From positions 73,816 through 137,815 of the forward strand of contig CAWHRD010000008.1 of the NCBI GenBank assembly GCA_963831745.1: a stretch of 64,000 nt of DNA, in the 5' to 3' direction. The notes beneath the pieces are model-generated. The model saw nothing but the letters and a program-made list of their open reading frames with translations. It was not told where the DNA came from and made no database searches. This document shows positions 1 to 64,000 of this stretch, one piece after another (within the stretch, counting starts at the first letter, position 1; every line of letters starts with the position of its first letter). Origin of the DNA: an uncultured Chloroflexia bacterium (lineage in GTDB: Bacteria > Chloroflexota > Limnocylindria > Limnocylindrales > CSP1-4). The position numbers and the translations under genes were made by a program.

Positions 1-552
1 CTGGCCGGGATCGCCGGCGTGTTCGTCGGCTTCGGGGCGCTCATCGCCGTGCGGGGCGGGGGCGCGAGCGGCCGGGAGGAGGTGGCGGGGGTGCGCGGCG
101 TCGTGTCGATGGGGGCGCTCACGATCGTGGCCGCGCTCGCCCCGGTGACTCTCAGCCGCTATGAGCTCACGGAGCACCAGGTCTGGGCGCTGAGCGCCAT
201 GCTCGTCCTCGTCGGCCTCGTCGTCATGATCGGCGCCATGGCCAGGACAGCCGAGTACCGGGCGAACTGGTCGGCGGAGGTCGAGGCGACACGAACGGCA
301 CAGCGCCCGCGATGGCTGGTGGCCGTCGAGGGCGCGGCCTACGTGCTCCTCATGCTCGCGTGGGTGGTCATCCCGATCATCGTCGTGCTGGGCGTGGCCC
401 CCGGCCTCGAAGCCGCGCTTTACTTCACGGTCGTCGTGCTGAGCCTGGCCATGGCCGGGTGGACCCTGCTCGGCCTGGTGTACTTGCAGCGAGGCCCGTC
501 GGCGGAGTCCGACCGGGCGGCGTTGCCCACGACGGGCGGCGCGAGCGCCTGA
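1..552 (+). CDS. membrane protein, 5' end probably outside window
   Basis: Frame is open from base 1 (the track starts it at GTG 19). Several hydrophobic helices (LSAMLVLVGLVVMIGAM, AAYVLLMLAWVVIPIIVVLGV). No family recognised. Confidence 0.5.
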   Translation: MAGIAGVFVGFGALIAVRGGGASGREEVAGVRGVVSMGALTIVAALAPVTLSRYELTEHQVWALSAMLVLVGLVVMIGAMARTAEYRANWSAEVEATRTAQRPRWLVAVEGAAYVLLMLAWVVIPIIVVLGVAPGLEAALYFTVVVLSLAMAGWTLLGLVYLQRGPSAESDRAALPTTGGASA

Positions 553-1100
553 TCCGACACCGAGCGGCCCCGGTCGCCCCGCTTCTCCGCGTGCGACGAG
601 ACCTGATCTGCCCACGGGTGACCACCTGGTCAGAGGGTTCTCTCCGACACGCCCCCCGGACCTGACCACGACCTGTCCGGGTCCTGTCAACCATCCACGC
701 TCCGCCACCTGACGGAGACGGATGCGGCCGCGCTCCACGGATGACCGTCGCCGCGACCCTGGCGCGAGAAGTGGCGATCATCCACACAGGGATCGGCCTC
801 ATACGCCACCGGCCCCTCAATCTGGGACACCGCCCCACCTCGTCGCCTTCCCGTGCGCGAAGTCTCGGGGTGCCGGACGCCCGGAACGCCGGATCGTGCC
901 ACCCCGGAGCGCAGCAAACGTCGACGTGGGGGCCGTTCGACTCTCGTCAGATCGGTGACGCGCCCCTACGGTCAGCGGTTGGCGGGAGGCTCTGACGCGC
1001 GGCCCGCAACCCGGCCGCCGGGACCGCGCCGAGCCACTGGCGAGACCGACCCGTGCGTTCTCGAGCGCGCCTGGACACGCCAGGAGAAGGGGGACGGTCC

Positions 1101-4100
1101 ATGCTCGGCTCTCGCCCGACCAGCCCACGCAGGTCGCGTCCTCACGCCGTTGCCCTGGTGGCCGCCGCGGGCCTGATCTCCGCGACGCTCCTCCCCGGCA
1201 GTCCCGCTCCCTTCACGGCGCCCGCGACCCGGGCCGGAGGGGCGAAGCCGGCCTGCACGGCCGAGCAGGTCAAGCCGAACCTGGGCGACTTCATGGTGAA
1301 CCAGGGCCTCAACTACCCGATCCTCAATCGCGGCAAGCAGACGCTCGTGCGGTTCTTCCTCCGGATGCCGACGACCTGCTCCACCTCCTCCGCGATCACG
1401 ATGGCGGGAGCGAGCCTCACCGTGACGCTGACGTACGGGTTGTCCACGATCACGTCGAGCCCCCTCGGCCCGATCCAGGTCGTTGCCGGCACCCTCACGT
1501 CGGGGCTCCAGTCGAACGCGGCGTCCGACCCGCTCTTCCTGGTGCCCGCCAGTGTCCTCACCCCGCCCGCCTCGTGGACGTCGTCGTTCAAGGCGAGCTT
1601 CACGGCGACGGTTGCCTACAAGGTCGGGACCGACACGACTCCGAGGAGCCTGGCGCTCACGACCGGGCCGACCGGCCTCCCGCTCGAGGCCCAGTTCGAG
1701 CCGAAGACGAGCGCCCTGCGGATTCTCGTCGTGCCGATGGGCGACGCGAGCTCGACCGCGACGCAGTTCTCGGGCGCCGCCCAGGCCGCCGTCCAGAACG
1801 CGCTGCTCGACCTGTCCCGAATGGGTCCGTTCCCCGATGGGACCGGCGATCTCGCTTCGATGGCGACCGGGGGTGTTCGGTTCAGCATCGACCCCGGCCT
1901 CATGGACATCGGCCCCAAGAGCCCCAGCCCGGCGATTCCGACTTCCGGGAAGTCCTTCTGCGGCTCCGCGTCGAACTTCGCGGCGATCAGCAGTGCCCTA
2001 GCCGCTCGCCTGCAGAACTACAACCTCCTGAACCCGAACGCCCAGGCCGACCGAGTCCTTGGCGTGGTTGACGCAGCGATCAGCACCGGCGCGACCGGCG
2101 GCTGCGACGAAGGCCGGGCGGCCGTGCCAAGCGGCGGCAAGTCGGCGGTCGCCGCCTGGGTCCGGGCCGTCCCGGACGGCACGTCACCCTCGCAGACCGG
2201 CTCGGTCCTCGCGCAGGAGTTCCTCCACACGTTCGGGGGGTGCGCTTCGGCGTCGTCGTCCGACTCGCGCTGCCGCCCCGGCACCTACCACTCCACGACG
2301 ACGACGGACTTCTCGAACCTGCGCGGCTACAACCTGGCCTCCCGGGCGTGGCTGAGCAAGCCCCCGACCATCATGCGGTTCAACTCGGTCGCGTCCGTCT
2401 GGAACCGGACGACGACGCTGTACGAGACGTCTGACTACCTGCTCTTCTCGTGCATCCTGACGCCAAACTTCATCCTCCCGGCCGGCTATTCGAGCATCCC
2501 CGGGTGCACGAGCACGACAACGGGCTCGGCCGGGACAAGCTCGGGGGTCCCGGCCGGCCCCACGTTCTTCCTGAGCGGCTCCACCGACGGGGTGGGCACC
2601 GAGACCGCGTGCCCCGTAACGCCGGGCGGGACGACCGCCAGGTACCAGGCTCCCGGGACGACAGTATTCGACTCCTTCTACGGGTCGACGAGCGCCGACC
2701 TCAACGGTCAGGTCGACCCCGGTAGCCAGTACCGGCTGCGCTACTACGACGCGAGCGGCGCCCAGCTCGCCGACTTCGGCGTACCCACCGGATCATCCAA
2801 CGCGCAGCTCGACATGGGGAGCACGACGGCATCCCCCGGCCGGACGACCTTCTCGGCCGCGTTCGAATGGGACGTGTCGACGACTGACGTCGAGCAGGTC
2901 CGCCTGGTCCGGACGGGCGCGGGCGGCTCCGCCGCGGTTCTCTGGTGCCGCAACCGCACGGATCCTCCGGAGATCACGAGCGTGCTCTCGACGGGCGCGG
3001 ACGTTTCGCCGTGCCCCGACATCGGCACCGGCGGCCTCATCGCCTTCATCGACACCGACGTTCCGGGCGGCGCCGGCCCGACGAGCATCTGGGCCACCCG
3101 GTGCGGTACCGATCGCCGCCTGATCTGGCACAACCCGGGGCCGCAGGACCTTGACTACCCGGTCTGGTCACCGGACGGCTCGCGCCTCGCCTACTACGAC
3201 TGGAACCACGAGTCCTGGCGCGTGATCGACGCCGACGGTTCCGGAGAGCACGGTGTCGGTGCCTCGCCGGGGCTGCCGCACTACCTGAGGCTGACGTGGT
3301 CCCCGGACGGAACGAAGGTCGCCTACCTCGCCAGCGTCGACGAGTCAGGCAGCACGGTCCGGATCGTCGACGGCGCGAGCGGGGCCGTCGTCACGGACGT
3401 CACCTTCCCGGGCGACCCCGCCTACTCGCTCGACTGGTCGCCCGACGGTACGGAGTTCGCCTACGCCCTCGTCTGGGTCGCGAATGTCGACGGGTCGGGG
3501 ATCCCCACGCAAGTCGCGAACCTGGACGAGCTGGGGCTCACGGTCGCCGGCTTCGACAAGTGGTCGCCCGACGGGCGGCAGATTGCCCTGGCCGGCAACG
3601 ACGCCGAGAACAGCTACATCGTGCTCGCGTCTGTCGACGATGGTTCGATCACGACGATCGCGTCCTCGGCGGCTCCGGCTGGTTACCCGGAGGGCTTCCA
3701 GCGCCCGACCTGGTCGGCCGACGGAGCGAACATCCTCGCCGGCCGATTGGTGGGATCGACGAACCAGATCGTCTCGCTGCAGCTCGACAACCCTGAGCAA
3801 GCCCCGCACATCGTGATCGACGGCGTGGCGTCGCCGTACGCCAGCTGGGGGCCCGTGACGGCCGGGGCCCTCGGGACGATCTCGACGCCGACTCCAGACG
3901 ACGTGACCATGACCCTCACGTACTCGTGCCCCGGTACCGGGCAGGTCTTCCCGGTCGCGATCGGGATCCCTTCGTCGAAGGTGGGTGAAACGGAGGCGCA
4001 GTTCAACGCGACGTTTGATCCCACGCAGGCCTGCGCCGGCGGAACGCTAGAGGTCATCGCGAAGGATGGCTTCTCGGCCTCGGAGCCGGCTCCGATCGGC

Positions 4101-5072
4101 GCGCTTGCGTTGACACCGTCTCCGCCGGTCGTCGCGATCGACAACCCGATCGGCGGCCGCGCCTACGGCCCGACCGAGACGGTGGCGCTCCAGGGCCGGG
4201 CCATCGATCCCGAGACCGGGAGCCTGTGCGAATCCACGCCGTCGCCTTGCGCCTGGCGGCTCAAGAGCGGCACTACCACCGTCGACCTCCCCGTGCCCGG
4301 CCCGGCCGTCGACCTGCTCCCCGGGGATCCGATCCTGGCGGCGTTCATGAACGGCTCGGAGTGGAAGCCAGGGGCATACACGGCGACCCTTTCGGTGACC
4401 GGCAGCTCTGGAGAGGCCACGGCGGCGTCCGCAGCGTTCACCGTTGCGTTCCCGCCACTCGTGACCGTCAGCGGGGTGACCGACGGCGCGGTTTATCGGC
4501 TCGGCGCCGTGCCAAGGGCCGGCTGTCGGACCACCGACGGCGGCTCAGGCTTCGCCGCGCGGGCGACCGTGGCCCAGACGGGGGGGAACGGCAACGGAGT
4601 CGGTCTCTACACGGCCACTTGCGCCGGTGCCACGTCGGCGACAAGGCCGCCGGTGACGGCAGCACCCGTCTCGGTCACCTTCGCGGTCCAGTACACCGGC
4701 GTGAGCGGCGTCCTGCAGCCGATCAACCCGGACAACACGAGCATCTTCAACCGGAACCGGGTCGTGCCGGTGCGGTTCCGGATCGACGGCAGCCCGCGGG
4801 CGACCGGCTTCGCCACGGCCACGTGGACCCTCGTGCCGCAGCAGGTGTCCTGCCAGGCATTCAACCAGGCCAGGGCCGTCGTCGAGCAGGTCCTGCCGAG
4901 CACGCCGTCGAACACCTTCCGCTGGTACACGTGCGGCCAGGAGTACATCCACAACGCCAAGATCGACACCCTGCCGGGCGGGACCTGCTGGGTGTTCAAG
5001 ATCACGCTCGACGACGGCTCGACGCTGTGGCCTCCGACCGTCGTCACATCCCCGATCTTCAAGACGAGATGA
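1101..5072 (+). CDS. large secreted multidomain protein with TolB-like beta-propeller repeats
   Basis: ATG 1101 follows GGAGAAGGGGGA. Signal-like HAVALVAAAGLISATLL. Five WSPDG/WSADG propeller blades mid-protein (WSPDGSRLAYY, WSPDGTKVAYL, WSPDGTEFAY, WSPDGRQIAL, WSADGANIL). Ig-like C-terminal part. The long N-terminal region is unrecognised. Confidence 0.75.
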   Translation: MLGSRPTSPRRSRPHAVALVAAAGLISATLLPGSPAPFTAPATRAGGAKPACTAEQVKPNLGDFMVNQGLNYPILNRGKQTLVRFFLRMPTTCSTSSAITMAGASLTVTLTYGLSTITSSPLGPIQVVAGTLTSGLQSNAASDPLFLVPASVLTPPASWTSSFKASFTATVAYKVGTDTTPRSLALTTGPTGLPLEAQFEPKTSALRILVVPMGDASSTATQFSGAAQAAVQNALLDLSRMGPFPDGTGDLASMATGGVRFSIDPGLMDIGPKSPSPAIPTSGKSFCGSASNFAAISSALAARLQNYNLLNPNAQADRVLGVVDAAISTGATGGCDEGRAAVPSGGKSAVAAWVRAVPDGTSPSQTGSVLAQEFLHTFGGCASASSSDSRCRPGTYHSTTTTDFSNLRGYNLASRAWLSKPPTIMRFNSVASVWNRTTTLYETSDYLLFSCILTPNFILPAGYSSIPGCTSTTTGSAGTSSGVPAGPTFFLSGSTDGVGTETACPVTPGGTTARYQAPGTTVFDSFYGSTSADLNGQVDPGSQYRLRYYDASGAQLADFGVPTGSSNAQLDMGSTTASPGRTTFSAAFEWDVSTTDVEQVRLVRTGAGGSAAVLWCRNRTDPPEITSVLSTGADVSPCPDIGTGGLIAFIDTDVPGGAGPTSIWATRCGTDRRLIWHNPGPQDLDYPVWSPDGSRLAYYDWNHESWRVIDADGSGEHGVGASPGLPHYLRLTWSPDGTKVAYLASVDESGSTVRIVDGASGAVVTDVTFPGDPAYSLDWSPDGTEFAYALVWVANVDGSGIPTQVANLDELGLTVAGFDKWSPDGRQIALAGNDAENSYIVLASVDDGSITTIASSAAPAGYPEGFQRPTWSADGANILAGRLVGSTNQIVSLQLDNPEQAPHIVIDGVASPYASWGPVTAGALGTISTPTPDDVTMTLTYSCPGTGQVFPVAIGIPSSKVGETEAQFNATFDPTQACAGGTLEVIAKDGFSASEPAPIGALALTPSPPVVAIDNPIGGRAYGPTETVALQGRAIDPETGSLCESTPSPCAWRLKSGTTTVDLPVPGPAVDLLPGDPILAAFMNGSEWKPGAYTATLSVTGSSGEATAASAAFTVAFPPLVTVSGVTDGAVYRLGAVPRAGCRTTDGGSGFAARATVAQTGGNGNGVGLYTATCAGATSATRPPVTAAPVSVTFAVQYTGVSGVLQPINPDNTSIFNRNRVVPVRFRIDGSPRATGFATATWTLVPQQVSCQAFNQARAVVEQVLPSTPSNTFRWYTCGQEYIHNAKIDTLPGGTCWVFKITLDDGSTLWPPTVVTSPIFKTR

Positions 5073-5115
5073 GGCGCGTCGTGATCAACCACCACCACTG
5101 CAGGGAGGTCCCCAG

Positions 5116-5679
5116 GTGAAGAGACGAATCATCGGGCTCGCGGTGAGCGTGGCTCTCGGCCTTTCGCTGACGGTGACGCCGGCCATCGCGCACGGCGCTC
5201 CGGTCGGGCCGCCGCTGGCTCACCACCCGGGGCTCGGTCACGACTGCCCCGGGATTGTCTGGGGAGACGGCGTCTACTACGATCAGTACTGGCCGCCCCC
5301 GTTCCCCGATGACAAGCTGACGGGGTCGACCACGTACGTCAACTTCTACATCCACGTGGGTGACCTGGCGACCGACACGCCGACGGCGAGCTGCCGCCAG
5401 GCCTGGTACACGATCGCCGTCCTCCCTACCGACGCGGCGGGTGAGGTTCTCTCGAACCGTCCGATCTTCAGCCGGACCTGGAAGGGCGACGGGCTGACGT
5501 ACGAATACACGGCGGAGCACTACTTCAGGGTCCGCCCACCGGCGGGCCTCTGCGTGTACGCGACCTCTCAGATCGGCTCGAACGTCATCCACTACGCACC
5601 GTCCGACGATCCGACCGCTCGGTGCATGTGGCTCCAGCTCGACCCACCGAGCAACCCGGGCCGCACCTTCCGGGGCTGA
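5116..5679 (+). CDS. small secreted protein, unknown function
   Basis: Clear signal peptide MKRRIIGLAVSVALGLSLTVTPAIAHG. Lies 44 nt after the large secreted protein gene. Coding-like composition. Confidence 0.6.
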   Translation: MKRRIIGLAVSVALGLSLTVTPAIAHGAPVGPPLAHHPGLGHDCPGIVWGDGVYYDQYWPPPFPDDKLTGSTTYVNFYIHVGDLATDTPTASCRQAWYTIAVLPTDAAGEVLSNRPIFSRTWKGDGLTYEYTAEHYFRVRPPAGLCVYATSQIGSNVIHYAPSDDPTARCMWLQLDPPSNPGRTFRG

Positions 5680-5682
5680 CAG

Positions 5683-8600
5683 CTAGTCGCGACGGGGCGG
5701 CAGGTCCGCCCCGCCCGGATCCTCGAGCGAACGGATCCGCGCCTCGAGCGCGCGGGTCCGTTCCTCGCTTCCGGAGGCTCGCGCCGCCTCTACCCCGAGC
5801 CGAAGGGCATCGGCGGCTGTGGACGGCTCGCCGAGCTCGAGGAACCTCCGGGCTGCGTCCTCGGCGCGCTCGATCGCCCCGACGTGGTCGCCGCGCCGGA
5901 GCCGCTCGCGGGCGATGGTGAGGGTGACGTCGGCGGTGGTGGTCGGGTCGTCCAGCTCGGCCGCCAGCCGGAGGGCGTCGTCGGCCGACGCGAGCGCCCC
6001 GTCCAGCTCTCCGGCGGCGACGAGCGCCTCGGCCATGTTCGCGGTGGCGATCATCCGGCCGGACGCGTGGCCGACACGCTCGAACTCGGCGATCGCCCGC
6101 CGGTCGGCCTCGAGGGCGAGCCCAGGCTGCCCGAGCGCGAGCCGGACCACGCCGAGGTCGATGAGCGTGCCCCCGATCTCCTCGACCCCTCCGGTCCGCT
6201 CGGCGAGCCGGAGCGCGCCCTCGAGGATGGTCGCGGCCTCCTCCGGCCGTCCCCTCAGCCACTCGGCGCTACCGGTCGTCCGCAACGCCACCACGATGCC
6301 GCGCACGTCGTCGAACCGTCGCAGGATGGCCTCGGCCGTGCGAGCGTTTCGCAGGGCTGCGTCCTGGCTCTCCGGGGCGCGACGCTGGTGCTCGGCCGCG
6401 GCGAGCTCGAGGATGAGGCGGCCCGTCGTCCGGTCCGCGGTCTCCGCCAGCGTGGCGGTGGCGCCGGATTCGGCGAGGCCGGTTTCGGTCACGCCGATGC
6501 CCGCGAGCGCGAGGCCGGCCTCGGCCGCCCGGGCCGCCTCCGCGAACCGGCCGGCGAACAGCAGGGTCGACGCTCGCTCGAGGTGGATCTCTCGCCGATC
6601 GGCCTCGGGCGGCAGCTCGCGCTCGGCCTCGTCGAGGAGCCCGAGCGCTTCCGCGTACGACCCCTGGCGCCGTCGGACGGTGGCCAGCCCTCGCCAGGCC
6701 CGGAGGTCGTTGGCCGAGGTCCGGACCTCGGCGTAGAGGACCGCCGCCTGCTCGTAGTCGCCGCGCAGGTCGTGGAGGTCGCCGAGCGAGAGCAGGATCT
6801 CGGGGAGCTGCTCGAATGCATCCGGCGTCGTCCGGGCGATCTCGACGGCCCGCGCGAAGCCGAGGATCGCCTCGTCGTTGGCGAAGAGGCCGCGGGCCTT
6901 TGCCGCCGACCGGACGAGGGCGACGATGGCCCGGGCTCCCGCGTGCGCCAGGTAGAGGTGCCGCGCGAGGAGGTCGATCGCGTCATCCCCCGAGCCGTAC
7001 AGGGCCTCGACGGCATCCGCGGTCCGAAGGTGGAGCTCCCGGCGCTGGCGCCGCAGGAGCCGCCCGTAGGCGACGTCCTGGACGAGCGCGTGGTGGAAGG
7101 CCAGGACCTCGCCCGCCTCCTCCTGCGGGCGATCGAGGAAGCCGCCCGCGACGAGCTCCACGATCCTCTCGTCGAGCGACTCCGGCTCGTCCGCGATGGC
7201 GCGCAGCAGCGGCCGCCGGATCCACCGGCCGATGATCGATGCCTCCTGCAGGAGGTGAGCGGTGCCGGGCGACAGCCGATCGATCCGCGCGCCGAGGATC
7301 TCCTCGATCGTCTCGGGGACCGCGTCGATCTCCCAGTCCCGGGCGAGGCGCCACCCACCGGCGTCAGCTGCCAGGGTGCCCGCCTCGCGGAGGGCACGCA
7401 CCGACTCGGTCACGAAGTAGGGGTTGCCGCCGGTCCGGTCGGCGAGAGCGCGCGCCAGGAGGTCCGGCGGCTCCCCGCCGAGGAGCCTGCGCACCAGGCC
7501 CTCCACGTCCGCCAACGGCAGCGGGGCCAGGGCGAGGTCGAGGCGTCGCGATCCCCCCGCCACGCCGCGAGCGATCACGGAGGCGGCGATCTCGACGCCT
7601 TCCGGGCGGGTGGTCAGGCAGAGCAGGAGCGGTGATCTCCCGGCCCGGCCGGCCACGTCACGGAGCAGATCCAGCGAGGCCGCATCGATCCACTGGACGT
7701 CCTCGACCAGCAGGGCGATCGACCGGCCGCGGCCCTGGCGCAGGAGCCAGTCACAGAACGCGTCGTGCAGAGCACGCTTCAACGCCTCCGGCTCCAGGCG
7801 CGCTGCCGCGTCGGTCGCGTCGTCGGAGCCGCCGGGAGCCGCAGGCACGCCGGCGAGCCGCGCGAGGTACGGAAGGATGCTCGCCCCCTCGCCGGCCAGT
7901 GACGCGGCGAGCGCCGCGCCCACCCGCCCCGGCGGGTCGTCGGGGTCGATCCCCGCCTCGGCGCGGACGAGGCCCGCCCACGGGTGGTAGGGAAGCGTCG
8001 CCCCGTATGACAGGCAGCGCGTCGAGAGGACCCGCAACGGGCCCGCCTTCAACCGTCGGCGAAACGCATCCAGGAGCGTCGTCTTCCCGGCTCCCGGCTC
8101 GCCCGAAACGACGGCCACCACGCCCGTCGGTGAGCCGAGCCGGACCACGAGCCCTTTCAGTGCCCGGAGCTCGGCGTCCCGCCCGACGAGCTCGGGTGGC
8201 CGGGCACCTGCGACGGTCGGGATGCCGGCCGCCCTGCCGAGCAGGCGCCACGCCGGCACCGGCGTGTCCCTGCCCTTGACCGCGAGGGGCGCGATGGGCT
8301 CGAAGACGAAGCGGTCCCGGGCAAGCGCGACGGTGGCCTCGCCGACGTAGGTCTCGCCGGGCGGCGCATGCGACTCGAGGCGCTGCGCCAGGATCACCGC
8401 GTCGCCGAGGACGCCGTAGTCCACCCGCGCCTCGCTGCCGATGATCCGGGCGATCCCGTGGCCCGAGCTGACCCCGATGTGGAGCCCGAGGTCACGGGCC
8501 GGCGACGGGAGCTCGTGGCGCACTCGGCCCAGCTCCTGGTGCATCTCCATCGCGGTGAGGAGCGCCCGTTCGGCGTCGTCCTCGTGCGCGGTCGGAGCCC

Positions 8601-9003
8601 CGAAGACCGCCAGGAGCGCGTCGCCGGCAAACTTCTCGACGTAGGCGCCGTTGCGGCCGGCGACGCTTGTGAGCCTCGCGACGATCGGGTCGACGATCTC
8701 CAGCAGGTCCTCGGCGTCGACCTGCTGGGCCAGGGCGGTGAACCCCGAAATGTCGGCGAAGAGCGCCGTGACGAGCCGACGCTCGTCGGGGAGGTCTCGG
8801 TCCGCCGTGGCGATCCCAGCAGGGACACGTGCGCCGACGAGGGTCCGAGGGCGCTCGGAATCCGCCTCGAGCCGCTCGCCGGCTTCTCCGGCCTCGACCG
8901 GTGGAACGGACGGAGGCTGCGCACGGGCCGCAAGCAGAGAGCCGCAGTCGCCGCAGAAACGCTTGTCGACCGGGTCGTCGGCCCCGCACACCGGACAGGT
9001 CAT
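5683..9003 (-). CDS. adenylate/guanylate cyclase fused to AAA ATPase and TPR-like region (STAND-type signalling protein)
   Basis: N-terminal zinc ribbon CPVCG..CGDCG. Class III cyclase motifs LVTALFADISGFTAL and YVEKFAGDALLAVFG. Walker A GEPGAGKTTLL. Long helical-repeat C-terminus. No LuxR HTH seen. Confidence 0.85.
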   Translation of the reverse strand: MTCPVCGADDPVDKRFCGDCGSLLAARAQPPSVPPVEAGEAGERLEADSERPRTLVGARVPAGIATADRDLPDERRLVTALFADISGFTALAQQVDAEDLLEIVDPIVARLTSVAGRNGAYVEKFAGDALLAVFGAPTAHEDDAERALLTAMEMHQELGRVRHELPSPARDLGLHIGVSSGHGIARIIGSEARVDYGVLGDAVILAQRLESHAPPGETYVGEATVALARDRFVFEPIAPLAVKGRDTPVPAWRLLGRAAGIPTVAGARPPELVGRDAELRALKGLVVRLGSPTGVVAVVSGEPGAGKTTLLDAFRRRLKAGPLRVLSTRCLSYGATLPYHPWAGLVRAEAGIDPDDPPGRVGAALAASLAGEGASILPYLARLAGVPAAPGGSDDATDAAARLEPEALKRALHDAFCDWLLRQGRGRSIALLVEDVQWIDAASLDLLRDVAGRAGRSPLLLCLTTRPEGVEIAASVIARGVAGGSRRLDLALAPLPLADVEGLVRRLLGGEPPDLLARALADRTGGNPYFVTESVRALREAGTLAADAGGWRLARDWEIDAVPETIEEILGARIDRLSPGTAHLLQEASIIGRWIRRPLLRAIADEPESLDERIVELVAGGFLDRPQEEAGEVLAFHHALVQDVAYGRLLRRQRRELHLRTADAVEALYGSGDDAIDLLARHLYLAHAGARAIVALVRSAAKARGLFANDEAILGFARAVEIARTTPDAFEQLPEILLSLGDLHDLRGDYEQAAVLYAEVRTSANDLRAWRGLATVRRRQGSYAEALGLLDEAERELPPEADRREIHLERASTLLFAGRFAEAARAAEAGLALAGIGVTETGLAESGATATLAETADRTTGRLILELAAAEHQRRAPESQDAALRNARTAEAILRRFDDVRGIVVALRTTGSAEWLRGRPEEAATILEGALRLAERTGGVEEIGGTLIDLGVVRLALGQPGLALEADRRAIAEFERVGHASGRMIATANMAEALVAAGELDGALASADDALRLAAELDDPTTTADVTLTIARERLRRGDHVGAIERAEDAARRFLELGEPSTAADALRLGVEAARASGSEERTRALEARIRSLEDPGGADLPPRRD

Positions 9004-9105
9004 GACAACGGCGCACCTCTGCGCTGGACGATACCTCTTCGTCTGCCCCTCCGGGACCCTGGCCCAGGTCGATGGCCGGACCCGAAGCCGCCGCGGCCGC
9101 GTCGG

Positions 9106-9723
9106 TCAGGCGCGGCCCGTCTCTGGATTCTCGCCGGCGGCCAGGACGAACGCCGCCACGCGGTCCAGCGCGTCGTCCAGGACCGAGGCCAGCCCGTGCC
9201 CCAGCCGGGGGTACGTGACCAGCTCGGCCGCCGGCAGCCGTTCCGCCACGGCGCGCTCCAGCAGGGCGGGAGTCGCGAAGGGGTCGGACGTCCCGGAGAG
9301 CAGGATCACGGGGCACGAGATCCGGGGCCAGTGGGCGGTCCGGGCGTCCCAGTCGTCGGCGCGACCGGGCGCGTGCAGCGGGTAGGACAGCAGGACGAGC
9401 GCCCGCGGTGGGCGCCCGGCGTCGCAGGCCTCGGCCGCGGCCAGGCTGGCGACCCGCCCGCCGAACGAGTGGCCGCCGAGCGCGATCCCCGGATCGGCCG
9501 CCAGGATCGCCGCGAAGACGGGGATCGCGCGCTCGGCGCGGCCGCGCGGCAGGTCGACGGCCCGGGCGTCGATCTCGCGGGCCCGCAGGCCGGCGACGTG
9601 GGGTGCCATCGTCGCCGCGCTCCCGGACGCGCCGTGCCCGAGCACGAGGACCGGGCCCGGATGTGCAGCCGGCGCGAGGTCCGGCTCGCCGGCGTGGGTC
9701 AGGTCGGCGCGCGGGCGACTCAT
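9106..9723 (-). CDS. alpha/beta hydrolase
   Basis: ATG at 9723 (MSRPRADL) forms an ATGA overlap with the upstream gene's stop. Motifs LVLGHGASG, GGHSFGG nucleophile elbow, LLSGTSDPF. The upstream part of the 348-aa track ORF is Arg-rich junk. Confidence 0.7.
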   Translation of the reverse strand: MSRPRADLTHAGEPDLAPAAHPGPVLVLGHGASGSAATMAPHVAGLRAREIDARAVDLPRGRAERAIPVFAAILAADPGIALGGHSFGGRVASLAAAEACDAGRPPRALVLLSYPLHAPGRADDWDARTAHWPRISCPVILLSGTSDPFATPALLERAVAERLPAAELVTYPRLGHGLASVLDDALDRVAAFVLAAGENPETGRA

Positions 9724-10613
9724 GCCGTGGGTGCGTCCGGCGAAGCCGGTGTCCCGCCGCCGCTCGCGAGTGGCTCGAGCGCGAGCGACTCGCCGCCGGC
9801 GGCCCGGACGGGCACAGCCGAGCCGGGAGCCGACCAGTACGCGCTGCCCGGGCCGACGACGCGCCACGCGGGCCGTCCATGGTCGTCGGTCGTGCGCAGG
9901 ACGCCGGTCCGCTCCTCGAGGCCGAGGCGCCCGATCGGCCCGGCCTCGGCGGGGACCTGATCGCCGAAGGTGCCCGCCCAGCCACCCCGCGCGACCCGCT
10001 CTGCGTGCGGCACCACGACGAGCCCCGGGACGAGGCCGAGCGCGCGGCGCCAGCCGGCCGGCGTCCACGTCCAGTCGGCGAGGACCATCGCGCCCGCGCT
10101 GGCACCGGCCACGACCGCCCCGCGCGCGAGGGCCGCGAGGATCGCGCGCCATGCCGCCGAGCCGTCGAGGATCGCGAGCAGCCGGCCGGGATCGCCGCCC
10201 GGGAGGTGGACGAGGTCGGCGCCGGCCAGGCGGCCCGCGAGGGCCGCGGAGCCGGCACTCGCCGCGTCGACGACCATCACCGCCTCTGGCCGGGCCGGGA
10301 TCCCGGCGTCGCGGGCGACGTCCCGGAAGGCCTCGACGCCGTGCCGGGCGGCGAGCTCCGGTCGCTGGCCCGCCGCGGCGGCGGGCACGATCGCGATCCG
10401 GAGGGCGAGCAGGTCGTCCGGCGGTAAGCCGCGACTCGCCGAGGCGTCCGGCGGTAAGCCGTCACGCGCCGGGGCGTGGGTCTGGGCGGCCGCGCAGGCC
10501 GCCGCGCGCGCGGCGGCCGCGGGTCGGTCGGCCTCCAGGCAGGCGCGCAGGAACGCCTCGTCGCCGGGCAGGAACTCGCCGCCGCCGTGGAGCGCGATCG
10601 TCCCGGGCGTCAA
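9720..10613 (-). CDS. peptidase S51 / cyanophycinase-like (type 1 glutamine amidotransferase-like fold)
   Basis: MTPGTIALHGGGEF start, VHLPGGDPGRLL, and GASAGAMVLADW are typical of the S51 family as I remember it. Confidence 0.6.
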   Translation of the reverse strand: MTPGTIALHGGGEFLPGDEAFLRACLEADRPAAAARAAACAAAQTHAPARDGLPPDASASRGLPPDDLLALRIAIVPAAAAGQRPELAARHGVEAFRDVARDAGIPARPEAVMVVDAASAGSAALAGRLAGADLVHLPGGDPGRLLAILDGSAAWRAILAALARGAVVAGASAGAMVLADWTWTPAGWRRALGLVPGLVVVPHAERVARGGWAGTFGDQVPAEAGPIGRLGLEERTGVLRTTDDHGRPAWRVVGPGSAYWSAPGSAVPVRAAGGESLALEPLASGGGTPASPDAPTA

Positions 10614-10623
10614 GGTCGCGGGC

Positions 10624-10953
10624 TCACGGCGCGGGGTGGTCGTCCGGCCCGACGTCGCGACCCGGGCCGGAGCCGACGTGCTTCGGCGGGCGCCGGCCGC
10701 GCCGGAGCCAGCGTGCGGTCCGATCCGGCGCCACGACCAGGGGACCCACGTACAGCACGACGAGGAAGGGGATCAGGAACCGCCCGACTCCCCGGCTCGC
10801 GACCACGACGACACCCAGCGCGACGAGCGTCAGCATGTAGGTCGCGAGCCACGACGGCCTGAGCCCGGCATCCGCGAGCCGCCGCGTCGGGATCGCGGCC
10901 AGCAGGATGCAGAGCAGGACGAGGCCGATCAGCCACGGCGCGGGGAACCCCAT
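10624..10953 (-). CDS. small membrane protein
   Basis: ATG at 10953 (MGFPAPWLIGLVLLCILLAAI). Three hydrophobic helices. The rest of the 283-aa track ORF upstream looks non-coding. Confidence 0.45.
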   Translation of the reverse strand: MGFPAPWLIGLVLLCILLAAIPTRRLADAGLRPSWLATYMLTLVALGVVVVASRGVGRFLIPFLVVLYVGPLVVAPDRTARWLRRGRRPPKHVGSGPGRDVGPDDHPAP

Positions 10954-11181
10954 CGGCCGATGATACGGCCCGGCCGCGACGCTGCCGAACGGCACGCCGG
11001 ACGCTGCCGGACGGCGGCCCGGCCCGGCGTCCGCGACAGAGCCCCGGAAGGGACCTCGGCCCGGACGTGGTAGTCTTGGGGTTCGCCGCCTCGTGCGACG
11101 AAGCGTCGCGTGGTCGATCCCCCTTCTCGAACGGACCGTGCGTTCCGCCCTCCCTGTTCGGGAAGAGTGTGGAGGTCCCTC

Positions 11182-11385
11182 GTGACCACCGGTACCATCA
11201 AGAAGGTCATCGCCGACCGCGGCTTCGGATTCATCGTCGCCGAGGATGAGAAGGAGTACTTCTTCCATCGCGGCGGCCTCGACTCCTCGCTCGACTTCGA
11301 TCGCCTCTCCGGCGGCGAGCGCGTCGAGTTCGACGTCGAGCAGAGCCCCAAGGGTCCTCGCGCCGCGCACGTGCGCTCCGCCTAG
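11182..11385 (+). CDS. cold-shock domain protein
   Basis: GTG 11182 lies 6 nt after GGAGG. Sequence TGTIKKVIADRGFGFIVAEDEKEYFFHRGG carries the RNP1-like GFGFI motif. 67 aa. Confidence 0.8.
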   Translation: MTTGTIKKVIADRGFGFIVAEDEKEYFFHRGGLDSSLDFDRLSGGERVEFDVEQSPKGPRAAHVRSA

Positions 11386-11393
11386 AGGAGGTC

Positions 11394-11419
11394 GCGGCCC
11401 GTCCACGCGGACGGGCCGC
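11394..11419 (+). terminator. stem-loop after the cold-shock gene
   Basis: GCGGCCCGTCC-ACGC-GGACGGGCCGC, a perfect 11-bp stem. It starts 9 nt after the stop codon and is followed by TT. Confidence 0.55.
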
Positions 11420-11546
11420 TTCCACAACCGGCACACGCCGGCCGCGCCGCCGCGCGGAGCCGCCGCGGACCGCAACCCCGCCGGCGTCCTCGCGGCCCGC
11501 GCCCTCCCAGGACCGTCGTTGCCGGCGCCCCGGAAGGAGCGACGTC

Positions 11547-12785
11547 ATCGTCCGCACCATCTTCGCCTCGACGTATCCGCCGCGGCACTGCGGGATCGCC
11601 CGGTTCACGCAGGCGCTCTCGAGCGCGACCGGCGAGCGCGAGATCGTCGCCCTCCACGGACCCGGCCCCAACCTCCTGTATCCCGCCGAGGTCCATCACC
11701 GGATCCGGTGCGACGAGCCGGGCGACTTCGCTCGGACTGCCCGCGACCTGGCGCGCTGCGCCGACGTGGTCTCGGTCCAGCACGCGCCCGGCATCTGGGG
11801 CGGCGACGACGGCGCGGGGGTGCTGGACTTCGTGCGCGCGGTGGACGCCCCGACGGTGGTCACGCTGCACAGCGTCCCGGGGCACCCGACCACCAACCAG
11901 CGGGCCATCCTCCTCGAGCTCGTCCGGCTCGCCAGCGCCAGCGTGGTCATGTCGCGGTCGGCGGCGCAGGTCCTCTCCGCGACGTGCGGCGTGGCCGCGC
12001 ACGAGGTCGAGATCATCCCCCACGGTGTGCCGAACCTGCCGCTGGTCGACTCCGCCACGATCAAGCCCGTGCTCGAGCTGGCCGGCCGCGAGGTCATCCT
12101 GGGCTTCGGCCTGCTCGGGCCGGGCAAGGGCTACGAACTCGTCGTCGACGCCCTCCCGGCGGTCGTCGCCGCGCGACCGACTGCCTGCTTCGTGATGCTC
12201 GGCGCCACCCACCCGGATGTGCTGGCGGTCGAGGGCGAGGCGTACCGTCGCTCGCTCGAGGAGCGCGTCGCGGGGCTGGGCATGGGGGGCCACGTGAGGT
12301 TCGTCGATCGCTTCGTCGGGCGGGTGGAGCTCACCCGCTGGCTCGAGGCCGCCGACGTCTTCGTCACGCCGTACCGGGACCTCGACCAGGACGTGGCCGG
12401 GACCCTGGCGTACGCGATGGGCGCGGGGCGCGCCATTGTCTCGACGCCGTACGCCCACGCCCTCGAGCTTCTCGACGGCGATCGGGGCCTGCTGGTGCCG
12501 CCCGGCTCGCCGGCGGCATGGGCGGACGCGCTGGTCGGCCTGCTCGAGAGCGACGAGCGTCGGGCCGCGCTGGGCCGACGCGCCCACGAGCACACCCGGA
12601 CGATGATCTGGTCGACCGTCGCGACGCAGTACCGATCGCTCTTCGCGCGGGTCGTCGCCGGCAAACGGGTGCTGCCGGGTCCGCTGTCGCTGGCCGCCGG
12701 CGGTGGTCGGCCGGCCGATGTGCTCGCCGGGCGCGCGCTGGCGTCGCAGCCCCCCCGGGCCTCAGCTATCGTGGAGGTCGGCTGA
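11547..12785 (+). CDS. glycosyltransferase family 4 (GT-B); start codon uncertain
   Basis: The conserved N-terminus IFASTYPPRHCGIARF lies upstream of the first canonical start (GTG 11766). GGAAGGAG at 11532-11539 is followed by GTC ATC GTC. C-terminal GT1-like region VTPYRDLDQDVAGTLAYAMGAGRAIVSTP. Confidence 0.75.
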   Translation: MVRTIFASTYPPRHCGIARFTQALSSATGEREIVALHGPGPNLLYPAEVHHRIRCDEPGDFARTARDLARCADVVSVQHAPGIWGGDDGAGVLDFVRAVDAPTVVTLHSVPGHPTTNQRAILLELVRLASASVVMSRSAAQVLSATCGVAAHEVEIIPHGVPNLPLVDSATIKPVLELAGREVILGFGLLGPGKGYELVVDALPAVVAARPTACFVMLGATHPDVLAVEGEAYRRSLEERVAGLGMGGHVRFVDRFVGRVELTRWLEAADVFVTPYRDLDQDVAGTLAYAMGAGRAIVSTPYAHALELLDGDRGLLVPPGSPAAWADALVGLLESDERRAALGRRAHEHTRTMIWSTVATQYRSLFARVVAGKRVLPGPLSLAAGGGRPADVLAGRALASQPPRASAIVEVG

Positions 12786-12831
12786 CCGGGCCCGCGCCGC
12801 TGCTCGCACCGGTCCGGACTGGAGCGTGGAC

Positions 12832-13110
12832 ATGGCGACCTTCGACGCGCGGGAGTGGCTGGCGGGCCTGATGGGCTGCGCCCGGGACGAGCTCGAGGTG
12901 CGCAGCACCGATCGCTACGGGGAGCGCGAGACCCAGGTCCGGTATGACCGGGGCGGATCGTCGGTGGCGCGCGTCATCGTGACCGGGCCCAACTACGAGA
13001 TGGGCGAACGCGCGGGAGCCGGCCACTGGCTGGTCTCCGCCCAGGTCGGCTGGGAGGCGAAGGACGCCCACAGCATCCTGGTTCCGGAGTCCGACGAGAT
13101 CGTCTACTAG
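12832..13110 (+). CDS. hypothetical small protein
   Basis: ATG 12832 after GGAG. 92 aa with balanced composition (MATFDAREWLAGLMG...). No family recognised. Confidence 0.45.
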   Translation: MATFDAREWLAGLMGCARDELEVRSTDRYGERETQVRYDRGGSSVARVIVTGPNYEMGERAGAGHWLVSAQVGWEAKDAHSILVPESDEIVY

Positions 13111-13134
13111 CGCTCGCACCTCGGCGCCGCAGCC

Positions 13135-13181
13135 GGCCGCGCCGGGCCCTGGCCCTCGGCCGCGCCGGGCCCGTGGCCCTC
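13135..13181. repeat. 23-24 bp tandem repeat x2 (intergenic)
   Basis: GGCCGCGCCGGGCCCTGGCCCTC followed directly by GGCCGCGCCGGGCCCGTGGCCCTC. Confidence 0.8.
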
Positions 13182-13195
13182 GGCCGCCCGCTACG

Positions 13196-14485
13196 ATGGC
13201 GACGATGACCGACGTGCGCGCCGGGGGCGTCCGCGGGCGGCTCGCCCGGACGCTGCCGATCCTCCCCGTCCTCGTGGCCGAGGCGATCCTCTGGCTCGGC
13301 TTCGGCGCGCTCCTGCCGGTGCTCCCGCTGTACATCACGGAGCAGGGGATCGACACGGCGACGCTCGGCTGGATCGTGGCGGCCTGGCCCGCCGCGCGCC
13401 TCCTGGGCGAGCCCCTGTTCGGCTGGCTGGGCGACCGCGGCGACAAGCGCGTGCTGATGCTCGGCGGGCTCCTCGCCACCGCGGTCGTGGTCCCGCTGCC
13501 GCTCGTCTTCACCGGGGCCCCGGCCTTCTTCCTGGCACGTGCCCTCGCCGGCCTCTCGACGGCCGCCTACGACCCCGCGGCCCGCGCCTACATCCTCGAT
13601 GCCACGCCCCCGGAGGAGCGCGGCGCCGCCTTCGGGCTCTACAGCTCGGCCCAGATGGGCGGCCTGCTCCTGGGTCCCGCGTTCGGCGGGATCGGCGCCG
13701 CGCTCGGCGGCGGGTACGCCTTCCCGTTCATCTTCTGCAGCGCGGCCCTGGTGGGGGCGGCCATCCTCCTGGGGCTGACGGTCTGTCGCCGCCCGGCGCC
13801 CTTCCACGTCGCCGGCGACGAGGACGCCGCGCTGGCCGCCGCCGCCGCGCCGTCGCGGCTCTGGAACCGCCTCCTGCTGGCGGCGATCGTGATCAACGTC
13901 GGCAGCTTCTTCGCCTCCGGCACCTACGAGGTGATCTGGAGCCTGTGGATGACGCAGCTGGGGGCGGATCTTGGGCTGATCGGGCTGACGTTCGCCGCGT
14001 TCGGGCTCGGCGTCGTCGTGGTGTCGCCCCTCGCCGGCCGCTGGGCCGACCGACGCGGCCCCGTGCGCTTCATCGTGCTCGGCAGCCTGGGCGCGGCGCT
14101 GGCCGGGATGCTCTACGCCCTGCTGCAGGACCCGCTCCTGGTGGTGCCGGTGGTCTTCTTCGAGGGTGTCTCGTTCGCGCTCCTCGGGCCGGCCCTGTAC
14201 GCGGTCGTCGCCCGCGGCACGCCCGCCGGCCGCTCGGCCACGACGCAGGGCGTCTACGGCGCGGCGGGCACGATCGGCACGATCGTGGCCTCGATCACCG
14301 CGGGGATCCTCTTCGCGATCGACGTCCACCTCCCGTTCTACACGTTCGCCGTGACGATGGTCGCCTCGCTGATCCTGGGCCTTGCCGTCGGGGGTCGCGA
14401 GCTCCGGGACCTGCGTCCCGCGGGCACCCCGGAGACGCCGCTCCTCCCATCCCCCGGGCCCCGCGGCGCGAAGGAGGCAGCGTGA
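13196..14485 (+). CDS. MFS transporter
   Basis: About 12 hydrophobic helices. MFS loop motif GWLGDRGDKRVLMLG. Confidence 0.85.
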   Translation: MATMTDVRAGGVRGRLARTLPILPVLVAEAILWLGFGALLPVLPLYITEQGIDTATLGWIVAAWPAARLLGEPLFGWLGDRGDKRVLMLGGLLATAVVVPLPLVFTGAPAFFLARALAGLSTAAYDPAARAYILDATPPEERGAAFGLYSSAQMGGLLLGPAFGGIGAALGGGYAFPFIFCSAALVGAAILLGLTVCRRPAPFHVAGDEDAALAAAAAPSRLWNRLLLAAIVINVGSFFASGTYEVIWSLWMTQLGADLGLIGLTFAAFGLGVVVVSPLAGRWADRRGPVRFIVLGSLGAALAGMLYALLQDPLLVVPVVFFEGVSFALLGPALYAVVARGTPAGRSATTQGVYGAAGTIGTIVASITAGILFAIDVHLPFYTFAVTMVASLILGLAVGGRELRDLRPAGTPETPLLPSPGPRGAKEAA

Positions 14486-15426
14486 GCACCCCGCCCTGGC
14501 TCGACGCCGACCCGTCCGAGATCGCGCCGGTCGTCCTCGTGGCCGGCGGCTTCCTGACGACGCCGGGATGGTACCGGCCGATGACCGCGTCGCTCCTTGC
14601 CCGCGGGGCGGCCGACGTCGTCGTGGCCCGGGTCTACCCGCCCGACTGGGTTCTCTGCACCGTGCGCGGCCTGGGGCCCGTGACCACCCGCGTCGGCCGG
14701 GCGCTGCTCGAGGCCACCGATCGCAGCCGCGACAACGCGGCCAGCCGTGGCGCCCCGATCCTGTACGTGGGGCACAGCGCCGGCGGGATCGTTGGCCGGC
14801 TGCTCACCTCGCCGGTGGCGTTCGAGGGCCGGCACCTCAACGCGAGCGGACGCATCGGGGCGCTGGTCACGCTCGGCGCGCCGCACCTGGTGGGCGATGA
14901 GGCGCGCTGGGGAAGCCGGGTGGGGGACGCGGGCGCCCGCTTCGCGAACCGCCACGTGCCCGGGGCCTTCTTCGCCCCGACGACCGGCTACCTCGCCGTC
15001 GCCTCCCGCTTCATCGTCGGCCACGACCAGGCGGAGGATGGCCGGTCGCGCTTCATGCGGCGGCTCTACGAGGACGTCCACCCGGCGCCGGACCAGCCGA
15101 TCGTCGCCGGCGACGGCCTCGTCCCGGTCGCCTCCGCGCTGTTGCCCGGCGCGCGCCACCTGGTCCTCGAGGACGCGGTCCACGGGCCGGGGGTCCGCGA
15201 CCCGTGGTACGGGCAGGAGGCCCAGCTCGATGCCTGGTGGCCGACCGCGCTGGAGATATGGCGAGAGCGCGCTCCGCGCGCGCCGGTCGCTGCGGTCCGG
15301 GAGCAGCGGGGATCCTCCTACCGGGTGATCGCCACCGCGCGCGCCGTCACTCGCCTCCGAAGGCGACGTCGAGGGCGCTGCGCAGCATCTTCACGACCCG
15401 TTCGCGGGATAGCTCGTCCGGGGTGA
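14482..15426 (+). CDS. alpha/beta hydrolase (lipase/PGAP1-like)
   Basis: GTG 14482 follows AAGGAGG and forms a GTGA overlap with the MFS stop. Nucleophile elbow YVGHSAGGIVG. The 3' end overlaps the convergent NUDIX gene. Confidence 0.65.
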   Translation: MSTPPWLDADPSEIAPVVLVAGGFLTTPGWYRPMTASLLARGAADVVVARVYPPDWVLCTVRGLGPVTTRVGRALLEATDRSRDNAASRGAPILYVGHSAGGIVGRLLTSPVAFEGRHLNASGRIGALVTLGAPHLVGDEARWGSRVGDAGARFANRHVPGAFFAPTTGYLAVASRFIVGHDQAEDGRSRFMRRLYEDVHPAPDQPIVAGDGLVPVASALLPGARHLVLEDAVHGPGVRDPWYGQEAQLDAWWPTALEIWRERAPRAPVAAVREQRGSSYRVIATARAVTRLRRRRRGRCAASSRPVRGIARPG

Positions 15427-15826
15427 GCCAGGCCGCCCGGTCGGTGGAACCGTCGGGCTCGTCGCGGAGCACGCCCCCGGTCACGGTCACCCGGAACAGG
15501 AGCGCGATCGCGTGCATCTCGCGGGGCCGGCCGTCGGGAAGCCGCCCGGGGTAGACGTGCGAGCGGTGGCCGATGATCCCTTCCACCCGCCCGACGAGCC
15601 CCGTCTCCTCCTCCAGCTCGCGCAGCACGGCGGCCGCGGGATCCTCGCCGAAGTCGATCCCGCCGCCGGGGAGCGTCCACGATCCGGGTGACGGCTCGCC
15701 CGGCGCCAGCCGGCAGCAGAGCAGCCGGTCGCCGTCGCCGCAGACGGCATAGGCGGCGACCCGCACGAGGCGGACGACGCCGTCCTCGCCGGCCGCGGCA
15801 CGGGTGCGCTCGGACCAGGGGGTCAT
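15347..15826 (-). CDS. NUDIX hydrolase
   Basis: Nudix box GGGIDFGEDPAAAVLRELEEETGL. Confidence 0.85.
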   Translation of the reverse strand: MTPWSERTRAAAGEDGVVRLVRVAAYAVCGDGDRLLCCRLAPGEPSPGSWTLPGGGIDFGEDPAAAVLRELEEETGLVGRVEGIIGHRSHVYPGRLPDGRPREMHAIALLFRVTVTGGVLRDEPDGSTDRAAWLTPDELSRERVVKMLRSALDVAFGGE

Positions 15827-15902
15827 GACGGCGAAGTATCGCCATCCGCGGCGGACTGCGCGAGCCCCAGCTCGCGGCGTCGCCTGGTGCCACGCGGTTG
15901 GA

Positions 15903-16695
15903 TCATGCCGCCGGGTGTTGCGCGTCGATCGCGAGCACGGCCTCGGCCGCGAGGTGGAGGAGAAGAGCGCGTCCCTCGGCGTGATGGGGCCATCCGCGTG
16001 GATCCCAGGCCGCGCCTGAGAGGTCGTCCCCCGCGTAGAGCATCTGGCCGAAGGAGACGCCCCGGAACCGCGCGACGGCGAAGAACGCGGCCGCCTCCAT
16101 CTCGACGGTTAGGCAGCCCTCCGCCACCCTGCGGCTCGATCTTCGCCCGCGTCTCACGGTAGAACCCGTCGGTCGTCCAGGTCTTGCCCGTCACGTGAGG
16201 GATGGCATGCCGCTCGAGGGTGGCCAGGATGGCGGCGACGGCGTCGTCCGTCGGTGCCACCTCCCGCGACGGCGGCGCGTAGTGGTAGCTCGTCCCCTCG
16301 TCGCGAACGGCCGCCGTCGGCACGACGATGTGACCGAGAGCGAGCTCCGGAACGAGCACGCCGGCGCCGCCGACCGCCACGAATGCTCGGCAGCCGAGGG
16401 CGATCAGCTCGTCCAGCCACCCGGCCGCCAGCGGCGCGCCGACGCCGGCCTGGGCGATCGCCAGGCGTCGCCCGCCGTAGTCGACCTCGTAGATCGGATG
16501 CGGGCCCATCTCGGACGCGAGCGCCCCGATCTCGCGACCGCCGAGCTCGGCGACGGCAGACGCGATCACGTCCCGAAAGAAGCAGAGAACGGCGTGCCGC
16601 GGCATGTCGAACGGCGCGTGGGCGAGCGCCGGCTCGATCACGGCCAATGGCGTCGGATCGAACTCGAGGATCGGAGCGTCGGGGAGGTCGGACAA
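15903..16695 (-). pseudogene. nucleoside phosphorylase (PNP_UDP_1 family) with a +1 frame break near 16129-16135
   Basis: The N-terminal two-thirds are in the frame of track ORF 15823..16965 (..GVGAPLAAGWLDELIALGCRAF..TWTTDGFYRETRAKIE). The C-terminus is in the frame of ORF 15903..16157 (RRVAEGCLTVEMEAAAFFAVA..). Start is TTG 16695 after AGGAAG, or GTG 16713. Confidence 0.7.
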
Positions 16696-16954
16696 TGGAC
16701 TTCCTGGTCGCACGCGGCAGGTGGGGGATCGACGCCGCGATCGTCGTCGCCCGACGTCGCGAGCGCAAGGCCCGGCGCGTTTCGACGGCCCCGGCAGGAC
16801 CACGGACGAGGCGATCGAGCTGCTCGTGCGACGGCCAGACCCGACGCCCGCCCAGGCTCCGGCCGCGCAAGGCTCACGGTCACGTCCCGGCGTAAGCGCA
16901 ACAGCGCGCTCGTCGCCGCGCCGCGTCCCGCGATCCGCGCAACTGATGGCGTCC

Positions 16955-17162
16955 GATCCTGTCAAATGCTGGCGGAGCGATCCTTACGGCATGTGGCCGG
17001 AGCCCGCGCGTCGCCGGAGCCCCTCCAGGAGGCGCGCGATCCTGTCACCGGTGCCGCGGGGCAGGCACCTGATCAACCTCCGCCCCGTCGCGGGACGGCT
17101 CGTCCTTGAGCGGGCAGGGGCCTTCGCACATACGGCTCGCGTGACGCGCATTTGACAGGATC
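16955..17162. mobile_element. MITE-like 208-bp interspersed element, copy 1
   Basis: 15-bp terminal inverted repeats GATCCTGTCAAATGC (16955-16969) and GCATTTGACAGGATC (17148-17162). An internal third copy of GATCCTGTCA sits near 17037. It is clearly homologous, in reverse orientation, to 63140-63347. Confidence 0.5.
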
Positions 17163-17197
17163 GCCGGGCGGCCCATGGCGAGAGCCGCGTGGCCGCG

Positions 17198-17302
17198 GCG
17201 CGATGCCGCCACGCTGCGGCGCGATGCCGCCACGCTGGGGCGCGATGCCGCCACGGCGCGGCGCGATGCCGCCACGGCGCGGCGCGATGCCGCCACGCTG
17301 CG
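17198..17302. repeat. 21-bp tandem repeat x5
   Basis: GCGCGATGCCGCCACGCTGCG units at 17198, 17219, 17240, 17261 and 17282, with 2-3 variable bases at the unit end. Confidence 0.9.
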
Positions 17303-17334
17303 GCACCACATCCTGGGACTTGACCACCCCAACC

Positions 17335-17350
17335 TTCACGCGAACGTGAA
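17335..17350 (+). promoter_or_regulatory. perfect dyad TTCACG-CGAA-CGTGAA at the 5' end of the MerR gene
   Basis: Inverted repeat read directly from the sequence. TTGACC lies at 17320-17325 just upstream. Function is not established. Confidence 0.3.
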
Positions 17351-18063
17351 TGTTGTGGGATCATCCGCACATGTCGTCCCCAGCTTCCCCGCGCGTCGCG
17401 CCCGCGGTCCGCCCCGCTTCGGCGGATCCGGCGGCGGCCGATCGCGCGGCGGTAGATCCGGCGGCGGCCGATCCGGCGGCGGCCGATCGCGCGGCGGTAG
17501 ATCCGGCGGCGGCCGATCCGGCTGCCGATCCGGCGGCGGCCGGTCGCGCGTCGCCGACCAGGTCCGAGCCCGCCCCGGCTCCCGTTCCGCCACGGCTGCT
17601 TCGCATCCAGGAGGTCGCGTCGGAGACCGGCCTGACGCCCCGCTCGATCCGCTACTACGAGGAGATCGGGCTCCTCCGCCCGGCCGCCCGCTCGCAGGGG
17701 TCCTATCGCCTGTACGACGCGTCGGACCTGGAGCGGCTGCGGTTCATCCGCGAGCTGCGCGACAACGCCGGCTTCAGCCTCGGCGAGATCTCGCGCCTGC
17801 TCGAGGACGAGGAGGCGCGCATCCGCGACCGCGAGCGCTTCCGGGCTGCCGGCGACGAGGCCGAGAAGCGCGCGATCCTGCGCGACCTCATCTCCCGGAT
17901 GGACCGCCAGGTCGCGACGCTCACCGAGAAGGCCGATCGCCTGCGCGAGATGATCGAGGCGGCCGAGTCGCGCCGCGAGCACCTGCGGGCCCACCTCGCC
18001 GAGCTCGAGGGCGGGTCGCCCGCCCACGCGGCCGGCGCGCCGCACGCGGAGACCGGGCCGTGA
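17350..18063 (+). CDS. MerR family transcriptional regulator with repetitive Ala/Asp/Pro N-terminus
   Basis: HTH region LLRIQEVASETGLTPRSIRYYEEIGLLRP..YRLYDASDLERLRFIRELR, then a C-terminal coiled-coil region. Start could be ATG 17350 or ATG 17371. Confidence 0.8.
   Translation: MLWDHPHMSSPASPRVAPAVRPASADPAAADRAAVDPAAADPAAADRAAVDPAAADPAADPAAAGRASPTRSEPAPAPVPPRLLRIQEVASETGLTPRSIRYYEEIGLLRPAARSQGSYRLYDASDLERLRFIRELRDNAGFSLGEISRLLEDEEARIRDRERFRAAGDEAEKRAILRDLISRMDRQVATLTEKADRLREMIEAAESRREHLRAHLAELEGGSPAHAAGAPHAETGP
17425..17541. repeat. 15-bp GATC-phased tandem repeat (~8 units) inside the MerR 5' coding region
   Basis: Alternating GATCCGGCGGCGGCC and GATCGCGCGGCGGTA units, encoding ADPAAADRAAVDPAA... 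Confidence 0.85.
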
Positions 18064-19349
18064 CGATCCGTCCGCTCGGCAGCGCCGGCGCCCTCCGCTC
18101 GATGCGCCATCGCAACTTCCGCCTCTTCTTCGGCGGACAGGCGATCTCGCTCGTCGGCTCCTGGATGCAGGCGGTGGCGCAGTCGTGGCTGATCCTCACG
18201 CTCACGAACGACCCGCTGATGCTGGGCGTGGTCGCGGCGGCCCAGTGGACTCCCGTCCTGCTGCTGGGGCTCTTCGGCGGCCTCATCGCCGACGCCCTCC
18301 CCAAGCGCCCGACCCTCGTGATCCTCGAGGGCGTGATGGCGACGCTGGCGATCGTGCTGGGCCTCCTGACCCTGGCCGGCGTCGTCCAGGTCTGGATGAT
18401 CCTCGTCCTCGCCGTCCTGCTCGGCTGCGTGAACGCCATCGAGATGCCGGTCCGCCAGTCGTTCGCCGTCGAGATGGTGGGCCGCGAGGACGTGGTTAAC
18501 GCGGTGGCCCTCAACTCGGCGACGTTCAACGCCGCCCGGGTGGTCGGCCCGGCCGTCGCCGGGATCACGATCGCGGTCTTCGACATCTCGATCGCCTTCT
18601 TCATCAACGGCCTCAGCTTCCTTGCCGTCATCGCCGCCCTGCTCGCGATGCGCGCCGAGGAGCTCCGCACGCCCCCGCCGATCCCGCGTCCGCGCACCGT
18701 GCGTGCCGTCGTCGCGTCGGTCGGGGAGGGGCTCGGCTACACGCGACGGACGCCGTCCGTCCTGCTGCCCGTCGTGGTCGTCGGCCTCGCGGCGACGATC
18801 GGCATGAACTTCCAGGTGACGATCCCGCCGTTCGCGCGCGACGTTCTGGGGGGCGACTCGACGACCTTCGGGTTCCTCATGACGGCCAGCGGCCTCGGGT
18901 CCGTGGCCGCCGCGCTCCTGCTTGCGACGCGGCGGCACCCGAGCCCGTGGGCGATTGCGGGAGGCGCGACGATGCTGGGCGCCGGCCTGCTCGCCATGGC
19001 GGCGTTCCCGGTGTTCGCGGTCGCCCTCGCGGCGCTCGCGTTCGCCGGGTTCGGCGCGATCTGGATGGCCGCGAACGGCAACACGCTCATCCAGGCGACG
19101 GTCCCGGATGAGCTGCGCGGCCGTGTGCTCAGCGTCTACACCACGGTCTTCGCCGGATCGACGCCGATCGGGGCGCTCTTTGCGGGGGTGATCGCCTCGC
19201 GCTGGGGCGCCGTCGCCGCGCTCGCGGTGGGTGGCGTCCTCACCGTGGCGATCGGTGGCGCGGCCATTGCCTGGCTGCGACGACACCGCGACGTGGGCCT
19301 GCCGGCGCCGGCTCGCGCGGCGCTCGGCGGCCGCCGGACGGCGCCGTAG
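18060..19349 (+). CDS. MFS transporter (EntS / MFS_3-like)
   Basis: GTG 18060 forms a GTGA overlap with the MerR stop. FRLFFGGQAISLVGSWMQAVAQSWL is typical of this MFS subfamily. About 12 helices. Confidence 0.8.
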   Translation: MTIRPLGSAGALRSMRHRNFRLFFGGQAISLVGSWMQAVAQSWLILTLTNDPLMLGVVAAAQWTPVLLLGLFGGLIADALPKRPTLVILEGVMATLAIVLGLLTLAGVVQVWMILVLAVLLGCVNAIEMPVRQSFAVEMVGREDVVNAVALNSATFNAARVVGPAVAGITIAVFDISIAFFINGLSFLAVIAALLAMRAEELRTPPPIPRPRTVRAVVASVGEGLGYTRRTPSVLLPVVVVGLAATIGMNFQVTIPPFARDVLGGDSTTFGFLMTASGLGSVAAALLLATRRHPSPWAIAGGATMLGAGLLAMAAFPVFAVALAALAFAGFGAIWMAANGNTLIQATVPDELRGRVLSVYTTVFAGSTPIGALFAGVIASRWGAVAALAVGGVLTVAIGGAAIAWLRRHRDVGLPAPARAALGGRRTAP

Positions 19350-19397
19350 GGGGATCGGCCCCATAGGGGGATCGGCGCCGTAGGGGGATCGGCCCCG
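19347..19397. repeat. 17-bp tandem repeat x3 that begins with the MFS stop codon
   Basis: TAGGGGGATCGGCCCCA / TAGGGGGATCGGCGCCG / TAGGGGGATCGGCCCCG. Confidence 0.85.
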
Positions 19398-19470
19398 GCG
19401 CTCGCCGGGCGCGCGCGGCTTCCCTCCGGGCGGGCCCGGATCTCCCCTCCGGTCGGAGCCCCGCATCTCC

Positions 19471-19499
19471 TTGACATGGTGCGCCCACGCGCGTAGGCT
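19471..19499 (+). promoter_or_regulatory. candidate housekeeping-sigma promoter of the BMC operon
   Basis: TTGACA (19471-19476), a 17-nt spacer, then TAGGCT (19494-19499). This lies ~30 nt upstream of the regulator start. Confidence 0.45.
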
Positions 19500-19526
19500 G
19501 GCACAAATGAGCAGCTGGCTGCGCAG

Positions 19527-20526
19527 TTGAGCATGTCGACGAGTCCCGCGACCCTCCGCCGCGACGAGGCAGGGTCCGGCGAGACCCGCCTGATGCTCCG
19601 CGCCGCCCAGCTCTACTACCGCCTGAACCTGACCCAGGACGAGGTCGGCAAGCGGCTCGGGGTGAGCCGCTTCAAGGTCGGCCGGCTCCTGGACCGGGCG
19701 CTGCGCGAGGATGCCGTCCGGATCGAGATCGTCCACCCGGCCGCCCGGCTGGTGGCCCTCGAGGACGCCCTCGTCGAGCGCTTCGGGCTCGCCGGCGCGG
19801 TCGTGGTCGACGTGCCGGCCACGGGCTCGCCGGCCGACGACGAGCTCCTCGCGCGCGAGCGGGTCGCCGCCGCGGCCGCCCTCCACCTGGCCACGATCCG
19901 GCCGCAGGGCGCGATCGGCGTCTCCTGGGGGCGCACGATGCTGCAGCTCGCGGCCCACCTGCAGCCCGGCTGGACGTCCGCGACGGAGATCGTGCAGCTC
20001 AACGGGGCGATCTCGCGGTCGGCGCTCCCGACGCGGGCCCAGGAGGTCGTCGAGCGGTTCGGGACCACGACCGGGGCCGCCATCCGGCTGATGGCGGCGC
20101 CCGCGATCGTCGGCTCGCCCGACCTGCGCCGGGCCCTGGAGGACGACGCGGCGGTCGGGGAGACGCTCGCCGCGGCGCGCACCGCACGGACGGCCATCTT
20201 CGGGATGGGCGTCCATGGGCCGGACAGCGTCCACGTCGCGTCGGGCTACCTCGACGAGGCCGAGCTCGGCGGCGCTGTCCGAGGCCGGCGCCGTCGGCGA
20301 CGTCCTGGGTCGGTTCCTGGCCCAGGACGGCCGCATCGCGCTTCCCTCGCTCGACGCCCGGACCGTGGGGCTGCCGCTGGATGACCTGCGGGCGAAGCCG
20401 CTGACCGTCGGGCTCGCCGCGGGCGCGGGACGCGGCCCGATCGCGCTGGCGGCCCTGCGCGCCGGCATCGTCACCGTCCTCGTCGCCGACGAGGCGACCG
20501 CCGCGTGGGTGCTGGCCCATGGCTGA
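19527..20526 (+). pseudogene. SorC/DeoR-type sugar-phosphate-binding transcriptional regulator, +1 frame break near 20268
   Basis: N-terminal HTH RLMLRAAQLYYRLNLTQDEVGKRLGVSRFKVGRLL plus sugar-binding domain in frame 0. The C-terminus ALSEAGAVGDVLGRFLAQDGRI..VLVADEATAAWVL continues in frame +1 (track ORF 20215..20526). Start is TTG 19527 or ATG 19533. Confidence 0.75.
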
Positions 20527-21161
20527 CCCGCGCACGCCATCGGCCGACGAGGTCCGGGCGCTGGTCCGGAGGATCGTCGACGCCACGCTCGACGGCGGCA
20601 CTCCGGGACCGTCCGCACCCCCGACGCCGGCCGCGCCCGCCCCTGCGCCCGCGCCCGCCCCTGCTCCCGCACGTGCCGCGGGATCCATCGCCATCGCGAT
20701 CGGCGCCGACCACGGCGGCTGGCAGCTCAAGGACGTCATCGGCCGGGTCCTGGCCGAGGCCGGCTACGCGGTCACCGACTGCGGCACCAACGGGCCCGAC
20801 GCGGTGGACTACCCCGACATCGCGCACGCGGTGGCGCGCCTGGTCGCCGACGGGAGCCTGCCGCTACGGCATCGTCCTCGACGGCGCCGGGATCGGCTCG
20901 TGCATGGTCGCCAACAAGGTGCCGGGCATCCGCGCTGCCAACTGCCATGATCTCTCGTCGGCCCGCAACAGCCGCGAGCACAACCACGCCAACGTCCTGG
21001 CGCTCGGCGCCCGCTTCCTCGGCGAGGGGCTGGCGATCGAGATCGTGCGGGCCTGGCTCGGGACCGACTGGGCGCCCGGCCGCCACGCCGCCCGCGTGGC
21101 CAAGATCACGGACGTCGAACGCCGCTACACGAACCCAACCGGTGAGGGTCGACCACGATGA
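20519..21161 (+). pseudogene. rpiB: ribose-5-phosphate isomerase B with ~57-aa N-terminal targeting-peptide-like extension; +1 frame break near 20857
   Basis: [35 protein letters not shown] is in one frame. [42 protein letters not shown] continues in the +1 frame (track ORF 20505..21161). The N-terminus is [17 protein letters not shown] followed by a Pro/Ala linker. Confidence 0.75.
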
Positions 21162-21307
21162 GCGAAGCGATCAACCAGCGGAACGACCTCGTCGAGGCGA
21201 TCACCCACGAGGTCCTCGCCGCGCTGGGCCACGGCGGCCAGGCCGGCGGCGCGCCCCGGATCCCTGCGCCGCCTGCGTCCGCGGCTGCGCCGCCCAGTGC
21301 GCGGTGA
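21158..21307 (+). CDS. 49-aa ORF: amphipathic helix plus Pro/Ala linker (targeting-peptide-like, no enzyme domain)
   Basis: ATG 21158 forms an ATGA overlap with the RpiB stop. TGA 21305-21307 forms a GTGA overlap with GTG 21304 of DeoC. Sequence: [49 protein letters not shown]. Too short to appear in the ORF track. Confidence 0.45.
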
Positions 21308-22047
21308 AGGTCCGCGACATCGTGGCCGGCGGCGCCTCGCGCGTGGAGTACCACGGCCCGGGCGCGGAGGTGCCGCGCGACCTCGCCCGCTACATCGACC
21401 ACACGCTGCTGCGGCCCGACGCCGCGGCCGCCGACATCGACCGCCTGTGCGACGAGGCCGCCGAGCACGGCTTCGCCGCCGTCTGCGTGAACCCCGCCTG
21501 GGTCCGCCGCGCCGCCGATCGACTCCGCGGGACCGGTGTCGCCGTCGCCTCGGTCGTCGGGTTCCCGTTCGGCGCCACCCCGCCCGACGTCAAGGCCTTC
21601 GAGGCCCGCCGGGTCATCCGCGACGGGGCCCGCGAGGTCGACATGGTGATCAACATCGGGGCCCTCAAGAGCGGGATGCACGACCTCGTCCGCGAGGACA
21701 TCGCCCGCGTCTCGGACGCCTGCCACGAGGGCGGCGCGGCGAACAAGGTGATCATCGAGGCCGCCCTCCTGACCGACGCGGAGAAGGTCGTCGTCTGTCG
21801 TCTTGCCCAGCAGGCCAAGGCCGACATGGTCAAGACCTCGACCGGCTACGCGAAGGGCGGCGCGACGGTCTTCGACGTGGCGCTGATGCGGGAGACGGTC
21901 GGACCGAAGATGGGCGTCAAGGCGGCCGGCGGGATCCGGACGGCGGACGACGTGCAGGACATGATCGCGGCCGGCGCGACCCGCATCGGGGCCTCGGCCG
22001 GGGTCAGCATCGTCAGCGGGGAGAAGGGTGCGCATGGGCAGTACTGA
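21304..22047 (+). CDS. deoC: deoxyribose-phosphate aldolase, paralog 1
   Basis: [80 protein letters not shown] 21304 is taken as the start. It could instead be fused to the upstream 49-aa ORF if an indel is present. Confidence 0.85.
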
Positions 22048-22738
22048 GCACATCGCCGAAGTCCCCGCCGACCTCGCCCCCTACATCGACCACACGCTCC
22101 TCGACCCGGCCGCGACCCGGGCCGACATCGACGCCCTGTGCGCCGAGGCGAAGCGCTACGGCTTCGCGGCCGTCTGCGTGAACCCCGCCTGGGTGCGCCG
22201 CGCCTACGAGAACCTCGCCGGGACCAGGGTCGCGGTCGCCTCGGTCATCGGCTTCCCGCTCGGGGCCGCCACGACCGAGGTGAAGGTCCTCGAGACGCGC
22301 CGGGCTCTCCGCGACGGAGCCCGCGAGATCGACATGGTCATCAACGTCGGGCGGCTCAAGAGCGGGATGAACGAGTGGGTCGGCGACGAGATCCGCAAGA
22401 TCGCCGAGGTCTGCCACGAGGCCGGAGCGATCACGAAGGTCATCATCGAGACGTCGCTCCTGACCGACGCCGAGAAGGTGACCGCCTGTCGCCTCGCGAA
22501 GGAGGCCAGGGCCGACATGGTCAAGACGTCGACCGGCTGGGGGACCGGCGGCGCCACCGTCGCCGACGTGGCGCTGATGCGCGCGACGGTCGGCCCGGAG
22601 ATGGGCGTCAAGGCGTCCGGCGGCATCCGCACCGCCCAGGACGTGCAGGACATGATCGCCGCCGGCGCGACCCGCATCGGGGCCTCGGCCGGCGTCAAGA
22701 TCGTCACGGGAGAGAAGGGCGCAGATGGGCAATATTGA
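22034..22738 (+). CDS. deoC: deoxyribose-phosphate aldolase, paralog 2
   Basis: Same motifs as paralog 1 ([38 protein letters not shown]). ATG 22034 lies 5 nt after GAAGGG (the track starts it at GTG 22028). Overlaps paralog 1 by 14 nt. Confidence 0.85.
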
Positions 22739-23354
22739 CCTCCGGGCATACGTCTTCCTGGACAGCCTCCAGGCCCAGTACGCGGCGTTCCTCGGCACGG
22801 TTGCCCAGGGCTTCCTGCCCCTCGCCGGCGACGCCTCGCTGTCGATCGAGATCTCGCCCGGCATCGAGATCAACCGCCTCACCGACATCGCCCTCAAGTC
22901 CACGGCGGTCAAGCCCGGGATGCAGATCATCGAGCGCTACTACGGCATGCTCGAGATCCACTCGCCGTCGCAGGCCGAGGTGCGCGCCGCCGGCGCTGCG
23001 ATCCTCGGCGAGATCGGCCTGGCGGAGACCGACCGGATCAAGCCGCGGGTCCTGTCCTCCCAGATCATCCGCCGCATCGACGACCACCAGGCGCAGCTCA
23101 TCAACCGCACGCGCCACGGCCAGATGCTGATCCCGGGTCAGACGCTCTACGTCCTGGAGCTGGAGCCGGCGGCCTACGCTGCCCTGGCCGCCAACGAGGC
23201 GGAGAAGGCGGCCCACATCAACATCCTCGAGGTCCGGTCCTTCGGATCGATGGGCCGCATCTACCTGGGCGGCGAGGAGCGCGACATCGACGTCGGCTGG
23301 CGCGCGGCGCTCGCGGCGATCGAGGGCCTCGAGGGACGGGACGCCAAGGCGTAG
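22725..23354 (+). CDS. BMC shell protein, tandem-domain (BMC-T)
   Basis: [25 protein letters not shown] start, then two BMC-like halves (..[23 protein letters not shown] and ..[34 protein letters not shown]). It resembles the double-domain shell proteins of actinobacterial/myxobacterial BMC loci as I remember them. Confidence 0.8.
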
Positions 23355-23478
23355 GGCCCACGGGGCCGCCGACGCGCCGGCCGGGGGCCGGAACGCACGG
23401 ACCGCCGCCGGTTCGTCAGTACGCACGAACGGATACACAGGCGAACAGAAGAGCAAGGTCGAGAAGGAGAACGGATCG

Positions 23479-23787
23479 ATGGCAGAAGCGCTCGGGATGA
23501 TCGAGGCCCGCGGGTTCGCGGCGGTGGTCGAGGCCGCCGACGCGATGGTGAAGGCGGCGAAGGTCGAGCTCGTGAGCTACGAGAAGACCGGCGGCGGGTA
23601 CGTGACCGCGGTGGTCCGCGGCGACGTCGCCGCGGTCAAGGCCGCGGTCGAGGCCGGCGTGCGCAACGCCGGCAAGGTCGGCGAGGTCGTCGCCAGCCAC
23701 GTCATCGCCCGGCCGCACGTCAACGTCGACCTCGTGCTGCCGCTCGGCCGCCTCGACGAGGCGAAGGCCGAGTCCGGCCAGGGCTAG
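23479..23787 (+). CDS. BMC shell protein, hexamer type (BMC-H, PduA/EutM-like)
   Basis: Canonical [57 protein letters not shown]. Strong RBS GAGAAGGAGA. Confidence 0.95.
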
Positions 23788-23798
23788 GACGCGGGATC

Positions 23799-23827
23799 GG
23801 GCGCGCCGGCCGCCGGCCGGCGCGCCC
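23799..23827 (+). terminator. very strong intra-operon stem-loop directly after the BMC-H gene
   Basis: GGGCGCGCCGGCC-GCC-GGCCGGCGCGCCC, a perfect 13-bp GC stem with a 3-nt loop. It starts 12 nt after the BMC-H stop. No U-tract follows. Confidence 0.5.
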
Positions 23828-23851
23828 TCCCTGCCAGCAGGCGGTGATCAG

Positions 23852-24139
23852 ATGCTGCTTGGACGAGTGACCGGGACCGTGGTCGCGAGCCGCAAAGAGC
23901 CGCTCATGGAGGGCTGGAAGCTCCTCGTGGTGCGCCAGCTCGACGCGGAGAACCACGTGGCCGGCGGATACGTCGTGGCCGCGGACGCGGTCGGCGCGGG
24001 CGTCGGGGAGGTCGTGCTGTACGCGACCGGCAGCTCGGCGCGGAACACCGAGGCGACGAAGGACCGTCCCTGCGACGCGGTGATCGTGGCGATCGTCGAC
24101 ACGTGGGAGATCGGCGGGACGGAGGTCTACCGCAAGTAG
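23852..24139 (+). CDS. BMC vertex protein (BMC-P, EutN/CcmL family), paralog 1
   Basis: [56 protein letters not shown]. Confidence 0.9.
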
Positions 24140-24174
24140 CCGGCCGCTCGTCGACGGCGGGCAGGCGGAGGACG

Positions 24175-25629
24175 ATGGACGAGCGCGAGATCCAGGAGAT
24201 CATCGAGCGGGTGCGGCGCCGCGTGTCGGCAGCGGGCGACCCCCGCCCGGGCGCCACGCTGCGCGCCGAGGCGGAGCTGTCGGCGGCCGCCGCGAGCGAG
24301 CTGGGCGACGGCATCCACGCCACGATCGACGAGGCGGTGGCCGCGGCGACGCGCGCCTTCGTCGCGTTCCAGGCGCAGGGCCTGGCCGGCCGGAAGGTCA
24401 TCATCGACGCGGTGCGCCGCTCGATGCTCGACCACGCCGAGCAGCTGGCCCGGATGGCCCACCAGGAGACCCATCTCGGGCGCGTCGATGACAAGGTCGT
24501 CAAGAACCGCCTCGTCGCCTCCCGGGCGCCGGGGCCGGAGGACCTCGAGGTCCAGGCGGTCACCGGCGACGCCGGGATGATGGTCACCGAGTTCGCCCCG
24601 TTCGGCATCGTCGCGGCGATCACCCCGGTGACGAACCCGACGTCGACGATCATCAACAACACGATCAGCATCGTGTCGGCGGGGAACGCGGTCGTCTTCA
24701 ACGCCCACCCCAGCGCGCGGCGCTGCTCGGCCGAGACGGTCCGCCTCATCAACCGGGCGATCGTCGGGGCCGGTGGGCCGCCCGACCTCGTGACGGCCGT
24801 CGCGACGCCGACGATCGACACCGCGCGGGCCCTCATGGGCCATCCCGGCGTCCGGGTGCTGCTCGTGACCGGCGGGCCGGCCGTCGTGCGCGAGGCGCTC
24901 AAGTCGGACAAGCGGGCGATCACCGCCGGCCCCGGCAACCCGCCGGCGGTCGTCGACCAGACCGCCGACGTGGAACGCGCCGCCCGCGACATCGTGCGCG
25001 GAGCGTCCTTCGACAACAACATCGTGTGCATCGACGAGAAGGTCGTCCTGGTCGTCGACTCGGTCGCCGACCGCCTGGTCCGGGCGATGACCCAGAACGG
25101 CGCCTACCTGCTCAAGGAGCACGAGCTGCGCCGCCTCGAGCGCGTCATCTTCAAGGAGCTGGGTCAGCCGGGCAAGCCGGGCGTCATGAACCCGGCCTGG
25201 ATCGGCAAGGACGCCGTGAAGATCCTGGCCGAGATCGGCGTGCAGGCGGAGCCGGCTCCGCGCCTGCTGATCGCCGACGTCCCGCGCGACCACAGCTTGG
25301 CCTGGACCGAGCAGATGATGCCGGTCCTCCCGGTCGTGCGCGTCGGCACGGTGGACCAGGCGATCGACCTCGCGGTGCGCATGGAGCACGGCTTCCGCCA
25401 CACCGCCTCGATCCACTCCACGAACGTCGAGACGATCACGAAGATGGCCCGGGCGATGAACTGCAGCATCTTCGTCACGAACGGCCCCAACGTTGCGGGC
25501 CTGGGCGAGGGCGGCGAGGGCTTCACCTCGTTCTCCATCGCCAGCCCGTCCGGGGACGGCCTCACGCGGCCGCGGACGTTCTCGCGCGAGCGGCGCATCA
25601 CCGTCGTCGGCGCGCTGCGGATCGTCTGA
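24175..25629 (+). CDS. CoA-acylating aldehyde dehydrogenase (PduP/EutE-like) with N-terminal targeting helix
   Basis: ATG 24175 after GGCGGAGGA. N-terminus MDEREIQEIIERVRRRV then a linker. Aldehyde dehydrogenase core with FDNNIVCIDEKVVLV (catalytic Cys context typical of PduP/EutE). Confidence 0.9.
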   Translation: MDEREIQEIIERVRRRVSAAGDPRPGATLRAEAELSAAAASELGDGIHATIDEAVAAATRAFVAFQAQGLAGRKVIIDAVRRSMLDHAEQLARMAHQETHLGRVDDKVVKNRLVASRAPGPEDLEVQAVTGDAGMMVTEFAPFGIVAAITPVTNPTSTIINNTISIVSAGNAVVFNAHPSARRCSAETVRLINRAIVGAGGPPDLVTAVATPTIDTARALMGHPGVRVLLVTGGPAVVREALKSDKRAITAGPGNPPAVVDQTADVERAARDIVRGASFDNNIVCIDEKVVLVVDSVADRLVRAMTQNGAYLLKEHELRRLERVIFKELGQPGKPGVMNPAWIGKDAVKILAEIGVQAEPAPRLLIADVPRDHSLAWTEQMMPVLPVVRVGTVDQAIDLAVRMEHGFRHTASIHSTNVETITKMARAMNCSIFVTNGPNVAGLGEGGEGFTSFSIASPSGDGLTRPRTFSRERRITVVGALRIV

Positions 25630-25631
25630 CG

Positions 25632-26300
25632 ATGACCCCTCGGCCGGTGTCGGACGCTCGCCCGCCGATCGAGCCGGCCCTCGCGCTCCTCGAGCTCGAC
25701 TCGATCGCGGCCGGCATCGAGGCGGGCGACGCGATGGCGAAGCGCGCCCCGATCGACGTCCTCCGGGCCGGCACGGTCCACCCCGGCAAGTACCTGGTCC
25801 TCGTCGGCGGTGCCGTGGCGGACGTGGAGGAGGCCCTGGAGGCGGGCCGCGACGTGGCGGCGTCCTCGGTCCTCGACGTCGTCTTCCTGCCCAACGTCCA
25901 CCCGGCCGTCGTGGCGGCCATGCGCGGCATCCGCCGCGAGGCCGCCGGCGAGGCCCTCGGCATCATCGAGACCGCCACCGTCGCCGCGATCATCGAGGCG
26001 GCCGACGCAGGGCTCAAGGGTGCCCGGGTGGTCCTTCTGGAGCTGCGTCTCGCCGACGACCTCGGCGGCAAGGGCTACCTGCTCTTCGACGGGCCGGTCG
26101 CCGAGGTGGAGGCCGCGGTCGAGCTCGGGAGCGCGCGGATCGCCGGGTCGCCCGGTCTGGTCCGGCGGGTCATCCCGCAGCTCCACGCGGAGATGGCGGA
26201 GAACCTGGCCGCCGACGCGCGGTTCGCGGCGCGCATGCGCGAAGCCAGCGGGCCGGCGGGGTCGATCCCGCGGCCGCACCCCGCGAAGCCGGCGAGGTAG
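25632..26300 (+). CDS. BMC shell protein, tandem-domain (BMC-T), second type
   Basis: Two BMC domains: ALALLELDSIAAGIEAGDAMAKRAPIDVL..GKYLVLVGG and ALGIIETATVAAIIEAADAGLKGARVVLLELRL..GKGYLLFDG. Confidence 0.85.
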   Translation: MTPRPVSDARPPIEPALALLELDSIAAGIEAGDAMAKRAPIDVLRAGTVHPGKYLVLVGGAVADVEEALEAGRDVAASSVLDVVFLPNVHPAVVAAMRGIRREAAGEALGIIETATVAAIIEAADAGLKGARVVLLELRLADDLGGKGYLLFDGPVAEVEAAVELGSARIAGSPGLVRRVIPQLHAEMAENLAADARFAARMREASGPAGSIPRPHPAKPAR

Positions 26301-26303
26301 GCG

Positions 26304-26693
26304 ATGCAGCTCGCACGTGTCACCGGCACCGTCGTCGCCACGGTCAAGGTCCCGGGCCTGACCGGGATCAAGCTCCTCCTGGTCCAGCCGCTGGACCGCC
26401 AGCTGCTCCCCGTTGGCGGTCAGGTCGTCGCGGCCGATGCCGTCCACATGGCCGGACCGGGCGAGCTGGTGTACATCGTCGCCGCGCGCGAGGCGGCCCA
26501 GGCGATGCCCGATCCGTTCGTCCCGATTGACCATGCGATCGTCGGGATCGTGGACGCGGTTCGGTCACTGGCGGGTGACGATCCCGCTGCGTCCACCCCG
26601 GCCGAGCCGGTCGCCCCGGCCGTGCCTGACGCCCCCGGCGCCCCCGCCGCGCCTCCCGCCTCGAGGAGCCGCTCCCGGAAGGCGACGCCGTGA
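26304..26693 (+). CDS. BMC vertex protein (BMC-P), paralog 2, with Pro/Ala-rich basic C-terminal tail
   Basis: [55 protein letters not shown], then a ~40-aa tail ..PAEPVAPAVPDAPGAPAAPPASRSRSRKATP. Confidence 0.85.
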   Translation: MQLARVTGTVVATVKVPGLTGIKLLLVQPLDRQLLPVGGQVVAADAVHMAGPGELVYIVAAREAAQAMPDPFVPIDHAIVGIVDAVRSLAGDDPAASTPAEPVAPAVPDAPGAPAAPPASRSRSRKATP

Positions 26694-26971
26694 AGCTCGC
26701 CCGGGTCGTCGGGACCGTCGTCTCGACGATCGACCACCCCGCCTTCGACGGCCGGACCCTGCTGCTCTGCGACCTCCTCGACGCGGCCGGGCGCCCGGCC
26801 GGCGGCTACATGATCGCCGTCGATTCCGTCGGCGCGGGCGCCGGCGAGACAGTCCTCCTCCTCGACGAAGGCAACTCCGCGCGCCAGGTCCTCGCGGCGC
26901 CGGGCGCGCCGATCCGGACCGTCGTCGTCGGCATCGTCGACGAGGTGACCGCGGATGCCGATCACGCCTGA
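26690..26971 (+). CDS. BMC vertex protein (BMC-P), paralog 3
   Basis: GTG 26690 forms a GTGA overlap with the previous gene's stop. MKLARVVGTVVSTID..LLLCDLLD..MIAVDSVGAGAGETVLLLDEGNSAR..VVVGIVD. Confidence 0.9.
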   Translation: MKLARVVGTVVSTIDHPAFDGRTLLLCDLLDAAGRPAGGYMIAVDSVGAGAGETVLLLDEGNSARQVLAAPGAPIRTVVVGIVDEVTADADHA

Positions 26972-27416
26972 CGACGCCCGGGCCGTCCTCGCCCGCTGGC
27001 AGCCGGTGCTCCGGCTCGCCGACTGGGACATCGATCTCCGGCTCGTCACCACGGCGTGGCGCAAGCGCGGGGACGTCAAGGTGGACCTCGACGACCGCAA
27101 GGCCGTCCTGCTGCTGTGGGCCGGACAGCCCACGGAACACCTCGAGGAGGTGGTCGTCCACGAGCTGGTCCACCTGCGCCTCTACGCCATGGACCAGATG
27201 CTCGTCGAGCTGCTGGACGCGGTCTTCGGCACCGACGCCGCGGAGCCGCGGCGGGCCTTCGCCGAGACGCAGTTCATGACCCTGCTGGAATCGACCACCG
27301 AGGATCTGGCGAAGGCGCTGCTCGCGGCGAGTGGCAGCACCGCGCCCCTCACGTTCGAGCGCCTCCGCGACGAGGTCGAGCGCGAGATCGCGCCCGGGCC
27401 GACGACGGGCGAGTAG
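26955..27416 (+). CDS. hypothetical protein with HExxH motif, last gene of the BMC operon
   Basis: ATG 26955 overlaps the third BMC-P gene by 17 nt. VVVHELVHLRLY contains HELVH. 153 aa. No family recognised. Confidence 0.6.
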   Translation: MPITPDDARAVLARWQPVLRLADWDIDLRLVTTAWRKRGDVKVDLDDRKAVLLLWAGQPTEHLEEVVVHELVHLRLYAMDQMLVELLDAVFGTDAAEPRRAFAETQFMTLLESTTEDLAKALLAASGSTAPLTFERLRDEVEREIAPGPTTGE

Positions 27417-27417
27417 C

Positions 27418-27468
27418 GCCGGCCCGCGCCACGCGGGCGAGTCACAGCCGGCCCGCGCCACGCGGGCG
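27418..27468 (+). terminator. duplicated hairpin pair after the BMC operon
   Basis: GCCGGCCCGCGCCACGCGGGCG occurs twice at a 29-nt period. Each copy holds GCCCGCG-CCA-CGCGGGC (7-bp stem) at 27422-27438 and 27451-27467. The first copy starts 2 nt after the stop. No U-tract. Confidence 0.45.
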
Positions 27469-27494
27469 TCTCCCGGCGCGTCGATACTGCGACC

Positions 27495-28205
27495 ATGCTG
27501 CCGACACCCGCCCTCGACCCGGCGCCGCGCGGCGCCGGGTTCTTCGCCACCGCCGTCGCCGTGATCGCCTACGGCGTCGCGATGGCGTTCCTCGAGTCGG
27601 CCGTCGTCGTCTACCTCCAGCGGGCCCTCGAGATCCAGGTCGGTGTCCTCTTCCCCCTCCAGGATCCGGCCGGGGTGAGGGACCTGGCGGCCATCGAGGT
27701 CGGGCGTGAGGCGGCAACGCTCGTCATGCTGGCCGCCGTGGGCTGGCTGGCCGGGCGGAGCGCCCTCGAGCGGCTGGCCTGGACCGCCGTCGCGTTCGGC
27801 ACCTGGGACATCCTGTACTACGCCTGGCTGTGGGTCTTCCTCGGCTGGCCGCCGTCGCCGTCGACGTGGGACCTGCTCTTCCTCATCCCGGTGCCGTGGG
27901 CGGGGCCGGTCTGGTCGCCCGTCGCGGTGAGCCTGGCGCTCGTCGGCTTCGGGCTGGCCGCCGCGGCTCGCCTGCGGGCCGGCCGTGCCGTGCGGGTCGG
28001 ACGCCCCCAGCTCGCGGCGGGCCTGCTCGGCGGCCTGGTCGTGATCGTGGCATTCTGCTGGAACGCGCCGCTCCTGGTGGACGGCGGCGTCCCGACCGAC
28101 TTCCCGTGGCCGGTCTTCGCGGCGGGCATGGCCCTGGCGGCCTGGGGCGCGGCCACGGCGCTGCGCGGTGCGGCAGAGCCTACGCTCTCGCCAGGACGAC
28201 CCTGA
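27495..28205 (+). CDS. integral membrane protein, unknown function
   Basis: Six to seven hydrophobic helices (FFATAVAVIAYGVAMAFLESAVVVYL, WDILYYAWLWVFLGW...). Confidence 0.6.
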   Translation: MLPTPALDPAPRGAGFFATAVAVIAYGVAMAFLESAVVVYLQRALEIQVGVLFPLQDPAGVRDLAAIEVGREAATLVMLAAVGWLAGRSALERLAWTAVAFGTWDILYYAWLWVFLGWPPSPSTWDLLFLIPVPWAGPVWSPVAVSLALVGFGLAAAARLRAGRAVRVGRPQLAAGLLGGLVVIVAFCWNAPLLVDGGVPTDFPWPVFAAGMALAAWGAATALRGAAEPTLSPGRP

Positions 28206-28953
28206 ACTCCACGCTGCCGTTGTCCTGGACCGAGATGAGGCCGGCGATGCTCGGGGCCTCGATGCCGTAGTCGGAGAAGAGGATCGGCAGCGAGCCGGCC
28301 ACGACGACCGTGCCGTCAGGCTGTAGGCGGGCCTGGGCGGCGATCTCGACGTCCTTCGTCACGCCGTGGAGCATCAGCTTCCCGGGGAGCGTGACCGCCA
28401 CGTCGGCGCTGCCGAAGTCCGCGGGGAGCGCGACCGGCCCCGCCAGCAGGAACGTCGAGGTCGGGAAGGTGTCGGTCTGGATCCCGCGACCGCGGAGCTG
28501 GTTGTCGCGCCGGCCCTCGTCGCTCTGGAGGGTCGTCATGTCGACCTCAGTCGAGCCGGCCGCGAGCGCGAGCGCGCCGGGCGTCCCCTCGACGGTGAGG
28601 GTCCCGGTAACGCCGCTACTCCTCCCGACCGCGTCCGAGTCGGCCTGCCGCTGGAGGAACGTCTCGCGGACGCGGTAGCCGGCCTCGCCCTCCGCGATGT
28701 TCCACGTGCCCGCGAGATCGCCCGAAGCTGCCGACGGCACGCCGGAGGCAGCCGCGGCGTCGCTGGATACCGGGGTCGCGACCGGGGAACTCGAGGGCTC
28801 CTCCGAGGCGACCGCGGCGGACGGCGCGGGCGTGTCCAACCCGAGCTCGGGCACCCGGTCCCCGCGCAGGAAGGCCTGCGAGGCAACGATTCCGCCGATC
28901 GCCGCGACGGCGATGACGGCGACGACGAGAACGGCGATGCGGCGGCTGTTCAT
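28180..28953 (-). CDS. YceI family protein, membrane-anchored/secreted
   Basis: ATG at 28953 after GGGAGGA. Anchor MNSRRIAVLVVAVIAVAAIGGIVA. YceI-like core WNIAEGEAGYRVRETF..TGTLTVEG..LMLHGVTKDVEI. Confidence 0.8.
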   Translation of the reverse strand: MNSRRIAVLVVAVIAVAAIGGIVASQAFLRGDRVPELGLDTPAPSAAVASEEPSSSPVATPVSSDAAAASGVPSAASGDLAGTWNIAEGEAGYRVRETFLQRQADSDAVGRSSGVTGTLTVEGTPGALALAAGSTEVDMTTLQSDEGRRDNQLRGRGIQTDTFPTSTFLLAGPVALPADFGSADVAVTLPGKLMLHGVTKDVEIAAQARLQPDGTVVVAGSLPILFSDYGIEAPSIAGLISVQDNGSVEFRVVLARA

Positions 28954-29067
28954 GTCCTCCCATTCGTTGGGGCCCGGCGTTCCGATGCAGGAGGGCGGAG
29001 TGTCGCGGCCGTCCTGAAGCCGGGCTGAAGGCGCCTGCTCGCGGCGGCACCCTGCCCGCGGCGACGC

Positions 29068-29118
29068 GCTCGCAGATCCCGGCCGCTCGCAGATCCCGGC
29101 CGCTCGCACATCCCGGCG
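29068..29118. repeat. 17-bp tandem repeat x3 (intergenic)
   Basis: GCTCGCAGATCCCGGCC x2, then GCTCGCACATCCCGGCG. Confidence 0.85.
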
Positions 29119-29410
29119 CGCATCCTATCGGACGCTTGCGTCGCGGACCGTATGACGGGTCAGCCGGGTGGCGAGGCGCCGGCGGATGCTCGCAGGACCC
29201 TCGTCGAGGGCTTCACTGCGGCCCGATGCTGCCAGCGGTATGGAAGCGGAGACGCGTGACAGGATCGGCGGCCGGTCCGGGCTCGGCGACCGCGGCGCGA
29301 CAGCCGGCGACCGCGCATACGGTTCGCCCGCTGCACTTCTGATAGGACCGTGCGAGGCCGAGGCAGGCGCCCGATGCCGGCTCTGCGCCAGGCCCTGCGC
29401 GCAGTCGGCG

Positions 29411-30742
29411 CTACCCGGCGAGACGCTCCAGGACCACCGGCGCGGGCGCCGGCGGGGCGTCGGCGATCGTGACCGCGGCCCGGACCTCGGCGGCAGCCGT
29501 CTCGGCCTGGGCGACCGACCGGGCATGGACCATGCAGATCGGTCGGGCCGGCCCGACCTCCGCCCCGATCGGCGCGAACCGCGTGAAGCCGACGGCGTGG
29601 TCGATCGTCTGGTCCGCACGGACGCGTCCGCCGCCCATCCCGACGATCGCCAGGCCGATCGCCCGAGCGTCCTCGGCGGCGATGAAACCGGCGCGTGCCG
29701 GAGGCACGGCGAGCGTCACCCCGGGAAGTGGCAGGTAGGTGTCGGGGCGCTCGAGCAGGTCCGCCGGCCCGCCGAGCGCGGCGACCATGCGCGCGAACCG
29801 CTCTGCGGCTTCGCCCGACGCGAGCGCGCGCTCGCAGGCGGCCCGGGCATCGGCGACGGTCCCGAAGATCCCGCCGATGACGAGCAGCTCGGCCGAGAGA
29901 GCCATCGTCACCTCGTGCTGGCGCGGCTCGCGGCCGCCGTGCCCGCCCTCGCCGACCAGGTAGGCGATCGCCTCGCGGACCTCGACGGCGTTCCCGGCCG
30001 TGGTGCCCAGCACCTCGTTCATGTCGGTCAGGATCGCCGTCGTGCGGCAGCCGGCCCCGTTCGCGACCGCCACGATGCTCTCGGCCAACTCCCGGGCGCC
30101 GTCCACGGTCGTCATGAAGGCGCCGGTGCCGAACGTCACGTCCTGCACGAGGCCAGCCAGGCCGGCGGCGAGCTTCTTCGACAGGATCGATGACGTGATC
30201 AGGGGGATGCTCTCGACCGTCGAGGTCACGTCACGGATGGCGTAGAGCCGCCGGTCCGCAGGGGCGAGCTCGCCTGTCTGGCCGATGATCGCGCAGCCGA
30301 CCTCCCGCACGACCCGACGGAAGTGGGCGTTGTTGGGCGCCGTCGTGTAGCCGTCGATCGCGTCCATCTTGTCCAGCGTGCCGCCGGAGTGGCCCAGGCC
30401 TCGCCCGGAGATCATCGGGATGGTGGCTCCGCAGGCCGCCACGATGGGGGCCAGCATGAGCGAGACCTTGTCCCCGACGCCGCCGGTGGAGTGCTTGTCG
30501 AGCGGCGGACCCGGGAGGTCCGCGTCGGACCAGTCGAGGACCGTGCCGGAATCGCGCATTGCGCGGGTGAAGGCAACGAGCTCGGCGCGGGTCATCCCCC
30601 GGAAGAAGACCGCCATCGCGAATGCGGCGGCCTGGCCCTCGGTGATCGTCCCGTCGGTCAGCCCGCCGACGAAGAAGGCGACCTCCTCGTCCGTTAGCGA
30701 GCGACCGTCGCGCTTGTGGCGGATGACCTCCTGCGGCAGCAC
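29411..30742 (-). CDS. deoA: thymidine / pyrimidine-nucleoside phosphorylase
   Basis: GTG start. [59 protein letters not shown]. Confidence 0.9.
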
Positions 30743-30745
30743 GGC

Positions 30746-31621
30746 TCAGGCCTCCCCATCGCCGGCGCGGCCGGCCGACCCGTCGCCATCGCCGGCGAAC
30801 GACCCCACGAAGGCCCGCACGAGCCGCGTCAGGTCGGCCGCGGCCAGGGCAGCGCCCCGCAGCGTCTGCTCGTGGTCGATCGGCTCGTCGCTCATCCCGA
30901 CGGCGAGGTTCGTGATCGCGCTGATCGCGGCGACGCGGATCCCCGCGTGGCGCGCCACGATCACCTCGGGCACGGTGGACATCCCGACCGCGTCGGCGCC
31001 CAGCACCCGGTATGCCCGGATCTCGGCCGGCGTCTCGAAGAGCGGTCCGAGGAGCGCGCAGTAGACGCCCTCGTGGAGCCGGATCCCGAGCGCGCCGGCG
31101 GTGCGCAGCAGCCGGGCCCGGAGGGCCGGGTCATAGGCATCCTCGAGGCCGACGAAGCGCTCGCCCCACTCGTCGTCGTTCGCGCCGACGAGGGGATTGG
31201 TCCACATCGCGTTGATGTGGTCGGTGATGAGCATGAGGCTGCCGGGCTTCGCCTCGGCGCGGAGCGAGCCCGCGGCGTTGGTGAGGAGGAGGGCCTCGAC
31301 GCCGAGCGCCGCGAAGGTCCGGATCGGGAGCTTGATGACGGCCGGGGGGTGGCCCTCGTAGAGGTGGAAGCGGCCCTGCATGCAGGCGACGGGGACACCC
31401 TCGAGGGTGCCGAGGACGAATCGACCGGCGTGGCCGGCCACGGTCGACGGCGGGAAGCCGGGGATCTCCGCGTAGGGGACGGCGACGGCGTCGTCGAGCG
31501 TCTCGGCGAGGCCGCCGAGACCGGAGCCCAGCACGATCCCCAGCCGAGGCACGAAGCCCGGGGCCCGCTCGCGCAGGACGTCGGCGGCCAGGCGCGCGGG
31601 ATCGACGGACGGGTGCGTCAT
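30746..31621 (-). CDS. punA: purine nucleoside phosphorylase (trimeric PNP / inosine-guanosine family)
   Basis: LGIVLGSGLG..IPGFPPSTVAGHAGRFVLG..MQGRFHLYEG..LLLTNAAGSL..GPLFETPAE..GADAVGMSTVPEV. Its ATG forms an ATGA overlap with the cdd stop. Confidence 0.9.
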   Translation of the reverse strand: MTHPSVDPARLAADVLRERAPGFVPRLGIVLGSGLGGLAETLDDAVAVPYAEIPGFPPSTVAGHAGRFVLGTLEGVPVACMQGRFHLYEGHPPAVIKLPIRTFAALGVEALLLTNAAGSLRAEAKPGSLMLITDHINAMWTNPLVGANDDEWGERFVGLEDAYDPALRARLLRTAGALGIRLHEGVYCALLGPLFETPAEIRAYRVLGADAVGMSTVPEVIVARHAGIRVAAISAITNLAVGMSDEPIDHEQTLRGAALAAADLTRLVRAFVGSFAGDGDGSAGRAGDGEA

Positions 31622-32031
31622 CGAACGGCCTCCCTGCCGAGGTACTCGGGCCCGAAGCTGTAGGGGAGCAGCTCGCCCAGCGTAACGCTGCGGATCACGC
31701 CCGCCAGGCCGGCCAGGTGCACCGGCGTGTCGAGGGTCGCGAACTCGCGCAGCCGCTGGCGGCAGGCGCCGCACGGCGAGGGAATCCCCGGCCGCTCGTC
31801 GGCGACGACGAGGATCTCGGTGATCTTGCGGCTCCCCGCCGCCACCAGGACGCCGATGGCCGATGCTTCGGCGCACTGGCTCTGCGGGTAGGCCACGTTC
31901 TCCACGTTGGCTGCGACGTGGACGCGCCCATGCTCGTCGCGCAGCGCGGCACCGACGAGGTACTCGGAATAGGGGGCGTAGGCGCGCTCGCGGACCGCGA
32001 AGGCGGCGGCGTAGAGGTCGTCGGCGGACAT
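31618..32031 (-). CDS. cdd: cytidine deaminase
   Basis: YAPYSEYLVGAAL..CAEASAI..PCGACRQRLREF zinc-ligand motifs. ATG at 32031. Confidence 0.9.
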   Translation of the reverse strand: MSADDLYAAAFAVRERAYAPYSEYLVGAALRDEHGRVHVAANVENVAYPQSQCAEASAIGVLVAAGSRKITEILVVADERPGIPSPCGACRQRLREFATLDTPVHLAGLAGVIRSVTLGELLPYSFGPEYLGREAVR

Positions 32032-32196
32032 CGGCAGGTGGCTCCAGGTTCGCTCGCGGCGCATCGGCCCGACGAGGGCCCTCACTGTAGCGCGCCGCCA
32101 CCCGCGCGCGAAGCTCCACGCTGGCTCGCAGGCCATTACGCCCGGAAGGGTGGACGATCGTTTGACGGAAGTGGCCAAGGCGAGGCATACTTCGCA

Positions 32197-32271
32197 TGCG
32201 GGGTGGAGCAGCGGCAGCTCGTCGGGCTCATAACCCGAAGGTCAAGGGTTCGAATCCCTTCCCCGCAACCA
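32197..32271 (+). tRNA. tRNA-Met (CAU), initiator-type features
   Basis: Hand-folded cloverleaf of 75 nt with encoded CCA. Anticodon loop CTCATAA. GGG/CCC run closes the anticodon stem and 11:24 is A:U, both initiator hallmarks. Position 1 is U, pairing with A72. Confidence 0.9.
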
Positions 32272-32288
32272 AGCCGCATACCGACGTC

Positions 32289-32322
32289 GAGAACCCCGGT
32301 CCGCCCGCCGGGGTTCTTGCTT
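32289..32322 (+). terminator. stem-loop after the tRNA
   Basis: AGAACCCCGG-TCCGCCCG-CCGGGGTTCT (10-bp stem), followed by the T-rich TGCTTGTGT. Confidence 0.55.
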
Positions 32323-32435
32323 GTGTGGATCGCTCGCCCGGGGAGCGTGGGCTCGCGGCGGGGTCCCGGCGGTCAACGAGGCTACACTTCGCCGCGGAAC
32401 GCGGCCGCGGGCCGTGCGCTTCGCCGGGAGGCACC

Positions 32436-33155
32436 GTGCTCGATCGCCTCAAGCGCTGGCTTCACCCCCTCCGTCCCGTCCTCCTGCCGATCTGGCGGCC
32501 GATCCGGCCGTACATCGTGCGGTCGCCCAGGCTTCCGCCGCGCCGCGCCGTCGTCACCCGGCGGATCGCCGCCGCCCGGCGCCGGTGGGAGGCGAGGCGC
32601 GGTCGGATCCGGCCGATCAACGCGGCGGAGTTCGCCGACCTCGCGAAGCGCTACCCCTACTACCGCGCCCGCTGGGAGTACACGTCGGCCGCCGCCCAGG
32701 AAGCCGCGGACCTCATCGCCCGGCACGACCTGCACCGGGCGCTCGAGCTGGGGCCGCACATCCGGCCCCTGATCGTGGGGGCGGACGTCATGGTCCTCTC
32801 GCGGAGCGAGGAGCTCGACGCGGAAGGGCGGGTGATCGTCCACGACGCGCGGGTGGCGCCCTGGCCCATCCCCGACGGCGGGTACGACCTGTTCGTCGCG
32901 CTCCAGGTCTTCGAGCACCTCGTCGACCACCAGCAGGCGGCGTTCCGGGAGGTCTGCCGGGTGGCGCGCCACGCGATCATCTCGCTGCCGATCGACTGGG
33001 TGATGGACGACCCGGGCAACTGCCACCACATGATCAGCCACGAGCGCGCGCTGAGTTGGTTCGCGCCGCAGGTGCCGACGCGCGTGGTCGAGGGCAACGG
33101 CGGGCCTCGCCGCCGCCTGATCTACGTCTTCGAGGATCTCGCGCCGGAGCCGTAG
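32436..33155 (+). CDS. putative class I SAM-dependent methyltransferase-like protein
   Basis: GTG 32436 after GGGAGG. YDLFVALQVFEHL resembles a methyltransferase post-motif. Assignment is weak. Confidence 0.45.
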   Translation: MLDRLKRWLHPLRPVLLPIWRPIRPYIVRSPRLPPRRAVVTRRIAAARRRWEARRGRIRPINAAEFADLAKRYPYYRARWEYTSAAAQEAADLIARHDLHRALELGPHIRPLIVGADVMVLSRSEELDAEGRVIVHDARVAPWPIPDGGYDLFVALQVFEHLVDHQQAAFREVCRVARHAIISLPIDWVMDDPGNCHHMISHERALSWFAPQVPTRVVEGNGGPRRRLIYVFEDLAPEP

Positions 33156-33175
33156 CCGCCGCGTGCCCGCCGCGG

Positions 33176-34900
33176 TCAGGGCCGCCGGATACGGACGTCG
33201 TCCACGGCGGCCTCGACCAGGTTGCCCCGTCCGCCGTCGGCGGCGCCGATCACGATGCGCACCGCCTGGCCGGCCCAGGGCGCCATCGAGATGCTCGCCG
33301 ACGCCCAGGCCGCGTCGTCGTCGCGCGGCGCCCCGAGCTCCTCGAAGGCGAGCGTGCGGCTCCCGTCCGCGGCTTCCACCCAGACCCGCAGCCAGTCGTC
33401 CGCGGAGCTCTGCGCGTCGTGGGCCAGGTAGTAGCGGAACGTCAGCGGGCCGACCGCGTCCGGCAGGGTCACCTGCGGCGAGCGGATCGTCGACGCCCCG
33501 CCGTCCAGGTCCCTCGCGCTGGCGCGGGATCCCGCGAGCCGGCCCGTCACCAGCGCGCGCGAGCCGGATGTGGTGGAGCCCAGCTGCTTCGGCCCCCGCC
33601 ACTTCGTGGGCTGAGGATCGCCTCGCTCCCAGCGCCCCGACGTCGCCGTGTCGGTGCCGTCGGGGTTCGTCCGCCAGCCGCGGGCGCCCTCGAAGTCGTC
33701 GAAAAGCGGCCCGCAATTGGCGCGCTCCCTGCCGATCGCGGCGTAGGGGCAGTCGGCGATGCCGAGGGTGTACAGGAACGCCGAGCGGTTGCGCGCCGTC
33801 TCGCGGGCGATGATCTCGTCGGGCGAGTAGTGGTCCTTCGCCGCCGACGACTGCTCGGGTGGGTAGAGCTCCCAGGTGAACGAGAAGATCCGGTGGCGGC
33901 CGTACATCCAGTCGATCTCGTCGCCGTCGGTGACGTACAGGTCGCTCGACTGCATCGGCCGGTAGCCGTTCCGGGCGGCCATCGCCCGACCGAGGGCCAC
34001 GAACGTCCGGTGGTCGTCGACGGTCATGTCAGCGGGCACGTCCGCCGTCGTGTAGCCGTACGGCCAGAGGACCTGCTCCCCGTTCGTGTGGAGCGTCACG
34101 TGGACCCGGATCTGCTGGCGCCCGCCGACCACCCGGCTGTTCACGAAGTCGCGGACCACGCGCGCCTCGGGGGTCGAGAACGCCCGCGGTCCCCGGTAGT
34201 TCCAGGCCGCCGGGCTGCTCGACGAGCCGTCGCAGCAGCCCCACCGGTAGCCGTAGTTGCGGTTGATGTCGGTGCCGATCGAGGACGAGCGCGGCGTCGG
34301 CTGCCGGTTCTTGCGCCACAGGCGATACGGCGAGCCGGACAGGTCGTAGACGTGGCCGTCCGGGTTGACCGAGAAGATGATCCACGTCTCGCGGGTGTCG
34401 ACGACCGAGCGGACCGCCGCGTCCGTCGCGTAGTCGGCGGTGAGGGTCTTCAGGAAGAAGAGCGCCTGCTCGAGGCTCAGGCGCTCGCGCGCGTGATGGA
34501 GCGCGTCCACGAGGACCTCGGGCTCGTCCTCGTCCACGCCGACGTTGTCGGAGACCTTCGCGACCCAGATGTCGCGACCCTGGTAACTCCTGCCGATCGA
34601 CATCACGCGGACGAGGTCCGGGTACGCGGCCTCGGCGGCGTGGATCTCGTCGACCATCTCGGCGTTCGAGTGATAGCGGCTGTCGTAGCTGGGGTAGCTC
34701 GGCTCTGCCGCGGCGACGGGCGGGGGCCCGGCGAAGGGAACGATCCCGGCGACGAGCGCGACCAGGAGCGCGAAGGCCGACGCGGGCCGTGACAGGCGGG
34801 TCGGCGCGAAGTGTGGCACACGGGCGGCGCTCGGGCGGCGTGCGATGGTCCGTATGGGGCCGGGCGCCTGCGTGACGAGGTGGAGGTGCTGCGTCGGCAT
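33176..34900 (-). CDS. M14 family zinc carboxypeptidase with extra C-terminal domain
   Basis: YHSNAEMVDEIHAAEAAYPDLVRVMSIGRSYQGRDIWVAKVS..EPEVLVDALHHARERLS (M14 HxxE region). N-terminal anchor ASAFALLVALVAGIVPFAG. Confidence 0.8.
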   Translation of the reverse strand: MPTQHLHLVTQAPGPIRTIARRPSAARVPHFAPTRLSRPASAFALLVALVAGIVPFAGPPPVAAAEPSYPSYDSRYHSNAEMVDEIHAAEAAYPDLVRVMSIGRSYQGRDIWVAKVSDNVGVDEDEPEVLVDALHHARERLSLEQALFFLKTLTADYATDAAVRSVVDTRETWIIFSVNPDGHVYDLSGSPYRLWRKNRQPTPRSSSIGTDINRNYGYRWGCCDGSSSSPAAWNYRGPRAFSTPEARVVRDFVNSRVVGGRQQIRVHVTLHTNGEQVLWPYGYTTADVPADMTVDDHRTFVALGRAMAARNGYRPMQSSDLYVTDGDEIDWMYGRHRIFSFTWELYPPEQSSAAKDHYSPDEIIARETARNRSAFLYTLGIADCPYAAIGRERANCGPLFDDFEGARGWRTNPDGTDTATSGRWERGDPQPTKWRGPKQLGSTTSGSRALVTGRLAGSRASARDLDGGASTIRSPQVTLPDAVGPLTFRYYLAHDAQSSADDWLRVWVEAADGSRTLAFEELGAPRDDDAAWASASISMAPWAGQAVRIVIGAADGGRGNLVEAAVDDVRIRRP

Positions 34901-35005
34901 GCCGGCAAGGGTGCCCGCCCACCGGTCCCGAGCGCAAGCGCCCGATCAGCGGGCCCCACCTGGGACGAAGGGGCCAGACGGGAAACGGGCAGACGGGCCT
35001 TCGCC

Positions 35006-35695
35006 TCAGATGATGGAGCGCCCTTTGACCATGCCTGGCTGCATCTCGGTCGCCGCCACGATGTGGTGGCGGTTGAGGAGGGCGAACTCATAGCGGGAGA
35101 TGACCCTCCGGTCGGCGAGCGAGCGAGTCCGCACGTCGGTCATCGGGATCCATTGGGGCGACGGAGACTCGATGAACGCCGCCAGCTGCGCTTCCAGATT
35201 GAGGTGCACGTCGCCGCTCAGCGTGTGACCGGAGGTGACCACGATGAGGGTATGAGCACGCTTCTCGAGGAGCCACTCCTTCGGCGTCTCGCGCAGCGTC
35301 GGGTCGGTCTGCTGGCCGATGAGGGTCACCTCCTCGGGGCTCACCCAGATGTTCGGCGCGGTGACCTTCGTCGGGTCACCGTTGCGGCGCAGGATCGTGA
35401 CGCCGCTGAGGTGGATCAGACCCTCATGGTTGTTGATGAAGTCCGACAGCCGGCGGTGGAATCCGATCAGGACGGAGCCAGAGAGGCGCAGGTGCTGCCC
35501 GACCAGCTCGATTGGCAACCCTTCCTCGGTAGCCGTCAGCGACGGAGTCTGCGAGTCGTCGAAGACGAGTGCCTCGAGGTATGTCGCCGCGTCGCCGTCG
35601 ACCATCCCCGCCTCGCCGTCGGGGATGGGGAACGTGGGCTGGTCGGGGTTGTTCGTCACGAGCCGAGAGTACACGGTCCCGCCCGGAGGGGTCAC
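35006..35695 (-). CDS. hypothetical protein (two similar halves), visibly less GC-rich than neighbours
   Basis: 229 aa with balanced composition, including many N, I, K, F residues that are rare elsewhere in the window. No family recognised. Confidence 0.5.
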   Translation of the reverse strand: MTPPGGTVYSRLVTNNPDQPTFPIPDGEAGMVDGDAATYLEALVFDDSQTPSLTATEEGLPIELVGQHLRLSGSVLIGFHRRLSDFINNHEGLIHLSGVTILRRNGDPTKVTAPNIWVSPEEVTLIGQQTDPTLRETPKEWLLEKRAHTLIVVTSGHTLSGDVHLNLEAQLAAFIESPSPQWIPMTDVRTRSLADRRVISRYEFALLNRHHIVAATEMQPGMVKGRSII

Positions 35696-35820
35696 CGGGT
35701 CGGACGCCTCTCTCGCACCGATCGTATGATGTGGCGCCGCCCCCCGCTCTCTAGTATCTCGATACCGCGGCCGGCGATGCCGCGCGCCTGCGGCACCGAC
35801 GTCGCGAAGGAGGCCAGGAC

Positions 35821-38028
35821 ATGACAGCTCTACGGCGTGGGCGCGCGGCTGCGCGGACGCTGCTGGCCCTCGTGGCGGTCGCGGCGCTGACGGTGCCGCT
35901 CGTTCCCTCCAGCCTCGCCGCGCCGTCGGGGACGGTGAGCGGCGCCCTGGCGTTGCCGGAGGGCCAGGCGTTGACCGCCAACGCCGTCGCCGTGGTCACG
36001 ATCTTCGACCAGGGAGCGGGGGCGTCCGAGCCGCTCATCGTCGGCCAGCAGCGCGGGCCGGCGACCGCCGCCGGCAGCATCCCCTTCGCCGTGCGCTATG
36101 ACCCGGCGCGGATCAACCCGCAGCGGCCGTACGTCCTGTACGCCGCGATCGTCGACGGGGACGCGGTCCTCCTGAGCACGACCCCGGTCCCCGTCATCAC
36201 CGGGGGCCCGGAATCCGGCCTGACCGTTCCCATGGTGCTGCGACCGAATGGCCCGGCGACGCTGAGCGTCACGGTGGTGAAGTTGGACACGACCGGCCTG
36301 AGCCCGACCGCGGTCGTCCAGGCGGGCGTGGTCAAGGTCGGGAGCGGGCGCATCGCCAGCCGCGATCTCTCGGTCACCTCGGGCCAGGTGCCGGTGGCGC
36401 TGGAGATCCCCTACGACCCCGCCCTCGTCGACCCGACGGCCCAGTACGTGATGAAGGCGGCCATCGTCGACGGCTCGTCCGTGTGGGAGAGCCTCGTTGC
36501 GGTCCCGGTCGTGCCGGGATCGACCGAGCCCATCACGGTCGAGGTGACATCCCTGCCGGTGGGGCTCCCCGTCATCGAGCCCAGCCCCGCGCCCTCCGGC
36601 AGTCCGGTCGCCTCGGCGGCCCCGACGGCCGCTCCCACGGCTGTGCCGACCCCGAAACCAACGGCTGCGCCGACCCCGGCCTCGACGCCCACGCCGAAGC
36701 CGACCGCGGCCCCGACGCCGACGCCCGCGCCGACGGCCACCGCGGCCCCGACGCCGACGCCCGCGCCGACGGCCACCGCGGCCCCGACGGCCACGCCGAA
36801 GCCGACGGCGGCCCCGACGCCGACGCCCGCGCCGACGGCCACCGCGGCCCCGACGGCCACGCCGACCCCGACCGCCACGCCAACCCCTGCGCCGACCGCC
36901 ACGGAGTCCGCCAGCGCTTCCCCGACGCCGAGCCTGACCCCGAGCCCGACCTCGGGCACCGTCGAGGGCACGCTCGTGTACCGCGAGCCGGCCAAGCTCT
37001 CGGGTGGCGCGCGGGCCGTCGTCGCGCTCCTCGACGAGGGCAACCGCTCGGCGGTCTCCGTCCTGGCGAGCCAGACGATCACCACGCCGGGCCAGCAGCC
37101 GGTCGCCTTCTCGCTGACCTTCGCGACGGCCGACATCGACCCGAGCCGCGCCTACACGATCCGTGCCGCGATCGTCGACGGCGAGAATGCCTGGATCTCC
37201 GCGGAGGGCGTTCCGGTCATCACGAATGGAGCCCCGACGAGCGGCGTCGTCGTCCCCTTGACGTACCGCCCGGACCTCCTCCTCGGAGAGGTGACCGGCA
37301 CGCTTTCCGGCATCGATGGGGCGCTGGGGGACGGGGCATCGTCCGTGACGATGGTGGTCGACCCTGCCACGGGTATCGTCCTGGGGTTCGACGCGCGCCC
37401 CCAGGCGGGAGCGACGTCGCCGATCGCGTTCTCGGTCCCCTTCAACGTTGCCGACGTCGACCCTGAAGCTGCTTACGTCGTGACCAGCGAGGTGACCGAC
37501 GGCGACCGCACGTGGGAGACCACGACGCCGCCGCGGGTGATCACGGGCGGAAACCCGTTCGCCGGGGTGGAGGTGTCGCTGGCCGCGGTCCCCGTCCCGA
37601 CACCGGTGCCGACACCCACGCCGTCGCCGGCCCCCTCGCCGTCGCCGGCCCCGACCCCGGGAGAGGGCGACGAGGGAGGCCCGCCGTGGCTCCTCCTGCT
37701 CGCGCTCGCGGCGCTGGTGGCCGCGGGCATCGCAGCCCTTCTCTACGCTCGCCGGGCGCCGACCCCACCGGTCGACCCGGTTGCCGTGGCATCGGCCGAG
37801 GCCGTGACGCCGGGGACACCGGATGTGGCCGGAACGGCCGCCGAGCCCGCCGGGGAGACGACGACCGGCACATCTCCGACGGAGCCCGTGACGGAGCCGG
37901 GGCTTGCGGCGTCGGAGTCGGTCGAGTCGGCCACCACGGCGGCAGAGTCGGTCGAGCCGACCGAGCCGGGGCTTGCGGCGGCGGAGTCGGTCGACCCCGG
38001 CGCGGCCGCGCCCACGGACGAGGCCTGA
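35821..38028 (+). CDS. cell-surface protein with four YbaY-like repeats, Pro/Thr/Ala linker and C-terminal membrane anchor
   Basis: Signal RTLLALVAVAALTVPLVPSSLAAP. Repeats follow the pattern SGTV..ALP....V.V.L.D......P..F...YD...I.....Y.L.A.IVDG......T..PVIT.G. C-terminal helix PPWLLLLALAALVAAGIAALLYA. Confidence 0.75.
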   Translation: MTALRRGRAAARTLLALVAVAALTVPLVPSSLAAPSGTVSGALALPEGQALTANAVAVVTIFDQGAGASEPLIVGQQRGPATAAGSIPFAVRYDPARINPQRPYVLYAAIVDGDAVLLSTTPVPVITGGPESGLTVPMVLRPNGPATLSVTVVKLDTTGLSPTAVVQAGVVKVGSGRIASRDLSVTSGQVPVALEIPYDPALVDPTAQYVMKAAIVDGSSVWESLVAVPVVPGSTEPITVEVTSLPVGLPVIEPSPAPSGSPVASAAPTAAPTAVPTPKPTAAPTPASTPTPKPTAAPTPTPAPTATAAPTPTPAPTATAAPTATPKPTAAPTPTPAPTATAAPTATPTPTATPTPAPTATESASASPTPSLTPSPTSGTVEGTLVYREPAKLSGGARAVVALLDEGNRSAVSVLASQTITTPGQQPVAFSLTFATADIDPSRAYTIRAAIVDGENAWISAEGVPVITNGAPTSGVVVPLTYRPDLLLGEVTGTLSGIDGALGDGASSVTMVVDPATGIVLGFDARPQAGATSPIAFSVPFNVADVDPEAAYVVTSEVTDGDRTWETTTPPRVITGGNPFAGVEVSLAAVPVPTPVPTPTPSPAPSPSPAPTPGEGDEGGPPWLLLLALAALVAAGIAALLYARRAPTPPVDPVAVASAEAVTPGTPDVAGTAAEPAGETTTGTSPTEPVTEPGLAASESVESATTAAESVEPTEPGLAAAESVDPGAAAPTDEA
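36709..36870. repeat. 36-bp tandem repeats inside the Pro/Thr/Ala linker
   Basis: GCCCCGACGCCGACGCCCGCGCCGACGGCCACCGCG is identical at 36709-36744 and 36745-36780, and occurs again at 36811-36846, with related 30-bp units between. Confidence 0.85.
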
Positions 38029-38041
38029 TCGGGCCGGAAGG

Positions 38042-38848
38042 CTACTCCCAGCGGAACGTCCGGGCGGTCAGGACGCCGAGCCCGACCGCCCAGGCGGCCA
38101 GGAGCGCGAGGGGCTCCACGAGGTCCCCGGTGCTCGCCCCCAGGCCGATGCGCAGCGCGTCGGCCAGGGCCGCCGTCGGCAGGAGCGACGCGAGGGCGCC
38201 CAGGAGGCCCGGCAGCTGGTGGCCCGGGACGAGGAGGCCGCCGACGAGGAGGGCGAGCAGGAAGAGCGCGTTCGTCAGGGCCATCGTGGCCTCGGCCCGC
38301 AGCGTGCCCGCGAAGAAGAGCCCCATCGCGCTGAACACGGCCGTGCCGAGCAGCACGGCCGCAACGACCGCCGCCGGGTTCCATCCCGGCCCCGGGCCCC
38401 AGCCGAAAAGGACCACCGCCAGCCCGACCAGCAGGACGGCCTGGACGGCTTCGACCACGACGATCGTTCCGACCTTCCCGGCCATCAGCTGGCCGCGCGT
38501 GAGGGGCGAGGCGCCGAGGCGCTTGAGGACGCCGTAGGAGCGCTCGAAGCCGGTCGAGATCCCGAGGTTGACGAGGCCGGCGGCGACGATCGCGGTCGCG
38601 AGGATCGCCGGCAGGACGCCGTCGACCGGCTGGGCGCCGGGCAGCGCGGTGTCCGCCTTGGGAAGGACCGAGATCGACCCGAAGAAGACGAGCAGGACGG
38701 CGGGCATCACCAGCGTCACGAAGAGGTTCTCGAGGCGGCGTGACGTCAGGCGGAGCTCCATCTCGAGGATTGCCGCGACACGCGCCGGCACCGACGACGG
38801 GCGCCCGTCGCCCGCCTGCAGGATGTCGGCGGAGAGCGGCGTCGTCAC
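38042..38848 (-). CDS. ABC-2 type transporter permease
   Basis: GTG 38848 forms a GTGA overlap with the ATPase stop. Six helices, ABC-2-like (LENLFVTLVMPAVLLVFFG). Confidence 0.8.
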   Translation of the reverse strand: MTTPLSADILQAGDGRPSSVPARVAAILEMELRLTSRRLENLFVTLVMPAVLLVFFGSISVLPKADTALPGAQPVDGVLPAILATAIVAAGLVNLGISTGFERSYGVLKRLGASPLTRGQLMAGKVGTIVVVEAVQAVLLVGLAVVLFGWGPGPGWNPAAVVAAVLLGTAVFSAMGLFFAGTLRAEATMALTNALFLLALLVGGLLVPGHQLPGLLGALASLLPTAALADALRIGLGASTGDLVEPLALLAAWAVGLGVLTARTFRWE

Positions 38849-39930
38849 GCGTCGCCTCCCGCGCGAGCCGCCGCGTCGGGCTCTGGGCCGCCCGGCTCGG
38901 CTTCGTCCGGCTCCGCGATCAGCTCCAGGAAGCGCTCCTCCAGCGTCCCGCCCGTCGTGCGCAGCTCGGCGAGCAGGAGGCCGCGCCCGGCGCACCAGGC
39001 CGCCAGGGCGGCGATCGTCGCGGGATCGGGCGTGCGCCCGGCAAGCCGGTGCCGTCCGCCCGACCCGTCCGCCTCGATGTCGCCGCCGAGGACGGCTCCC
39101 AGCGCGACGAGGTCTGCGGCATCGACGTGGGCGCCGCTCCCGTCCGCCATCGCCAGGCGGAAGCGGAGCGCAAGCCCGGCACCGGCCACGAGCTCGGCGG
39201 GGGTCCCGGCCGCGAGGACCCGTCCACGGTCGATGACGACGACGTGGTCGGCCAGGCGCTCGACGTCGGCCAGCTCGTGGGTCGTCAGGAGAACCGTCCG
39301 GCCGGCCGCGCGCAGGTCGGCGATGAGCGCGCGCACGGCCCCCTTCGCGGCCGGGTCCATGCCGGCGGTCGGCTCGTCGAGCACCAACAGCTCCGGACGT
39401 CCGACGAGCGCGAGGGCCAGCGCGAGCCGCTGCTTCTCCCCGCCCGACAGGAGCTTGTAGCGCCGGTCGGCGGCCCGGTCGAGACCGAGGAGGTCGAGCA
39501 GGGCGTCGGGGTCGGCCGGGTTCGCGAAGAGGCGGGCGTGGAGGCGGACCAGCTCCCGCGGCCGCCCCTGCGGCGCGATGCCGCCCTGCTGGAGCATCAC
39601 CCCGACGCGGGGCCGCAGGGCCGCGCCGTCGCGCTGCGGGTCGAGCCCGAGCACCCGGATCTTACCGGCGTCGGGACGCCGGTAGCCCTCGAGGATCTCG
39701 ACGGTCGTCGTCTTGCCGGCTCCGTTCGGCCCGAGCAGCGCCACGAGCTGCCCGCGGGCCACGTCCAGGTCGAGGCCGTCGAGGACGGTCAGCTCGCCGT
39801 AGCGTTTGCGGAGGCCGCGGACGGTGATCGCCGCGGTTCCGTCGGCCGCGGCTCTGTCGGCCGCGGTTCCGTCGGCCGCGGTCGCGTCGCCCTGGCCGGC
39901 GGGGCGCGGGACGGCCCCGGCGGCCGTCAC
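38845..39930 (-). CDS. ABC transporter ATP-binding protein (DrrA-like)
   Basis: Walker A GPNGAGKTTT, signature LSGGEKQRLALA, Walker B LLVLDEPT. GTG 39930 forms a GTGA overlap with the thioredoxin-like gene's stop. Confidence 0.85.
   Translation of the reverse strand: MTAAGAVPRPAGQGDATAADGTAADRAAADGTAAITVRGLRKRYGELTVLDGLDLDVARGQLVALLGPNGAGKTTTVEILEGYRRPDAGKIRVLGLDPQRDGAALRPRVGVMLQQGGIAPQGRPRELVRLHARLFANPADPDALLDLLGLDRAADRRYKLLSGGEKQRLALALALVGRPELLVLDEPTAGMDPAAKGAVRALIADLRAAGRTVLLTTHELADVERLADHVVVIDRGRVLAAGTPAELVAGAGLALRFRLAMADGSGAHVDAADLVALGAVLGGDIEADGSGGRHRLAGRTPDPATIAALAAWCAGRGLLLAELRTTGGTLEERFLELIAEPDEAEPGGPEPDAAARAGGDA
39831..39890. repeat. 15-bp tandem repeat x4 in the 5' end of the ABC ATPase gene
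   Basis: CCGCGGTTCCGTCGG / CCGCGGCTCTGTCGG / CCGCGGTTCCGTCGG / CCGCGGTCGCGTCGC on the + strand. Confidence 0.8.
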
Positions 39931-40496
39931 GGCAGGATCGAGGCGAGGAGCCGGTCCAGCTCGGCGGCGTCGCGCACCTGCCCGATCTGCACGTCGCGGA
40001 TGACGCCCTCCGCGTCGACGAAGAACGTCTGGGGCGGCGCCAGGACCTTCCAGGTCGGGCCGATCGCGCGCTCCGGGTCTGTCACCGTCTGCCACGTGGC
40101 GGCCTGTTCCTCCACGAAAGCCCGGGCCGGCTCGGGGTCGTCCTTGTAGAGCACCCCGACGACCTCGAGACCGTCGGCGGCATGGCGGGCGGCCGCGTCC
40201 TCGAGGATGGGGAACTCATCGCGGCACGGCCCGCACCAGCTGGCCCAGAAGTTGACGAGCACGGGCTTGCCCCGAAGCGCGGCGAGGTCGAAGGCGGCAC
40301 CGTCGAGCGTCGTCCCGACGAGCGTCGGGGCCGGTGTCCCGATGAGCGGCGACCCGATGATGATGGTGCTCGCGCCGGGGCTGGCGGAGGTGGGCGCGCC
40401 GCCACAGGCCGTGAGGACGAGGGCCAGGGCGGCCAGCAGCGGAAGGAGGCGCCGGGCGCCGGCTCGGGGGGCGGTGGGAGTCATGGAGGCCGACAT
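39927..40496 (-). CDS. TlpA/ResA-like thiol:disulfide oxidoreductase lipoprotein
   Basis: Lipobox LVLTACGG. Thioredoxin motif LVNFWASWCGPCRDEFP. Confidence 0.85.
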   Translation of the reverse strand: MSASMTPTAPRAGARRLLPLLAALALVLTACGGAPTSASPGASTIIIGSPLIGTPAPTLVGTTLDGAAFDLAALRGKPVLVNFWASWCGPCRDEFPILEDAAARHAADGLEVVGVLYKDDPEPARAFVEEQAATWQTVTDPERAIGPTWKVLAPPQTFFVDAEGVIRDVQIGQVRDAAELDRLLASILP

Positions 40497-40552
40497 TCTA
40501 GGCCGGACCTCGATCTGGTGCCGCCGGGCCGGCGAGGGCGCGCCGAAACCCG

Positions 40553-40857
40553 CCTACTTCACCGTGAGCGTGCCGGTCATGTTCGGGTGGACCGTGCAGA
40601 CGAAGCCGTAGGTCCCGGCGGGGAGCGCCGGCACGTCGTAGGTCCGGGTGTCGACGCCGCTGAAGATCTCGCCCTGCCAGACCTCGCGCCCGGTGGGCGA
40701 ACCCTCGTGGATCGCGACGTTGTGGGGGATCCCGGCGTCGTTGTTGGTGAACACGATCTTGAAGGGCGTGTTCGCCGGCGCTTCCAGGGTCGCCGTGTCG
40801 TACGCGATCCCCTGGGCGCTCAGCGTGAGGGTCGCCCCGGCACCCGGCGCCTGGCTG
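40553..40857. repeat. ~305-bp near-identical direct repeat, copy A (cupredoxin-coding)
   Basis: Aligned by eye to 44295-44599. Only two substitutions were seen (at 40763 and 40845 in copy A), and both are synonymous. Confidence 0.85.
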
Positions 40858-41756
40858 CCGCCCGGCGCGGCGCTGCCGCCCGGCGCGGCGCTGCCGGAGG
40901 GGGCGGGGGCCGTCCCGCCCGACGCGGCCGGCGCCTGGGACGCCGTCCCGCCCGACGGGGCTCCGCCGGCGCCTCCGGACGCGGTCTCGGCGCGGGGCGG
41001 GATCACCCCGCCGGCGATGAGCAGCGAGCCCACGAACAGGACGAGGAAGGTGATGAGCGTTCCCGTCGGGAAGCGCGGCGCGGGGATGTTCTCCAGGTGG
41101 CCCGTGGCGTCGGCCTTCTCGACCTCCCGGTACTCCTTGCGGGCGTCGTTGAGCCAGCCGAGGAGACCGATGACCGTCATCAGGATCCCGGCCACGAAGA
41201 TGACGGGGTCGATGACCAGCCCGAGGAGCAGCGCAGCGGAGGCGATCGCCGCGAGGAGCGGCCGGAACGACGGGCCGGGGATGTGGACCCCCGGCGGCGG
41301 TCCCTCGCCGACGACCGCCGGCAGCGCCGTGGGCGGCTCAAGGGCGTCGTACTCGCGGTTGGCCTCGCGGCCCCAGTAGAGCAGCGACCCGGCCATCGCC
41401 AGGACGCCGACCGCGAGGGCCACCACGCCGAACGGCTCGACGACGACGGTCGTACCGGTGCCGCCCGCGCCCGGCTCGATCTTGATGAAGAGCGTCGAGA
41501 GGACGAGGGAGAAGGCGCCGGCCGCCGCCAGGAACGGGGCCAGGCTGGGCCCCGGCATGTGGATCCCCTCGGGAACCGGAGCGGCCGGCAGGGGTCGCGA
41601 CACCAGAGGCCCGGCGGCGGCGTAGCGCCGGACCAGCCAGACGAGATAGAGGCCGACGGCGGCGAGCACCGCGAGCGGGATCAGGAGGATGAGCGCGTTC
41701 CAGTCGGGCGAGACCAGCGAGCCGACGATCTCGAGGATCTTGTCCCAGAGCGACAT
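40554..41756 (-). CDS. polytopic membrane protein with C-terminal amicyanin-like cupredoxin domain
   Basis: N-terminal helices with a duplicated motif (GIHMPGPSLAPFLAAAG / GVHIPGPSFRPLLAAIA), then a Gly/Ala/Pro linker. Type-1 Cu ligands IPHNVAIH ... FVCTVHPNM. Confidence 0.75.
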   Translation of the reverse strand: MSLWDKILEIVGSLVSPDWNALILLIPLAVLAAVGLYLVWLVRRYAAAGPLVSRPLPAAPVPEGIHMPGPSLAPFLAAAGAFSLVLSTLFIKIEPGAGGTGTTVVVEPFGVVALAVGVLAMAGSLLYWGREANREYDALEPPTALPAVVGEGPPPGVHIPGPSFRPLLAAIASAALLLGLVIDPVIFVAGILMTVIGLLGWLNDARKEYREVEKADATGHLENIPAPRFPTGTLITFLVLFVGSLLIAGGVIPPRAETASGGAGGAPSGGTASQAPAASGGTAPAPSGSAAPGGSAAPGGSQAPGAGATLTLSAQGIAYDTATLEAPANTPFKIVFTNNDAGIPHNVAIHEGSPTGREVWQGEIFSGVDTRTYDVPALPAGTYGFVCTVHPNMTGTLTVK

Positions 41757-41778
41757 GGGGTCGGGCCCGGCCTCCGGG

Positions 41779-41958
41779 CTACTGCTCGTCGCCGCGGGGC
41801 GAGCCTGCGGCGAGGACGTACGACATCAGGCCCATCGCGACGCCCAGCGCCACGAGCATCGTGACGCCCCCGGGGTCGTGGCTGAGCAGCCCGTAGACGA
41901 TCCCGACGACGATGAACAGGAGTCCCGCGAGGAGCGTGTACCGGGGCTTGATGATCAT
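41779..41958 (-). CDS. 59-aa two-helix membrane protein, possibly the N-terminal half of oxidase subunit IV (CtaF-like)
   Basis: ATG 41958 after GGAGGG. MIIKPRYTLLAGLLFIVVGIVYGLLSHDPGGVTMLVALGVAMGLMSYVLAAG. Lies 15 nt after the subunit III gene. Too short for the ORF track. Confidence 0.5.
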   Translation of the reverse strand: MIIKPRYTLLAGLLFIVVGIVYGLLSHDPGGVTMLVALGVAMGLMSYVLAAGSPRGDEQ

Positions 41959-41973
41959 CGGACCCTCCGGGCG

Positions 41974-42615
41974 CTACAGCAGGTAGAGCGTCGAGAAGAG
42001 GACGATCCAGACGACGTCCACGAAGTGCCAGTACAGGGACGTCGCCTCGACCATGTCATGGTGCCGCGCCGAGAACTGGCCCGCGAGGCCGCGGTAGAGG
42101 ACCACCGACAGCATGATCGCACCGCCGGCGACGTGCGCGCCGTGGAAGCCGGTCAGCGTGTAGAAGGTGCTCCCGAAGGCCGTGTCGGTGATCCCGAAGC
42201 CGAGCTGGGTGTAGTCCCAGACCTGGCCGGTGAGGAAGATGACGCCCAGGACGAGGGTGACCCCGGTGGCCCGCAGGAAGGCCGTTCGATCGCCGCGACG
42301 GATCGCCCACACGCCGAGCTGCATGGTGACCGAGCTCAGGACGAGGATCGCCGTCAGCGTGCCGGCGACGGCGAGATGCTCCGTCGTATGGAGGTTGAAC
42401 GCCTCGTACTCCTGCTCGTTGACCAGGGGCGGCCAGTGCGGCGAGGTGAGGCGGACGTTGAAGTAGGCCGCGAACAGCCCGGCGAAGAACATCACCTCGG
42501 AGGCGATGAACAGGATCATCCCCAGGATCGGGTTGCTGATCCCCCGCTGGGCGTGGGCGTGCCACTCGCCGATCCCCGTGTCGTGGACCGCGACGGGCGG
42601 GGTGGTCGTGGCCAT
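41974..42615 (-). CDS. ctaE: cytochrome c oxidase subunit III
   Basis: MATTTPP start at 42615. ILGMILFIASEVMFFAGLFAAYF..FYTLTGFHGAHVAGG..SLYWHFVDVVWIVLF. Only the last 213 aa of track ORF 41974..44232 are real. Confidence 0.9.
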   Translation of the reverse strand: MATTTPPVAVHDTGIGEWHAHAQRGISNPILGMILFIASEVMFFAGLFAAYFNVRLTSPHWPPLVNEQEYEAFNLHTTEHLAVAGTLTAILVLSSVTMQLGVWAIRRGDRTAFLRATGVTLVLGVIFLTGQVWDYTQLGFGITDTAFGSTFYTLTGFHGAHVAGGAIMLSVVLYRGLAGQFSARHHDMVEATSLYWHFVDVVWIVLFSTLYLL

Positions 42616-42617
42616 CG

Positions 42618-44285
42618 TCAGTGCCCCGCCGTGATCTGCGGCGCGTCCGCCACGGCCGCCGCGTGCGCCAAGGCCGCCACGGCCTGGCGCTGGTCGAAGA
42701 GCGGGCGCTCGGAGCGGATCGGCGGCAGGTGGTCGAAGTTCCAGGCCGGCGGCGGCGACGAGGTCGCCCACTCCAGCGTGCTGCCCTCCCACGGGTTGTC
42801 GCCCGCGGGCTGTCCGCCGCGCAACGAGACGAAGATGTTCCACAGGAAGGGCAGCATCCCGACGGCGATCGTGAAGCCGCCGATCGTCGCGAGCAGGTTC
42901 AGGTCGTTCCACCCCGCGGTCGCACTGTAGTCGGCGATCCGGCGGGCCATCCCGGACGTGCCGAGGAGGTGCATCGGGAAGAACGTCAGGTTCATGCCGA
43001 TGAAGATCAGCACGAAGTGGATCTTGCCCAGCGTCTCGTTGAGCATCCGCCCGAACATCTTCGGGAACCAGTAGTAGATCCCGGCGAAGACGCCCATGAT
43101 CGAGCCGCCGAAGAGCACGTAGTGGATGTGGGCGACGATGAAGTAGGTCGCGTGGACGTGGTAGTCCACGGGCACCGAGGCGAGGAAGGCGCCGTTGATC
43201 CCGCCGATGAGGAACATCGTCAGGAAGCCGACCGCGAAGAGCATCGCGGTCGAGAAGGAGAGCTTGCCGCGGTACATCGTCGCGGTCCAGTTGAACATCT
43301 TCACCCCGGTGGGGACCGCGATGAGGAACGTCATGAAGCTGAAGAACGGCAGGTAGACCGAGCCGGTCGTGAACATGTGGTGGGCCCAGACCGAGAACCC
43401 GAGGGCGCCGATCGCGGCGGTGGCGAAGACGAACGCCTTGTAGCCGAAGAGCGGCTTCCGGCTGAACGTCGGGAGGACCTCGCTGACGATCCCCATGGCC
43501 GGCAGGATCATGATGTAGACCGCCGGGTGGCTGTAGAACCAGAAGACGTTCTGCCAGAGGATGGCGTTGCCGCCCTCCAGCGCCGTGTTGAAGAAGCTCC
43601 CGCCCAGGTTGCGGTCGATGTAGAGCATCATCAGCGCCGCGGTCAGGACCGGCGTCCCCATCAGCACCAGCACGCTGGTGACGAGGATCGTCCAGACGAA
43701 GATCGGCATGCGGAAGAGGGTCATCCCCGGCGCCCGCATCTTGAAGATCGTGACCAGGAAGTTGACCGCTCCGAGGATGGAGCTCGTGCCCACCAGGAGC
43801 AGGGCGATGATCCACAGGTCGGTGCCCACGCCGGGGGCGTACTTCTCCTGCGCCAGCGGGCTGTAGCTGGTCCAGCCGTTGTCGGCGGCGCCGCCGAGTG
43901 GGAACCCCAGCATCGCGATCGCGGCCGAGAGCGGCAGCAGCCAGAACGACAGCGCGTTGATGCGCGGGAACGCCATGTCCGGCGCCCCGATCATGAGCGG
44001 CGTGAGGTAGTTCCCGAAGCCCGCCAGGAACGGGATGACGACCCAGAAGATCATCACCGAGGCGTGCATCGTGAACATCTGGTTGTAGGTGGCCTCGTCC
44101 ATCACCTGGAGGCCCGGCTGGGCCAGCTCGGTGCGAACGGCGAGGGCGAGGGCTCCGGCGATGAGGAAGAGCAGGAGCGAGTTGAAGAAGTACATGATCC
44201 CGATCTTCTTGTGATCGGTCGTCGTCAGCCACTCGTAGAGCCCCGAGCGGTAGGTCGCCGCGGGGCGGAGCGCGGTGGTCGCCAT
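42618..44285 (-). CDS. ctaD: cytochrome c oxidase subunit I
   Basis: TTDHKKIGIMYF, WFYSHPAVYIMILPAMGIVSE, VWAHHMFTTG, HYVLFGGSIMG. Confidence 0.95.
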   Translation of the reverse strand: MATTALRPAATYRSGLYEWLTTTDHKKIGIMYFFNSLLLFLIAGALALAVRTELAQPGLQVMDEATYNQMFTMHASVMIFWVVIPFLAGFGNYLTPLMIGAPDMAFPRINALSFWLLPLSAAIAMLGFPLGGAADNGWTSYSPLAQEKYAPGVGTDLWIIALLLVGTSSILGAVNFLVTIFKMRAPGMTLFRMPIFVWTILVTSVLVLMGTPVLTAALMMLYIDRNLGGSFFNTALEGGNAILWQNVFWFYSHPAVYIMILPAMGIVSEVLPTFSRKPLFGYKAFVFATAAIGALGFSVWAHHMFTTGSVYLPFFSFMTFLIAVPTGVKMFNWTATMYRGKLSFSTAMLFAVGFLTMFLIGGINGAFLASVPVDYHVHATYFIVAHIHYVLFGGSIMGVFAGIYYWFPKMFGRMLNETLGKIHFVLIFIGMNLTFFPMHLLGTSGMARRIADYSATAGWNDLNLLATIGGFTIAVGMLPFLWNIFVSLRGGQPAGDNPWEGSTLEWATSSPPPAWNFDHLPPIRSERPLFDQRQAVAALAHAAAVADAPQITAGH

Positions 44286-44294
44286 CGGGGCTCT

Positions 44295-44599
44295 CCTACT
44301 TCACCGTGAGCGTGCCGGTCATGTTCGGGTGGACCGTGCAGACGAAGCCGTAGGTCCCGGCGGGGAGCGCCGGCACGTCGTAGGTCCGGGTGTCGACGCC
44401 GCTGAAGATCTCGCCCTGCCAGACCTCGCGCCCGGTGGGCGAACCCTCGTGGATCGCGACGTTGTGGGGGATCCCGGCGTCGTTGTTGGTGAACACGATC
44501 TTGAACGGCGTGTTCGCCGGCGCTTCCAGGGTCGCCGTGTCGTACGCGATCCCCTGGGCGCTCAGCGTGAGGGTCGCCCCGGCACCGGGCGCCTGGCTG
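44295..44599. repeat. ~305-bp near-identical direct repeat, copy B
   Basis: See copy A at 40553-40857. The two copies are offset by 3742 bp. Confidence 0.85.
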
Positions 44600-45504
44600 G
44601 CACCCGGCGCGGCGCTGCCGCCCGGCGCGGCGCTGGCGGAGGGGGCGGCGCTGCCGGAGGGGGCGGGCGACGGCGTCGGCGGAGGCGCCAGGGACTCGGC
44701 GAGCCAGGCGTTGAAGGCGTCCCGGCTCTGCACCACGACCTCGAACTCCATCGCCTGGTGGAGCAGCCCGCAGAACTGGGTGCACTGGCCGCGGTACGTC
44801 CCCTCGCGATCGGCGAGGAACTGGATCACCTGGTCCTTGCGGGGGGTGATGTCACGCTGGTAGAGGAAGGCCGGAACGTAGAACGAGTGGATCACGTCGT
44901 TGGAGTGCATCTGCAGCTCGACGGTCTCGCCCACCGGGACGTGCATCTGGGGGGGCGTCCAGTTGGTGCGGTCGCCGCCGGGCGGCGGGATGCCGATGAC
45001 CGTGACGCACTTGCCCTTGTTGGCGGGCGCCCCGCAGTCCTCCCAGCGGACGTCCTGCGGCGCGTAGACGAACTGCCACTGCCACTGGTAGGCGACCACG
45101 CCGATCCGGACCGGCGGGTTCTCCTTGCGGGCGTCGATCGTGTTCAGCGTCTGCCACGAGACGACGAACAGGGCGAGGACGATCATGATCGGGATCGCCG
45201 TCCAGATGATCTCGAGCTTGTTGCTGCCGTGGATCTGGGGCGGCAGCTCGTCGTCGCCCTTGCGGCGGCGATAGCGCAGCACGGCGAAGAGGATCAGCCC
45301 CTCGACGAGGAAGAAGACCCCGATCCCGATCAGGAAGACGATGGTGTAGAGGTTGCGGACGGCCTGCCCCTGCACCGTCGCGGCGTCCGGCGGGAGTGCC
45401 GTCCGGGGATCGAAGTCCGTGCAGCCCGTCACGAGGAGGGCGGACGCAGCGAGCAGGAGAACGAGCACCGCCCGGCGTAGCGGTCTCCCCTGGGTGAACC
45501 TCAT
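44296..45504 (-). CDS. ctaC: cytochrome c oxidase subunit II fused to a C-terminal amicyanin-like cupredoxin domain
   Basis: ATG 45504 after GGGAGG. Lipobox LLVTGC and two helices. CuA site HSFYVP..CTQFCGLLHQAM. Pro/Ala/Ser linker, then a cupredoxin identical to that of the 40554..41756 product. Confidence 0.9.
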   Translation of the reverse strand: MRFTQGRPLRRAVLVLLLAASALLVTGCTDFDPRTALPPDAATVQGQAVRNLYTIVFLIGIGVFFLVEGLILFAVLRYRRRKGDDELPPQIHGSNKLEIIWTAIPIMIVLALFVVSWQTLNTIDARKENPPVRIGVVAYQWQWQFVYAPQDVRWEDCGAPANKGKCVTVIGIPPPGGDRTNWTPPQMHVPVGETVELQMHSNDVIHSFYVPAFLYQRDITPRKDQVIQFLADREGTYRGQCTQFCGLLHQAMEFEVVVQSRDAFNAWLAESLAPPPTPSPAPSGSAAPSASAAPGGSAAPGASQAPGAGATLTLSAQGIAYDTATLEAPANTPFKIVFTNNDAGIPHNVAIHEGSPTGREVWQGEIFSGVDTRTYDVPALPAGTYGFVCTVHPNMTGTLTVK

Positions 45505-45617
45505 CAGCCTCCCTCGACAGTGCATGCTGCCGTGCTCCGCCCGCGCGGGCGGCCTTCTCCCGGCCGCTCTCCGCCGGGACGCTGCGGACGGGAGCCCGCG
45601 CATGATACCCGAAGTGC

Positions 45618-46808
45618 GTGCGGAGATGCGCATACGTGCCATGCGTTGCTGAGCACGCGACAGCCGGGCGGCCGAAGACGCGCGAGAATGCGCGCGTGAC
45701 CGACCGCCCGAGGCTGCGCCGCCTCGCCTCCGCACCCTCGCTCCGCGCTCGGCGCGTGCGCCCGGTCGCGGGCCGCGCGCTCCGGGCCGGCGATCGCGAG
45801 GCGACCCGGCCCGCCGCCCGTCCTGCGCCCGCCGCACGGCTGCTGGCGGCGCTCCCCGTGGTGGCGCTCCTGGCGTTCGTCGGGGTGCCCGCGGCCCTGG
45901 CCCACGGGTCGGAGGTGCCGCCGCCGCCCGACCTGAACGCGTTCCTGTTCGGCTGGTCGTTCTATCCGCAGGTCGTGATCCCGCTCCTCGCGGCGGCCGC
46001 CGCGTACCTGTGGGCGGTCCGGCGGGTCAACGCGGCCCACCCGGCCAACCCCGTCCCGATCGACCGACCCGTCTTCTTCCTGGTCGGGCTGGCGTGCATC
46101 GGGGTTGCGCTCCTGTCGGGGATCGAGCGCTACGACACCGAGCTATTCGCCGTCCACATGGTCCAGCACCTGCTCCTCGTCTTCGGGGCGGCGCCGGCGA
46201 TCGTGCTGGCCGCGCCGATCACGCTGCTGCTGCGCGTCGCGACGCCCGACGTGCGCAGCCGCTGGATCCTGCCGGTGCTCCGCTCGCGGGTCGTCAAGGT
46301 GATCGCCCACCCGCTCGTCGCCTGGCTCCTCTTCACCTTCATCATGTGGGGCAGCCACGTCTCGCCCCTGTTCGACGCGGCGCTCGAGGACCCGCTGGTC
46401 CACGACCTGGAGCACGGGCTCTACCTCGCGAGCGCCCTGCTGTTCTGGATGCCCGTGATCGGGCGCGACCCCAGCCCGTATCGCCTCCCGTACCCGGTCC
46501 GGGTCTTCTACCTGTTCCTGCAGATGCCCCTCAACTCGCTCCTGGGGGTGGCGATCCTGTTCTCCGGGCAGGTCCTCTATCCGCACTACGCCACGACGGG
46601 CCGGCCGTGGCCGCCGTCGCCGCTGGAGGACCAGCAGCTCGCCGGGGCGCTGATGTGGGGCATCGGCGACGCGGGCTTCATCGTCGCGATCCTGCTCGTC
46701 ATCGCCGCGTGGATGCGCGATGAGGAGGCGACGACGCGGCGGCGCGAGGCGGCCGAGGACGAAGTGGCCGCGAGGCGGGCGGCCCGCGAGGGGACCGGGA
46801 CGGCCTGA
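45618..46808 (+). CDS. ctaG: cytochrome c oxidase assembly factor CtaG (Bacillus/caa3 type)
   Basis: FLFGWSFYPQVV, HMVQHLLLVFGAAPAIVLAAP, WGSHVSPLFDAALEDPLVHDLEH, LFWMPVIG. Start uncertain (GTG 45696 is possible). Confidence 0.8.
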   Translation: MRRCAYVPCVAEHATAGRPKTRENARVTDRPRLRRLASAPSLRARRVRPVAGRALRAGDREATRPAARPAPAARLLAALPVVALLAFVGVPAALAHGSEVPPPPDLNAFLFGWSFYPQVVIPLLAAAAAYLWAVRRVNAAHPANPVPIDRPVFFLVGLACIGVALLSGIERYDTELFAVHMVQHLLLVFGAAPAIVLAAPITLLLRVATPDVRSRWILPVLRSRVVKVIAHPLVAWLLFTFIMWGSHVSPLFDAALEDPLVHDLEHGLYLASALLFWMPVIGRDPSPYRLPYPVRVFYLFLQMPLNSLLGVAILFSGQVLYPHYATTGRPWPPSPLEDQQLAGALMWGIGDAGFIVAILLVIAAWMRDEEATTRRREAAEDEVAARRAAREGTGTA

Positions 46809-46818
46809 CGCCCGCCGG

Positions 46819-47886
46819 TCAGCGGGCCGGGATCGGCGCCACCAGGTACTCGAGGTAGCGGGCGGGGTCCACGTTGCCGCCCGACACCACGCAGACCACC
46901 CGGCCGGCGACGCCTGCGACACCGGCCTCCGCGGCGTGGAAGCGCAGGGCGGCGATCGGGAGGGCGCCGGACGGCTCGACGACCAGCCGCGCCTCCTCGG
47001 CCGCGATCCGGACGCCGGCCGCGATCTCGTCCTCGCGAACCGTGAGGATGCCGTCGAGCAGCGCGCGCAGGTGGGCGAACGTCCGGACGCCCAGCGCCTG
47101 CGTCCGCGTGCCGTCGGCGATCGTGCGCGAGACGTCGGCCGCCGACCACTCCACGATCTCGCCGCGCGCCAGCGAGTCGCGGGCGTCGGCCGCCAGCTCC
47201 GGTTCGACGCCGATCACCCGCGCCGCCGGCCGGAGCGCCTTCACCGCGGCGGCCACGCCCGAGGCGAGGCCGCCGCCGCCCACCGGCACGAGCACCGCGG
47301 CGAGGTCGGGAACGTCCTCGGCGATCTCGAGGCCGCAGGTGCCCTGGCCGGCGATGATCCGGTCGTCGTCGTAGGGCGGGATCATCGCAAGCCCGCGCTC
47401 CGCGGCGAGCCGCTCGGCGACCGCCTGGCGCTCGGCGCTGGCGTTGCCGACCGTGACCACCTCGGCGCCGTCGGCCAGGACGCGGGCGCGCTTGACGGCC
47501 GGGGCGTTCTCGGGCATGACGATGACCGCCGGGACGCCCAGCAGGCGCGCGGCGCGGGCGACCCCCTGGGCATGGTTGCCCGATGAGTAGGTGATGAGCC
47601 CGCGGGCACGCTCCGCCGCGGTCAACGACGCGGCCGCGTTGTACGCGCCGCGGATCTTGAAGGCGCCGATCGGCTGGAGCGACTCGGCCTTGAGCAGGTG
47701 GCCGCGCGCCGGGTCGCCCAGCGCCACCAGCGGCGTGCGGGCGGCGACGCCGCGCAGGGTGGCGGCCGCGGCCCGGATGCGGGCGAGGTCGACGAGGGGC
47801 GCCGCGGGATCGGCGGGCGCGGCGGGATCGACGGCCGGAGGACGCCCCGGCATGCCGTCCGGGGCCGCGGGATCCGGGGCGCTCAC
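46819..47886 (-). CDS. threonine/serine dehydratase (PLP-dependent)
   Basis: LKAESLQPIGAFKIRGAYN (PLP lysine), SSGNHAQGVA, PVGGGGLASG. Start is GTG 47886 or ATG 47853. Confidence 0.8.
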   Translation of the reverse strand: MSAPDPAAPDGMPGRPPAVDPAAPADPAAPLVDLARIRAAAATLRGVAARTPLVALGDPARGHLLKAESLQPIGAFKIRGAYNAAASLTAAERARGLITYSSGNHAQGVARAARLLGVPAVIVMPENAPAVKRARVLADGAEVVTVGNASAERQAVAERLAAERGLAMIPPYDDDRIIAGQGTCGLEIAEDVPDLAAVLVPVGGGGLASGVAAAVKALRPAARVIGVEPELAADARDSLARGEIVEWSAADVSRTIADGTRTQALGVRTFAHLRALLDGILTVREDEIAAGVRIAAEEARLVVEPSGALPIAALRFHAAEAGVAGVAGRVVCVVSGGNVDPARYLEYLVAPIPAR

Positions 47887-47905
47887 GGCGCGATCGACGG
47901 GGGCG

Positions 47906-48241
47906 TCAGCGATGCGTCCTGCCGCACTCGACGCAGGTGGTGGCCCACGGGACGACCTCGTGGCGCTCCGCGGAGATCGGTCCGCCGCAGATCTCGCAGA
48001 CCGTGTACGTGCCGGCATCGATCCGGGCGAGCGCGTGGTCGATGGCCTTGAAGCGGCGCTCGGACTGCTCGCGGAAGGCGAGGTCGCGCTGCTGGGCGAA
48101 GACCTGTGCCGCCGCCGCGGCCTGGGACCCGTACGTCATCTGGCCGGGCGCCTCGATCTCCTCGCCGAGCTCGGCGCGCAGCCGGGCCTGCTCCTCGAGG
48201 AGGCGCGCCCGGGCGGCGACGAGGTCGGTGACCGTTTCCAT
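47906..48241 (-). CDS. TraR/DksA family zinc-finger protein
   Basis: C-terminal CEICGGPISAERHEVVPWATTCVECG. N-terminal coiled coil. Confidence 0.8.
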   Translation of the reverse strand: METVTDLVAARARLLEEQARLRAELGEEIEAPGQMTYGSQAAAAAQVFAQQRDLAFREQSERRFKAIDHALARIDAGTYTVCEICGGPISAERHEVVPWATTCVECGRTHR

Positions 48242-48393
48242 CCGCTCATCCTAGCGGTCCCGTCGATGCGCGGAGCAGCGTTCCGTCCGTCGCGTGGCGC
48301 CGGCCGCCGGGCTGCGCGGCCCCGCGGGCACGGTCGTCGGGCGGCGCGGCCCCGTGGCGCGGCCGCAGCGCCTCGGCCGCGCCGCCGCGGCCG

Positions 48394-49179
48394 TCAGGCG
48401 CGGCCCTCGTTCGCCGACCCGCCCGCCAGTCGCTGGGAGAGGTAGACGGGGATGATCGAGAGCAGGATCAGGAAGACGGCCACGACGTTCACGATCGCGC
48501 GCTGGTTGGGCAGCTTCAGGTTGTTGTAGATCCAGAGCGGGATCGTCTCCTGCGTGCCGGCCGTGAAGGTGGTGACGATCACCTCGTCGAACGAGAGCGC
48601 GAAGGCGAGCAGGCCGCCGGCCACGAGCGCCGTCCGCAGGACGGGCATCGTCACGTGGCGGAACGTCTGCCACGTGGTGGCCCCGAGGTCCATCGAGGCC
48701 TCCTCGAGCGACCGCGACGAGCGCCGCATCCGGGCGATCGCGTTGTTGTAGACGGTGACCACGCAGAACGTCGCGTGGCCGATGATGATCGTCCAGAGCG
48801 CGAACGGGACGTGCAGCGTGTTGAAGGTCGCGTTGAGGGCCATGCCGGTCACGATGCCCGGCAGCGCGATCGGCAGGATCACGATGTAGGAGATCGTCTC
48901 GCGGCCGAAGAACTTGAAGCGGTAGACGACGAGCGCGGCCAGGGTTCCGAGCACGAGGGCGATGAGCGTGGCGCCGACGGCCGCCTCGATCGACAGGATC
49001 AGCGCCGCGTGGAGGTCCGGGTTCCCGATGGCGGCGCCGAACCACTCGGTCGTCCATTCCGTGATCGGCCAGGTCTGGCCGCGGGACCCGTTGAACGCGT
49101 AGAGCACGATGAAGGCGATCGGGACGTACAGGAAGAGGAGGACCCCTCCCGTCGCGATCCGCAGCAGCCAGCGTGCCAT
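48394..49179 (-). CDS. ABC transporter permease (PotC-like)
   Basis: Six helices with EAA-type loop SLEEASMDLGATTWQTFRHVTMP. Confidence 0.85.
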   Translation of the reverse strand: MARWLLRIATGGVLLFLYVPIAFIVLYAFNGSRGQTWPITEWTTEWFGAAIGNPDLHAALILSIEAAVGATLIALVLGTLAALVVYRFKFFGRETISYIVILPIALPGIVTGMALNATFNTLHVPFALWTIIIGHATFCVVTVYNNAIARMRRSSRSLEEASMDLGATTWQTFRHVTMPVLRTALVAGGLLAFALSFDEVIVTTFTAGTQETIPLWIYNNLKLPNQRAIVNVVAVFLILLSIIPVYLSQRLAGGSANEGRA

Positions 49180-49187
49180 GGCCGCCC

Positions 49188-50099
49188 CTACAGCGCGTCG
49201 AAGGCGCCGAGGCGGCGCATCAGCAGCAGGTAGATCCCCATGATGAGGACGGGGATCGTGGCGAACGCCGCGGCGAACGGGATGTTGCCTGCGACACCCT
49301 GGCTGTCATAGACGACGTTGCCGATGAACTGCGTGTTCGAGACGAGCTGCGGCGCGATGTAGTCGCCGAGCGTCAGCGAGAAGGTGAAGATCGAGCCCGC
49401 CGCGACCGAGGGCAGGGCCAGCGGCCAGACGACCCTCCGGAACGTCATGGCGTTCTTCGCCCCCAGGTCGGCCGAGGCCTCCAGCAGCGACGCCGGGATC
49501 CGCTCCAGGCCGGCGTAGATCGGCAGGACCATGTACGGCAGCCAGAGGTAGGTGAACACGATCACCAGCGCGATCTCGGTGTTGTAGAGGCTGACGTCGG
49601 GCAGGCCGATCTGGTCGAAGAACCAGTCCACGGGACCGCCCACCGACAGGATCGTCCGCCACGCGAAGACGCGGACGAGGTAGCTGGTCCAGAGCGGCAG
49701 CAGCACCGCCGCGAAGAGCAGCGCCCGCGCGCGCGGGCGGGCGACGCGGGCCATGAAGTAGGCGATCGGGTACGCCAGCGCGACGTCGAGCAGCGTGACG
49801 ATGGCCGCCACGATGATGGTCCGCAGGATGATCGTGCGGTAGACCGGCACGGTCAGGATCTGCTCGAAGTTCTTGAGCGTGAGTTCGTGGGTGATCGCCG
49901 ACGTCAGCGGGTCGAGGTACCAGAACGCCGAGATGAACAGGATGACGAGCGAGCCCAGGTAGACCACGCCGAACCACCCCGCCGGGGGGGCGAGGAGCAG
50001 CAGGACCTGGGTCGCCCGGTGCCGGTAGAGCGACGCCTGGAGGCGGCGCAGCGGCGTCGCGACGGGCGCCGGGGGCGGCGTGCGGGTGGCCGACGTCAT
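49188..50099 (-). CDS. ABC transporter permease (PotB-like)
   Basis: EAA loop LLEASADLGAKNAMTFRRVVWP. Six helices. Confidence 0.85.
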   Translation of the reverse strand: MTSATRTPPPAPVATPLRRLQASLYRHRATQVLLLLAPPAGWFGVVYLGSLVILFISAFWYLDPLTSAITHELTLKNFEQILTVPVYRTIILRTIIVAAIVTLLDVALAYPIAYFMARVARPRARALLFAAVLLPLWTSYLVRVFAWRTILSVGGPVDWFFDQIGLPDVSLYNTEIALVIVFTYLWLPYMVLPIYAGLERIPASLLEASADLGAKNAMTFRRVVWPLALPSVAAGSIFTFSLTLGDYIAPQLVSNTQFIGNVVYDSQGVAGNIPFAAAFATIPVLIMGIYLLLMRRLGAFDAL

Positions 50100-50194
50100 G
50101 GTGCTGGGACCCTGTGTGTGGCAGGGCCCGGCCTCGGCGGCGACCGACGCGACGCCGAGGCCGGGATGGACGCGCGCTCAGGCCGCCGCGAGGG

Positions 50195-51514
50195 TCATCC
50201 CTTGACCTCGGTCCACTTCTGGGTCCAGATCGAGTAGTCGGTGCAGGTCTGGCCGCGGTCGTCGCCGCAGTCCGGCAGCGGGGTCTTCCAGAAGGCGATC
50301 TTGCCGTAGTAGGCGGGATCGTTGACCGAGTAGGCCGTGCAGAAGTTCGTGAGCGCGTACGGCCCGTAGCCCGCGTCCAGGTACTTGCAGGCCTTCGGGT
50401 TGGCCGGCGACTCGCCGAAGTTCTCGGCCACCTGGGCCTGGACCTCGGGCGTGATCATCCAGGCCATCCACTTCAGCATGCAATTGGGGTGCTGGGCCTT
50501 GGACGACATCATCCACGTGTCGGCCCAGCCGGTCATCCCCTCGGTGGGCACCACGGCCTCGACCGGCACGCTCTCACCCTTGAGGGCGTTGGTCTGGTAG
50601 GGCCAGGTCGTGCCCACCACGGTGGCGCCGCTCTTGAAGTTGTCGATCTCGTCGGAGAAGAGAGCCCAGTACTTGCCGACCCACGGGCGCTGCTGCTTGA
50701 GCAGGGTCACGGCGGCGTCCAGCTGCTCCTGGGTGAGCTCGTAGGGATCGGTGATGCCGAGGCTCGGGTTGGTCGCCTTCAGGTACAGCGCGGCGTCGGC
50801 GATGTAGATCGGGCTGTCGTAGGCCGTGATCTTGCCCTGGTACGGCTGCGAGGCCGTCGGGTCGAACACCACGTTCCAGCTCGTGGGGGCCGGCGTCACG
50901 ATGTCCGTGCGATACATGAGGCTGTTGCCGCCCCAGCCGTGCGGGACGCCGTAGTGCTTCCCGTCGACGACGTAGTGGGGGGCGTCCTGCAGGAACGGCG
51001 CGATGTCGCCGAAGCCCGGGATCTGCGCCGGGTCGACGGCCGCGACGTCGCCGTTGGCGATGAGGCGGTTCGAGGCGTCGCCGGAAGCCGACACGCCGTC
51101 GTAGACGCTGCCGCCGCCCTGCCGGAGGAGCGTCACCATCTCGTCGGACGTGTTGCCGATCTTCGTTTCGACCTTGCAGCCGGTGGCGTCCTCGAAGGGC
51201 GTGACCCAGTTGTACTCCTTCACGTTCGAGCCGTCCTCGGCGTAGCCGGCCCAGATGATGAGGTTGAGGGCGCCCTCGCCCGGCCCCCCGACCGTGCTGA
51301 GGTCGACGGCCGGCTTGAGCGGGCTGATCGTCCCGTACGTCGAGCCCGTCAGGCTCGGGGCGGGGGTCGCGGCGGCCGCGCTCGCGGAGGGAGCCGACGA
51401 CGCAGGTGCCGAAGCGGGAGCCGACGCGGCCGGCGTCCCCGTGGCGCCGCCGCCGCAGGCCCCGGCGACCAGCGCGATGGTCGCCGCCGCCGCGGCGAGT
51501 CTGTGGGTCTTCAT
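50195..51514 (-). CDS. ABC transporter substrate-binding lipoprotein (polyamine PotD/PotF-like family)
   Basis: ATG 51514 after GGAGGAGGA, in an ATGA overlap with the ATPase stop. Lipobox LVAGACGG. LNLIIWAGYAEDG. Only the last 439 aa of the 835-aa track ORF are real. Confidence 0.85.
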   Translation of the reverse strand: MKTHRLAAAAATIALVAGACGGGATGTPAASAPASAPASSAPSASAAAATPAPSLTGSTYGTISPLKPAVDLSTVGGPGEGALNLIIWAGYAEDGSNVKEYNWVTPFEDATGCKVETKIGNTSDEMVTLLRQGGGSVYDGVSASGDASNRLIANGDVAAVDPAQIPGFGDIAPFLQDAPHYVVDGKHYGVPHGWGGNSLMYRTDIVTPAPTSWNVVFDPTASQPYQGKITAYDSPIYIADAALYLKATNPSLGITDPYELTQEQLDAAVTLLKQQRPWVGKYWALFSDEIDNFKSGATVVGTTWPYQTNALKGESVPVEAVVPTEGMTGWADTWMMSSKAQHPNCMLKWMAWMITPEVQAQVAENFGESPANPKACKYLDAGYGPYALTNFCTAYSVNDPAYYGKIAFWKTPLPDCGDDRGQTCTDYSIWTQKWTEVKG

Positions 51515-52623
51515 GGGGGTCCTCCTCCTGTGCGGTCCCCGTCGGCTGCCACGGGGAGGCTGTGCTGGCGCTGCCAGGCGAGACGAACCGGGCGGCCCTG
51601 CTGGGCGAGCGCCTCGGTCGACGACGTGGAGAGGTTCTGCTGGGTGACGACGAGCGTCGCCCCGGCGTCCAGGTGGACGATGTAGCGCGTGTCGGCGCCG
51701 AGATAGACGACCTCGGCGATGCGGCCCAGGGCGGTCGTCTCGTCGGGGCCGACCGGCCCGTCGGGCGCCGCCAGCCTGATCTTCTCGGGGCGAACCGTGA
51801 ACGTGCCCTCCCGGCCGACGATGGCCTCGGCCGCCGATCCCGCCAGGAGGTTGCTCGTCCCGACAAAACCGGCGACGAAGCGGGTGGCCGGCTTCTCGTA
51901 GACGTCCGCGGGGGTTCCGACCTGCTCGATCCGGCCGCGGCTGAAGACGGCGATGCGGTCGCTCATCGTCAAGGCCTCCTCCTGGTCGTGGGTCACGTAG
52001 ATGAACGTGATCCCGACCTCCCGCTGGATCGCCTTGAGCTCGATCTGCATCTCCTCGCGGAGCTTCAGGTCGAGAGCTCCCAGGGGCTCGTCGAGGAGGA
52101 GCACCCGGGGGCGGTTCACGAGCGCGCGGGCGAGCGCGACCCGCTGGCGCTGCCCACCCGACAGCTGCCCCGGCTTGCGCTTCTCGTAGCCGGCCAGGCG
52201 GACCATCGCCAGCGCGTCGGCCGCCAGGTGCTCGCGCTCCTTCCGCGGCACCTTCCGGATCATCGGCCCGTAAGCGACGTTGTCCCCAACGGTCATGTGC
52301 GGGAAGAGCGCGTAGTCCTGGAACACGGTGTTGACGTCGCGCTCGAACGGCGCGAGGTCGGTGACCTCCTGACCGTGGAGCTCGACGCGCCCGGCGGTCG
52401 GCGTCTCGAAGCCGGCGATCATCCGCAGGGTGGTCGTCTTCCCGGAGCCCGACGGCCCCAGCATCGAGAAGAACTCGCCCTCGGCGATCTCGAGGTCCAC
52501 GCCCGCCACCGCGACGACGTCGCCGTAGTGCTTCTGGAGGCCGACCAGCCGGATGGCCGGGATGCCGTCGTCGCCGCGCAGCTTCGGGTCGGGGCGGGGG
52601 CGTACGGAGGTGTCGATCGCCAC
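51511..52623 (-). CDS. ABC transporter ATP-binding protein (PotA-like)
   Basis: GTG 52623 after GAGAGGAGAGG. GPSGSGKTTTLRMIAG, LSGGQRQRVALARAL, LLLDEPLGALD. Confidence 0.85.
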   Translation of the reverse strand: MAIDTSVRPRPDPKLRGDDGIPAIRLVGLQKHYGDVVAVAGVDLEIAEGEFFSMLGPSGSGKTTTLRMIAGFETPTAGRVELHGQEVTDLAPFERDVNTVFQDYALFPHMTVGDNVAYGPMIRKVPRKEREHLAADALAMVRLAGYEKRKPGQLSGGQRQRVALARALVNRPRVLLLDEPLGALDLKLREEMQIELKAIQREVGITFIYVTHDQEEALTMSDRIAVFSRGRIEQVGTPADVYEKPATRFVAGFVGTSNLLAGSAAEAIVGREGTFTVRPEKIRLAAPDGPVGPDETTALGRIAEVVYLGADTRYIVHLDAGATLVVTQQNLSTSSTEALAQQGRPVRLAWQRQHSLPVAADGDRTGGGPP

Positions 52624-52818
52624 GCCTCTCCTCTCGTGGGCGGCGTCGCCCGCCGACGACGCGACTGGCCCCCGGACGCCGGGGCTGCGGAAGATTGAGC
52701 ACGACCGATGCGGGGTGTCAAGGTCTGGCGCCGCATCGGAGGACACGTCCCGGGGCGCGGCACGATCGCCTCGCCGAGCCGCTCGCCGAGCCGCGTGCAG
52801 GCCCGCTCGCGGGCGGCG

Positions 52819-52858
52819 GCGAGACCTCTCCGGCGGCTGCGAGACCTCTCCGGCGGCG
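52819..52858. repeat. 20-bp tandem repeat x2 in a divergent intergenic region
   Basis: GCGAGACCTCTCCGGCGGCT / GCGAGACCTCTCCGGCGGCG. Confidence 0.8.
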
Positions 52859-52888
52859 GCCGGTTCGCGCCGGGGCTAGACTCCCGCC

Positions 52889-53437
52889 GTGCCAACGCTC
52901 CCCGGTCGACCGCAGGCGCTCGCGCTCATGCTCCTGGGCCTCCTGTCCGCCCCGCTCGCCGCCTGCGAGGGATCGGCGGTGCCCGCGACCCCGGCGATCA
53001 CGCCCGGCACCTCGGCGGCGCCGCGCCAGGTCAACGTCATCCTGAAGGACTACGCCTTCGTGCCGGGGATCGTGGACATCGTCCCGGGGGAGACGATCAC
53101 CCTCAACGTGGTGAACGGTGGCCTCGACGTCCACGAGCTCGTCCTGGGGCCCGCGGCGGTCCAGCAGGCGTGGGAGGCGGCCGAGGAGCCCGCCGCCAAT
53201 CCCCCGCCGGGCCCGACACCCGACGTCTCAGTGTCGCCCGCCCTCGCGGGCCTGCGCGTGGTCGTCGGCTCCGGCGCGACCGAGACCGTCACGTACACCG
53301 TGCCCGCGGAGGTCGGGGAGCAGCTCCTGCTCGGCTGCCACATCTCCGATCACTGGGAGCGCGCGATGGCCGGCGCGGTGCGCCTGGTCGGGCCCGGGGG
53401 CGTGCCCCTGCCGACCCCGGGCGCCGGCCGCTCCTGA
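52889..53437 (+). CDS. cupredoxin-like lipoprotein
   Basis: GTG start. Lipobox LSAPLAACEG. Cupredoxin pattern INVILKDYAFVPG..GETITLNVVNGGLDVHELV..LLLGCHISDHWERAM (candidate His/Cys/His/Met ligands). Confidence 0.65.
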   Translation: MPTLPGRPQALALMLLGLLSAPLAACEGSAVPATPAITPGTSAAPRQVNVILKDYAFVPGIVDIVPGETITLNVVNGGLDVHELVLGPAAVQQAWEAAEEPAANPPPGPTPDVSVSPALAGLRVVVGSGATETVTYTVPAEVGEQLLLGCHISDHWERAMAGAVRLVGPGGVPLPTPGAGRS

Positions 53438-53596
53438 CGGTCGCGCCGGCGTGCGCGCGACACCACCACCACCACCCGCGGGACCGCGCCGCCCGAGTTC
53501 GCAAGTGGTACCCTCGCCCTGCGGGCACACGCGGGCCCGCCGCCGGGAGCGGTGCGGCCCGGGAATGCGACGACCCGATACGGAGGACCTCCAGAC

Positions 53597-53884
53597 ATGA
53601 CCTACGTGATCGCCGAACCGTGCGTCGACACGATGGACCAGGCGTGCGTGGCGGTCTGCCCCGTCGATTGCATCCACTTCGAGCAGGGCGTCGACCGGAC
53701 GCTCTACATCGACCCCAACGAGTGCATCGACTGCGGCGCCTGTGAGCCCGAGTGCCCGGTGAGCGCGATCTTCCCCGAGGAGTCCCTGCCGCCGGAGTGG
53801 GCCGGGTACACCCAGATCAACGCTGTCTGGTTCACCGACAAGGACGCCGCGCGCGCCATGGTCGAGGCCGCCAAGCCCGCCTGA
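53597..53884 (+). CDS. fdxA: 7Fe-type ferredoxin
   Basis: [43 protein letters not shown]. Confidence 0.9.
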
Positions 53885-53990
53885 CCCGCGCCGGGCGCCC
53901 GCGGGCGCCGCGCCCTCGGCATTCGACGACCGGTCCCCGGCATCGGACGGCCGGTCGATCCAATTCCCGGCCCGGAGCCGCTTCGCCGCC

Positions 53991-54911
53991 ATGCGCATCG
54001 TCTCGCTCCTGCCCGCCGCGACCGAGATCGTCTGGGCTCTCGGCCTGTCCGACGAGCTCGTGGGGATCTCGCATGCCTGCGACTACCCGCCGGCGGTCAG
54101 GCGCCGCCGGGTCGTCACGAGCGTCGCGGCCGCCGTCGAGGGTGCGCACGCACACCGCGTCCACGAGCTGGCGGCGGCCGCGGCGGCCGATTCCGCCCCC
54201 GCCCTGGTGACGGTCAACGGCGAGGCGCTGGCTGCGCTTCGGCCGGACCTCCTCTTCGTCGGTCCCCGCGGTCGCGATGGGCGGGACGACGAACCCGGTC
54301 TGCGCGAGGCCGTCGGGCCGGACGCCAGCATCGTCACTCTCGCGCCCACGAGCCTGGAGGGAATCTTCCACGCGATCGCCACCGTCGGCGCCATGACCGA
54401 CGCCGAGGACGAGGCGGTCGGCCTGGTCGAGATCCTGCGGGAGCGGCTCGCCGACGTCGAGGAGATCGTGCAGGAGCGGCGTGACGAGGGCCACCACGCG
54501 CCGCGGGTCGTGGCGCTCGACTGGCTGGACCCGCTCTCCTCGGCCGGGCTCTGGGTCCCGGAGCAGGTCCGTCGCGCCGGCGGCTGGGAGGTGCTCGCCG
54601 GCGACGGCGAGCCCAGTCGCGCCACCACGTGGGAGGCCGTCGCCGAGGTCGACCCGGAGATGCTGCTGCTCGCCCCGTGCGGGATGCACCTGGCCGACAC
54701 GCTGCGCGCCTGGCGGGCCACGCCCCGTCCGCGCTCCTGGTCGGAGATCTCGGCGGTTCGCCTGGGCCAGGTGTTCGCCCTCGACGGGTCGGCCTACTTC
54801 AGCCGGCCCGGCCCGCGCGTCATCGACGGGATCGAGCTCCTGGCGGAGATCTTCGACCCGTCCGCCTTCGTCGACCTTGCTCCCGCCGGAAGCTGGGTGC
54901 CGGTCCAGTGA
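53991..54911 (+). CDS. BtuF-like cobalamin/siderophore-type binding protein without signal peptide
   Basis: MRIVSLLPAATEIVWALGLSDELVGISHACDYP..VVALDWLDPL..DPEMLLLAPCG. No N-terminal hydrophobic signal. Confidence 0.7.
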   Translation: MRIVSLLPAATEIVWALGLSDELVGISHACDYPPAVRRRRVVTSVAAAVEGAHAHRVHELAAAAAADSAPALVTVNGEALAALRPDLLFVGPRGRDGRDDEPGLREAVGPDASIVTLAPTSLEGIFHAIATVGAMTDAEDEAVGLVEILRERLADVEEIVQERRDEGHHAPRVVALDWLDPLSSAGLWVPEQVRRAGGWEVLAGDGEPSRATTWEAVAEVDPEMLLLAPCGMHLADTLRAWRATPRPRSWSEISAVRLGQVFALDGSAYFSRPGPRVIDGIELLAEIFDPSAFVDLAPAGSWVPVQ

Positions 54912-55945
54912 CGGGGACGCCCGAGAAGGGTCGGCCCGGCGAGCGCCGGCCCGGGGAGCATCGGCCCGGGACGGGCCGGCCCGGCGACCTGCTCCGCCCG
55001 TTTGACTGCCTGTGGTGCGGGCGGAGCTGGCAGCCGCGCGATCCGGACGACCTCGAGGCACGGGCGCGGCTCTGCCCGGACTGTCTCGGCAAGGCCGGTG
55101 ACAACCCGTTCCTCCGGTTCCGGCTCCGCAGCGCGCTGGAGGGGCGCGCGGCCGCGAGCGTGGATCGCCTCGCGCCCGCCACGCCGCCCGACGCGGGGAT
55201 CGCCGGGGTCCCCGGTGCCGCGGCGCCCTCCGCCGCGGCGTCTACCGCGCCCGCTACGCCGGCCGCCGACCCTGAGGCGCAGCTGGTCCCGTACTACGAG
55301 GCTCGGGCCGCCGAGTACGACGACTGGTACCTCCGGCGCGGGCGCTACGCCCACGGCCCGGTCCACGACCTGGCCTGGCAGATGGAGCTCGACGCGGCTA
55401 CGACCTGGCTCGATGGGCTGCCGCTGCGAGGCGAGATCGTGGAGCTGGCGGCCGGGACTGGCTGGTGGTCGGCGCTCCTGGCGACGAAGGGCGAGCTGCA
55501 CGCCTACGACGCCGCGGCCGCCCCCCTGGACCGTGCCCGGGACCGGATGCTGGCCCACCGGCTGCGGGCGCACCTCCATGTGCGCGACGCGTGGGCGCCG
55601 CCCGACCGCAGCGTGGACGCGCTCTTCGCCGGGTTCTGGCTGAGCCACGTCCAGAAGCCGCGCCTCGGGGAGTTCCTGGTGATCGCCCGGGCGTGGCTGA
55701 CGCCGGGGGCGACGTTCGCCGCGATCGACTCCCTGCCGGATCCTGCGTCGGGCACCCTCGACCGGCTCCCCGCGCCGGGCCCGGACCTCTCCCGGCGACG
55801 GCTTGCCGACGGCCGCGAGTTCACGATCCCGAAGGTGCACCACACCCCGGCCGAGCTCCGCTCCGCCCTGGCCGCCGGCTTCGACACCATCGACGTCCGC
55901 ACGACCGGGCGCTTCTTCCTGCTCGCGAGCGCCACGGCTCGCTGA
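54908..55945 (+). CDS. class I SAM-dependent methyltransferase with N-terminal Cys4 zinc-ribbon-like segment
   Basis: GTG 54908 forms a GTGA overlap with the previous stop. CLWCG..CPDC. Methyltransferase motif I IVELAAGTGWWS. Confidence 0.7.
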   Translation: MTGTPEKGRPGERRPGEHRPGTGRPGDLLRPFDCLWCGRSWQPRDPDDLEARARLCPDCLGKAGDNPFLRFRLRSALEGRAAASVDRLAPATPPDAGIAGVPGAAAPSAAASTAPATPAADPEAQLVPYYEARAAEYDDWYLRRGRYAHGPVHDLAWQMELDAATTWLDGLPLRGEIVELAAGTGWWSALLATKGELHAYDAAAAPLDRARDRMLAHRLRAHLHVRDAWAPPDRSVDALFAGFWLSHVQKPRLGEFLVIARAWLTPGATFAAIDSLPDPASGTLDRLPAPGPDLSRRRLADGREFTIPKVHHTPAELRSALAAGFDTIDVRTTGRFFLLASATAR

Positions 55946-55983
55946 GGGGCGCTCGTCCGGCGGGGTGGGATACACTCGCGGCC

Positions 55984-56847
55984 ATGTCGCCCCTTGCCGG
56001 CCGCACCCTCGCCACCGTCGGGACCGGGGTCATGGCCGAGTCCATGATCGCGGGCCTGCTTCGCGGCAAGCTCATCGAGGCCGGGCAGGTCGTCGCCAGC
56101 CACCCGCGCGCCGAGCGGCGCGAGCACCTCGCCCACGAGCACGGGATCCGCGTCACGGCCAGCAACGTCGAGGCCGTGCAGGGCGCCGATGTCGTCCTGC
56201 TCGCCGTGAAACCCCAGATGCTGGCCCGCGTGGGCCGCGAGATCGGGCCCCACCTGGCGCCCGGCCAGCTCGTCCTCAGCGTGATCGCCGGCGCGACGAC
56301 GACGGCCCTCGAGGGGTTCCTGGGCCACCGCGAGCTCGTCCGGAGCATGCCGAATACCCCGGCCCAGATCGGGCGCGGGATGACGGTCTGGTACGCCACG
56401 CCGGAGACGACCGACGAGCAGCGCGCCCAGGCGAAGGCGCTCCTGTCGGCCCTGGGCGCCGAGATCCAGGTCGACGACGAGAAGTTCGTGGCGATGGCGA
56501 CCGCCGTGTCCGGCACCGGGCCGACCTACGTCTTCCTGTTCATGGAGGCGCTCATCGACGCCGCCGTCCACCTCGGCTTCCCGCGCCACGTCGCCCACGA
56601 CCTCGTCGTCGAGACGCTGGAGGGCGGCACCCTGTTCGCCAAGCAGTCGGGCGATCACCCCGCCGTCCTCCGGAACATGGTCACCTCGCCCGGCGGCACC
56701 AGCGCGGCGGCCCTCCACGAGCTGGAGTCGGGTCGCCTCCGGACGGTCCTCTCCGAGGCGGTCTGGGCGGCCTACCGGCGGACCGTCGAGCTTGGCGACC
56801 AGCTGGAGGCGGCCGTCACGGCGCCGCCCGAGCCCCGCCGTCGGTGA
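55984..56847 (+). CDS. proC: pyrroline-5-carboxylate reductase
   Basis: LATVGTGVMAESMIAGLL, VVLLAVKPQ, MPNTPAQIGRGMTV, VTSPGGTSAAAL. Confidence 0.9.
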   Translation: MSPLAGRTLATVGTGVMAESMIAGLLRGKLIEAGQVVASHPRAERREHLAHEHGIRVTASNVEAVQGADVVLLAVKPQMLARVGREIGPHLAPGQLVLSVIAGATTTALEGFLGHRELVRSMPNTPAQIGRGMTVWYATPETTDEQRAQAKALLSALGAEIQVDDEKFVAMATAVSGTGPTYVFLFMEALIDAAVHLGFPRHVAHDLVVETLEGGTLFAKQSGDHPAVLRNMVTSPGGTSAAALHELESGRLRTVLSEAVWAAYRRTVELGDQLEAAVTAPPEPRRR

Positions 56848-56878
56848 CCGGCGCCCAGATCCCGGCAGCCACGACGTC

Positions 56879-57718
56879 GTGACCGACGCGGCCCCGCGCG
56901 GGCTCCTCGCGATCTTCGCCCACCCGGACGACGAGACCTTCGGCGCTGGCGGCGCGCTCGCGCTCGCCGCCGCGGCCGGTGTCCCGACGTGGCTCGTGTG
57001 CGCGACCGACGGCGATCTCGGCGGCGTGGAGGGCGCCCGCGAGCTGGATCGCGACCTCCGGCGCCGCGAGCTCCGCTGCGCCATGGCGGCGCTCGGCGTC
57101 GCCGAGCCGATCTTCCTGGGCTACGGCGATTCGGGGATGGAAGGCTGGGCCAAGCCGCCCGGCTGCCTGGCCCTCGCAGACGAGGAGGAGGTCGTCGGCC
57201 GGCTGGTCGAGATCATCCGTGAGCTGCGCCCGGCGACGGTCGTGACCTTCGATCCGGGCGGGATCTACGGCCATCCCGACCACGTCGCGATCTCGGCGCG
57301 GGCGACCGAGGCCTTCCGCCGCGCCGCGGGCGAGCCCGGCGGACCCACGACCCTGTACCACCAGGCGCTCTCGCGCGGCGACCTCGCAGGCTGGGACGAG
57401 ATGCAGGCGGAGATGGCGGCGCTCCGCGGTGACGAGGCGGCGGAGCCGCAGGAGCCGTCGGCCGACGACCTGCTCCAGCAGAGGCGGTTCGTCGAGCTGG
57501 CGCGTCCCGACGACGACATGACGACCCACCTGGACGTTCGGTCGGTGATCGACCGCAAGCTCGCGGCGTTCGCCTGCCACGCCAGCCAGATCCGCGACGA
57601 CTGGTCCGCTGCGCCGCGCGAGATGCTCGAGCGCTGGCTGGGGCGCGAGACGTTCATCCGCGTCGAGCCCCCGCCGCTGCCGGGGGAGCGAGAGACGGCC
57701 CTCCGCGGCGTGGTATAA
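56879..57718 (+). CDS. PIG-L/LmbE family deacetylase
   Basis: LLAIFAHPDDETFGAGG, TFDPGGIYGHPDHVA. Confidence 0.85.
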   Translation: MTDAAPRGLLAIFAHPDDETFGAGGALALAAAAGVPTWLVCATDGDLGGVEGARELDRDLRRRELRCAMAALGVAEPIFLGYGDSGMEGWAKPPGCLALADEEEVVGRLVEIIRELRPATVVTFDPGGIYGHPDHVAISARATEAFRRAAGEPGGPTTLYHQALSRGDLAGWDEMQAEMAALRGDEAAEPQEPSADDLLQQRRFVELARPDDDMTTHLDVRSVIDRKLAAFACHASQIRDDWSAAPREMLERWLGRETFIRVEPPPLPGERETALRGVV

Positions 57719-57726
57719 CGCCGGCG

Positions 57727-60183
57727 ATGTCGCGCTCCCCTCGCCAACTCCGCGCCGACGAGGCCGACGACGCCCTCCTCCCGAACGCCGAGACGGCGCT
57801 CGACGCAGCCGTCCCGCCCGAGGCCGCTCCACCGGCCGCGGCCGTCCCGCCCGAGGCCGCTCCGCCGGCCGCGGCCGTCCCGCCCGAGGCCGCTCCGCCG
57901 GACGCACCGGGCGACGGGGAGGCGCTCCCCTCACCGGACGCCACCCCGGCGCCGCGCCGCCGCGGCCGCCCGCCGGGGTCGAAGAACCGCCCGAAGCCGG
58001 GGCCCGCCGCGCCCGCGGCGGCTGCTTCGTCTCCCGCGGAGACTGCTTCGTCCCCCGTGGAGGCCGCCGGCTCGTCCCCGCCGGTCCCCGCTCCCGCCGG
58101 CGTGGCCACCACCGGCGCGCCGGCCCCGCCGCGCCGTCGCGACCGCTCGCCCGGACGCGCAGCGCGCCCCACGACCCCCGCGGTCGCTCGCCGCGACCGC
58201 CTGACGGTCGAGCAGATCGTCGCCGTCGAGTCACCGCGCGAGCCACGCCTGGCCCCGGACGGCCGGCGCGTCGCCTACACGGCCGAGGCCGGCGGCGCAC
58301 GCCAGGTCTTCGTGCTCGACCTTCGCTCCGGACAGGCCCGCCAGGTCACGGCGTCCGAGCACGCGGTCGGCGATCCCCAGTGGTCACCGGACGGGTCGCG
58401 GCTCGCCTTCGTGCGCGAGAAGGCCGTCTGGATCGTCGGCGTGGATGGGTCACGGCCGACCGTCGTCGCCAATCATCCGGCCGGCGGCCGCGCGCCTCGC
58501 TGGGCTCCCGACGGCCGCCGCATTGCCTTGGTCTCGCGTCGCCGCGGATGGGGCCAGGTCTGGGTGGTCGACGCGCCACTGCCCCGCCGGGGCCGCCCGC
58601 CGGCCCGCGAGGCGCGGCCGGAGCCGCGGGCGCTCACGCCGATCGGGATCGACGTCGAGGATTTCGCATGGTCGCCCGACGGCTCGCGCCTCGCCGTGGT
58701 CGCCCAGCGCGACCCTGATCTCACGACGATGCAGGTCACCGTCGTCGACGTCGCCACCGGGCAGGAGCGGATCATCGCGGGCTCGGGTGCCTGGGAGACG
58801 ACCCCGCGCTGGCTGCCGGACGGCAGCGGACTGCTGCTGGTCTCTGATCGCGACGGCTGGTTCCAGGTCGTCCGCGTGCCGCTCGACGGTGGTGAGAGGA
58901 CCGTCCTGACCGCCGGGCCCGCCGACCACGGCGACTACAACGGCGGCTTCGGGGCGGCGCCGCTTCCGTCGCCGGACGGCACCCGGTTCGTCCACGTCCT
59001 CGTCCGCCACGGGCTGCTCGACCTGTACGTCGCCCCGCTGGCCGGCGCGGCTCGCCCGAAGCGTCGGCCGGGCCGCCCGCCGAAGAGCCGTCCGCCCGAG
59101 CTCGCGGCCGGCGCTGCGACCCGGATCAACCCGGTCGACGGCGTCTGGCTGGCGGTGGACTGGCTGCCCGACGGTGGCGGCATCCTCGCCGTGGGCGAGA
59201 CGGAGCGCGACCCGGAGGACTTCTGGATCCTGCCCGTGCCGCCGGCCGGCGCCCAGCCCGCGGCCGGCGCCCAGCCCGCGGCCGGCACCCAGCCCGCGGC
59301 CGGCGCCCTGCCCGCGAGCCGGCCGCGCCGCCTGACGCGCTCGCTGCCCGCGGTCGTGCCGGTGCGGGGCTTCGTCGAGCCCGAGCGGCTGACGATCCAG
59401 GCGCGCGACGGCCTGGCGGTCCCGGTCACGCTGTGGCGCCCGGCGACGGCGACCGGGAAGCGCGGCGGGACGACCGTCCCGACTGTGGTCCACGCCCACG
59501 GCGGCCCCTCGTGGCACGTGCTGCGGGACTTCCAGCCGCTGCGCCAGCTGCTCGTCCAGGAGGGCTTCGCCTTCCTGTCGGTCGACTTCCGGGGCTCGAC
59601 CGGCTACGGGCGCGAGTTCCGCCTGGCCAACCGCAACGAGTGGGGCCACGCCGACGTCCACGACGTGATCGACGCGGCGCGCTGGGCGGCCGGCCAGCCC
59701 TGGTCGAACGGGAAGCTCGCGATGTACGGCGGCTCGTACGGCGGCTACCTGACCCTGTGTGCGCTCGTCGAGGAGCCCGGGATGTGGGCGGCCGGCGTCG
59801 ACCTCTTCGGCGACTCGGAGATCGCGGAGAGCTACCGGCACGGCGACCGGATGGGCCGCATCGACCTCCAGCGGATGATGGGCTCGCCCGACGATCCCAC
59901 CCAGGCGGAGCTCTTCCGGCGCGGCTCCCCGCTCTACCGCGCCGAGCGGATCGAGGCGCCGCTGCTGATCCTCCACGGTCGCAAGGACCGTCGCGTCGTG
60001 CCGCTCATGACCGAGAAGATGGTCGAGGCGCTGGAGATCGAGGGCAAGTTCCACGAGGTCCACTGGTACGCGGACGAGAGCCACGGCTGGGAACGGCGCG
60101 AGAACCGCCGCGACGCCTTCGAGCGCATCGTCGCCTGGCTGCGGCGGCATGTCCTGCAGGAGCCCGCTCCGCCGGAGCGCTGA
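57727..60183 (+). CDS. S9 family serine peptidase (beta-propeller + alpha/beta hydrolase) with disordered N-terminus carrying AT-hook-like motifs
   Basis: WSPDGSRLAF / WAPDGRRIAL / WSPDGSRLAV propeller blades. Catalytic MYGGSYGGYL, HGRKDRRV, ADESHGW. N-terminal PRRRGRPPGSKNRPKPG. Confidence 0.85.
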   Translation: MSRSPRQLRADEADDALLPNAETALDAAVPPEAAPPAAAVPPEAAPPAAAVPPEAAPPDAPGDGEALPSPDATPAPRRRGRPPGSKNRPKPGPAAPAAAASSPAETASSPVEAAGSSPPVPAPAGVATTGAPAPPRRRDRSPGRAARPTTPAVARRDRLTVEQIVAVESPREPRLAPDGRRVAYTAEAGGARQVFVLDLRSGQARQVTASEHAVGDPQWSPDGSRLAFVREKAVWIVGVDGSRPTVVANHPAGGRAPRWAPDGRRIALVSRRRGWGQVWVVDAPLPRRGRPPAREARPEPRALTPIGIDVEDFAWSPDGSRLAVVAQRDPDLTTMQVTVVDVATGQERIIAGSGAWETTPRWLPDGSGLLLVSDRDGWFQVVRVPLDGGERTVLTAGPADHGDYNGGFGAAPLPSPDGTRFVHVLVRHGLLDLYVAPLAGAARPKRRPGRPPKSRPPELAAGAATRINPVDGVWLAVDWLPDGGGILAVGETERDPEDFWILPVPPAGAQPAAGAQPAAGTQPAAGALPASRPRRLTRSLPAVVPVRGFVEPERLTIQARDGLAVPVTLWRPATATGKRGGTTVPTVVHAHGGPSWHVLRDFQPLRQLLVQEGFAFLSVDFRGSTGYGREFRLANRNEWGHADVHDVIDAARWAAGQPWSNGKLAMYGGSYGGYLTLCALVEEPGMWAAGVDLFGDSEIAESYRHGDRMGRIDLQRMMGSPDDPTQAELFRRGSPLYRAERIEAPLLILHGRKDRRVVPLMTEKMVEALEIEGKFHEVHWYADESHGWERRENRRDAFERIVAWLRRHVLQEPAPPER
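57808..57900. repeat. 33-bp tandem repeat x2.8 in the peptidase 5' region
   Basis: GCCGTCCCGCCCGAGGCCGCTCC(A/G)CCGGCCGCG units, encoding AVPPEAAPPAA. Confidence 0.85.
59245..59316. repeat. 18-bp tandem repeat x4 inside the peptidase gene
   Basis: GCCGGCGCCCAGCCCGCG units, encoding AGAQPA. Confidence 0.85.
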
Positions 60184-60188
60184 GCGGC

Positions 60189-60650
60189 GTGGAGGTCGTC
60201 GCCCGGCTCGCCGTCCTCCTCGCCTGCGGCGTTGCCGGCGCCACGCTGTTCGTGCTGGTGGCTGCCCCCGCGCCCGTCCGATCTCCCGCCGACCCGCCCC
60301 GTCCTGCGCCGCTGGCGGGGCTGGCGCCGGCCGCGCTTTCCGCCTTCATCCTGCTCGCCGGCGGGACCGCGCTCACGGGCGCGGCGACCATCGACGCGGG
60401 CGGCTTCTCCGGCGTGCTCGTGATGGCCGGCATCGCCATGCTCGCGATCGCCGGGATCGTCGCGGGCCGGGCCGCGGTGCGGATCCTCCGGGCGTCGTCG
60501 GCCGCGAACTCGGCCGTCGCACCGTCCCCGACGCTCATCGTGCTGGCCTGGGCCGGCGCGGCGCTCGCGCTGACGTCGTGGCTGCTCGCCCTGGGAGCTG
60601 CGGTCGTGGCGCTGCTCGCGAGCGTGCGCGTGGACGACGTCCGGCGCTGA
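60189..60650 (+). CDS. putative membrane protein
   Basis: GTG 60189. Four hydrophobic helices. Ala/Leu/Gly composition overlaps the GC-bias artefact range, so this is tentative. Confidence 0.4.
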   Translation: MEVVARLAVLLACGVAGATLFVLVAAPAPVRSPADPPRPAPLAGLAPAALSAFILLAGGTALTGAATIDAGGFSGVLVMAGIAMLAIAGIVAGRAAVRILRASSAANSAVAPSPTLIVLAWAGAALALTSWLLALGAAVVALLASVRVDDVRR

Positions 60651-60751
60651 CGCGCCGACCCCGCGCGGATCGACCGGGCAGCCGGCTCGCCCCGGATCGA
60701 CCGACCCGGCCCCGCCGGGATCGACCGCGCAGACGCAACCCGCGTCGCCGG

Positions 60752-61228
60752 TCAGGCGTTCGCCATGATCACGCTGATCGTGCCGTCCGTCTCGAGCATG
60801 GCCAGGCTGACGCGCGACGCGTCCCGCGCGCCGTTCTTGCGCAGGGCGCGCTCGAGGTCCCGCATGTCGAGGTCCGCCCGGCGCAGCCCATCGTCGAGGA
60901 CCGCACCGTCGCGCACGAGCTCGATCTCCGTCCCCTCCAGGAATGAGTCGAGTGCGTCGAAGCGCCGTTCGGCACGCTCGATGGCGAGGCTGATGCCGAG
61001 CAGGGTGACGGCAGCGACGAGCCCGCCGAGGATCGACGAGTTGCTGCCGACCATGGCGTTCTGGACGCCGTTCGAGATCAGGAGGAGGACCGTGAAGTCG
61101 GCCGGGTTGAGCTGCGCGATCTGGCGCTTCCCGAAGAAGCGGAAGAGGGTGTAGACGGCAACGTAGATGACCGCCGAGCGGATGGCGACCTCCGCGAGGT
61201 CCCAGCTCAGGCCCACGACGTCGTGCAT
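60752..61228 (-). CDS. DUF421 (YetF-like) membrane protein
   Basis: ATG after GGAGGAG. AVYTLFRFFGKRQIAQLNPADFTVLLLISNGVQNAM and a C-terminal soluble domain. Confidence 0.7.
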   Translation of the reverse strand: MHDVVGLSWDLAEVAIRSAVIYVAVYTLFRFFGKRQIAQLNPADFTVLLLISNGVQNAMVGSNSSILGGLVAAVTLLGISLAIERAERRFDALDSFLEGTEIELVRDGAVLDDGLRRADLDMRDLERALRKNGARDASRVSLAMLETDGTISVIMANA

Positions 61229-61352
61229 GGCTCCTCCGGGCGGCGGGTCGGATGTGCCCGCCCCACGACCGTCCAGCGCGGTCGCCCCGAATCTACGGCT
61301 TCGCGGGAGTAGGATCGGGGCCCTGTCCGTCGAACCGTCCGGAGCCTCAGCA

Positions 61353-62126
61353 ATGCCCCGTCCCCCAGACCGCGCAGGGCCGCGCTCCCCCGGGAGCCCG
61401 GTCGACGAGCTCGCGGACCTGCGTCTCCTCGAGGCCCAGCTCGAGCGGATGCGCGGGATGCTGTTCGGCTACTCGAGCCTCTTCTTCGCCACGATCCGCA
61501 ACTGGACGTTCCTGTCCATCGGGCTGCTGGTCCTCGGCTGGAGCGGCGTCCTCCCGGCCGCGGTCGTCCCGGTCCCGTTCATCGTGCCGTTCGCGTTCCT
61601 CGAGACCGGCTACCTGTTCTGGTACACGGTGTTCGCCCGCCGCCACGCCGAGCGCCTGGAGCAGGCGATCAACACCCGCGTCGGTGCCGACGTCCTCGTC
61701 GCCCACCGCCTGGAGGCCGCCTACTTCTACCCGCCCGACGCGCCGAAGATCGCCGGCCTCTCGTTGGGCAACCCGCTCGGCTTCATGAGCGCCATGACCG
61801 TCGGCTACTCGGTCGGCGCCGCGCTCATCTGGGCGGCCGGGCTCGTCTCCACCGCCGCCTACGTCGCGTCGCAGGGGGGCGGCATCTTCGAGGGCGGCCT
61901 CGTCGGTCTCGTCATCCCCGCGGCGATCGCCTGGACCGCGGTCATCGCCGCCTACCTGGTGTGGGCGTCGCTCGCCCGGACCGACGAGGAGCGGCTGCTG
62001 GTCGCGCTCGACGCGGGCTACCCGCGACCGGCACCCGACCGGGCGACGACCGCGCTCGACCCCGGTGATCCGTCGCCGGCCCAGGACCTCGCACGCTCCG
62101 GCCCGACCCCCGAGGAGGATCGATGA
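61353..62126 (+). CDS. integral membrane protein, unknown function
   Basis: ATG 61353. Helices FLSIGLLVLGWSGVLPAAVVPVPFIVPFAFL etc. Its stop forms an ATGA overlap with the proline dehydrogenase start. Confidence 0.55.
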   Translation: MPRPPDRAGPRSPGSPVDELADLRLLEAQLERMRGMLFGYSSLFFATIRNWTFLSIGLLVLGWSGVLPAAVVPVPFIVPFAFLETGYLFWYTVFARRHAERLEQAINTRVGADVLVAHRLEAAYFYPPDAPKIAGLSLGNPLGFMSAMTVGYSVGAALIWAAGLVSTAAYVASQGGGIFEGGLVGLVIPAAIAWTAVIAAYLVWASLARTDEERLLVALDAGYPRPAPDRATTALDPGDPSPAQDLARSGPTPEEDR

Positions 62127-63097
62127 TCACGCACCCGGCCCACGGGTCCATCCCCGAGCGATCGCTGCGCGCCACGTTCATCTGGCTCTCGCACCGCAAG
62201 GCGCTCGGGCAGCTCTCGACCCGGGTCCCGATCACGCGGCCGATGGTCCGCCGCTTCATCGCCGGCGAGTCGCTCGACGAGGTCCTCCCGGCGCTGGAGG
62301 CGTTGCGGGACGGCGGCTACCTGACGACCGTCGATGTTCTCGGCGAGTCGGTGGACTCCGCCGACGCCTGTGGGGCGGCCGCCGGCCGCTACGAGGAGAC
62401 GCTCGACGCGCTTGCCGCCGGCGGGCTGGAGCGGAACGTCAGCCTGAAGCTGACCCAGATGGGCCTCGACATCGACCGCGACCTGTGCCGGGACACTGTC
62501 GCCACCGTCTTTCGCAGGGCGGCCGAGCACGGCGCCTTCGTCCGGATCGACATGGAGGACCACACGAAGACGGACGCCACGCTCGACCTCTGGCGCGAGC
62601 TGCGCGCGGTCAACCCGAACAGCGGGGTCGTGATCCAGGCCGCGCTTCGCCGCTCGTCGGGGGACGTCGAGACGCTCATCGTCGAAGGTGCCCGGGTCCG
62701 CCTCTGCAAGGGCGCCTACAACGAGCCGGCGTCCGTGGCGCTGCGCGATCGCGAGGAGATCGACGCCGCGTACGAGAGGCAAGCCCGGCGGCTCATGGCC
62801 GACGGGAGCTACCCGGCGCTCGCCACCCACGACGGGCGGCTGATCGGCCGGCTGATCCGCTGGGCCGAGGCGGAGGGGATCGCCCGCGACCGCTACGAGT
62901 TCCAGATGCTCCACGGCATTCGCCGCGACCTGCAGGCGCAGCTGCTGCAGAAGGGGTTCCGCGTCCGCGTCTACGTCCCGTACGGCACGCAGTGGTACCC
63001 GTACTTCATGCGGCGCCTGGCGGAGAAGCCCGCGAACGTCATGTTCATGCTCCGCTCGCTGGCGAAGGAGGGGACGGGGGGCTCGTCGCAGGGCTGA
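62123..63097 (+). CDS. proline dehydrogenase (monofunctional PutA-like)
   Basis: FIAGESLDEVL, VSLKLTQMGL, VRIDMEDH, RLCKGAY, EFQMLHGIRRD, VYVPYG..YFMRRLAE. Confidence 0.9.
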   Translation: MITHPAHGSIPERSLRATFIWLSHRKALGQLSTRVPITRPMVRRFIAGESLDEVLPALEALRDGGYLTTVDVLGESVDSADACGAAAGRYEETLDALAAGGLERNVSLKLTQMGLDIDRDLCRDTVATVFRRAAEHGAFVRIDMEDHTKTDATLDLWRELRAVNPNSGVVIQAALRRSSGDVETLIVEGARVRLCKGAYNEPASVALRDREEIDAAYERQARRLMADGSYPALATHDGRLIGRLIRWAEAEGIARDRYEFQMLHGIRRDLQAQLLQKGFRVRVYVPYGTQWYPYFMRRLAEKPANVMFMLRSLAKEGTGGSSQG

Positions 63098-63139
63098 TCG
63101 CGGCCCGCGGCGGCCTCGCGGCTGGCGGGGCCGCGTGGC

Positions 63140-63347
63140 GACCCTGTCAAATGCGCGTCACGTGAGCCGTATGTGCGATGGGCACTGCCCGCTGAGCGAC
63201 GATCCGTCCCGCGGCTGGGCGGAGGTTGATCAGATGCCTCCCCCGCGCTACCGGTGACAGGATCGCAGGCCCGCTGGACGGGCCCCGGCCAGGCGCGGGC
63301 ACCGGCCACGTGCCGTAAGGATCGCTCCGCCAGCAATTGAGAGGATC
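63140..63347. mobile_element. MITE-like 208-bp interspersed element, copy 2 (inverted relative to copy 1)
   Basis: GACCCTGTCAAATGC at the left end, degenerate GCAATTGAGAGGATC at the right end, and an internal GGTGACAGGATCGC. Same length as copy 1, with roughly 80-85% identity to its reverse complement by eye. Confidence 0.5.
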
Positions 63348-63583
63348 GGACCATCAGCGGCGCGGCTGGCGGGCAGACGGCGCGGCTCGCGGGAAGCGGC
63401 GTCGTACGGGCAGCGGCGCAGTGGTGAAGCGGCGCGGTGGGGAAGCGGCGCGCCGCCGAGGCGCCGACGCCGTCGCGCTCGCGCCGCCGCGGGCGTCCGC
63501 CGGTGGCAGCGTCGCGCCGCGGGCCGGCACCCCCCCCGCGTCGCCGCCGTCGCGCCGGCTGCTGGGCCGGCCACCCGGCCCGC

Positions 63584-64000
63584 TTACCGGACCGCGAACG
63601 AGCGCTTCGCCAGGCCCATCCAGTAGCCGTCGATCCGGAAGTCGGGCGCCTCGTCGGCAACCGTCGCGGCGCCCAGGGTGACGAAGAGCGGCGCGAGGTG
63701 CTCCAGGGTCGGATGCGCGTACGGCATCCCCGGGGCGCGGTTCCGGAAGTCGAAGAGGGCATCGACGTCGCCCGCCGCCAGGGCCTCGGTGGCCCAGCGA
63801 TCGAAGTCGATCGACCACGCCGGGGCGCCCGGCCGCCCGCCCATGTACTCGCGAACGTACGGGAGCCCGTGCGTCAGGAAGCCGCTGCCCACCACCAGGA
63901 CTCCCTCGTCGCGGAGCGGCGCGAGGCGCCGCCCGATGCGGAAAAGGTGCTCGGGGTCGAGGTCCGGCATCGACATCTGGAGCACCGGGACGTCGGCCTC
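63584..64000 (-). CDS. class III extradiol dioxygenase (LigB / 4,5-DOPA dioxygenase-like), 5' end outside window
   Basis: VVGSGFLTHGL, FDFRNRAPGMPYAHPTLEHLAPLFV. The ORF runs off the window end. Confidence 0.75.
   Translation of the reverse strand, partial: EADVPVLQMSMPDLDPEHLFRIGRRLAPLRDEGVLVVGSGFLTHGLPYVREYMGGRPGAPAWSIDFDRWATEALAAGDVDALFDFRNRAPGMPYAHPTLEHLAPLFVTLGAATVADEAPDFRIDGYWMGLAKRSFAVR

Follow-up and report, generated by a model that had tools for sequence, protein, structure and literature searches.

What are the two inverted copies of a short intergenic sequence that face each other across a Limnocylindrales contig, and how did they come to be there? The window, the whole 64,000-nt stretch of DNA analysed here, contains two 208-bp segments that a preliminary description had read as a MITE-like element, with a structured RNA or a protein-binding module as alternatives. 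A repeat search of the window confirmed that the copies are reverse complements, aligning over 224 nt at 87% identity (16951-17174 versus 63128-63351), and they form by far the longest inverted repeat of the window (the second longest has 63 nt at 75%). The ends of copy 1 are indeed perfect 15-nt inverted repeats, GATCCTGTCAAATGC at 16955-16969 and its reverse complement at 17148-17162, while copy 2 carries GACCCTGTCAAATGC at 63140-63154 and GATCCTCTCAATTGC at 63333-63347 (reverse strand); these 15-bp ends are however only part of a longer terminal repeat of about 41 nt. The internal third copy of the core, GATCCTGTCA, is present in both (17038-17047 in copy 1; 63255-63264, reverse strand, in copy 2). 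Similarity had been noticed past one end; the extension is real and runs past both, pairing 16915-17200 with 63106-63386 at 84% identity in BLAST. Both copies are intergenic and neither codes for a transposase, as had been stated. Features of the window are collected in Table 1.

Table 1. Inverted-repeat elements, their parts and neighbouring genes in the window (positions count from the first nucleotide of the window).
Feature	Position	Strand	Basis and remarks
PNP_UDP_1 phosphorylase-family gene, left of copy 1; true start near 16600-16650	15823..16650	-	GC3 frame plot; Pfam PF01048, 2.1e-25
Copy 1 co-duplicated flank, matching the dioxygenase-side flank of copy 2	16915..16954	.	Alignment and BLAST; absent from the G006 ortholog of copy 2
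Copy 1, group-1 family member, 208 nt	16955..17162	+	Inverted repeat; arm profile matches C8:90767-90812 (+) and 90936-90982 (-), E about 5e-10
Copy 1, left outer arm, made up of head ATCCTGTCAAATG, a degenerate palindrome in the centre and tail CCTTACGG	16955..16996	+	Alignment, 116-arm logo; in-frame reading ILSNAGGAILTAC
Inner inverted head-motif pair of copy 1, GATCCTGTCA ... TGATCAACC, flanking a short GGTGCC/GGCACC dyad	17038..17078	.	Direct reading; pair recurs across the family alignment
Copy 1, right outer arm, with head, GCGCGTCACGCGAGC as palindrome and tail CCGTATG	17121..17162	-	Alignment, 116-arm logo; reads ILSNARHASRMC, resembling the nuclease tail FLSDARVANRTAA
Copy 1 second co-duplicated flank, matching the proline-dehydrogenase-side flank of copy 2	17163..17200	.	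Alignment and BLAST
21-nt tandem array, about 6 units, GCGCGATGCCGCCACGCTGCG, adjoining copy 1, upstream of merR	17184..17304	.	Repeat search
MerR-family regulator, right of copy 1, repeat-rich N-terminus	17350..18063	+	Pfam MerR_1, 2.8e-22
Third family member, diverged, 229 nt; flanked by a gene for a pyrimidine-nucleoside phosphorylase and by a YceI-like gene	29121..29349	.	Arm profile C8:102933-102976 (+), 103122-103162 (-); neighbours by Pfam
Proline dehydrogenase gene, end 42 nt from copy 2	62123..63097	+	Pfam Pro_dh, 8.2e-35
Whole copy 2 region similar to copy 1 region (element and flanks)	63106..63386	-	BLAST
Copy 2, 208 nt, older copy, common to G000 and its closest relative G006	63140..63347	-	Inverted repeat; arm profile
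LigB-type extradiol dioxygenase gene, convergent with proline dehydrogenase; 3' end 236 nt from copy 2	63584..64000	-	Pfam LigB, 4.1e-10

Copies 1 and 2 are members of a genus-restricted family of short non-coding inverted-repeat elements. The preliminary description had held that only two copies genome-wide would point to a local duplication. BLASTN against the own genome and 60 relatives found just that number, together with one homolog in G006, but a profile built on the ~41-nt terminal arm alone revealed the family that BLASTN had missed. The profile gave 41 matches in the 3.86-Mb genome (Chloroflexota, Limnocylindrales), corresponding to about 17 paired elements. BLASTN undercounts because conservation in this 17-member family is confined to the element ends, and the practical lesson is that BLASTN copy counts (here two) can miss a family of this kind. 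All arm pairs of this genome run plus then minus, 146-250 nt apart; the elements measure 177-250 nt. Among genomes of the genus 23/42 were arm-positive, with 0-35 matches per genome; these genomes are MAGs of 54-95% completeness.

The terminal repeat, present at both ends of 58 elements, is imperfect and block-structured. Three blocks make up each arm, a head (ATCCTnTCAnATG), a short palindrome in the centre (CTCGC-nnn-GCGAG) and a tail (ACCGTATG), and each element has in addition an inner inverted pair of the head motif. The two arms of one element are only about 67% identical. The logo of all 116 arms is block-like, which fits the protein-binding module offered earlier as an alternative. No conserved ORF was found in the elements, which are non-coding. 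A small-protein reading was rejected, since the logo lacks codon periodicity and the differences between copies 1 and 2, by inspection, show no 3-nt periodicity. As a side observation, tandem arrays in the element flanks are a family-wide feature and adjoin more than half of the copies, an enrichment measured against an intergenic control that a crude gene filter left diluted by coding DNA.

The genomes of the genus record how the two copies arose. The convergent proline dehydrogenase/LigB pair around copy 2 is kept across the genus, with orthologs of the proline dehydrogenase locus in 40/42 genomes. The copy 2 site is filled in the own genome (G000) and in G006 only and is empty in 28 other genomes of the genus, where the two stop codons can lie as little as 12 nt apart (G062) or 22-55 nt apart (G007, G012, G063). 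Copy 2 is thus an insertion, and an old one, common to the sister species G006. Copy 1 has a different history. The merR gene beside it is conserved in the genus and has no adjoining element in relatives; the copy is found in G000 only, and in G062 the PNP_UDP_1 gene and merR are on different contigs. Copy 1 is a recent duplicate of copy 2, carried along with 35-45 nt of flank, inverted, and placed 46 kb away at a synteny breakpoint. Co-duplication of the flanks looks like a recombinational event and not like precise, end-defined transposition.

The arms share homology with the 3' end of the coding sequence of a gene for an XRE-HTH domain fused to a PD-(D/E)XK nuclease. This single-copy gene lies outside the window, on another contig (C1:670643-669861), and its last codons are inside a 'master' copy of the element. 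In its group-1 form the gene occurs once per genome, between NUDIX and guaB-like genes in 13/13 genomes, and in all 13 an element overlaps its 3' end. Elements of the 229-nt class represent one syntenic locus in these 13 genomes, at which the nuclease ORF enters the arm (FLSDARVANRTAA-RSSRRRVR). Nearly all arms (110/116) are open in the nuclease frame, with the consensus ILS[ND]ARVANRM; they are translatable because they descend from coding DNA. At the loci examined, no arm was found upstream of the nuclease gene, where an IS-like layout would place one, and the element is at the 3' end only. A duplicated NUDIX 3' end flanking the block of element and gene was also considered and dropped, the similarity being too weak to claim in DNA of 73% G+C.

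The association extends to distant nuclease loci. Using local alignment with shuffled controls, we detected a mirrored arm above the shuffled 95% threshold at 25/34 such loci, 143-216 nt downstream of the nuclease gene (Wilcoxon p=5.6e-7 versus the direct orientation). The tail motif itself is conserved at the protein level in distant relatives that have no detectable arm DNA, and AlphaFold models it as a strand and a helix. Two distant paralogs in the own genome (C6 and C2; 27-31% identity) have other C-termini and no mirrored arm. The arm association is confined to the nuclease subfamily with the ALSF…RRVR tail.

The partner protein, 236-260 aa long, is a predicted member of the PD-(D/E)XK superfamily and a plausible DNA enzyme. 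Its AlphaFold model (pLDDT 83.9) has a fold matching PD-(D/E)XK nucleases, and Foldseek matches include the R2 restriction-like endonuclease domain, VC1899, Can2 and cap-snatching endonucleases. The Pfam match is weak (YhcG_C, E=0.03). Residues GERG109-112, D115, E130 and K132 (E130-x-K132) are invariant in 35 diverse sequences. The N-terminus matches HTH domains of HigA and of C proteins.

Genes and repeats are distributed together. There are three nuclease gene lineages, each with its own arm sequence and its own dispersed repeats, and among the genomes searched the repeats of groups 2 and 3 occur only where the lineage is present. For group 1, arms were found in 13/13 gene-positive but in 10/29 gene-negative genomes (Fisher p=4.6e-5), with a median of 10 versus 0 arm matches. 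Many of the 10 arm-positive genomes without the gene are incomplete MAGs; G061 and G065 are 90-94% complete and have seven arm matches each. For group 2, model R2 found dispersed pairs in 8/8 genomes with the paralog and 0/4 without it; for group 3, which is outside the genus, R3 matches were present in 5/5 genomes (G066-G070) and 0/4 controls. Two gene-repeat pairs coexist in one genome in G030 and in G010. The central palindrome of the arm differs between lineages yet remains palindromic. On a single-gene species tree, the nuclease gene requires at least 6-7 gain or loss events, and arm counts track the gene in sister contrasts.

We propose that the family is probably one half of a gene-plus-repeats system resembling REPIN/RAYT and driven by a different nuclease. 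The block-like logo and the lineage-changing palindrome suggest that the arms behave as protein sites. They would be putative sites for DNA recognition that descend from the final ~15 conserved codons (…ALSFLSDARVANRTAA…) of the nuclease gene. We infer that the nuclease binds the arms and moves the elements, occasionally copying them to new intergenic sites without target-site duplication. Each gene lineage would keep its own cognate repeat population, which would fade upon loss of the gene. A fuller version of this proposal, which we advance only tentatively, is that a vertically inherited HTH + PD-(D/E)XK nuclease of Limnocylindrales may recognise a bipartite site that its own final codons encode, spread four-site modules of ~200 nt to intergenic sites by copying without target duplication, and so constitute a second type of bacterial 'resident replicator', mechanistically unrelated to REPIN-RAYT. 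Nuclease tail and DNA site would then co-evolve, because they are the same nucleotides, and repeated nicking at element ends might also generate the adjoining tandem arrays. As a counterpoint, the cognate pattern also agrees with a master-copy model in which the nuclease is not the mover, since any copying of a gene-adjacent module yields arms that match the gene.

The strongest rival takes the elements for operator modules of a regulon. The protein would act chiefly as a transcription factor whose nuclease fold is used for sensing or oligomerisation, and the arms would be its binding sites, scattered by an unrelated process such as recombination or replication slippage. Consistent with this, the HTH is similar to antitoxins and to controller (C) proteins, whose operators are palindromic, each arm has a small palindrome that varies with the gene lineage, and copy 1 is within the divergent promoter region of merR and the phosphorylase gene. 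However, the spacers that contain elements may be convergent, co-directional or divergent, and promoters are not at any consistent position relative to them; copy 2 is placed between the ends of two genes, and the master site is at the 3' end of its gene and not at a promoter. Invariance of the catalytic D…ExK residues in the 35 diverse members argues for retained enzymatic activity, and the insertion of whole 200-nt four-site modules into 12-nt spacers is left unexplained. We regard the operator reading as unlikely.

A classical MITE, that is, a deletion derivative of an IS moved by cut-and-paste through a DDE transposase encoded elsewhere or missing from the assemblies, is improbable. The first reading of the locus as a non-autonomous transposon holds insofar as the elements are short, non-coding, bounded by terminal inverted repeats, dispersed in about 17 copies, patchy among species and polymorphic for insertion, and a parent IS could be missing from MAGs as incomplete as these. 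Two hallmarks of MITEs are lacking. The best direct repeat at the element ends (offsets ±6) averages 4.10 nt, and exchanging the flanks of different elements gives 4.11 nt, with no consistent offset outside the element; there is thus no target-site duplication. The search for an autonomous partner with the same ends that had been called for returned none: in 42 genomes, assembled as incomplete MAGs, no arm pair brackets a gene or transposase, every pair being 130-250 nt apart. Around 16 seemingly unpaired arms, the neighbouring regions held only weak second arms or truncated or degenerate short elements, and no bracketed gene. In addition, what the arms match in three lineages is the coding end of a syntenic gene that does not belong to an IS, and copy 1 was duplicated along with its flanks.

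Still less probable are structured small RNAs or 3'-UTR hairpins, in which paired arms would close a rod-like RNA that stabilises or terminates transcripts like the REP elements of E. coli. The terminal arms can pair in minimum-free-energy folds, several copies are downstream of genes, and the master copy follows and overlaps the 3' end of one. The RNA alternative of the preliminary description nevertheless found no support. Rfam returned nothing at the gathering score, nor at E<=1 for three loci, and fold z-scores were only -0.9 to -1.9 (both strands, both copies). Arm complementarity was 0.665 within elements and 0.671 between them, with 1520/2000 permutations at least as high, so the arms do not covary. 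Watson-Crick pairs occupy only 68% of positions, and G·T equals A·C (131 versus 134), leaving no transcribed-strand signature or G·U strand bias. The elements are moreover quasi-symmetric and lie in both orientations relative to neighbouring genes.

Mobilisation of a REP/REPIN family by a RAYT (HUH Y1 transposase) is the least probable reading and is refuted for these assemblies, despite the small palindrome beside an invariant short tag (CCGTATG) in each arm, the inverted doublets of arms and the lack of target-site duplication, by the absence of PF01797 (Y1_Tnp) from the own and every arm-bearing genome, the sole match among 42 being in the armless G004 and control genomes being detected correctly.

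The gene-plus-repeats reading invites comparison with known systems. REPIN-RAYT of Gammaproteobacteria consists of REP doublets and a REP-associated tyrosine transposase (Bertels and Rainey, PMC3116915; bioRxiv 10.1101/2021.07.10.451892). As in that system, a single-copy, vertically inherited enzyme gene occupies a fixed chromosomal locus (here with patchy presence across the genus) and has a repeat copy beside it, and tens of short non-autonomous inverted-repeat elements lie in extragenic space. Each enzyme lineage likewise has its cognate repeat, two pairs may share one genome, genomes that lack the gene have few repeats or none, and no target site is duplicated. Unlike in REPIN-RAYT, the enzyme is an XRE-HTH plus PD-(D/E)XK nuclease and not an HUH/Y1 transposase, and its role in mobilisation is one that we infer. 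The elements measure about 200 nt instead of about 100 nt, are fewer (about 5-17 per genome) and have tandem arrays adjoining their ends. Their arms are not selected to pair, no hairpin being upheld by compensatory change, and the arm belongs to the coding sequence of the gene itself, whose stop region is overlapped by the master copy.

Bacterial MITEs such as Correia of Neisseria, RUP of Streptococcus and Nezha of cyanobacteria are similarly short, non-coding and intergenic, with terminal inverted repeats and presence/absence polymorphism. The elements described here differ from them in lacking target-site duplications and a parental IS that shares their ends, in having ends that come from a non-IS gene, and in having the end motif paired a second time inside the element. 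Controller (C) proteins of restriction-modification systems, which act on C-box operators (C.AhdI, C.Esp1396I, C.BclI), resemble the N-terminal HTH in sequence and fold, and the arm palindrome is of the kind bound by HTH dimers. In contrast to C proteins, the HTH is fused here to a nuclease-fold domain, the putative sites are found at the gene's 3' end and, as 200-nt modules, scattered over the genome, and the gene's neighbours are NUDIX and guaB-like genes, with no restriction or methylase genes seen beside it.

IS elements often have a terminal inverted repeat that overlaps the end of the transposase ORF. As in such IS, the last codons of the enzyme double as the putative recognition sequence of the mobile unit, which would lock protein tail and DNA site together. 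In contrast to them, the in-gene arm is the left end of a downstream element and not the right end of one that contains the gene; the nuclease gene is outside the repeat-bounded unit and does not multiply.

To our knowledge, REPIN-RAYT is the standard example, and so far practically the sole one, of an enzyme encoded once on the chromosome that sustains a short-repeat population of its own through long evolutionary times. If the proposed system is correct, gene-repeat partnerships would arise convergently, the same scheme resting on an enzyme of an unrelated class, in an uncultured soil phylum, and a second system would be available for testing ideas about within-genome replicators. It would give a role to a family of >650 proteins annotated only as 'XRE-family regulators' and would add an HTH-nuclease that is sequence-specific and whose recognition site is both long (~41 nt) and variable between lineages. 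It would also explain a class of intergenic repeats in Limnocylindrales, and perhaps the tandem arrays that adjoin them.

The longest inverted repeat in the window pairs 16951-17174 with 63128-63351 (224 nt at 87%; the runner-up is 63 nt at 75%), confirming the inverted 208-bp pair of the preliminary description, here copy 1 and copy 2. The ends of copy 1 form perfect 15-nt repeats (GATCCTGTCAAATGC / GCATTTGACAGGATC), while those of copy 2 are degenerate, one slightly and the second, as first described, more so. The internal third core, GATCCTGTCA, is present in both copies and proved to be one half of an inner inverted pair of the head motif. The weaker similarity reported past one end does exist but continues past both (16915-17200 versus 63106-63386, 84%).

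A BLASTN search of the own genome (3.86 Mb, 73% G+C, 10 contigs, with the window at C8:73816-137815) returned copies 1 and 2 only, and among 60 relatives it found a single full-length homolog, in G006 (70% identity); several others matched only the last ~45 nt. The matched loci had a common plan of ~40-nt imperfect terminal arms enclosing a diverged interior. The count of two holds for BLASTN but not for a sequence-only profile built from 16 arms (alignment A2, model R1), which gave 32 arm matches in the own genome and 0-35 per genome across 42 of the genus, 23 of them positive. Using nhmmer over the whole own genome, we obtained 41 matches, resolving into a family of about 17 paired elements of 177-250 nt, all with a + arm followed by a - arm. 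Besides the outer arms, every element contains the inner inverted pair of the head motif.

Features of the window, of the arm and of the nuclease gene locus
Feature	Position or sequence	Basis or context
Copy 1	16955-17162 (+)	
Copy 2	63140-63347 (-)	
Third family member	29121-29349	arm-profile matches
Arm head	ATCCTnTCAnATG	multiple alignment and 116-arm logo
Arm centre	palindrome CTCGC-nnn-GCGAG, weaker	multiple alignment and 116-arm logo
Arm tail	ACCGTATG	multiple alignment and 116-arm logo
Conserved T	six bases further in from arm tail, 97%	multiple alignment and 116-arm logo
Element plus HTH-nuclease gene block, ~1.1 kb	own genome C1:669553-671000, outside the window; loci L131, L241-L252	NUDIX-guaB spacer
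21-nt tandem array	17184-17304	adjoins copy 1
15-nt repeats starting GATC (family D6)	17404-17550	5' third of merR ORF
c-di-GMP-II-GAG riboswitch aptamer	976-1060	Rfam RF03169, 72.9 bits; upstream of long + strand ORF 996-5072
300-nt direct repeat (family D2)	40553-40852 and 44295-44594	99% identity, 3.7 kb apart; links minus-strand ORFs 40554-41825 and 44296-46026
Three paralogous segments (D7/D8)	23488-26018	resemble bacterial-microcompartment shell-protein genes
deoC-like repeats	21363-22457	

The genes flanking copy 2, for proline dehydrogenase and a LigB-type dioxygenase, are convergent and form a pair conserved in the genus. The site is filled only in the own genome and its nearest relative, G006; at empty sites, 12 nt separate the two stop codons in G062 and 22-55 nt in G007, G012 and G063. 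Copy 1 has a PNP_UDP_1 phosphorylase gene on one side and, on the other, merR, which is conserved throughout the genus with no element adjoining. Copies 1 and 2 share an additional flank of 35-45 nt on each side that is absent from the G006 ortholog of copy 2. Together, the filled and empty sites and this flank show copy 2 to be the older copy and copy 1 a recent duplicate, restricted to the own genome, that carried its flank along. Copy 1 is inverted, 46 kb from copy 2, at a synteny breakpoint: its left-hand neighbour, the phosphorylase gene, is on a different contig from merR in G062, and copy 1 therefore marks a rearrangement breakpoint. The 46-kb merR-to-proline dehydrogenase segment flanked by the two copies is syntenic in G062 and G006, and recombination between the copies could invert it. 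The family elements are thus insertions, and they constitute a dispersed inverted-repeat family with insertion polymorphism.

The convergent spacer holding copy 2 is a hot spot where different species have gained repeats; 3' of proline dehydrogenase, G011 (locus L050) has gained other repeats, of TTGCGTTCAA-type units, and G001 (locus L057) tandem units of GGGATTGCCGGCACG. More generally, 31 of 58 elements (53%; 13/17, or 76%, for those of the own genome) have tandem-repeat arrays of period 7-38 nt in their 100-nt flanks. Such arrays occur in 6.5% of pieces drawn at random from the genome and in 7.7% of pieces chosen crudely as intergenic-like, the latter control being diluted by coding DNA. 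These arrays often begin within a few bases of the outer arm (for example locus L091 315-391 and, in the own genome, both sides of the elements at C4:125011 and C4:96619). Gene-adjacent modules of group 2, a second gene lineage considered below, have them likewise. The elements may give rise to the arrays, with recurrent staggered nicking followed by fill-in as one conceivable route, or may just prefer such spacers. Among other repeats in the window, those starting GATC encode an Ala/Asp/Pro-rich N-terminal extension of the merR product, the 300-nt direct repeat looks like a recent duplication or gene conversion, and the deoC-like repeats may belong to the same metabolic cluster as the microcompartment-like segments.

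Elements of a 229-nt size class are followed, in many genomes, by >90 nt of conserved sequence past one end. This flank forms the 3' portion of a gene on the minus strand (own genome C1:670643-669861), whose reading frame runs on into the arm, where TTCCTATCAGATGCTCGCGTGGCGAACCGTACGGCAGC encodes FLSDARVANRTAA, then RSSRRRVR, and usually stops within the inner head motif. At its N-terminus the predicted protein carries an XRE-type HTH (Pfam HTH_31), and its C-terminal domain has invariant GERG, D115 and E130-x-K132. Its AlphaFold model (pLDDT 83.9) resembles PD-(D/E)XK nucleases, with structural matches to the restriction-like endonuclease domain of R2 proteins, VC1899, Can2 and cap-snatching endonucleases; the arm-encoded residues 212-229 form a strand and a helix. 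The arms are homologous to the coding end of this syntenic HTH plus PD-(D/E)XK gene. Relatives at 35-55% identity, in which no group-1 arm DNA (that of the family of copies 1 and 2) is detectable, keep [AG]L[SA]F[LV][SA][DN]…[RK]RVR as a tail motif; the arm thus derives from the gene and not the reverse. Nearly every dispersed element still encodes ILS[ND]ARVANRM in both arms when these are read inward from its ends, with a stop in only 6 of 116 arms, and the 116-arm logo shows conservation in blocks with no codon periodicity. Block conservation and an open frame fit an origin in coding DNA and later selection of the arm as a DNA site.

Databases contain 652 members of the gene family, every one annotated only as an XRE regulator; in species-representative genomes there are 280 loci, nearly all in Chloroflexota or Limnocylindrales MAGs. 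Of 34 distant loci, 25 have the gene's own arm in reverse complement 143-216 nt downstream at a score above the shuffled 95% threshold, and 20 exceed the 99% threshold (mirrored versus direct orientation, paired Wilcoxon p=5.6e-7), with no arm signal upstream of the gene. The mirrored arm is missing in two very distant own-genome paralogs, whose C-terminus differs; it is a family-wide feature.

The group-1 gene adjoins a NUDIX gene in 13/13 genomes, and its other neighbour is a guaB-like gene in all 12 loci uncut by a contig end. In eight gene-negative genomes the NUDIX and guaB-like genes are 100-170 nt apart, and the guaB side of the own-genome locus preserves the ancestral spacer, including its GCCGTACAATCC box; hence the block of element and gene, ~1.1 kb long, is a presence/absence unit at one locus. 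The same spacer holds other DNA, 1 kb or more, in G011, G065, G022 and G004. Arms are present in 13/13 gene-positive and 10/29 gene-negative genomes (Fisher p=4.6e-5; median arm matches 10 versus 0). On a tree of a single gene (proline dehydrogenase) from incomplete MAGs, the distribution of the gene requires a minimum of 6-7 gain/loss events, and sister contrasts show arm counts tracking the gene: 32/35 in G000 (the own genome)/G006 versus 0/0 in G019/G062, 13/14 in G001/G009 versus 0/0 in G013/G015, and 20 in G030 versus 0 in G064. The few, weaker arms retained in some gene-negative genomes (G061, G065, G033) resemble the decay of REPIN populations once the RAYT is lost (bioRxiv 10.1101/2021.07.10.451892).

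A 48-50% paralog, the group-2 gene, occurs in other species of the genus with elements of the same four-site layout but different sequences (TTTCCTCGCCAATG-N11-ATCACTAACCC). Its arm model, R2, found dispersed +/- pairs in 8/8 paralog-bearing genomes and in 0/4 without the paralog (G000 and G006 among them), and G030 and G010 carry both genes and both repeat families. In other genera, group 3 has the arm …CCTGCCAT-GTGCA-N5-TGCAC-CTTGG, whose model, R3, gave 7-11 matches in each of four source genomes, 4 in a related genome and 0 in four controls. There are thus three lineage-specific gene-repeat pairings. The central palindrome varies in sequence by lineage while palindromy is retained, as would be expected of an operator bound by an HTH dimer.

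We propose that the protein binds the arms, probably via the palindrome and flanking blocks, and that its nuclease activity would occasionally lead to element copying without target duplication. In a weaker reading, any process copying a gene-adjacent master module would yield gene-matching arms, with no need for nuclease activity. However, dispersed copies have kept their arms while their interiors diverged past BLAST recognition, and the three arm types share little besides TTCCTG.CA; both observations favour a co-evolving factor, for which the adjacent nuclease gene is the obvious candidate.

The MITE interpretation offered initially survives insofar as the elements are dispersed, non-autonomous and inverted-repeat. 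A classical MITE is rejected: target-site duplications are absent (4.10 nt observed versus 4.11 nt expected), and no IS partner with the same arms was found, with 0 arm pairs bracketing a gene in 42 genomes; 16 'unpaired' arms were all ordinary or truncated short elements. Nor are the elements a recognisable RNA, with no Rfam match at gathering score or E<=1, fold z-scores of -0.9 to -1.9, no covariation between arms (likeness 0.665 within versus 0.671 between elements), only 68% of positions able to pair between the two arms of an element, and no G·U strand bias (131 G·T versus 134 A·C mismatches). REPINs of a RAYT are rejected by the absence of PF01797 from every arm-bearing genome, control genomes being detected.

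REPIN-RAYT is the closest known system, and its logic is alike (PMC3116915; 10.1101/2021.07.10.451892). The nuclease-linked elements differ from it in enzyme class and element size, and, unlike REPINs, they show no hairpin selection and have an arm of coding origin. We found no description of such a gene-repeat system in the literature, and the nuclease gene and its repeats appear to represent an undescribed gene-repeat partnership in Limnocylindrales.

Follow-up and report, generated by a model that had tools for sequence, protein, structure and literature searches.

The closest described relatives of the locus considered here are two types of sugar-phosphate-utilising (SPU) microcompartment and one operon that has no shell. 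SPU3, represented by 31 loci in Supplementary Data 2 of Sutter et al. (2021, Nat Commun 12:3809), limits its enzymes to an aldehyde dehydrogenase, a PF01791 protein and a PF02502 protein, with the PF02502 gene first, and carries N-terminal encapsulation peptides on the dehydrogenase and the deoxyribose-phosphate aldolase (DERA, DeoC). Its shell comprises one BMC-H, a BMC-P triplet, a BMC-T(dp) of the CcmP clade and a BMC-T(s) without a pore cysteine; PduS is absent, and the host phyla are Chloroflexi, Actinobacteria, Acidobacteria and Verrucomicrobia. SPU6 of Chloroflexi bacterium GWB2_54_36 is the one SPU type whose enzymes have been examined in vitro (Dwyer, Sutter and Kerfeld 2024): its DERA and RPI were purified, the DERA was active on deoxyribose-5-P, and a DERA-RPI complex formed (Dwyer et al. 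2024, Commun Biol 7:1562). The initial annotation of the present locus, which knew of no experimentally characterised member of the class, is outdated in this respect. Published SPU experiments consist of in vitro enzyme work (SPU6, since 2024); no purified SPU shell, demonstrated in vivo function or SPU3 experiment is known. The shell-free system is DeoR/dra-nupC-pdp of Bacillus subtilis, in which, as at this locus, the operon is preceded by the gene for its repressor and the DERA gene is linked with a pyrimidine nucleoside phosphorylase gene.

Positions 19471-27468 of the window (the whole 64-kb stretch of DNA analysed) are a genuine microcompartment operon, very probably of the SPU3 type, from an uncultured high-GC Chloroflexota (Ca. 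Limnocylindria). The SPU3 traits listed above all recur here, so that the earlier assignment to the SPU class is sharpened to a subtype by a feature-for-feature match of gene content with the published catalogue; the call rests on the published description, formal subtyping being based on shell-protein "colour" clades. The gene order RpiB-DeoC-Tdp-H-P-AldDH-Ts-P-P is identical in every spanning locus among about 80 retrieved from public genomes. These genomes belong to Chloroflexota (Ca. Limnocylindria, as does the window), Acidimicrobiia, Acidobacteriota and Verrucomicrobiota. Relative to SPU3, the locus adds a second DERA paralogue without an extension, common only to the related loci L004 and L015. 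Its regulator is of the SorC type and has a conserved candidate operator, an HExxH gene is appended, and the DERA extension bears a four-cysteine motif; RPI and DERA are unfused. SPU6 shares the phylum, the pairing of DERA with an RPI bearing a Cys66-to-Asp change, the N-terminal extension of DERA, the N-terminal encapsulation peptide of RPI, and the lack of PTAC and PduS. In contrast, the SPU6 dehydrogenase branches elsewhere in the dehydrogenase tree and has its encapsulation peptide at the C-terminus rather than the N-terminus, its BMC-T(dp) is of the "blue" clade rather than CcmP-like, and its regulator is GntR-type rather than SorC-type. A EutQ-like protein is also part of SPU6, whose description names no BMC-T(s).

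The shell set is complete according to profile and solved-structure searches, and the six genes lie where they were first placed (all features are on the forward strand unless noted). They encode a CcmP-like, gated, tandem permuted BMC-T(dp) (22725-23354; PDB CcmP 2.7e-86, CsoS1D 1.9e-50), a hexameric BMC-H (23479-23787; PF00936 1e-29), a PduT-type BMC-T(s) with two BMC domains (25632-26300; 1.5e-33, PDB PduT 9.6e-37) and three pentameric BMC-P proteins (23852-24139, PF03319 1.8e-29; 26304-26693, 1.1e-24 over residues 1-84; 26690-26971, 4.5e-25). The two tandem-domain BMC-T proteins are indeed of different kinds. Five of the six pass the PF00936 or PF03319 model; the first BMC-T falls below the Pfam BMC cut-off (19.3 vs 24.5 bits) and is identified as CcmP/CsoS1D type by other means, including the NCBIfam CcmP equivalog cut-off, which it exceeds (342.5 vs 340 bits). 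The pore of BMC-T(s) has His in place of cysteine (TVHPGKY aligned with the PduT C38 position), the second BMC-P ends in a Pro/Ala-rich tail of about 45 residues, and the BMC-H protein is 100% identical across several related metagenome contigs. The CcmP score and the resemblance of BMC-H to CcmO and EutM in NCBIfam could suggest a misread carboxysome-related compartment or another known metabolosome (Eut, Pdu or glycyl-radical type). This reading is scarcely credible and is refuted by gene content: in line with the initial annotation, RuBisCO, carbonic anhydrase, EutBC, PduCDE and glycyl-radical enzymes are all absent from the ORFs read, no shell genes beyond the six were found, and enzyme content and gene order are those of SPU3.

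[quoted passage not shown] These families and the SorC sugar-binding domain of the regulator were all matched by their models. The dehydrogenase (24175-25629; PF00171 3e-37) is of the EutE/PduP type first proposed, with a full-length match to NCBIfam PRK15398 at 625 bits. Its start was set at ATG 24175 rather than GTG 24103 because 484-aa products are called in relatives, and its N-terminus forms an encapsulation-peptide-like helix, MDEREIQEIIERVRRRV, with a hydrophobic moment of 0.86.

Both DeoC copies match the aldolase family (about 1e-19 on Pfam) and retain the DERA catalytic motifs, which upholds the annotation of two aldolases except that the DeoC1 ORF is frameshifted. DeoC1 (21158-22047; PF01791 4e-19) begins with an extension of about 75 residues made up of a helix, a linker, a Cx2Cx3Cx3C motif and a conserved 17-residue stretch. 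The same extension is found in homologues of 295-300 aa, while the four-cysteine motif is lineage-specific. DeoC2 (22034-22738) is a second aldolase, intact and without the extension. It reaches 281 bits on TIGR00126 (cut-off 117), matches the PDB DERA 8qps at 1.5e-75, conserves DMVIN, KVIIE and VKTSTG, and is 75% identical to DeoC1 in nucleotides and 72% in amino acids. DeoC2 is the product of a tandem duplication of about 690 bp, with its ATG derived from the duplicated BMC-T start.

The RpiB-like protein (20519-21161; PF02502 4e-51 over 1-138 of 138) carries an encapsulation-peptide-like N-terminus, an amphipathic helix (hydrophobic moment 0.67) followed by a Pro/Ala linker. The family named RpiB (LacAB_rpiB) was right, but at the catalytic residues Cys66 and Thr68 the protein has Asp and Ala, and the alignment places LDGAG where RpiB structures have ICGTG. 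The Cys-to-Asp change is reported in all SPU RPIs, and the single SPU RPI assayed showed little or no isomerase activity (Dwyer et al. 2024, Commun Biol 7:1562). The protein would act mainly as a scaffold that binds DERA.

Three of these genes are interrupted relative to five relatives, each by one base: the regulator at ~20268 (+1), RpiB at ~20856 (+1) and DeoC1 at ~21254-21259 (-1). They went unnoticed in the initial annotation because its ORFs were presented as uninterrupted. A fourth frameshift affects a nearby nucleoside-phosphorylase-like gene. Errors of long-read assembly are the most likely cause of the interruptions in the regulator, RpiB and DeoC1. The extra base in the regulator is absent from all five relatives, and the frame-corrected proteins align collinearly and at full length to profiles and structures. 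Rather unlikely, on balance, is a decaying copy recently inactivated in the source strain, in which the frameshifts would be real and the shell genes, dehydrogenase and DeoC2 still intact. All four lie within 16.1-21.3 kb, in genes of sugar or nucleoside catabolism, with none elsewhere in the 64 kb by frame scan, a clustering unexpected under uniformly distributed errors (rough p ~0.003); the source assembly itself calls only a truncated 247-aa DeoC1, and a search for an intact same-strain RpiB copy found none. Against decay, the genes carry no in-frame stops or deletions and show no other sign of it, the corrected proteins fit their profiles end to end, the nine downstream genes are intact, the close relative L015 has every one of these genes intact, and gene fragmentation is similar or worse in L003, L004 and L018, sister contigs that belong to the same metagenome-contig and MAG sets.

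The regulator (19527-20526) combines an HTH with a sugar-binding domain and, once frame-corrected, matches PF04198 at 1.5e-50 over 3-256 of 257. Its best PDB match, over the full length, is B. subtilis DeoR (8r7y, 2.2e-41), which bears out the SorC/DeoR-type assignment. Asn aligns with the lysine through which B. subtilis DeoR binds deoxyribose-5-P covalently, and the effector of the regulator is uncertain for this reason.

Upstream, a TTGACA -35 element (19471-19476) is separated by 17 nt from a TAGGCT -10 element (19494-19499). A consensus scan does not call this promoter, as the -10 hexamer fits TATAAT at just 3 of 6 positions, but phylogenetic conservation supports the original reading: CTTGACA is invariant, with TAnnnT 17-18 nt further downstream, in 19/19 aligned upstream regions with flanks not otherwise conserved. 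Just 3' of the -10 element is a conserved block, ATGAGCA-N7-CTGCRCA-N2-TGAGCATG (19507-19535), with direct TGAGCA repeats 20 bp apart. The promoter-plus-block composite occurs once in the window, at the SorC start, and occupies that position in 32 of 52 SorC-bearing loci (the repeat block in 33 of 52); away from SorC starts it is absent throughout the 1.48 Mb searched. In the SorC family, tetramers recognise bipartite operators 39-45 bp long, and CggR has its operator downstream of the transcription start. The B. subtilis DeoR operator, a TTGAA palindrome at -60 to -21, differs from the block in sequence and position. We infer that the block is an operator through which the SorC protein would repress the operon until released by a sugar phosphate; alternatively, the block reads as a uORF of seven codons, its TGA overlapping the regulator start codon.

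Twelve genes, rather than the thirteen first counted, span 19527-27416. The last encodes a 153-aa HExxH protein of zincin-like fold (26955-27416) that overlaps the stop of the third BMC-P gene by 17 nt and is confined to the closest clade, being present in 10 related loci. H69, E70 and H73 are conserved, a Pfam search gave no match, and the AlphaFold2 model (pLDDT 92) weakly resembles PprI/IrrE, SPRTN and selecase. The thirteenth co-directional gene lies beyond position 27468, 78 nt downstream of the HExxH gene (27495-28205); it encodes a 236-aa predicted membrane protein with no match in Pfam or NCBIfam, is kept at the same position in about 20 close relatives, and may be the operon's last gene. 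Convergent neighbours at 29411-32041 on the reverse strand, assigned by Pfam, encode a pyrimidine-nucleoside phosphorylase (29411-30742), a purine/uridine phosphorylase family member (30746 to ~31621) and a cytidine deaminase (31618 to ~32041). In some 26 of the closest loci the phosphorylase genes adjoin the operon, and about half of these loci have the deaminase there too.

The proposed chemistry agrees with the initial annotation and follows the published SPU model. Deoxyribose-5-P, probably derived from deoxynucleosides through the neighbouring phosphorylases and deaminase, would enter the shell and be cleaved by DERA to acetaldehyde and glyceraldehyde-3-P, the latter exiting; the encapsulated dehydrogenase would capture the acetaldehyde as acetyl-CoA. 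The window's ORFs (most scanned with Pfam; the rest, mainly at 42-64 kb, read by eye) showed no PduL, alcohol dehydrogenase or PduS, and the absence of PduL and alcohol dehydrogenase, noted from the outset, is recorded in the catalogue for SPU2, SPU3 and SPU6 alike. Cofactor recycling, first called unexplained, is the subject of a published hypothesis for SPU types without PduL, in which acetyl-CoA exits through the BMC-T(dp) pore; acetyl-CoA, CoA and NAD(H) are presumed to pass this large pore here. No phosphopentomutase gene (deoB) was seen in the 64-kb window, which leaves the step from deoxyribose-1-P to deoxyribose-5-P unaccounted for locally.

Deoxyribose-5-P is the probable physiological substrate of the operon, a claim made with less assurance than the SPU3 assignment; the two taken jointly are judged likely, a grade that blends the stronger and the weaker. 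A different sugar phosphate, with DERA secondary or working in the synthetic direction, is distinctly unlikely. The RpiB-like protein could then act on a rare pentose phosphate or supply the missing deoxyribose-1-P to deoxyribose-5-P mutase activity; it is always present, with its encapsulation-peptide-like helix and an altered active site (Asp for Cys), and published work saw no obvious catalytic role for RPI. The absence of deoB from the window and the lack of the effector-binding lysine of DeoR would also fit. Yet both DeoC copies score highly as DERA equivalogs and keep their catalytic residues, the SPU6 DERA acts on deoxyribose-5-P, the regulator is structurally closest to the deoxyribonucleoside regulator DeoR, and nucleoside-catabolic genes are linked to the locus.

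This locus is a further example of SPU3, a type already on record from hundreds of genomes, rather than a discovery. Its minor novelties are the promoter-operator block, the neighbouring nucleoside phosphorylase and cytidine deaminase genes, the extension-less tandem DeoC2, the lineage-specific four-cysteine motif of the DeoC1 extension and the HExxH gene appended to the operon. The operon probably serves to break down DNA-derived deoxyribose phosphate.

Sugar-phosphate-utilising (SPU) compartments rank with the most widespread bacterial microcompartments (BMCs), yet to our knowledge no such compartment has so far been isolated or linked to a growth phenotype. The class was named in 2014 (PMC4207490), comprised more than 280 loci from 26 phyla in seven subtypes by 2021 (PMC8217296), and was examined biochemically in 2024 (PMC11585597). 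The initial annotation, which placed the BMC operon in this class, stated that no member had been experimentally characterised; given the 2024 enzyme studies (PMC11585597), the class is partly characterised. The placement itself stands and can be sharpened: judged by the subtypes as described in 2021 (Supplementary Data 2, PMC8217296), the locus is SPU3-type. SPU3 loci encode an aldehyde dehydrogenase, a PF01791 protein, and a PF02502 protein as their only enzymes, carry encapsulation peptides at the N-termini of the dehydrogenase and the deoxyribose-phosphate aldolase (DERA), contain one BMC-H and a BMC-P triplet, and occur in Acidobacteria, Actinobacteria, Chloroflexi, Verrucomicrobia, and other phyla (PMC8217296). 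Each of these features is found here, with putative encapsulation peptides at the N-termini, and so are the host range of the relatives, a CcmP-like BMC-T(dp), the lack of PduS and of a phosphotransacylase (PTAC), and a BMC-T(s) without a pore cysteine (His occupies the position of PduT Cys38). At the class level, the DERA, the extension of the first DERA copy (DeoC1), the acylating dehydrogenase, and the Asp-bearing RpiB-type protein all agree with SPU.

The subtype expected from the phylum is SPU6, which is described as exclusive to Chloroflexi; there the dehydrogenase peptide is C-terminal, the BMC-T(dp) belongs to the blue clade, a EutQ-like protein is encoded, and the regulator is of the GntR type (PMC8217296). 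It was rejected because the dehydrogenase helix is N-terminal, the BMC-T(dp) is CcmP-like, and no gene for the EutQ-like protein (130 aa) is present in the locus. Four features together separate SPU3 from both SPU6 and SPU2: where the dehydrogenase peptide sits, the residue at the BMC-T(s) pore, the lack of PduS, and the host range. Carboxysome, Eut, Pdu, and glycyl-radical readings were rejected on gene content. PduS, PduL, and alcohol dehydrogenase are not found among the window ORFs (by Pfam scan for most, by eye for 42-64 kb). The previously noted absence of PduL and alcohol dehydrogenase holds, and, like that of PduS, it is typical of SPU3 rather than unexplained. A BMC-T(dp) is characteristic of loci that lack PTAC, and acetyl-CoA has been proposed to exit through its pore (PMC11585597).

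All six shell genes proposed at the outset lie on the forward strand, and no additional ones were found in the window, whose G+C content is ~74%. Five of them pass the BMC or EutN models: the BMC-H (23479-23787; PF00936 at 1e-29), the two-domain BMC-T(s) (25632-26300; 1.5e-33), and three EutN/CcmL-type BMC-P proteins (starts at 23852, 26304, and 26690; PF03319 at 1e-24 to 1e-29). The three BMC-P proteins share pairwise identities of 44-49%, and the genes for the second and third are neighbours with a 4-nt overlap. The sixth, BMC-T(dp) (22725-23354), falls under the cut-off of the Pfam BMC model (19.3 vs 24.5 bits) and is supported instead by NCBIfam and by solved structures; its matches to CcmP (2.7e-86, the best) and CsoS1D (1.9e-50) identify it as a double-stacking, permuted BMC-T(dp). 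Its score of 342.5 bits on the NCBIfam equivalog "beta-carboxysome protein CcmP" exceeds the cut-off of 340, so that automated annotation may mis-name it as a carboxysome protein, even though no carboxysome genes are nearby. The C-termini of BMC-T(s) (26190-26300) and BMC-P2 (26556-26693) are Pro/Ala/Arg-rich tails of ~30 and ~45 residues, respectively, that are probably disordered; the BMC-P2 tail differs in length between relatives (products of 119-137 aa).

Profile searches bear out the enzyme and regulator families first assigned, namely two DeoC, aldehyde dehydrogenase, LacAB_rpiB, and SorC. The dehydrogenase (24175..25629) belongs over its full length to the EutE-like NCBIfam family PRK15398 (625 bits). 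It ends in ...VVGALRIV without an extension and instead opens with a helix, REIQEIIERVRRRV, that has a hydrophobic moment of 0.86, is followed by a linker, and represents a putative encapsulation peptide. RpiB and DeoC1 share this arrangement of an N-terminal helix and a low-complexity linker. The RpiB-like protein (PF02502 at 4e-51), encoded next to the DERA gene, has LDGAG instead of ICGTG, placing Asp and Ala at the positions of the E. coli RpiB catalytic residues Cys66 and Thr68, and retains His99. According to the 2024 study, Cys66 is replaced by Asp in all SPU RPIs, the SPU RPI has almost no isomerase activity, and DERA and RPI form a 1:1 complex (PMC11585597).

The two DERA copies, DeoC1 (21158..22047) and DeoC2 (22034..22738), each match PF01791 at ~1e-19, and alignment with solved DERA structures finds the catalytic motifs DMVIN, KVIIE, and VKTSTG intact in both; DeoC2 scores 281 bits on the deoC equivalog TIGR00126 (cut-off 117). 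DeoC1 carries ~75 residues ahead of its YIDHTLL motif, including a helix, LVEAITREVLAAL, that is conserved in relatives, while DeoC2 lacks the extension. In an AlphaFold2 model of a DeoC1 homologue the barrel is confident and the extension, at low confidence, is predicted as two helices; the published form of the SPU DERA extension is "helix plus two strands". The pair reflects a tandem repeat in which a ~690-bp unit at roughly 21356-22047 recurs, 75% identical in nucleotide sequence, at 22047-22738. The start codon of DeoC2 is a duplicated BMC-T start (ATGGGCA), and for this reason the protein starts just ahead of the barrel, without the whole extension. Only two related loci (L004 and L015) share the tandem arrangement, and in L015 all genes are intact. 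DeoC2 forms a long branch in the tree, and a further locus (L087), which encodes a close relative of DeoC1, has one DeoC copy only.

The DeoC1 extension also contains a Cx2Cx3Cx3C motif (21262-21300) that is invariant in 39/39 Limnocylindria DERA homologues and degenerate or missing where this type of locus occurs in other phyla (Acidimicrobiia, Acidobacteriota). An AlphaFold2 model places it, with modest confidence, on a helix with the cysteines along one face, and the motif may be a metal site; the main text of the 2024 SPU paper does not mention it (PMC11585597). A more specific proposal, in which a metal or Fe-S centre serves core assembly or redox (NAD+) recycling and DeoC2 is co-packaged by pairing with DeoC1, is a long shot. 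If true, the motif and the DeoC1-DeoC2 pairing would provide a concrete handle on cofactor recycling in "incomplete-core" metabolosomes.

The regulator, RpiB, and first DeoC genes are not the uninterrupted ORFs they were taken for, as six-frame reading reveals one shift of frame in each. Alignment with five related loci locates three single-base differences on the forward strand: an extra G at ~20268 in the regulator, an extra G at 20856 in RpiB, and one base missing within or beside the C-run at 21254-21259 in DeoC1. Once frame-corrected, all three products match a profile or solved structure collinearly, end to end. In the source assembly the frameshifts leave three genes with shortened calls, among them DeoC1, whose truncated 247-aa call stands on the 148.6-kb source contig (NCBI/ENA). 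When the entire window is scanned by codon position with a Viterbi method, only one further frameshift appears, at ~16135, which splits a nucleoside phosphorylase-like gene of the PNP_UDP_1 family on the reverse strand (15823-16965). The latter frameshift is absent from the equivalent position in most relatives.

Assembly error is the likelier origin of the three operon frameshifts and probably accounts for them. The indels are clustered: four lie within a 5-kb stretch, and the scan detects no others in the remaining 59 kb (rough p ~0.003 under uniformly spread errors), a pattern that is unlike uniformly spread errors and would suit a recent inactivation of the locus in this strain. However, the operon is heavily fragmented also in sister contigs from the same metagenome-contig/MAG sets (L003, L004, and L018), and inactivation is rather unlikely. 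Searches for an independent copy of the strain returned no exact match to the dehydrogenase or BMC-T(dp), only a 1-kb Logan contig for a 153-aa protein encoded at the operon end, and, for the corrected RpiB, no match above 84% identity and no intact same-strain copy.

Scanning species-representative genomes with the dehydrogenase retrieves 80 loci, and the order RpiB-DeoC-Tdp-H-P-AldDH-Ts-P-P is identical in every one that spans the region. The linkage of enzymes to shell genes, on which the original interpretation had been made to depend, is kept in relatives. Exact and near matches put the window itself among uncultured Chloroflexota (Ca. Limnocylindria/Limnocylindrales); the 80 loci also include Acidimicrobiia, Acidobacteriota, and Verrucomicrobiota MAGs, with dehydrogenase identities of 68-75%. 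Many relatives are "MFD"-named MAGs, which we take to be long-read soil MAGs.

Twelve genes, not thirteen as first counted, lie on the forward strand between 19527 and 27416. The last (26955-27416) overlaps the BMC-P3 stop, is translationally coupled, and encodes the 153-aa protein, which has an invariant HExxH motif and an AlphaFold2 fold (pLDDT 92) weakly like the minimal zincins PprI/IrrE, SPRTN, and selecase. Among the 80 loci the gene is present only in the ten closest, and its small family (143 clusters) occurs in unrelated contexts and fusions, so a BMC-specific component was rejected. The thirteenth co-directional gene (27495-28205, forward strand) follows after a 78-nt gap, beyond the range first stated, and encodes a predicted 236-aa multi-pass membrane protein with no Pfam/NCBIfam match. 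About 20 close relatives have the gene at the same place, and its product may act as a transporter connected with the compartment. On the other side of the operon, the ORF at 17175-19349 opens, upstream of the MerR/MFS_3 genes, with five copies of a RRDAATL/RRDAATA tandem repeat (17175-17600); this segment is scored non-coding by the frame scan, and the actual MFS_3 gene seems to begin near 18056.

The regulator (19527..20526) combines an HTH with a SorC sugar-binding domain (PF04198 at 1.5e-50), and its closest solved structure is B. subtilis DeoR (8r7y; 2.2e-41), ahead of LsrR, SorC, and CggR. Among the 80 loci retrieved, the SorC regulator is restricted to Chloroflexota-like ones. At 19947-19970 ("EIVQLNGAIS"), an Asn, found in L015 too, aligns with the lysine of the B. 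subtilis DeoR "QLKGG" motif. Skerlova et al. in 2014 reportedly identified this lysine as the covalent deoxyribose-5-P site. That DeoR binds deoxyribose-5-P covalently is published, and with Asn at the position of this lysine, the effector or binding mode of the present regulator may differ.

A TTGACA-17-TAGGCT promoter had been proposed ahead of the operon. A consensus promoter scan does not call it, and finds no terminator at the operon end; the promoter is nonetheless conserved across 19 upstream regions that otherwise do not align, with CTTGACA invariant and TAnnnT 17-18 nt further on. Next in the same alignment comes a block, ATGAGCA-N7-CTGCRCA-N2-TGAGCAT, that runs into the regulator start codon. 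Searched as a regular expression, the block has a single match in the window and a single one in each of 33/52 SorC-bearing loci, always on the coding strand where SorC begins, with the full promoter pattern ahead of it in 32/33 block-bearing loci; no match occurs elsewhere in the 1.48 Mb scanned or in loci without SorC. SorC-family tetramers bind bipartite, repeat-built operators of 39-45 bp; that of CggR is positioned downstream of the point where transcription starts. By analogy with these sites, we infer that the block is a candidate operator of an autoregulated SorC repressor. An alternative reading of the block is a 7-codon uORF with a TGA that overlaps the regulator start codon, but its conserved codons show no synonymous variation, which favours constraint at the DNA level.

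By analogy with the published SPU model, deoxyribose-5-P would enter the shell and be cleaved by DERA to glyceraldehyde-3-P and acetaldehyde, the dehydrogenase would turn acetaldehyde into acetyl-CoA, and the RpiB-like protein would act mainly as a DERA partner or scaffold. The initial annotation had arrived at the same DeoC cleavage and conversion of the aldehyde within the shell, a correct interpretation that was already catalogued and partly characterised. Pyrimidine-nucleoside phosphorylase, PNP/UDP-family phosphorylase, and cytidine deaminase genes lie in convergent orientation 2-5 kb downstream of the operon, and convergent nucleoside phosphorylase genes occur in ~26 of the 80 loci. These conserved phosphorylases and the regulator's closest solved relative, DeoR, strengthen a deoxynucleoside link; the Asn in place of the DeoR lysine weakens it, as does the lack of a visible phosphopentomutase gene in the window.

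The original observation is essentially right and needs correcting only for the three frameshifts and the gene count. As a further SPU3 example, the locus does not introduce a new type of system. Its modest contributions are the conserved regulatory block, the linkage to nucleoside genes, a DERA paralogue without the extension, and the cysteine motif. Aerobic soil Limnocylindria commonly carry SPU3, and the compact 9-gene core could be a template for expression studies. The DeoR-like regulator with its sharply conserved block and the conserved nucleoside-gene linkage support a deoxynucleoside/DNA-scavenging model.

Follow-up and report, generated by a model that had tools for sequence, protein, structure and literature searches.

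Conserved N-terminal helices, predicted to be encapsulation peptides, on cargo enzymes of a probable SPU3-type microcompartment operon

An RpiB-like protein and a CoA-acylating aldehyde dehydrogenase (AldDH), encoded together with shell proteins of a bacterial microcompartment (BMC), each begin with an extension that precedes the conserved enzyme fold, which raises the question of whether these extensions are encapsulation peptides (EPs) and, if so, what chemistry the compartment would house. A preliminary description of the stretch of DNA analysed here (64,000 nucleotides in full, hereafter the window) proposed that they are EPs and that an encapsulated RpiB would place pentose-phosphate interconversion inside the shell. 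On the basis of gene content and sequence comparison, we found that the region between 19.5 and 27.0 kb of the window (Table 1) is probably an SPU (sugar-phosphate-utilising) BMC operon of the SPU3 kind whose cargo is targeted by EPs. Its shell gene set consists of one BMC-H, two BMC-T and three BMC-P genes. In the BMC-Ts protein, a histidine aligns with PduT residue 38 and the pore cysteine is absent; the interval from 19.5 to 27.4 kb yielded no gene for PduS, PTAC or TPI.

Table 1. Positions of the SPU-type operon, its predicted targeting elements and nearby nucleoside-catabolism genes in the window
Feature	Position	Strand	Basis
SorC/DeoR-type sugar-binding transcriptional regulator	19527..20526	+	Pfam PF04198 3e-27
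RpiB-like protein (SPU 'RPI', PF02502)	20519..21161	+	213 aa reconstructed
RpiB N-terminal helix, residues 8-25, predicted encapsulation peptide	20540..20593	+	AF2/DSSP and conservation
RpiB Pro/Ala-rich linker, residues 26-57	20594..20689	+	Low pLDDT, gap-rich columns
DERA1, deoxyribose-5-phosphate aldolase (PF01791), SPU signature enzyme	21158..22047	+	Pfam
DERA2, second aldolase paralogue, without N-terminal extension	22028..22738	+	Pfam PF01791
BMC-Tdp shell protein, CcmP-like	22725..23354	+	phmmer against PDB, CcmP 2.7e-86
BMC-H shell hexamer protein	23479..23787	+	PF00936 1e-29
BMC-P pentamer protein, triplet member 1	23852..24139	+	PF03319 1.8e-29
CoA-acylating aldehyde dehydrogenase (PF00171), 484 aa	24175..25629	+	Pfam; 5JFL 1.4e-126
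AldDH N-terminal helix, residues 2-20 (DEREIQEIIERVRRRVSAA), predicted encapsulation peptide	24178..24234	+	AF2 and conservation
AldDH linker, residues 21-45, low confidence, semi-conserved	24235..24309	+	AF2 pLDDT, alignment
BMC-Ts shell protein, PduT-like	25632..26300	+	PF00936 two domains 1.5e-33; PduT 9.6e-37
BMC-P pentamer protein, triplet member 2	26304..26693	+	PF03319 1.1e-24
BMC-P pentamer protein, triplet member 3	26690..26971	+	PF03319 4.5e-25
Pyrimidine-nucleoside phosphorylase	29411-30742	-	Pfam PF00591/PF02885/PF07831
Purine nucleoside phosphorylase	30746-~31600	-	Pfam PF01048
Cytidine deaminase	31618-~32040	-	Pfam PF00383

The RpiB-like reading frame opens with the ATG at 20519, and 57 residues precede the RpiB fold. 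Because the Pfam domain PF02502 (LacAB_rpiB) starts at residue 59, nucleotides 20519-20689 correspond to residues 1-57, which bears out the extension of about 57 residues reported earlier. For structure prediction we used AlphaFold2 (AF2) with 25 close homologues (mean pLDDT 61 and 56) and drew only on the local secondary structure of the N termini. A helix was assigned to RpiB residues 9-25 by AF2/DSSP, at low confidence (pLDDT about 50; shallow 25-sequence alignment), and residues 22-54 had pLDDT below 50 and were without secondary structure. Across 76 orthologues the helix was as conserved as the enzyme core, with the highest values at R13 (100%), V16 (98%), V12 (85%), E11 (78%), V20 (76%) and L15 (72%). 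A strict regular expression for the helix matched 68 of these orthologues, and the 8 misses represent variants of the motif, since the R13 column is conserved in all 76. By contrast with the helix, the linker (residues 26-57) was gap-rich and varied among orthologues in both sequence and length. TRF detected an 18-nt tandem repeat at 20631-20670 that encodes part of the linker's Ala-Pro run, and such a repeat fits drift of linker length by slippage. We also found that 41% of the codon differences in the RpiB helix and 44% of those in the AldDH helix were synonymous; as this share resembles that of the first RpiB core strand (39%), we conclude that both helices are translated and under purifying selection. 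A signal peptide or membrane anchor was considered and ruled out: the helix windows average a negative hydrophobicity, and the sequence lacks a hydrophobic stretch.

These observations bear on whether the RpiB extension could be an annotation artefact: translation might really begin near residue 55, and the supposed 'helix' would then be an untranslated stretch that overlaps the regulator gene's end. The ATG at 20519 does overlap the regulator stop by 8 nt, and a strong Shine-Dalgarno sequence is absent. However, the N-terminal peptide is conserved in frame in orthologues down to 55% identity, R13 never varies, and synonymous changes are frequent among the codon differences in the helix. The orthologue alignment contains no conserved alternative start codon near residue 55, and public gene calls for over 100 RpiB homologues take in the extension. 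We therefore find an artefact hardly credible. Comparison with solved structures also confirmed that the extension is a departure from the ordinary enzyme, as had been proposed: all 22 distinct solved RpiB-family (RpiB/LacAB) sequences aligned from query residues 45-59 onward, over the core only, and none of the 22 matched the helix or most of the linker.

AldDH was described as starting with a helix and a linker ahead of the dehydrogenase core, and this arrangement was confirmed. Its ATG at 24175 opens MDEREIQEIIERVRRRV and follows a GGAGG located 5 nt upstream. The BMC aldehyde dehydrogenase 5JFL, its best solved homologue, matched the protein only from residue 36-46, continuing to residue 483, and there was no C-terminal extension. 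AF2 predicted a helix at residues 3-20 (pLDDT 80 for residues 1-10 and 60 for residues 11-20), and pLDDT fell below 50 across residues 19-42. Within the helix, I6, I9, I10, R12, V13 and R16 were 92-97% conserved among 68 orthologues.

A third such helix in the operon, absent from the preliminary description, is found on DERA1, whose start codon shares an ATGA overlap with the stop codon of RpiB. The N-terminal extension of this aldolase consists of a helix at residues ~8-23 (nt 21179-21226), a linker and a C-x2-C-x3-C-x3-C motif. The helix reads R-x-x-L-V-E-A-I-T-R-E-V-L-A-A-L, and its conservation among orthologues reached 87% at R8, 89% at L11 and 97% at both T16 and V19.

In classical EPs, about 17 residues at the N terminus form an amphipathic helix, and the linker behind it is poorly conserved; the peptides of EutC, EutE and PduD follow the pattern (D/E)-I-x-x-I-(I/V)-x-x-V. 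Work on the classical peptides of PduP, PduD, EutC and EutE is reportedly that of Fan et al. 2010, Fan and Bobik 2011, Kinney 2012 and Aussignargues 2015. The AldDH segment MDEREIQEIIERV resembles the EutC/EutE/PduD pattern, although the Pdu and Eut peptides belong to another BMC type with other cargo enzymes, and the peptides in the window are predictions from sequence. The claim that the RpiB and AldDH helices are amphipathic was sustained by the predicted helices at residues 9-25 and 3-20, to which the hydrophobic moment adds evidence that is modest alone. Eisenberg moments were 0.50 for RpiB and 0.68 for AldDH, compared with residue-shuffle means of 0.30 and 0.35 (P = 0.09 and 0.04, respectively), and the DERA helix gave P = 0.72. 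The well-established PduP and EutE peptides scored no better than shuffles in the same test. Because the moment is weakly discriminating, we did not rely on it; the EP architecture is supported instead by the conserved helices, the variable linkers and the BMC context.

To place the operon among its relatives, we scanned one genome per species for close relatives of the RpiB-like protein and obtained 80 loci. Their hosts were mostly represented by Chloroflexota metagenome-assembled genomes, with up to 82% identity, and further hosts were Acidimicrobiia, other Actinomycetota and a few other phyla, at 55-63% identity. A DERA gene lay directly downstream of the RpiB homologue in all 80 loci. Shell genes were present in every locus whose downstream flank reached 2.5 kb or more (68/68), which confirms the BMC context proposed for the extensions, and AldDH was present in all 63 loci whose flank reached 4.5 kb or more. 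Where the flank sufficed, gene order was constant: RpiB, DERA, BMC-Tdp, BMC-H, BMC-P, AldDH, BMC-Ts, BMC-P and BMC-P.

We propose a mechanism in which three putative cargo proteins (the RpiB-like protein, DERA1 and AldDH) would use their conserved N-terminal helices, each about 17 residues long and attached through a variable linker, as EPs, both for coalescence of the cargo and for docking to the inner face of the shell. The shell would be assembled from BMC-H, the CcmP-like BMC-Tdp, the PduT-like BMC-Ts and the three BMC-P proteins. AldDH would convert acetaldehyde to acetyl-CoA, and the nucleoside-catabolism genes on the minus strand (29411..32040) may supply deoxyribose phosphate to the SPU pathway. 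The helices themselves are defined by their sequences, conservation, predicted helicity and exclusive BMC context; from gene content and the literature, we infer their targeting function, the packaging role of RpiB and the pathway.

A different role for the helices would be oligomerisation or enzyme regulation, with the BMC association being incidental to shared ancestry. The hydrophobic moment is not decisive alone, and two published observations, the RPI-DERA complex and EP-dependent insolubility (PMC11585597), would also fit pure enzyme-enzyme association. Against such a role, three unrelated enzyme families in one operon share the same helix and variable-linker design, this design always occurs beside shell genes, and the solved non-BMC RpiB-family sequences align to the core only. 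We consider a purely non-targeting role very improbable, and it largely merges with the targeting explanation, because coalescence of cargo by EPs is part of the accepted mechanism.

We next asked what the RpiB-like protein would contribute to such a compartment. In an alignment, the position of the E. coli RpiB catalytic Cys66 was occupied by Asp121 of the window protein, in the motif DGAGIGS. Relative to E. coli RpiB (1NN4), ICGTG is replaced by LDGAG and RQHND by REHNH, and His99 is retained. Aspartate was found at the Cys66 position in all 73 orthologues with a readable site. In RpiB of the M. tuberculosis type, a compensating Glu75 is the alternative to Cys66; at this place the window protein seems to have a serine. 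By sequence, the protein lacks Cys66, and apparently also the compensating Glu75, one of which is expected of a competent ribose-5-phosphate isomerase B. All SPU RpiB-like proteins have been reported to carry the Cys66-to-Asp substitution (PMC11585597). The same study found that a purified SPU6 RPI homologue had negligible ribose-5-phosphate isomerase activity, observed an RPI-DERA complex of roughly 1:1 and EP-dependent insolubility, and proposed that RPI is retained as a packaging component (PMC11585597). Because of the substitution and these activity and complex data, the earlier suggestion of pentose-phosphate interconversion inside the shell is doubtful, and we did not find support for it. 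It is more likely that the RpiB-like protein binds DERA as a partner in packaging than that it isomerises ribose-5-phosphate, and the core chemistry of the compartment, as predicted from its enzymes, is that of deoxyribose-5-phosphate aldolase and AldDH.

A more elaborate possibility involves DERA2, which shares 72% identity with the core of DERA1. Each of the 80 related loci encodes just one DERA, and the extension-less extra paralogue was seen only in this window. Rather than an isomerase, the RpiB-like protein might be a dedicated EP-bearing adaptor, analogous to CcmM/CcmN, that binds DERA and nucleates cargo; it could then carry DERA2 by piggy-back, and the Cys motif of DERA1 could add a metal- or redox-dependent layer of assembly. 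We regard this composite proposal as speculative and unlikely. The adaptor idea for RPI has already been raised (PMC11585597), and the piggy-back transport of DERA2 and the role of the DERA1 Cys motif would, if true, be new.

The assembled operon is interrupted by frameshifts. In RpiB, positions 1-54 and 57-138 of the Pfam profile fall in two frames, and a nucleotide alignment traced the break, at ~20855, to one extra G relative to the closest relatives; orthologues read ADGTCRWGI across the junction. Because the extra G breaks the frame, an intact protein requires the two frames to be joined, and the joined sequence of 213 aa gave gap-free alignments with over 100 full-length homologues. The regulator gene contains a 1-nt insertion near 20268 (an extra G, with the frame change relative to L001/L002 at 20267/20269), and DERA1 contains a -1 frameshift in its linker, at 21240-21258 (frame 2 and then frame 1 relative to L001/L002). 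A fourth frameshift, near 16050, affects an unrelated phosphorylase gene. The RpiB frameshift is probably an assembly error, as indicated by the scattered indels, the GC content of 73% and the derivation of the relatives from metagenome-assembled genomes.

If the frameshifts were instead real, the locus would be decaying. The EP-bearing RpiB would be a truncated pseudogene, in frame for 113 residues and out of frame from there to its end at 20950, the helices would be relics, and the EP-less DERA2 would do the aldolase work in the cytosol. Such decay would account for three frameshifts within 1 kb (20268, 20855 and 21240-58) beside shell genes and an AldDH gene that are intact relative to L001/L002, and for an intact, extension-less second DERA that is unique to this window. 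However, the fourth frameshift, in an unrelated gene, suggests general assembly error in sequence of such high GC content, and the closest relatives are themselves metagenome-assembled genomes. Moreover, both halves of each interrupted gene are 72-91% identical to their orthologues, with no stops or other damage. We consider decay unlikely; were the frameshifts real, the EP-bearing RpiB and DERA1 would both be pseudogenes in this organism.

We compared the operon with published SPU metabolosomes. The SPU type received its name in 2014, when RpiB was already given as one of the locus components (Axen 2014, PMC4207490), and it was expanded in 2021 to more than 280 loci in seven subtypes (Sutter 2021, PMC8217296). 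SPU3 was described as encoding AldDH, pfam01791 and pfam02502 proteins, with N-terminal EPs on AldDH and the pfam01791 protein, and a shell with one BMC-H, a BMC-P triplet, a CcmP-like BMC-Tdp and a BMC-Ts without PduS or a pore cysteine; its hosts include Chloroflexi and Actinobacteria (PMC8217296 Suppl. Data 2). The window locus matches SPU3 gene for gene and was assigned to it by this published description. Both encode AldDH, DERA and an RPI whose gene precedes that of DERA. In both, AldDH and DERA carry N-terminal EPs, the shell set is the same, including the CcmP-like BMC-Tdp and a BMC-Ts without PduS or the pore cysteine, and an aspartate replaces the catalytic cysteine of RpiB. The window differs in having the second, extension-less DERA paralogue, a SorC-type regulator upstream and the three frameshifts. 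The unfused RPI of the window also carries a strongly conserved EP, whereas in the 2021 description EPs are given for AldDH and DERA and not for pfam02502 (PMC8217296). In later work, SPU-associated RPI was reported to begin with a typical EP that leads into an unstructured linker, the EP of AldDH to be N-terminal in all SPU subtypes but SPU6, and all SPU DERAs to have an N-terminal extension (PMC11585597).

A close, experimentally characterized counterpart is the SPU6 pair of RPI and DERA from Chloroflexi bacterium GWB2_54_36 (PMC11585597). In this RPI too, the fold is preceded by a helix at the N terminus and then an unstructured linker, and Cys66 is replaced by Asp with His99 retained. Its gene adjoins that of the DERA, which has an N-terminal extension, and a regulator gene lies upstream. 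The RPI linker is ~75 residues in SPU6 and ~32 in the window, however, the regulator is GntR-like rather than SorC-type, and the SPU6 AldDH belongs to another branch and has a C-terminal EP, unlike the N-terminal EP of the window AldDH. An assignment to SPU6, which we considered in view of the Chloroflexi relatives and the absence of PduS, was ruled out by the N-terminal EP of AldDH and by the CcmP-like BMC-Tdp; in SPU6 the AldDH EP is C-terminal and the BMC-Tdp falls in another clade (PMC8217296 Suppl. Data 2).

An encapsulated RpiB is therefore not the unusual feature that it was taken to be, as RpiB has been published in this BMC type since 2014 (PMC4207490, PMC8217296, PMC11585597). Because these papers of 2014, 2021 and 2024 already describe the SPU compartment and its targeting peptides, our finding is a correct rediscovery, and its significance extends little beyond correct annotation. 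A modest addition is that the helix of the unfused, SPU3-type RPI is as conserved as the enzyme core in 76 loci from several phyla, which fits the published idea that RPI is kept for packaging. For the organism, the right label for the locus is an SPU3-type microcompartment for the catabolism of deoxyribose-5-phosphate (DNA detritus) in a high-GC, Chloroflexota-like genome, and its RpiB-like gene should not be counted toward pentose-phosphate-pathway capacity.

The microcompartment operon carries two genes for deoxyribose-5-phosphate aldolase (DERA1 and DERA2), a pair found in none of the 80 related loci, each of which has an RpiB-like homologue with DERA downstream. We found that DERA2 shares 72% identity with the core of DERA1 and retains the catalytic Lys and Asp motifs. 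The N-terminal extension of DERA1 contains a cysteine motif that we noted in the window and compared across loci L001–L024 and others. It is kept across the Chloroflexota clade, with Ser replacing the fourth Cys in some loci; in the Acidimicrobiia clade, one Cys of the motif is left. This motif could serve to bind a metal or form a disulphide, and the papers on sugar-phosphate-utilising (SPU) microcompartments that we consulted make no mention of it. In the RpiB linker, which joins the N-terminal helix to the RpiB fold, the 18-nt tandem repeat fits with slippage as the source of the differences in linker length among orthologues.

Four single-base frameshifts were present, three of them clustered inside a 1-kb stretch. 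Against the related loci L001 and L002, the aldehyde dehydrogenase and shell genes were intact. These frameshifts may reflect either real decay or assembly errors.

Features in the microcompartment operon and its surroundings (window coordinates)
Feature	Position	Remarks
Single-base frameshift	~16050	In PNP_UDP_1 phosphorylase gene
GC-rich tandem repeat	17192-17304	Upstream of MerR-family ORF
MerR-family regulator ORF	17350-18063	
GC-rich tandem repeat	17420-17542	Within N-terminal region of MerR-family ORF
17-nt repeat, unit CGGCCCCGTAGGGGGAT	19339-19397	3.5 copies
Single-base frameshift	20268	In SorC regulator gene
18-nt tandem repeat	20631-20670	2.2 copies, 95% matches; encodes Ala-Pro run of RpiB linker
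Single-base frameshift	20855	In RpiB-like gene
Single-base frameshift	21240-21258	In DERA1
C-x2-C-x3-C-x3-C motif	21265-21300	DERA1 extension, between helix and aldolase core
DERA2 (second DERA paralogue)	22028-22738	Without N-terminal extension
153-aa ORF with HELVH motif	26955-27416	Overlaps end of third BMC-P gene
Pyrimidine-nucleoside phosphorylase, purine nucleoside phosphorylase and cytidine deaminase genes	29411-32040	Minus strand

Upstream of the operon, the 17-nt repeat lies in the intergenic stretch that separates the SorC regulator from the MFS transporter gene. Every unit contains a CCCC-GTA-GGGG palindrome, and the repeat could therefore represent an operator or REP-like element. 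Of the two GC-rich repeats near the MerR-family ORF, one has a 21-nt unit (5.4 copies) and the other a 15/45-nt unit (about 8 copies).

At the end of the operon, the HELVH ORF had no Pfam match; it is 78–83% conserved at the same position only in L001, L002, L004 and L008. The nucleoside phosphorylase and cytidine deaminase cluster lies 2.4 kb downstream of the operon. The presence of these genes is consistent with a supply of deoxyribose phosphate.

Follow-up and report, generated by a model that had tools for sequence, protein, structure and literature searches.

Encapsulation peptides of metabolosome cargo are short terminal helices carried on a poorly conserved linker. They form part of enzymes or of scaffold proteins, and to our knowledge no free-standing one has been described. 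In the sugar phosphate utilization (SPU) microcompartment, DERA (DeoC) is the signature enzyme and RPI its usual neighbour (PMC11585597). DERA cleaves deoxyribose 5-phosphate and forms complexes with RPI, and the acetaldehyde that it generates goes to an encapsulated aldehyde dehydrogenase (PMC11585597). All SPU-associated DERAs possess an N-terminal extension, ~70 residues long in SPU6, whose helix has been proposed to serve as an encapsulation peptide and which is often lost in automated annotation (PMC11585597). The SPU6 enzyme, which was studied in Chloroflexi bacterium GWB2_54_36, was insoluble and became soluble once the extension was deleted (Dwyer et al., Commun Biol 2024, PMC11585597).

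The window analysed here, a stretch of 64,000 nucleotides from an uncultured Chloroflexia bacterium, carries a microcompartment (BMC) locus of similar content on its plus strand: a class I DeoC/DERA gene adjoins a gene of the RpiB family, and BMC-H, BMC-T, three BMC-P and an aldehyde dehydrogenase are encoded nearby. According to Pfam, the gene order is SorC-type regulator, RpiB, a 49-codon ORF, DeoC, a second DeoC and a CsoS1D-like BMC-T, followed by BMC-H, BMC-P, aldehyde dehydrogenase, a tandem-BMC protein, two BMC-P and two proteins without Pfam matches; nucleoside phosphorylase genes flank the locus. The Pfam matches of both the regulator (Sugar-bind domain, 19527-20526) and the RpiB-family gene (LacAB_rpiB, 20519-21161) are split. 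The latter corresponds to SPU RPI and encodes a Pro/Ala linker behind an N-terminal helix; in its product the catalytic Cys is replaced by Asp (IVLDGAGIG), as stated for all SPU RPIs (PMC11585597). The genes for shell and core by which the microcompartment is defined (22725-26971) stand in the same order as in L001, an intact orthologous locus. They comprise the CsoS1D-like BMC-T (22725-23354), BMC-H (23479-23787), the first BMC-P (23852-24139), the aldehyde dehydrogenase (24175-25629), the tandem-BMC protein (about 25630-26300) and the second and third BMC-P (26304-26693 and 26690-26971). The second aldolase gene, DeoC2 (22028-22738, Pfam DeoC), lacks the whole N-terminal extension and is 72% identical to the core of the first, DeoC1. 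Among 86 sequences checked, a second DeoC was found only in the window and in one related locus, L085.

An earlier sequence-only reading had drawn attention to the 49-codon ORF and offered two explanations for it, namely a genuine stand-alone peptide or a one-nucleotide deletion that has split a fusion of an encapsulation peptide with DeoC. The features on which it was based are literally present in the DNA: the ATG of the ORF (21158-21160) overlaps the RpiB stop TGA (21159-21161) as ATGA, its own stop TGA (21305-21307) overlaps a GTG (21304-21306) as GTGA, and the 49-aa product can be read between them. An ORF of 49 codons is nevertheless uninformative here, because the window has a G+C content of 73% and a 16-kb part of it overlaps with 124 ORFs of ≥40 aa. 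Third-position G+C supports the frame of the ORF up to about 21250, and the signal shifts to the DeoC frame at ~21241-21270, ahead of the ORF stop. Over 21257-21307, we counted 14/15 G or C third positions in the DeoC frame versus 12/16 in the ORF frame, and the DeoC frame is open far 5' of GTG 21304. A 315-aa ORF on the minus strand (21106-22053) was also considered and was dismissed, as codon-position G+C favours the plus strand.

The point at which the frame is lost was determined by comparison with L086, the locus encoding P0001, which is 90% identical and represents the closest intact orthologue. From the conserved ALG codons to the conserved DPC codons, window and L086 differ only by an in-frame CAG and by one missing base (GCGCCC-CGGATCCC in the window, GCGCCCGCCGACCCC in L086). 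The frame break on the plus strand therefore lies between 21256 and 21257, within the interval 21250-21303 for which a deletion had been considered. Restoring a G at this point yields a protein that matches the APADPC of P0001. Compared to the intact locus L001, the linker of the window is shorter by 10 nt (3n+1).

Only 21158-21256 is consequently read in the true frame. This 5' piece of the aldolase gene contains the start, the putative targeting helix and the Gly/Ala/Pro linker as far as ...GGAP, and aligns to residues 1-33 of the homologues. The tail of the ORF (16 codons plus stop, 21257-21307) is non-coding in that frame: because of the break at 21256/21257, the last 16 residues (21257-21304) represent an out-of-frame reading of a conserved four-Cys motif located in the DeoC frame, and about one third of the 49-aa product is thus out-of-frame translation of this motif. 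The product had been described as a targeting-like helix plus Pro/Ala linker without cargo. Much of the supposed Pro/Ala linker is not real protein sequence, since the tail is out of frame. The conserved Cys-rich segment between linker and catalytic domain was missing from that description. The 49-codon ORF very probably consists of the first 33 codons of an encapsulated DERA/DeoC followed by 16 out-of-frame codons, and has no gene status of its own. A base lost in the length-variable Gly/Pro/Ala linker would let the frame slip until a chance TGA is reached, and gene callers would then restart the aldolase at the internal GTG. Irrespective of whether the break is an error or a real mutation, the small ORF arose from it by accident and does not represent a conserved functional element.

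With the one base restored, the gene encodes a 296-aa protein with targeting helix, linker, CX2CX3CX3C motif and DERA domain. The remainder of the gene in the DeoC frame (21259-22047) was delimited by tblastn and Pfam (PF01791, DeoC) and includes DPC, the four Cys codons (21265-67, 21274-76, 21286-88 and 21298-300), a further conserved segment, the DeoC domain and the stop codon (22045-22047). Residues 37-298 of an intact orthologue matched 21259-22044 at 91.6% identity. The intended product of ~296 aa would accordingly be built from an N-terminal helix, a flexible linker, CX2CX3CX3C, a KVRxIVxGGAxRVEYxG segment and a class I aldolase barrel. The equivalog model TIGR00126 matched residues 78-288 of orthologue P0004 with 281 bits, so that after repair the extension comprises residues 1 to about 75, ahead of this match. 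The catalytic Asp and the two Lys of the repaired protein (D162, K226, K255) occupy invariant columns and are located three residues ahead of D165, K229 and K258 reported for the SPU6 enzyme (PMC11585597). None of the 116 columns that are invariant in 118 homologues is violated by the repaired protein, and this result includes the 15 codons upstream of the GTG with the four cysteines that are untranslated in the split reading. Precomputed Pfam assignments of full-length homologues contained aldolase-barrel families only (PF01791, in some cases also PF01180). Searched alone, the extension matched neither an NCBIfam model (E ≤ 0.1) nor a PDB sequence (E ≤ 10).

Homologues were searched with a query in which the ORF frame was joined to the DeoC frame by one added residue. 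Among the 120 homologues listed, 116 covered this repaired query completely at 76-90% identity, and all of these were 292-313 aa long. The other four were two 247-aa calls covering 83% (P0019 and P0106) and two proteins covering 97-98%; P0019, which is 100% identical, is the call from the window's own genome, on a contig of 148,606 nt. In the homologue alignment, helix, variable Gly/Pro/Ala linker, four near-invariant cysteines and aldolase form a single chain. The intact locus L001 likewise shows the gene order of the window with a 298-aa DeoC, whose ATG overlaps the RpiB stop. Both fragments of the window gene, the 49-aa product (P0123) and the 247-aa P0019, have been deposited as separate proteins in the public collection, and P0123 forms a one-member cluster among 15 billion proteins, its only member deriving from the same contig as the window.

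An alignment of orthologous loci, as suggested by the sequence-only reading, led to the same result. Scanning at one genome per species yielded 80 loci from Chloroflexota, Actinomycetota, Acidobacteriota and other phyla. Across the 85 related loci, the helix and the catalytic DHT motif were found in one stop-free frame in 81 of 83 cases, and only the window and L085 have them in different frames. L085 is a long-read-style record with a Flye-style 'contig_N' name from an ENA assembly, is about 88% identical to the window and shows at least 10 frame breaks over 16.7 kb. Among the 85 loci, a broken DERA gene was otherwise observed only in L049, a 'contig_N' record from a Microflora Danica Nanopore MAG. 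A separate small ORF as a conserved element was seen in none of the 85 related loci, the sole case besides the window being the error-ridden L085. An independent small gene should be conserved as a separate ORF and show a coding signal throughout, and the 49-codon ORF shows neither. The stand-alone peptide was therefore abandoned, as it lacks an equivalent in related loci, is a singleton and is one third out-of-frame, whereas the split fusion is borne out by homologues that form one chain and by an intact locus, L086, that differs by one base at the break.

The two four-nucleotide overlaps, which had been taken as coupling signatures of real genes, turned out to be of different nature. A Shine-Dalgarno-like GAGGG is present on the plus strand at 21144-21148, 9 nt upstream of the aldolase ATG, and its GGG is invariant in a six-locus DNA alignment. 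The ATGA overlap with the RpiB stop was detected in 61 of 70 related loci. At the position of the GTG (21304-21306, plus strand), which had been assigned as the start of 'DeoC paralog 1', a start-type codon occurs in 6 of 85 orthologue matches, and GAC or ACC/ACG is mostly found instead; by this codon comparison it is an internal Val codon. To judge from the sequences, the ATGA is the genuine and conserved start of the full-length aldolase gene and the GTGA overlap is a product of chance.

Whether the base is missing from the organism or only from the assembled sequence was judged from the surrounding genes. For the regulator, tblastn gave one piece up to 20267 and a second, in a different frame, from 20269 onwards, and the extra G at ~20268 is absent from 6 orthologues. 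RpiB was also matched in two pieces in different frames, with an extra G at ~20856 that is absent from 7 orthologues. Both single-base insertions are unique to the window and located within 1 kb upstream of the ORF. Of three nearby +1 breaks noticed before, those in the SorC-like regulator and in RpiB were confirmed, and a third was not found. Additional breaks were looked for by Pfam searches on suspicious overlapping ORF pairs at 48.4-50.2, 53.4-54.9 and 61.2-63.1 kb, all of which proved to be distinct genes. Including the one in the aldolase gene, three breaks are clustered in about 1 kb, and the other ~21 kb shared with L001 contain none. Relatives in this clade derive largely from Nanopore-only assemblies polished once with Medaka, the procedure used for the Microflora Danica MAGs, for which residual indel errors are acknowledged (PMC12313526).

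The break is either not real or very recent, because the repaired DERA violates none of the 116 invariant columns, cysteines included. A consensus or assembly indel error, with the gene intact in the organism, is the likely cause. A very recent real mutation is less likely. The three indels are not simple changes in long homopolymers, and a uniform error rate fails to explain their clustering, since the ~21 kb shared with L001 are free of breaks. In case of a real mutation, the presence of DeoC2 without extension could have relaxed selection on DeoC1.

If the base is really missing, translational coupling might give rise to two products, a free 49-aa helix peptide and an untargeted aldolase that starts at GTG 21304 and lacks the Cys motif, and the peptide could occupy binding sites on shell or cargo. 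We consider this improbable. The ATG does have the conserved Shine-Dalgarno-like GAGGG and the ATGA overlap, the ORF stop overlaps the GTG, the three breaks are clustered in adjacent and functionally linked genes, and the extension-less DeoC2 could take over catalysis. However, the GTG is not preceded by any evident ribosome-binding site, and the 15 codons preceding it keep the four cysteines without a single violation in 116 columns, which means that any real break must be very recent. The lack of a separate ORF in related loci apart from L085, the singleton status of the peptide and its out-of-frame third also argue against this arrangement, and even if the peptide is made, nothing points to selection for it. 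The more specific version, in which the deletion is real and a free 49-aa peptide, its first 24 residues forming an intact targeting helix, is made from the conserved ribosome-binding site and ATG, is slightly less probable still. That peptide would compete against cargo such as RpiB and the aldehyde dehydrogenase for sites on shell or core, and DeoC2 would provide the catalysis, perhaps carried in through the DERA-RPI interaction. Such a deletion would represent a natural experiment in which a targeting peptide is uncoupled from its cargo.

A conserved stand-alone gene for a scaffold or competitor consisting only of an encapsulation peptide, as yet undescribed for microcompartments, is highly improbable. 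Its support is confined to the existence of the ORF and the two 4-nt overlaps. Against it, helix and aldolase are encoded as one in-frame fusion in all but two of the 83 cases, the exception besides the window being L085, the full-length fusions make up 116 of the 120 homologues listed, and the coding signal leaves the ORF frame before the stop, with the tail overlapping a motif in the other frame. It is hardly credible that programmed -1 ribosomal frameshifting determines how much free helix peptide is made relative to full-length aldolase: slippage by -1 between 21229 and 21259 would recover the complete protein, but this interval contains no X XXY YYZ slippery heptamer, the single-frame orthologues indicate that the break is not conserved, and the unrelated +1 breaks of the neighbouring genes point to a common trivial cause.

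For the interrupted full-length aldolase, a targeting role of the extension is suggested by its position and by its homology to the one published for SPU DERA. According to the published SPU model, the extension would carry the aldolase into the shell, where co-encapsulated aldehyde dehydrogenase would remove the acetaldehyde. Published support for the extension mediating encapsulation or cargo aggregation is indirect and consists in the insolubility of the SPU6 enzyme, which deletion of the extension relieves (PMC11585597). AlphaFold2 modelling of orthologue P0004 with 118 aligned homologues resulted in a confident barrel and predicted a helix for residues 8-21, with pLDDT <50 for residues 1-5 and 17-71 and means of 46 and 49 for the two 10-residue blocks over residues 1-20. 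The hydrophobic moment of the helix (0.36) equals the mean of shuffled sequences. A hydrophobic spacing is common to the N-termini of three cargo proteins, LVxxITxxVLxxL in DERA, VxxLVxxIVxxL in RPI and IxxIIxxV in the aldehyde dehydrogenase, whose N-terminal helix (IQEIIERV) is conserved. No other part of the alignment varies as much as the linker, whose length changes from one homologue to another.

The CX2CX3CX3C motif is invariant in the 118 close homologues. Examination of 78 loci showed this motif in 42, a three-Cys form (CX2CX3C...S) in 21 further loci, a longer Cys-rich form in four, three of them from Gaiellaceae or Gaiellales, and a shorter extension with at most one Cys in eleven. 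No Pfam, NCBIfam or PDB match was obtained for the motif, and the main text of the SPU paper does not mention it (PMC11585597). AlphaFold predicted a helix at this position with low confidence; on a helix, cysteines with this 3-4-4 spacing would all direct their thiols to the same side. The motif might hold a bridging metal or an iron-sulfur site, or might cross-link cargo in a redox-dependent manner.

A stand-alone peptide would have meant new biology, but the evidence speaks against it, as a separate ORF is not conserved. The main value of the case lies in the caution it calls for with targeting extensions that are placed behind low-complexity, very G+C-rich and length-variable linkers. Consensus errors and the start choices of gene callers easily detach such extensions, resulting in orphan 'peptide' ORFs and seemingly untargeted enzymes. 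The reconstruction also changes the reading of the locus, in that all three core enzymes (RPI, DERA and aldehyde dehydrogenase) have N-terminal helices, and it adds to the aldolase extension a conserved cysteine cluster that is undiscussed in the published description of SPU DERA.

Compared to known systems, the break resembles the split genes of Nanopore MAGs, in which single-base indels unique to one assembly interrupt conserved genes, L085 and L049 being similar; the breaks of the window differ in that they are few and clustered instead of dispersed. With a terminal helix of ~15 residues followed by a length-variable low-complexity linker, the DERA of the window is built like proteins with encapsulation peptides, although the amphipathicity of its helix is statistically indistinguishable from that of shuffled sequence. 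A free-standing encapsulation peptide is not provided by the window. In gene content the locus resembles SPU6, from which it differs in the end of the aldehyde dehydrogenase that carries the helix, N-terminal in the window and C-terminal in the assignment for SPU6 (PMC11585597). The window DERA shares with SPU DERAs an extension of ~75 residues that begins with a helix and precedes the catalytic domain, and that is missed or shortened by automated annotation, as has been reported (PMC11585597). It differs from them by the one-base frame break, owing to which the gene is not one uninterrupted ORF, and by the variable Gly/Pro/Ala linker and CX2CX3CX3C motif that distinguish the extension in this clade. 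The real feature at this position belongs to the published family of SPU DERA extensions, and its architecture is already known.

The N-terminal extension of DERA, the microcompartment deoxyribose-phosphate aldolase DeoC1, carries a CX2CX3CX3C motif at 21265-21300, between the targeting helix with its linker and the aldolase domain (Cys codons 21265-21267, 21274-21276, 21286-21288 and 21298-21300). No variation of this motif was observed among 118 close homologues, and it was present in 42 of the 78 related loci, including the intact orthologous locus L001, L004-L069 and others. A three-Cys form was detected in 21 loci and a longer Cys-rich form in four, and 11 loci encode a shorter extension lacking CX2CX3CX3C. 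The motif has no counterpart in Pfam, NCBIfam or PDB, and it is not taken up in the main text of the paper on DERA of the sugar phosphate utilization (SPU) microcompartments (Dwyer et al. 2024, PMC11585597). Judged by their spacing, the thiols would lie along one helix face, and the motif could bind a metal or an iron-sulfur cluster, or form a redox cross-link.

The tandem second aldolase gene, deoC2 (22028-22738), encodes a protein without any N-terminal extension that shares 72% identity with the DeoC1 core. Among 86 sequences checked, DeoC2 was found exclusively in the window and in its ~88% identical relative, the long-read-style contig L085 (at ~8690-9420). DeoC2 looks like a lineage-specific duplication providing an aldolase that is either untargeted or brought in by piggy-backing.

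Upstream of DERA, two further genes are split by single-base insertions, each an extra G not present in the 6-7 orthologues compared: the SorC-type regulator gene (19527-20526) at ~20268 and the RpiB-family gene (20519-21161) at ~20856. Together with the break in DERA, three frame breaks fall within about 1 kb, and none was seen in the other ~21 kb of the window comparable with L001. A local consensus problem and linked decay are the candidate causes of this cluster. Frame breaks were also observed in public long-read contigs, with at least 10 over 16.7 kb of the same locus in L085 (ENA ERZ25039461 contig_33841) and one, inside DERA, in L049, from a Nanopore-only Microflora Danica MAG (MFD02979.bin.2.161). 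The published protein sets of this clade therefore hold numerous truncated microcompartment proteins.

Downstream of the shell genes, an ORF that encodes 153 aa and has a very high G+C content at third positions (26955-27416) lies between the last BMC-P gene and the gene for a 236-aa predicted membrane protein. A Pfam search gave no match for this ORF; it contains VVHELVH, and its NCBIfam similarity to peptide beta-hydroxylases of the HExxH type was weak and below threshold. The ORF occupies the same place in only four related loci (L007, L011, L014 and L057) and was not found in L001 or L085. Two minus-strand genes at 15318-16965, between an unknown 286-aa gene and the MerR regulator gene, have no counterparts at the equivalent position of L001. 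Comparison with L085 marks the first as NUDIX-like. The second belongs to the PNP_UDP_1 phosphorylase superfamily, and other loci gave only distant matches to it.

At the position of the catalytic Cys66 of E. coli RpiB, the RpiB-family protein of the window carries Asp (20880-20900). This substitution is shared with the published SPU RpiB-family proteins, as it was reported for all of them, and their main role may be cargo packaging (PMC11585597).

The aldehyde dehydrogenase starts with the targeting-helix-like sequence MDEREIQEIIERVRRRVSAAG... (24175-24230), which is kept in 72 related loci; GTG 24103, which opens the longest ORF, is probably not the true start. In SPU6 aldehyde dehydrogenases, by contrast, the peptide was assigned to the C-terminus (PMC11585597), and because the helix-like segment of the window's enzyme is N-terminal, the locus may lie outside SPU6 as defined in that study.
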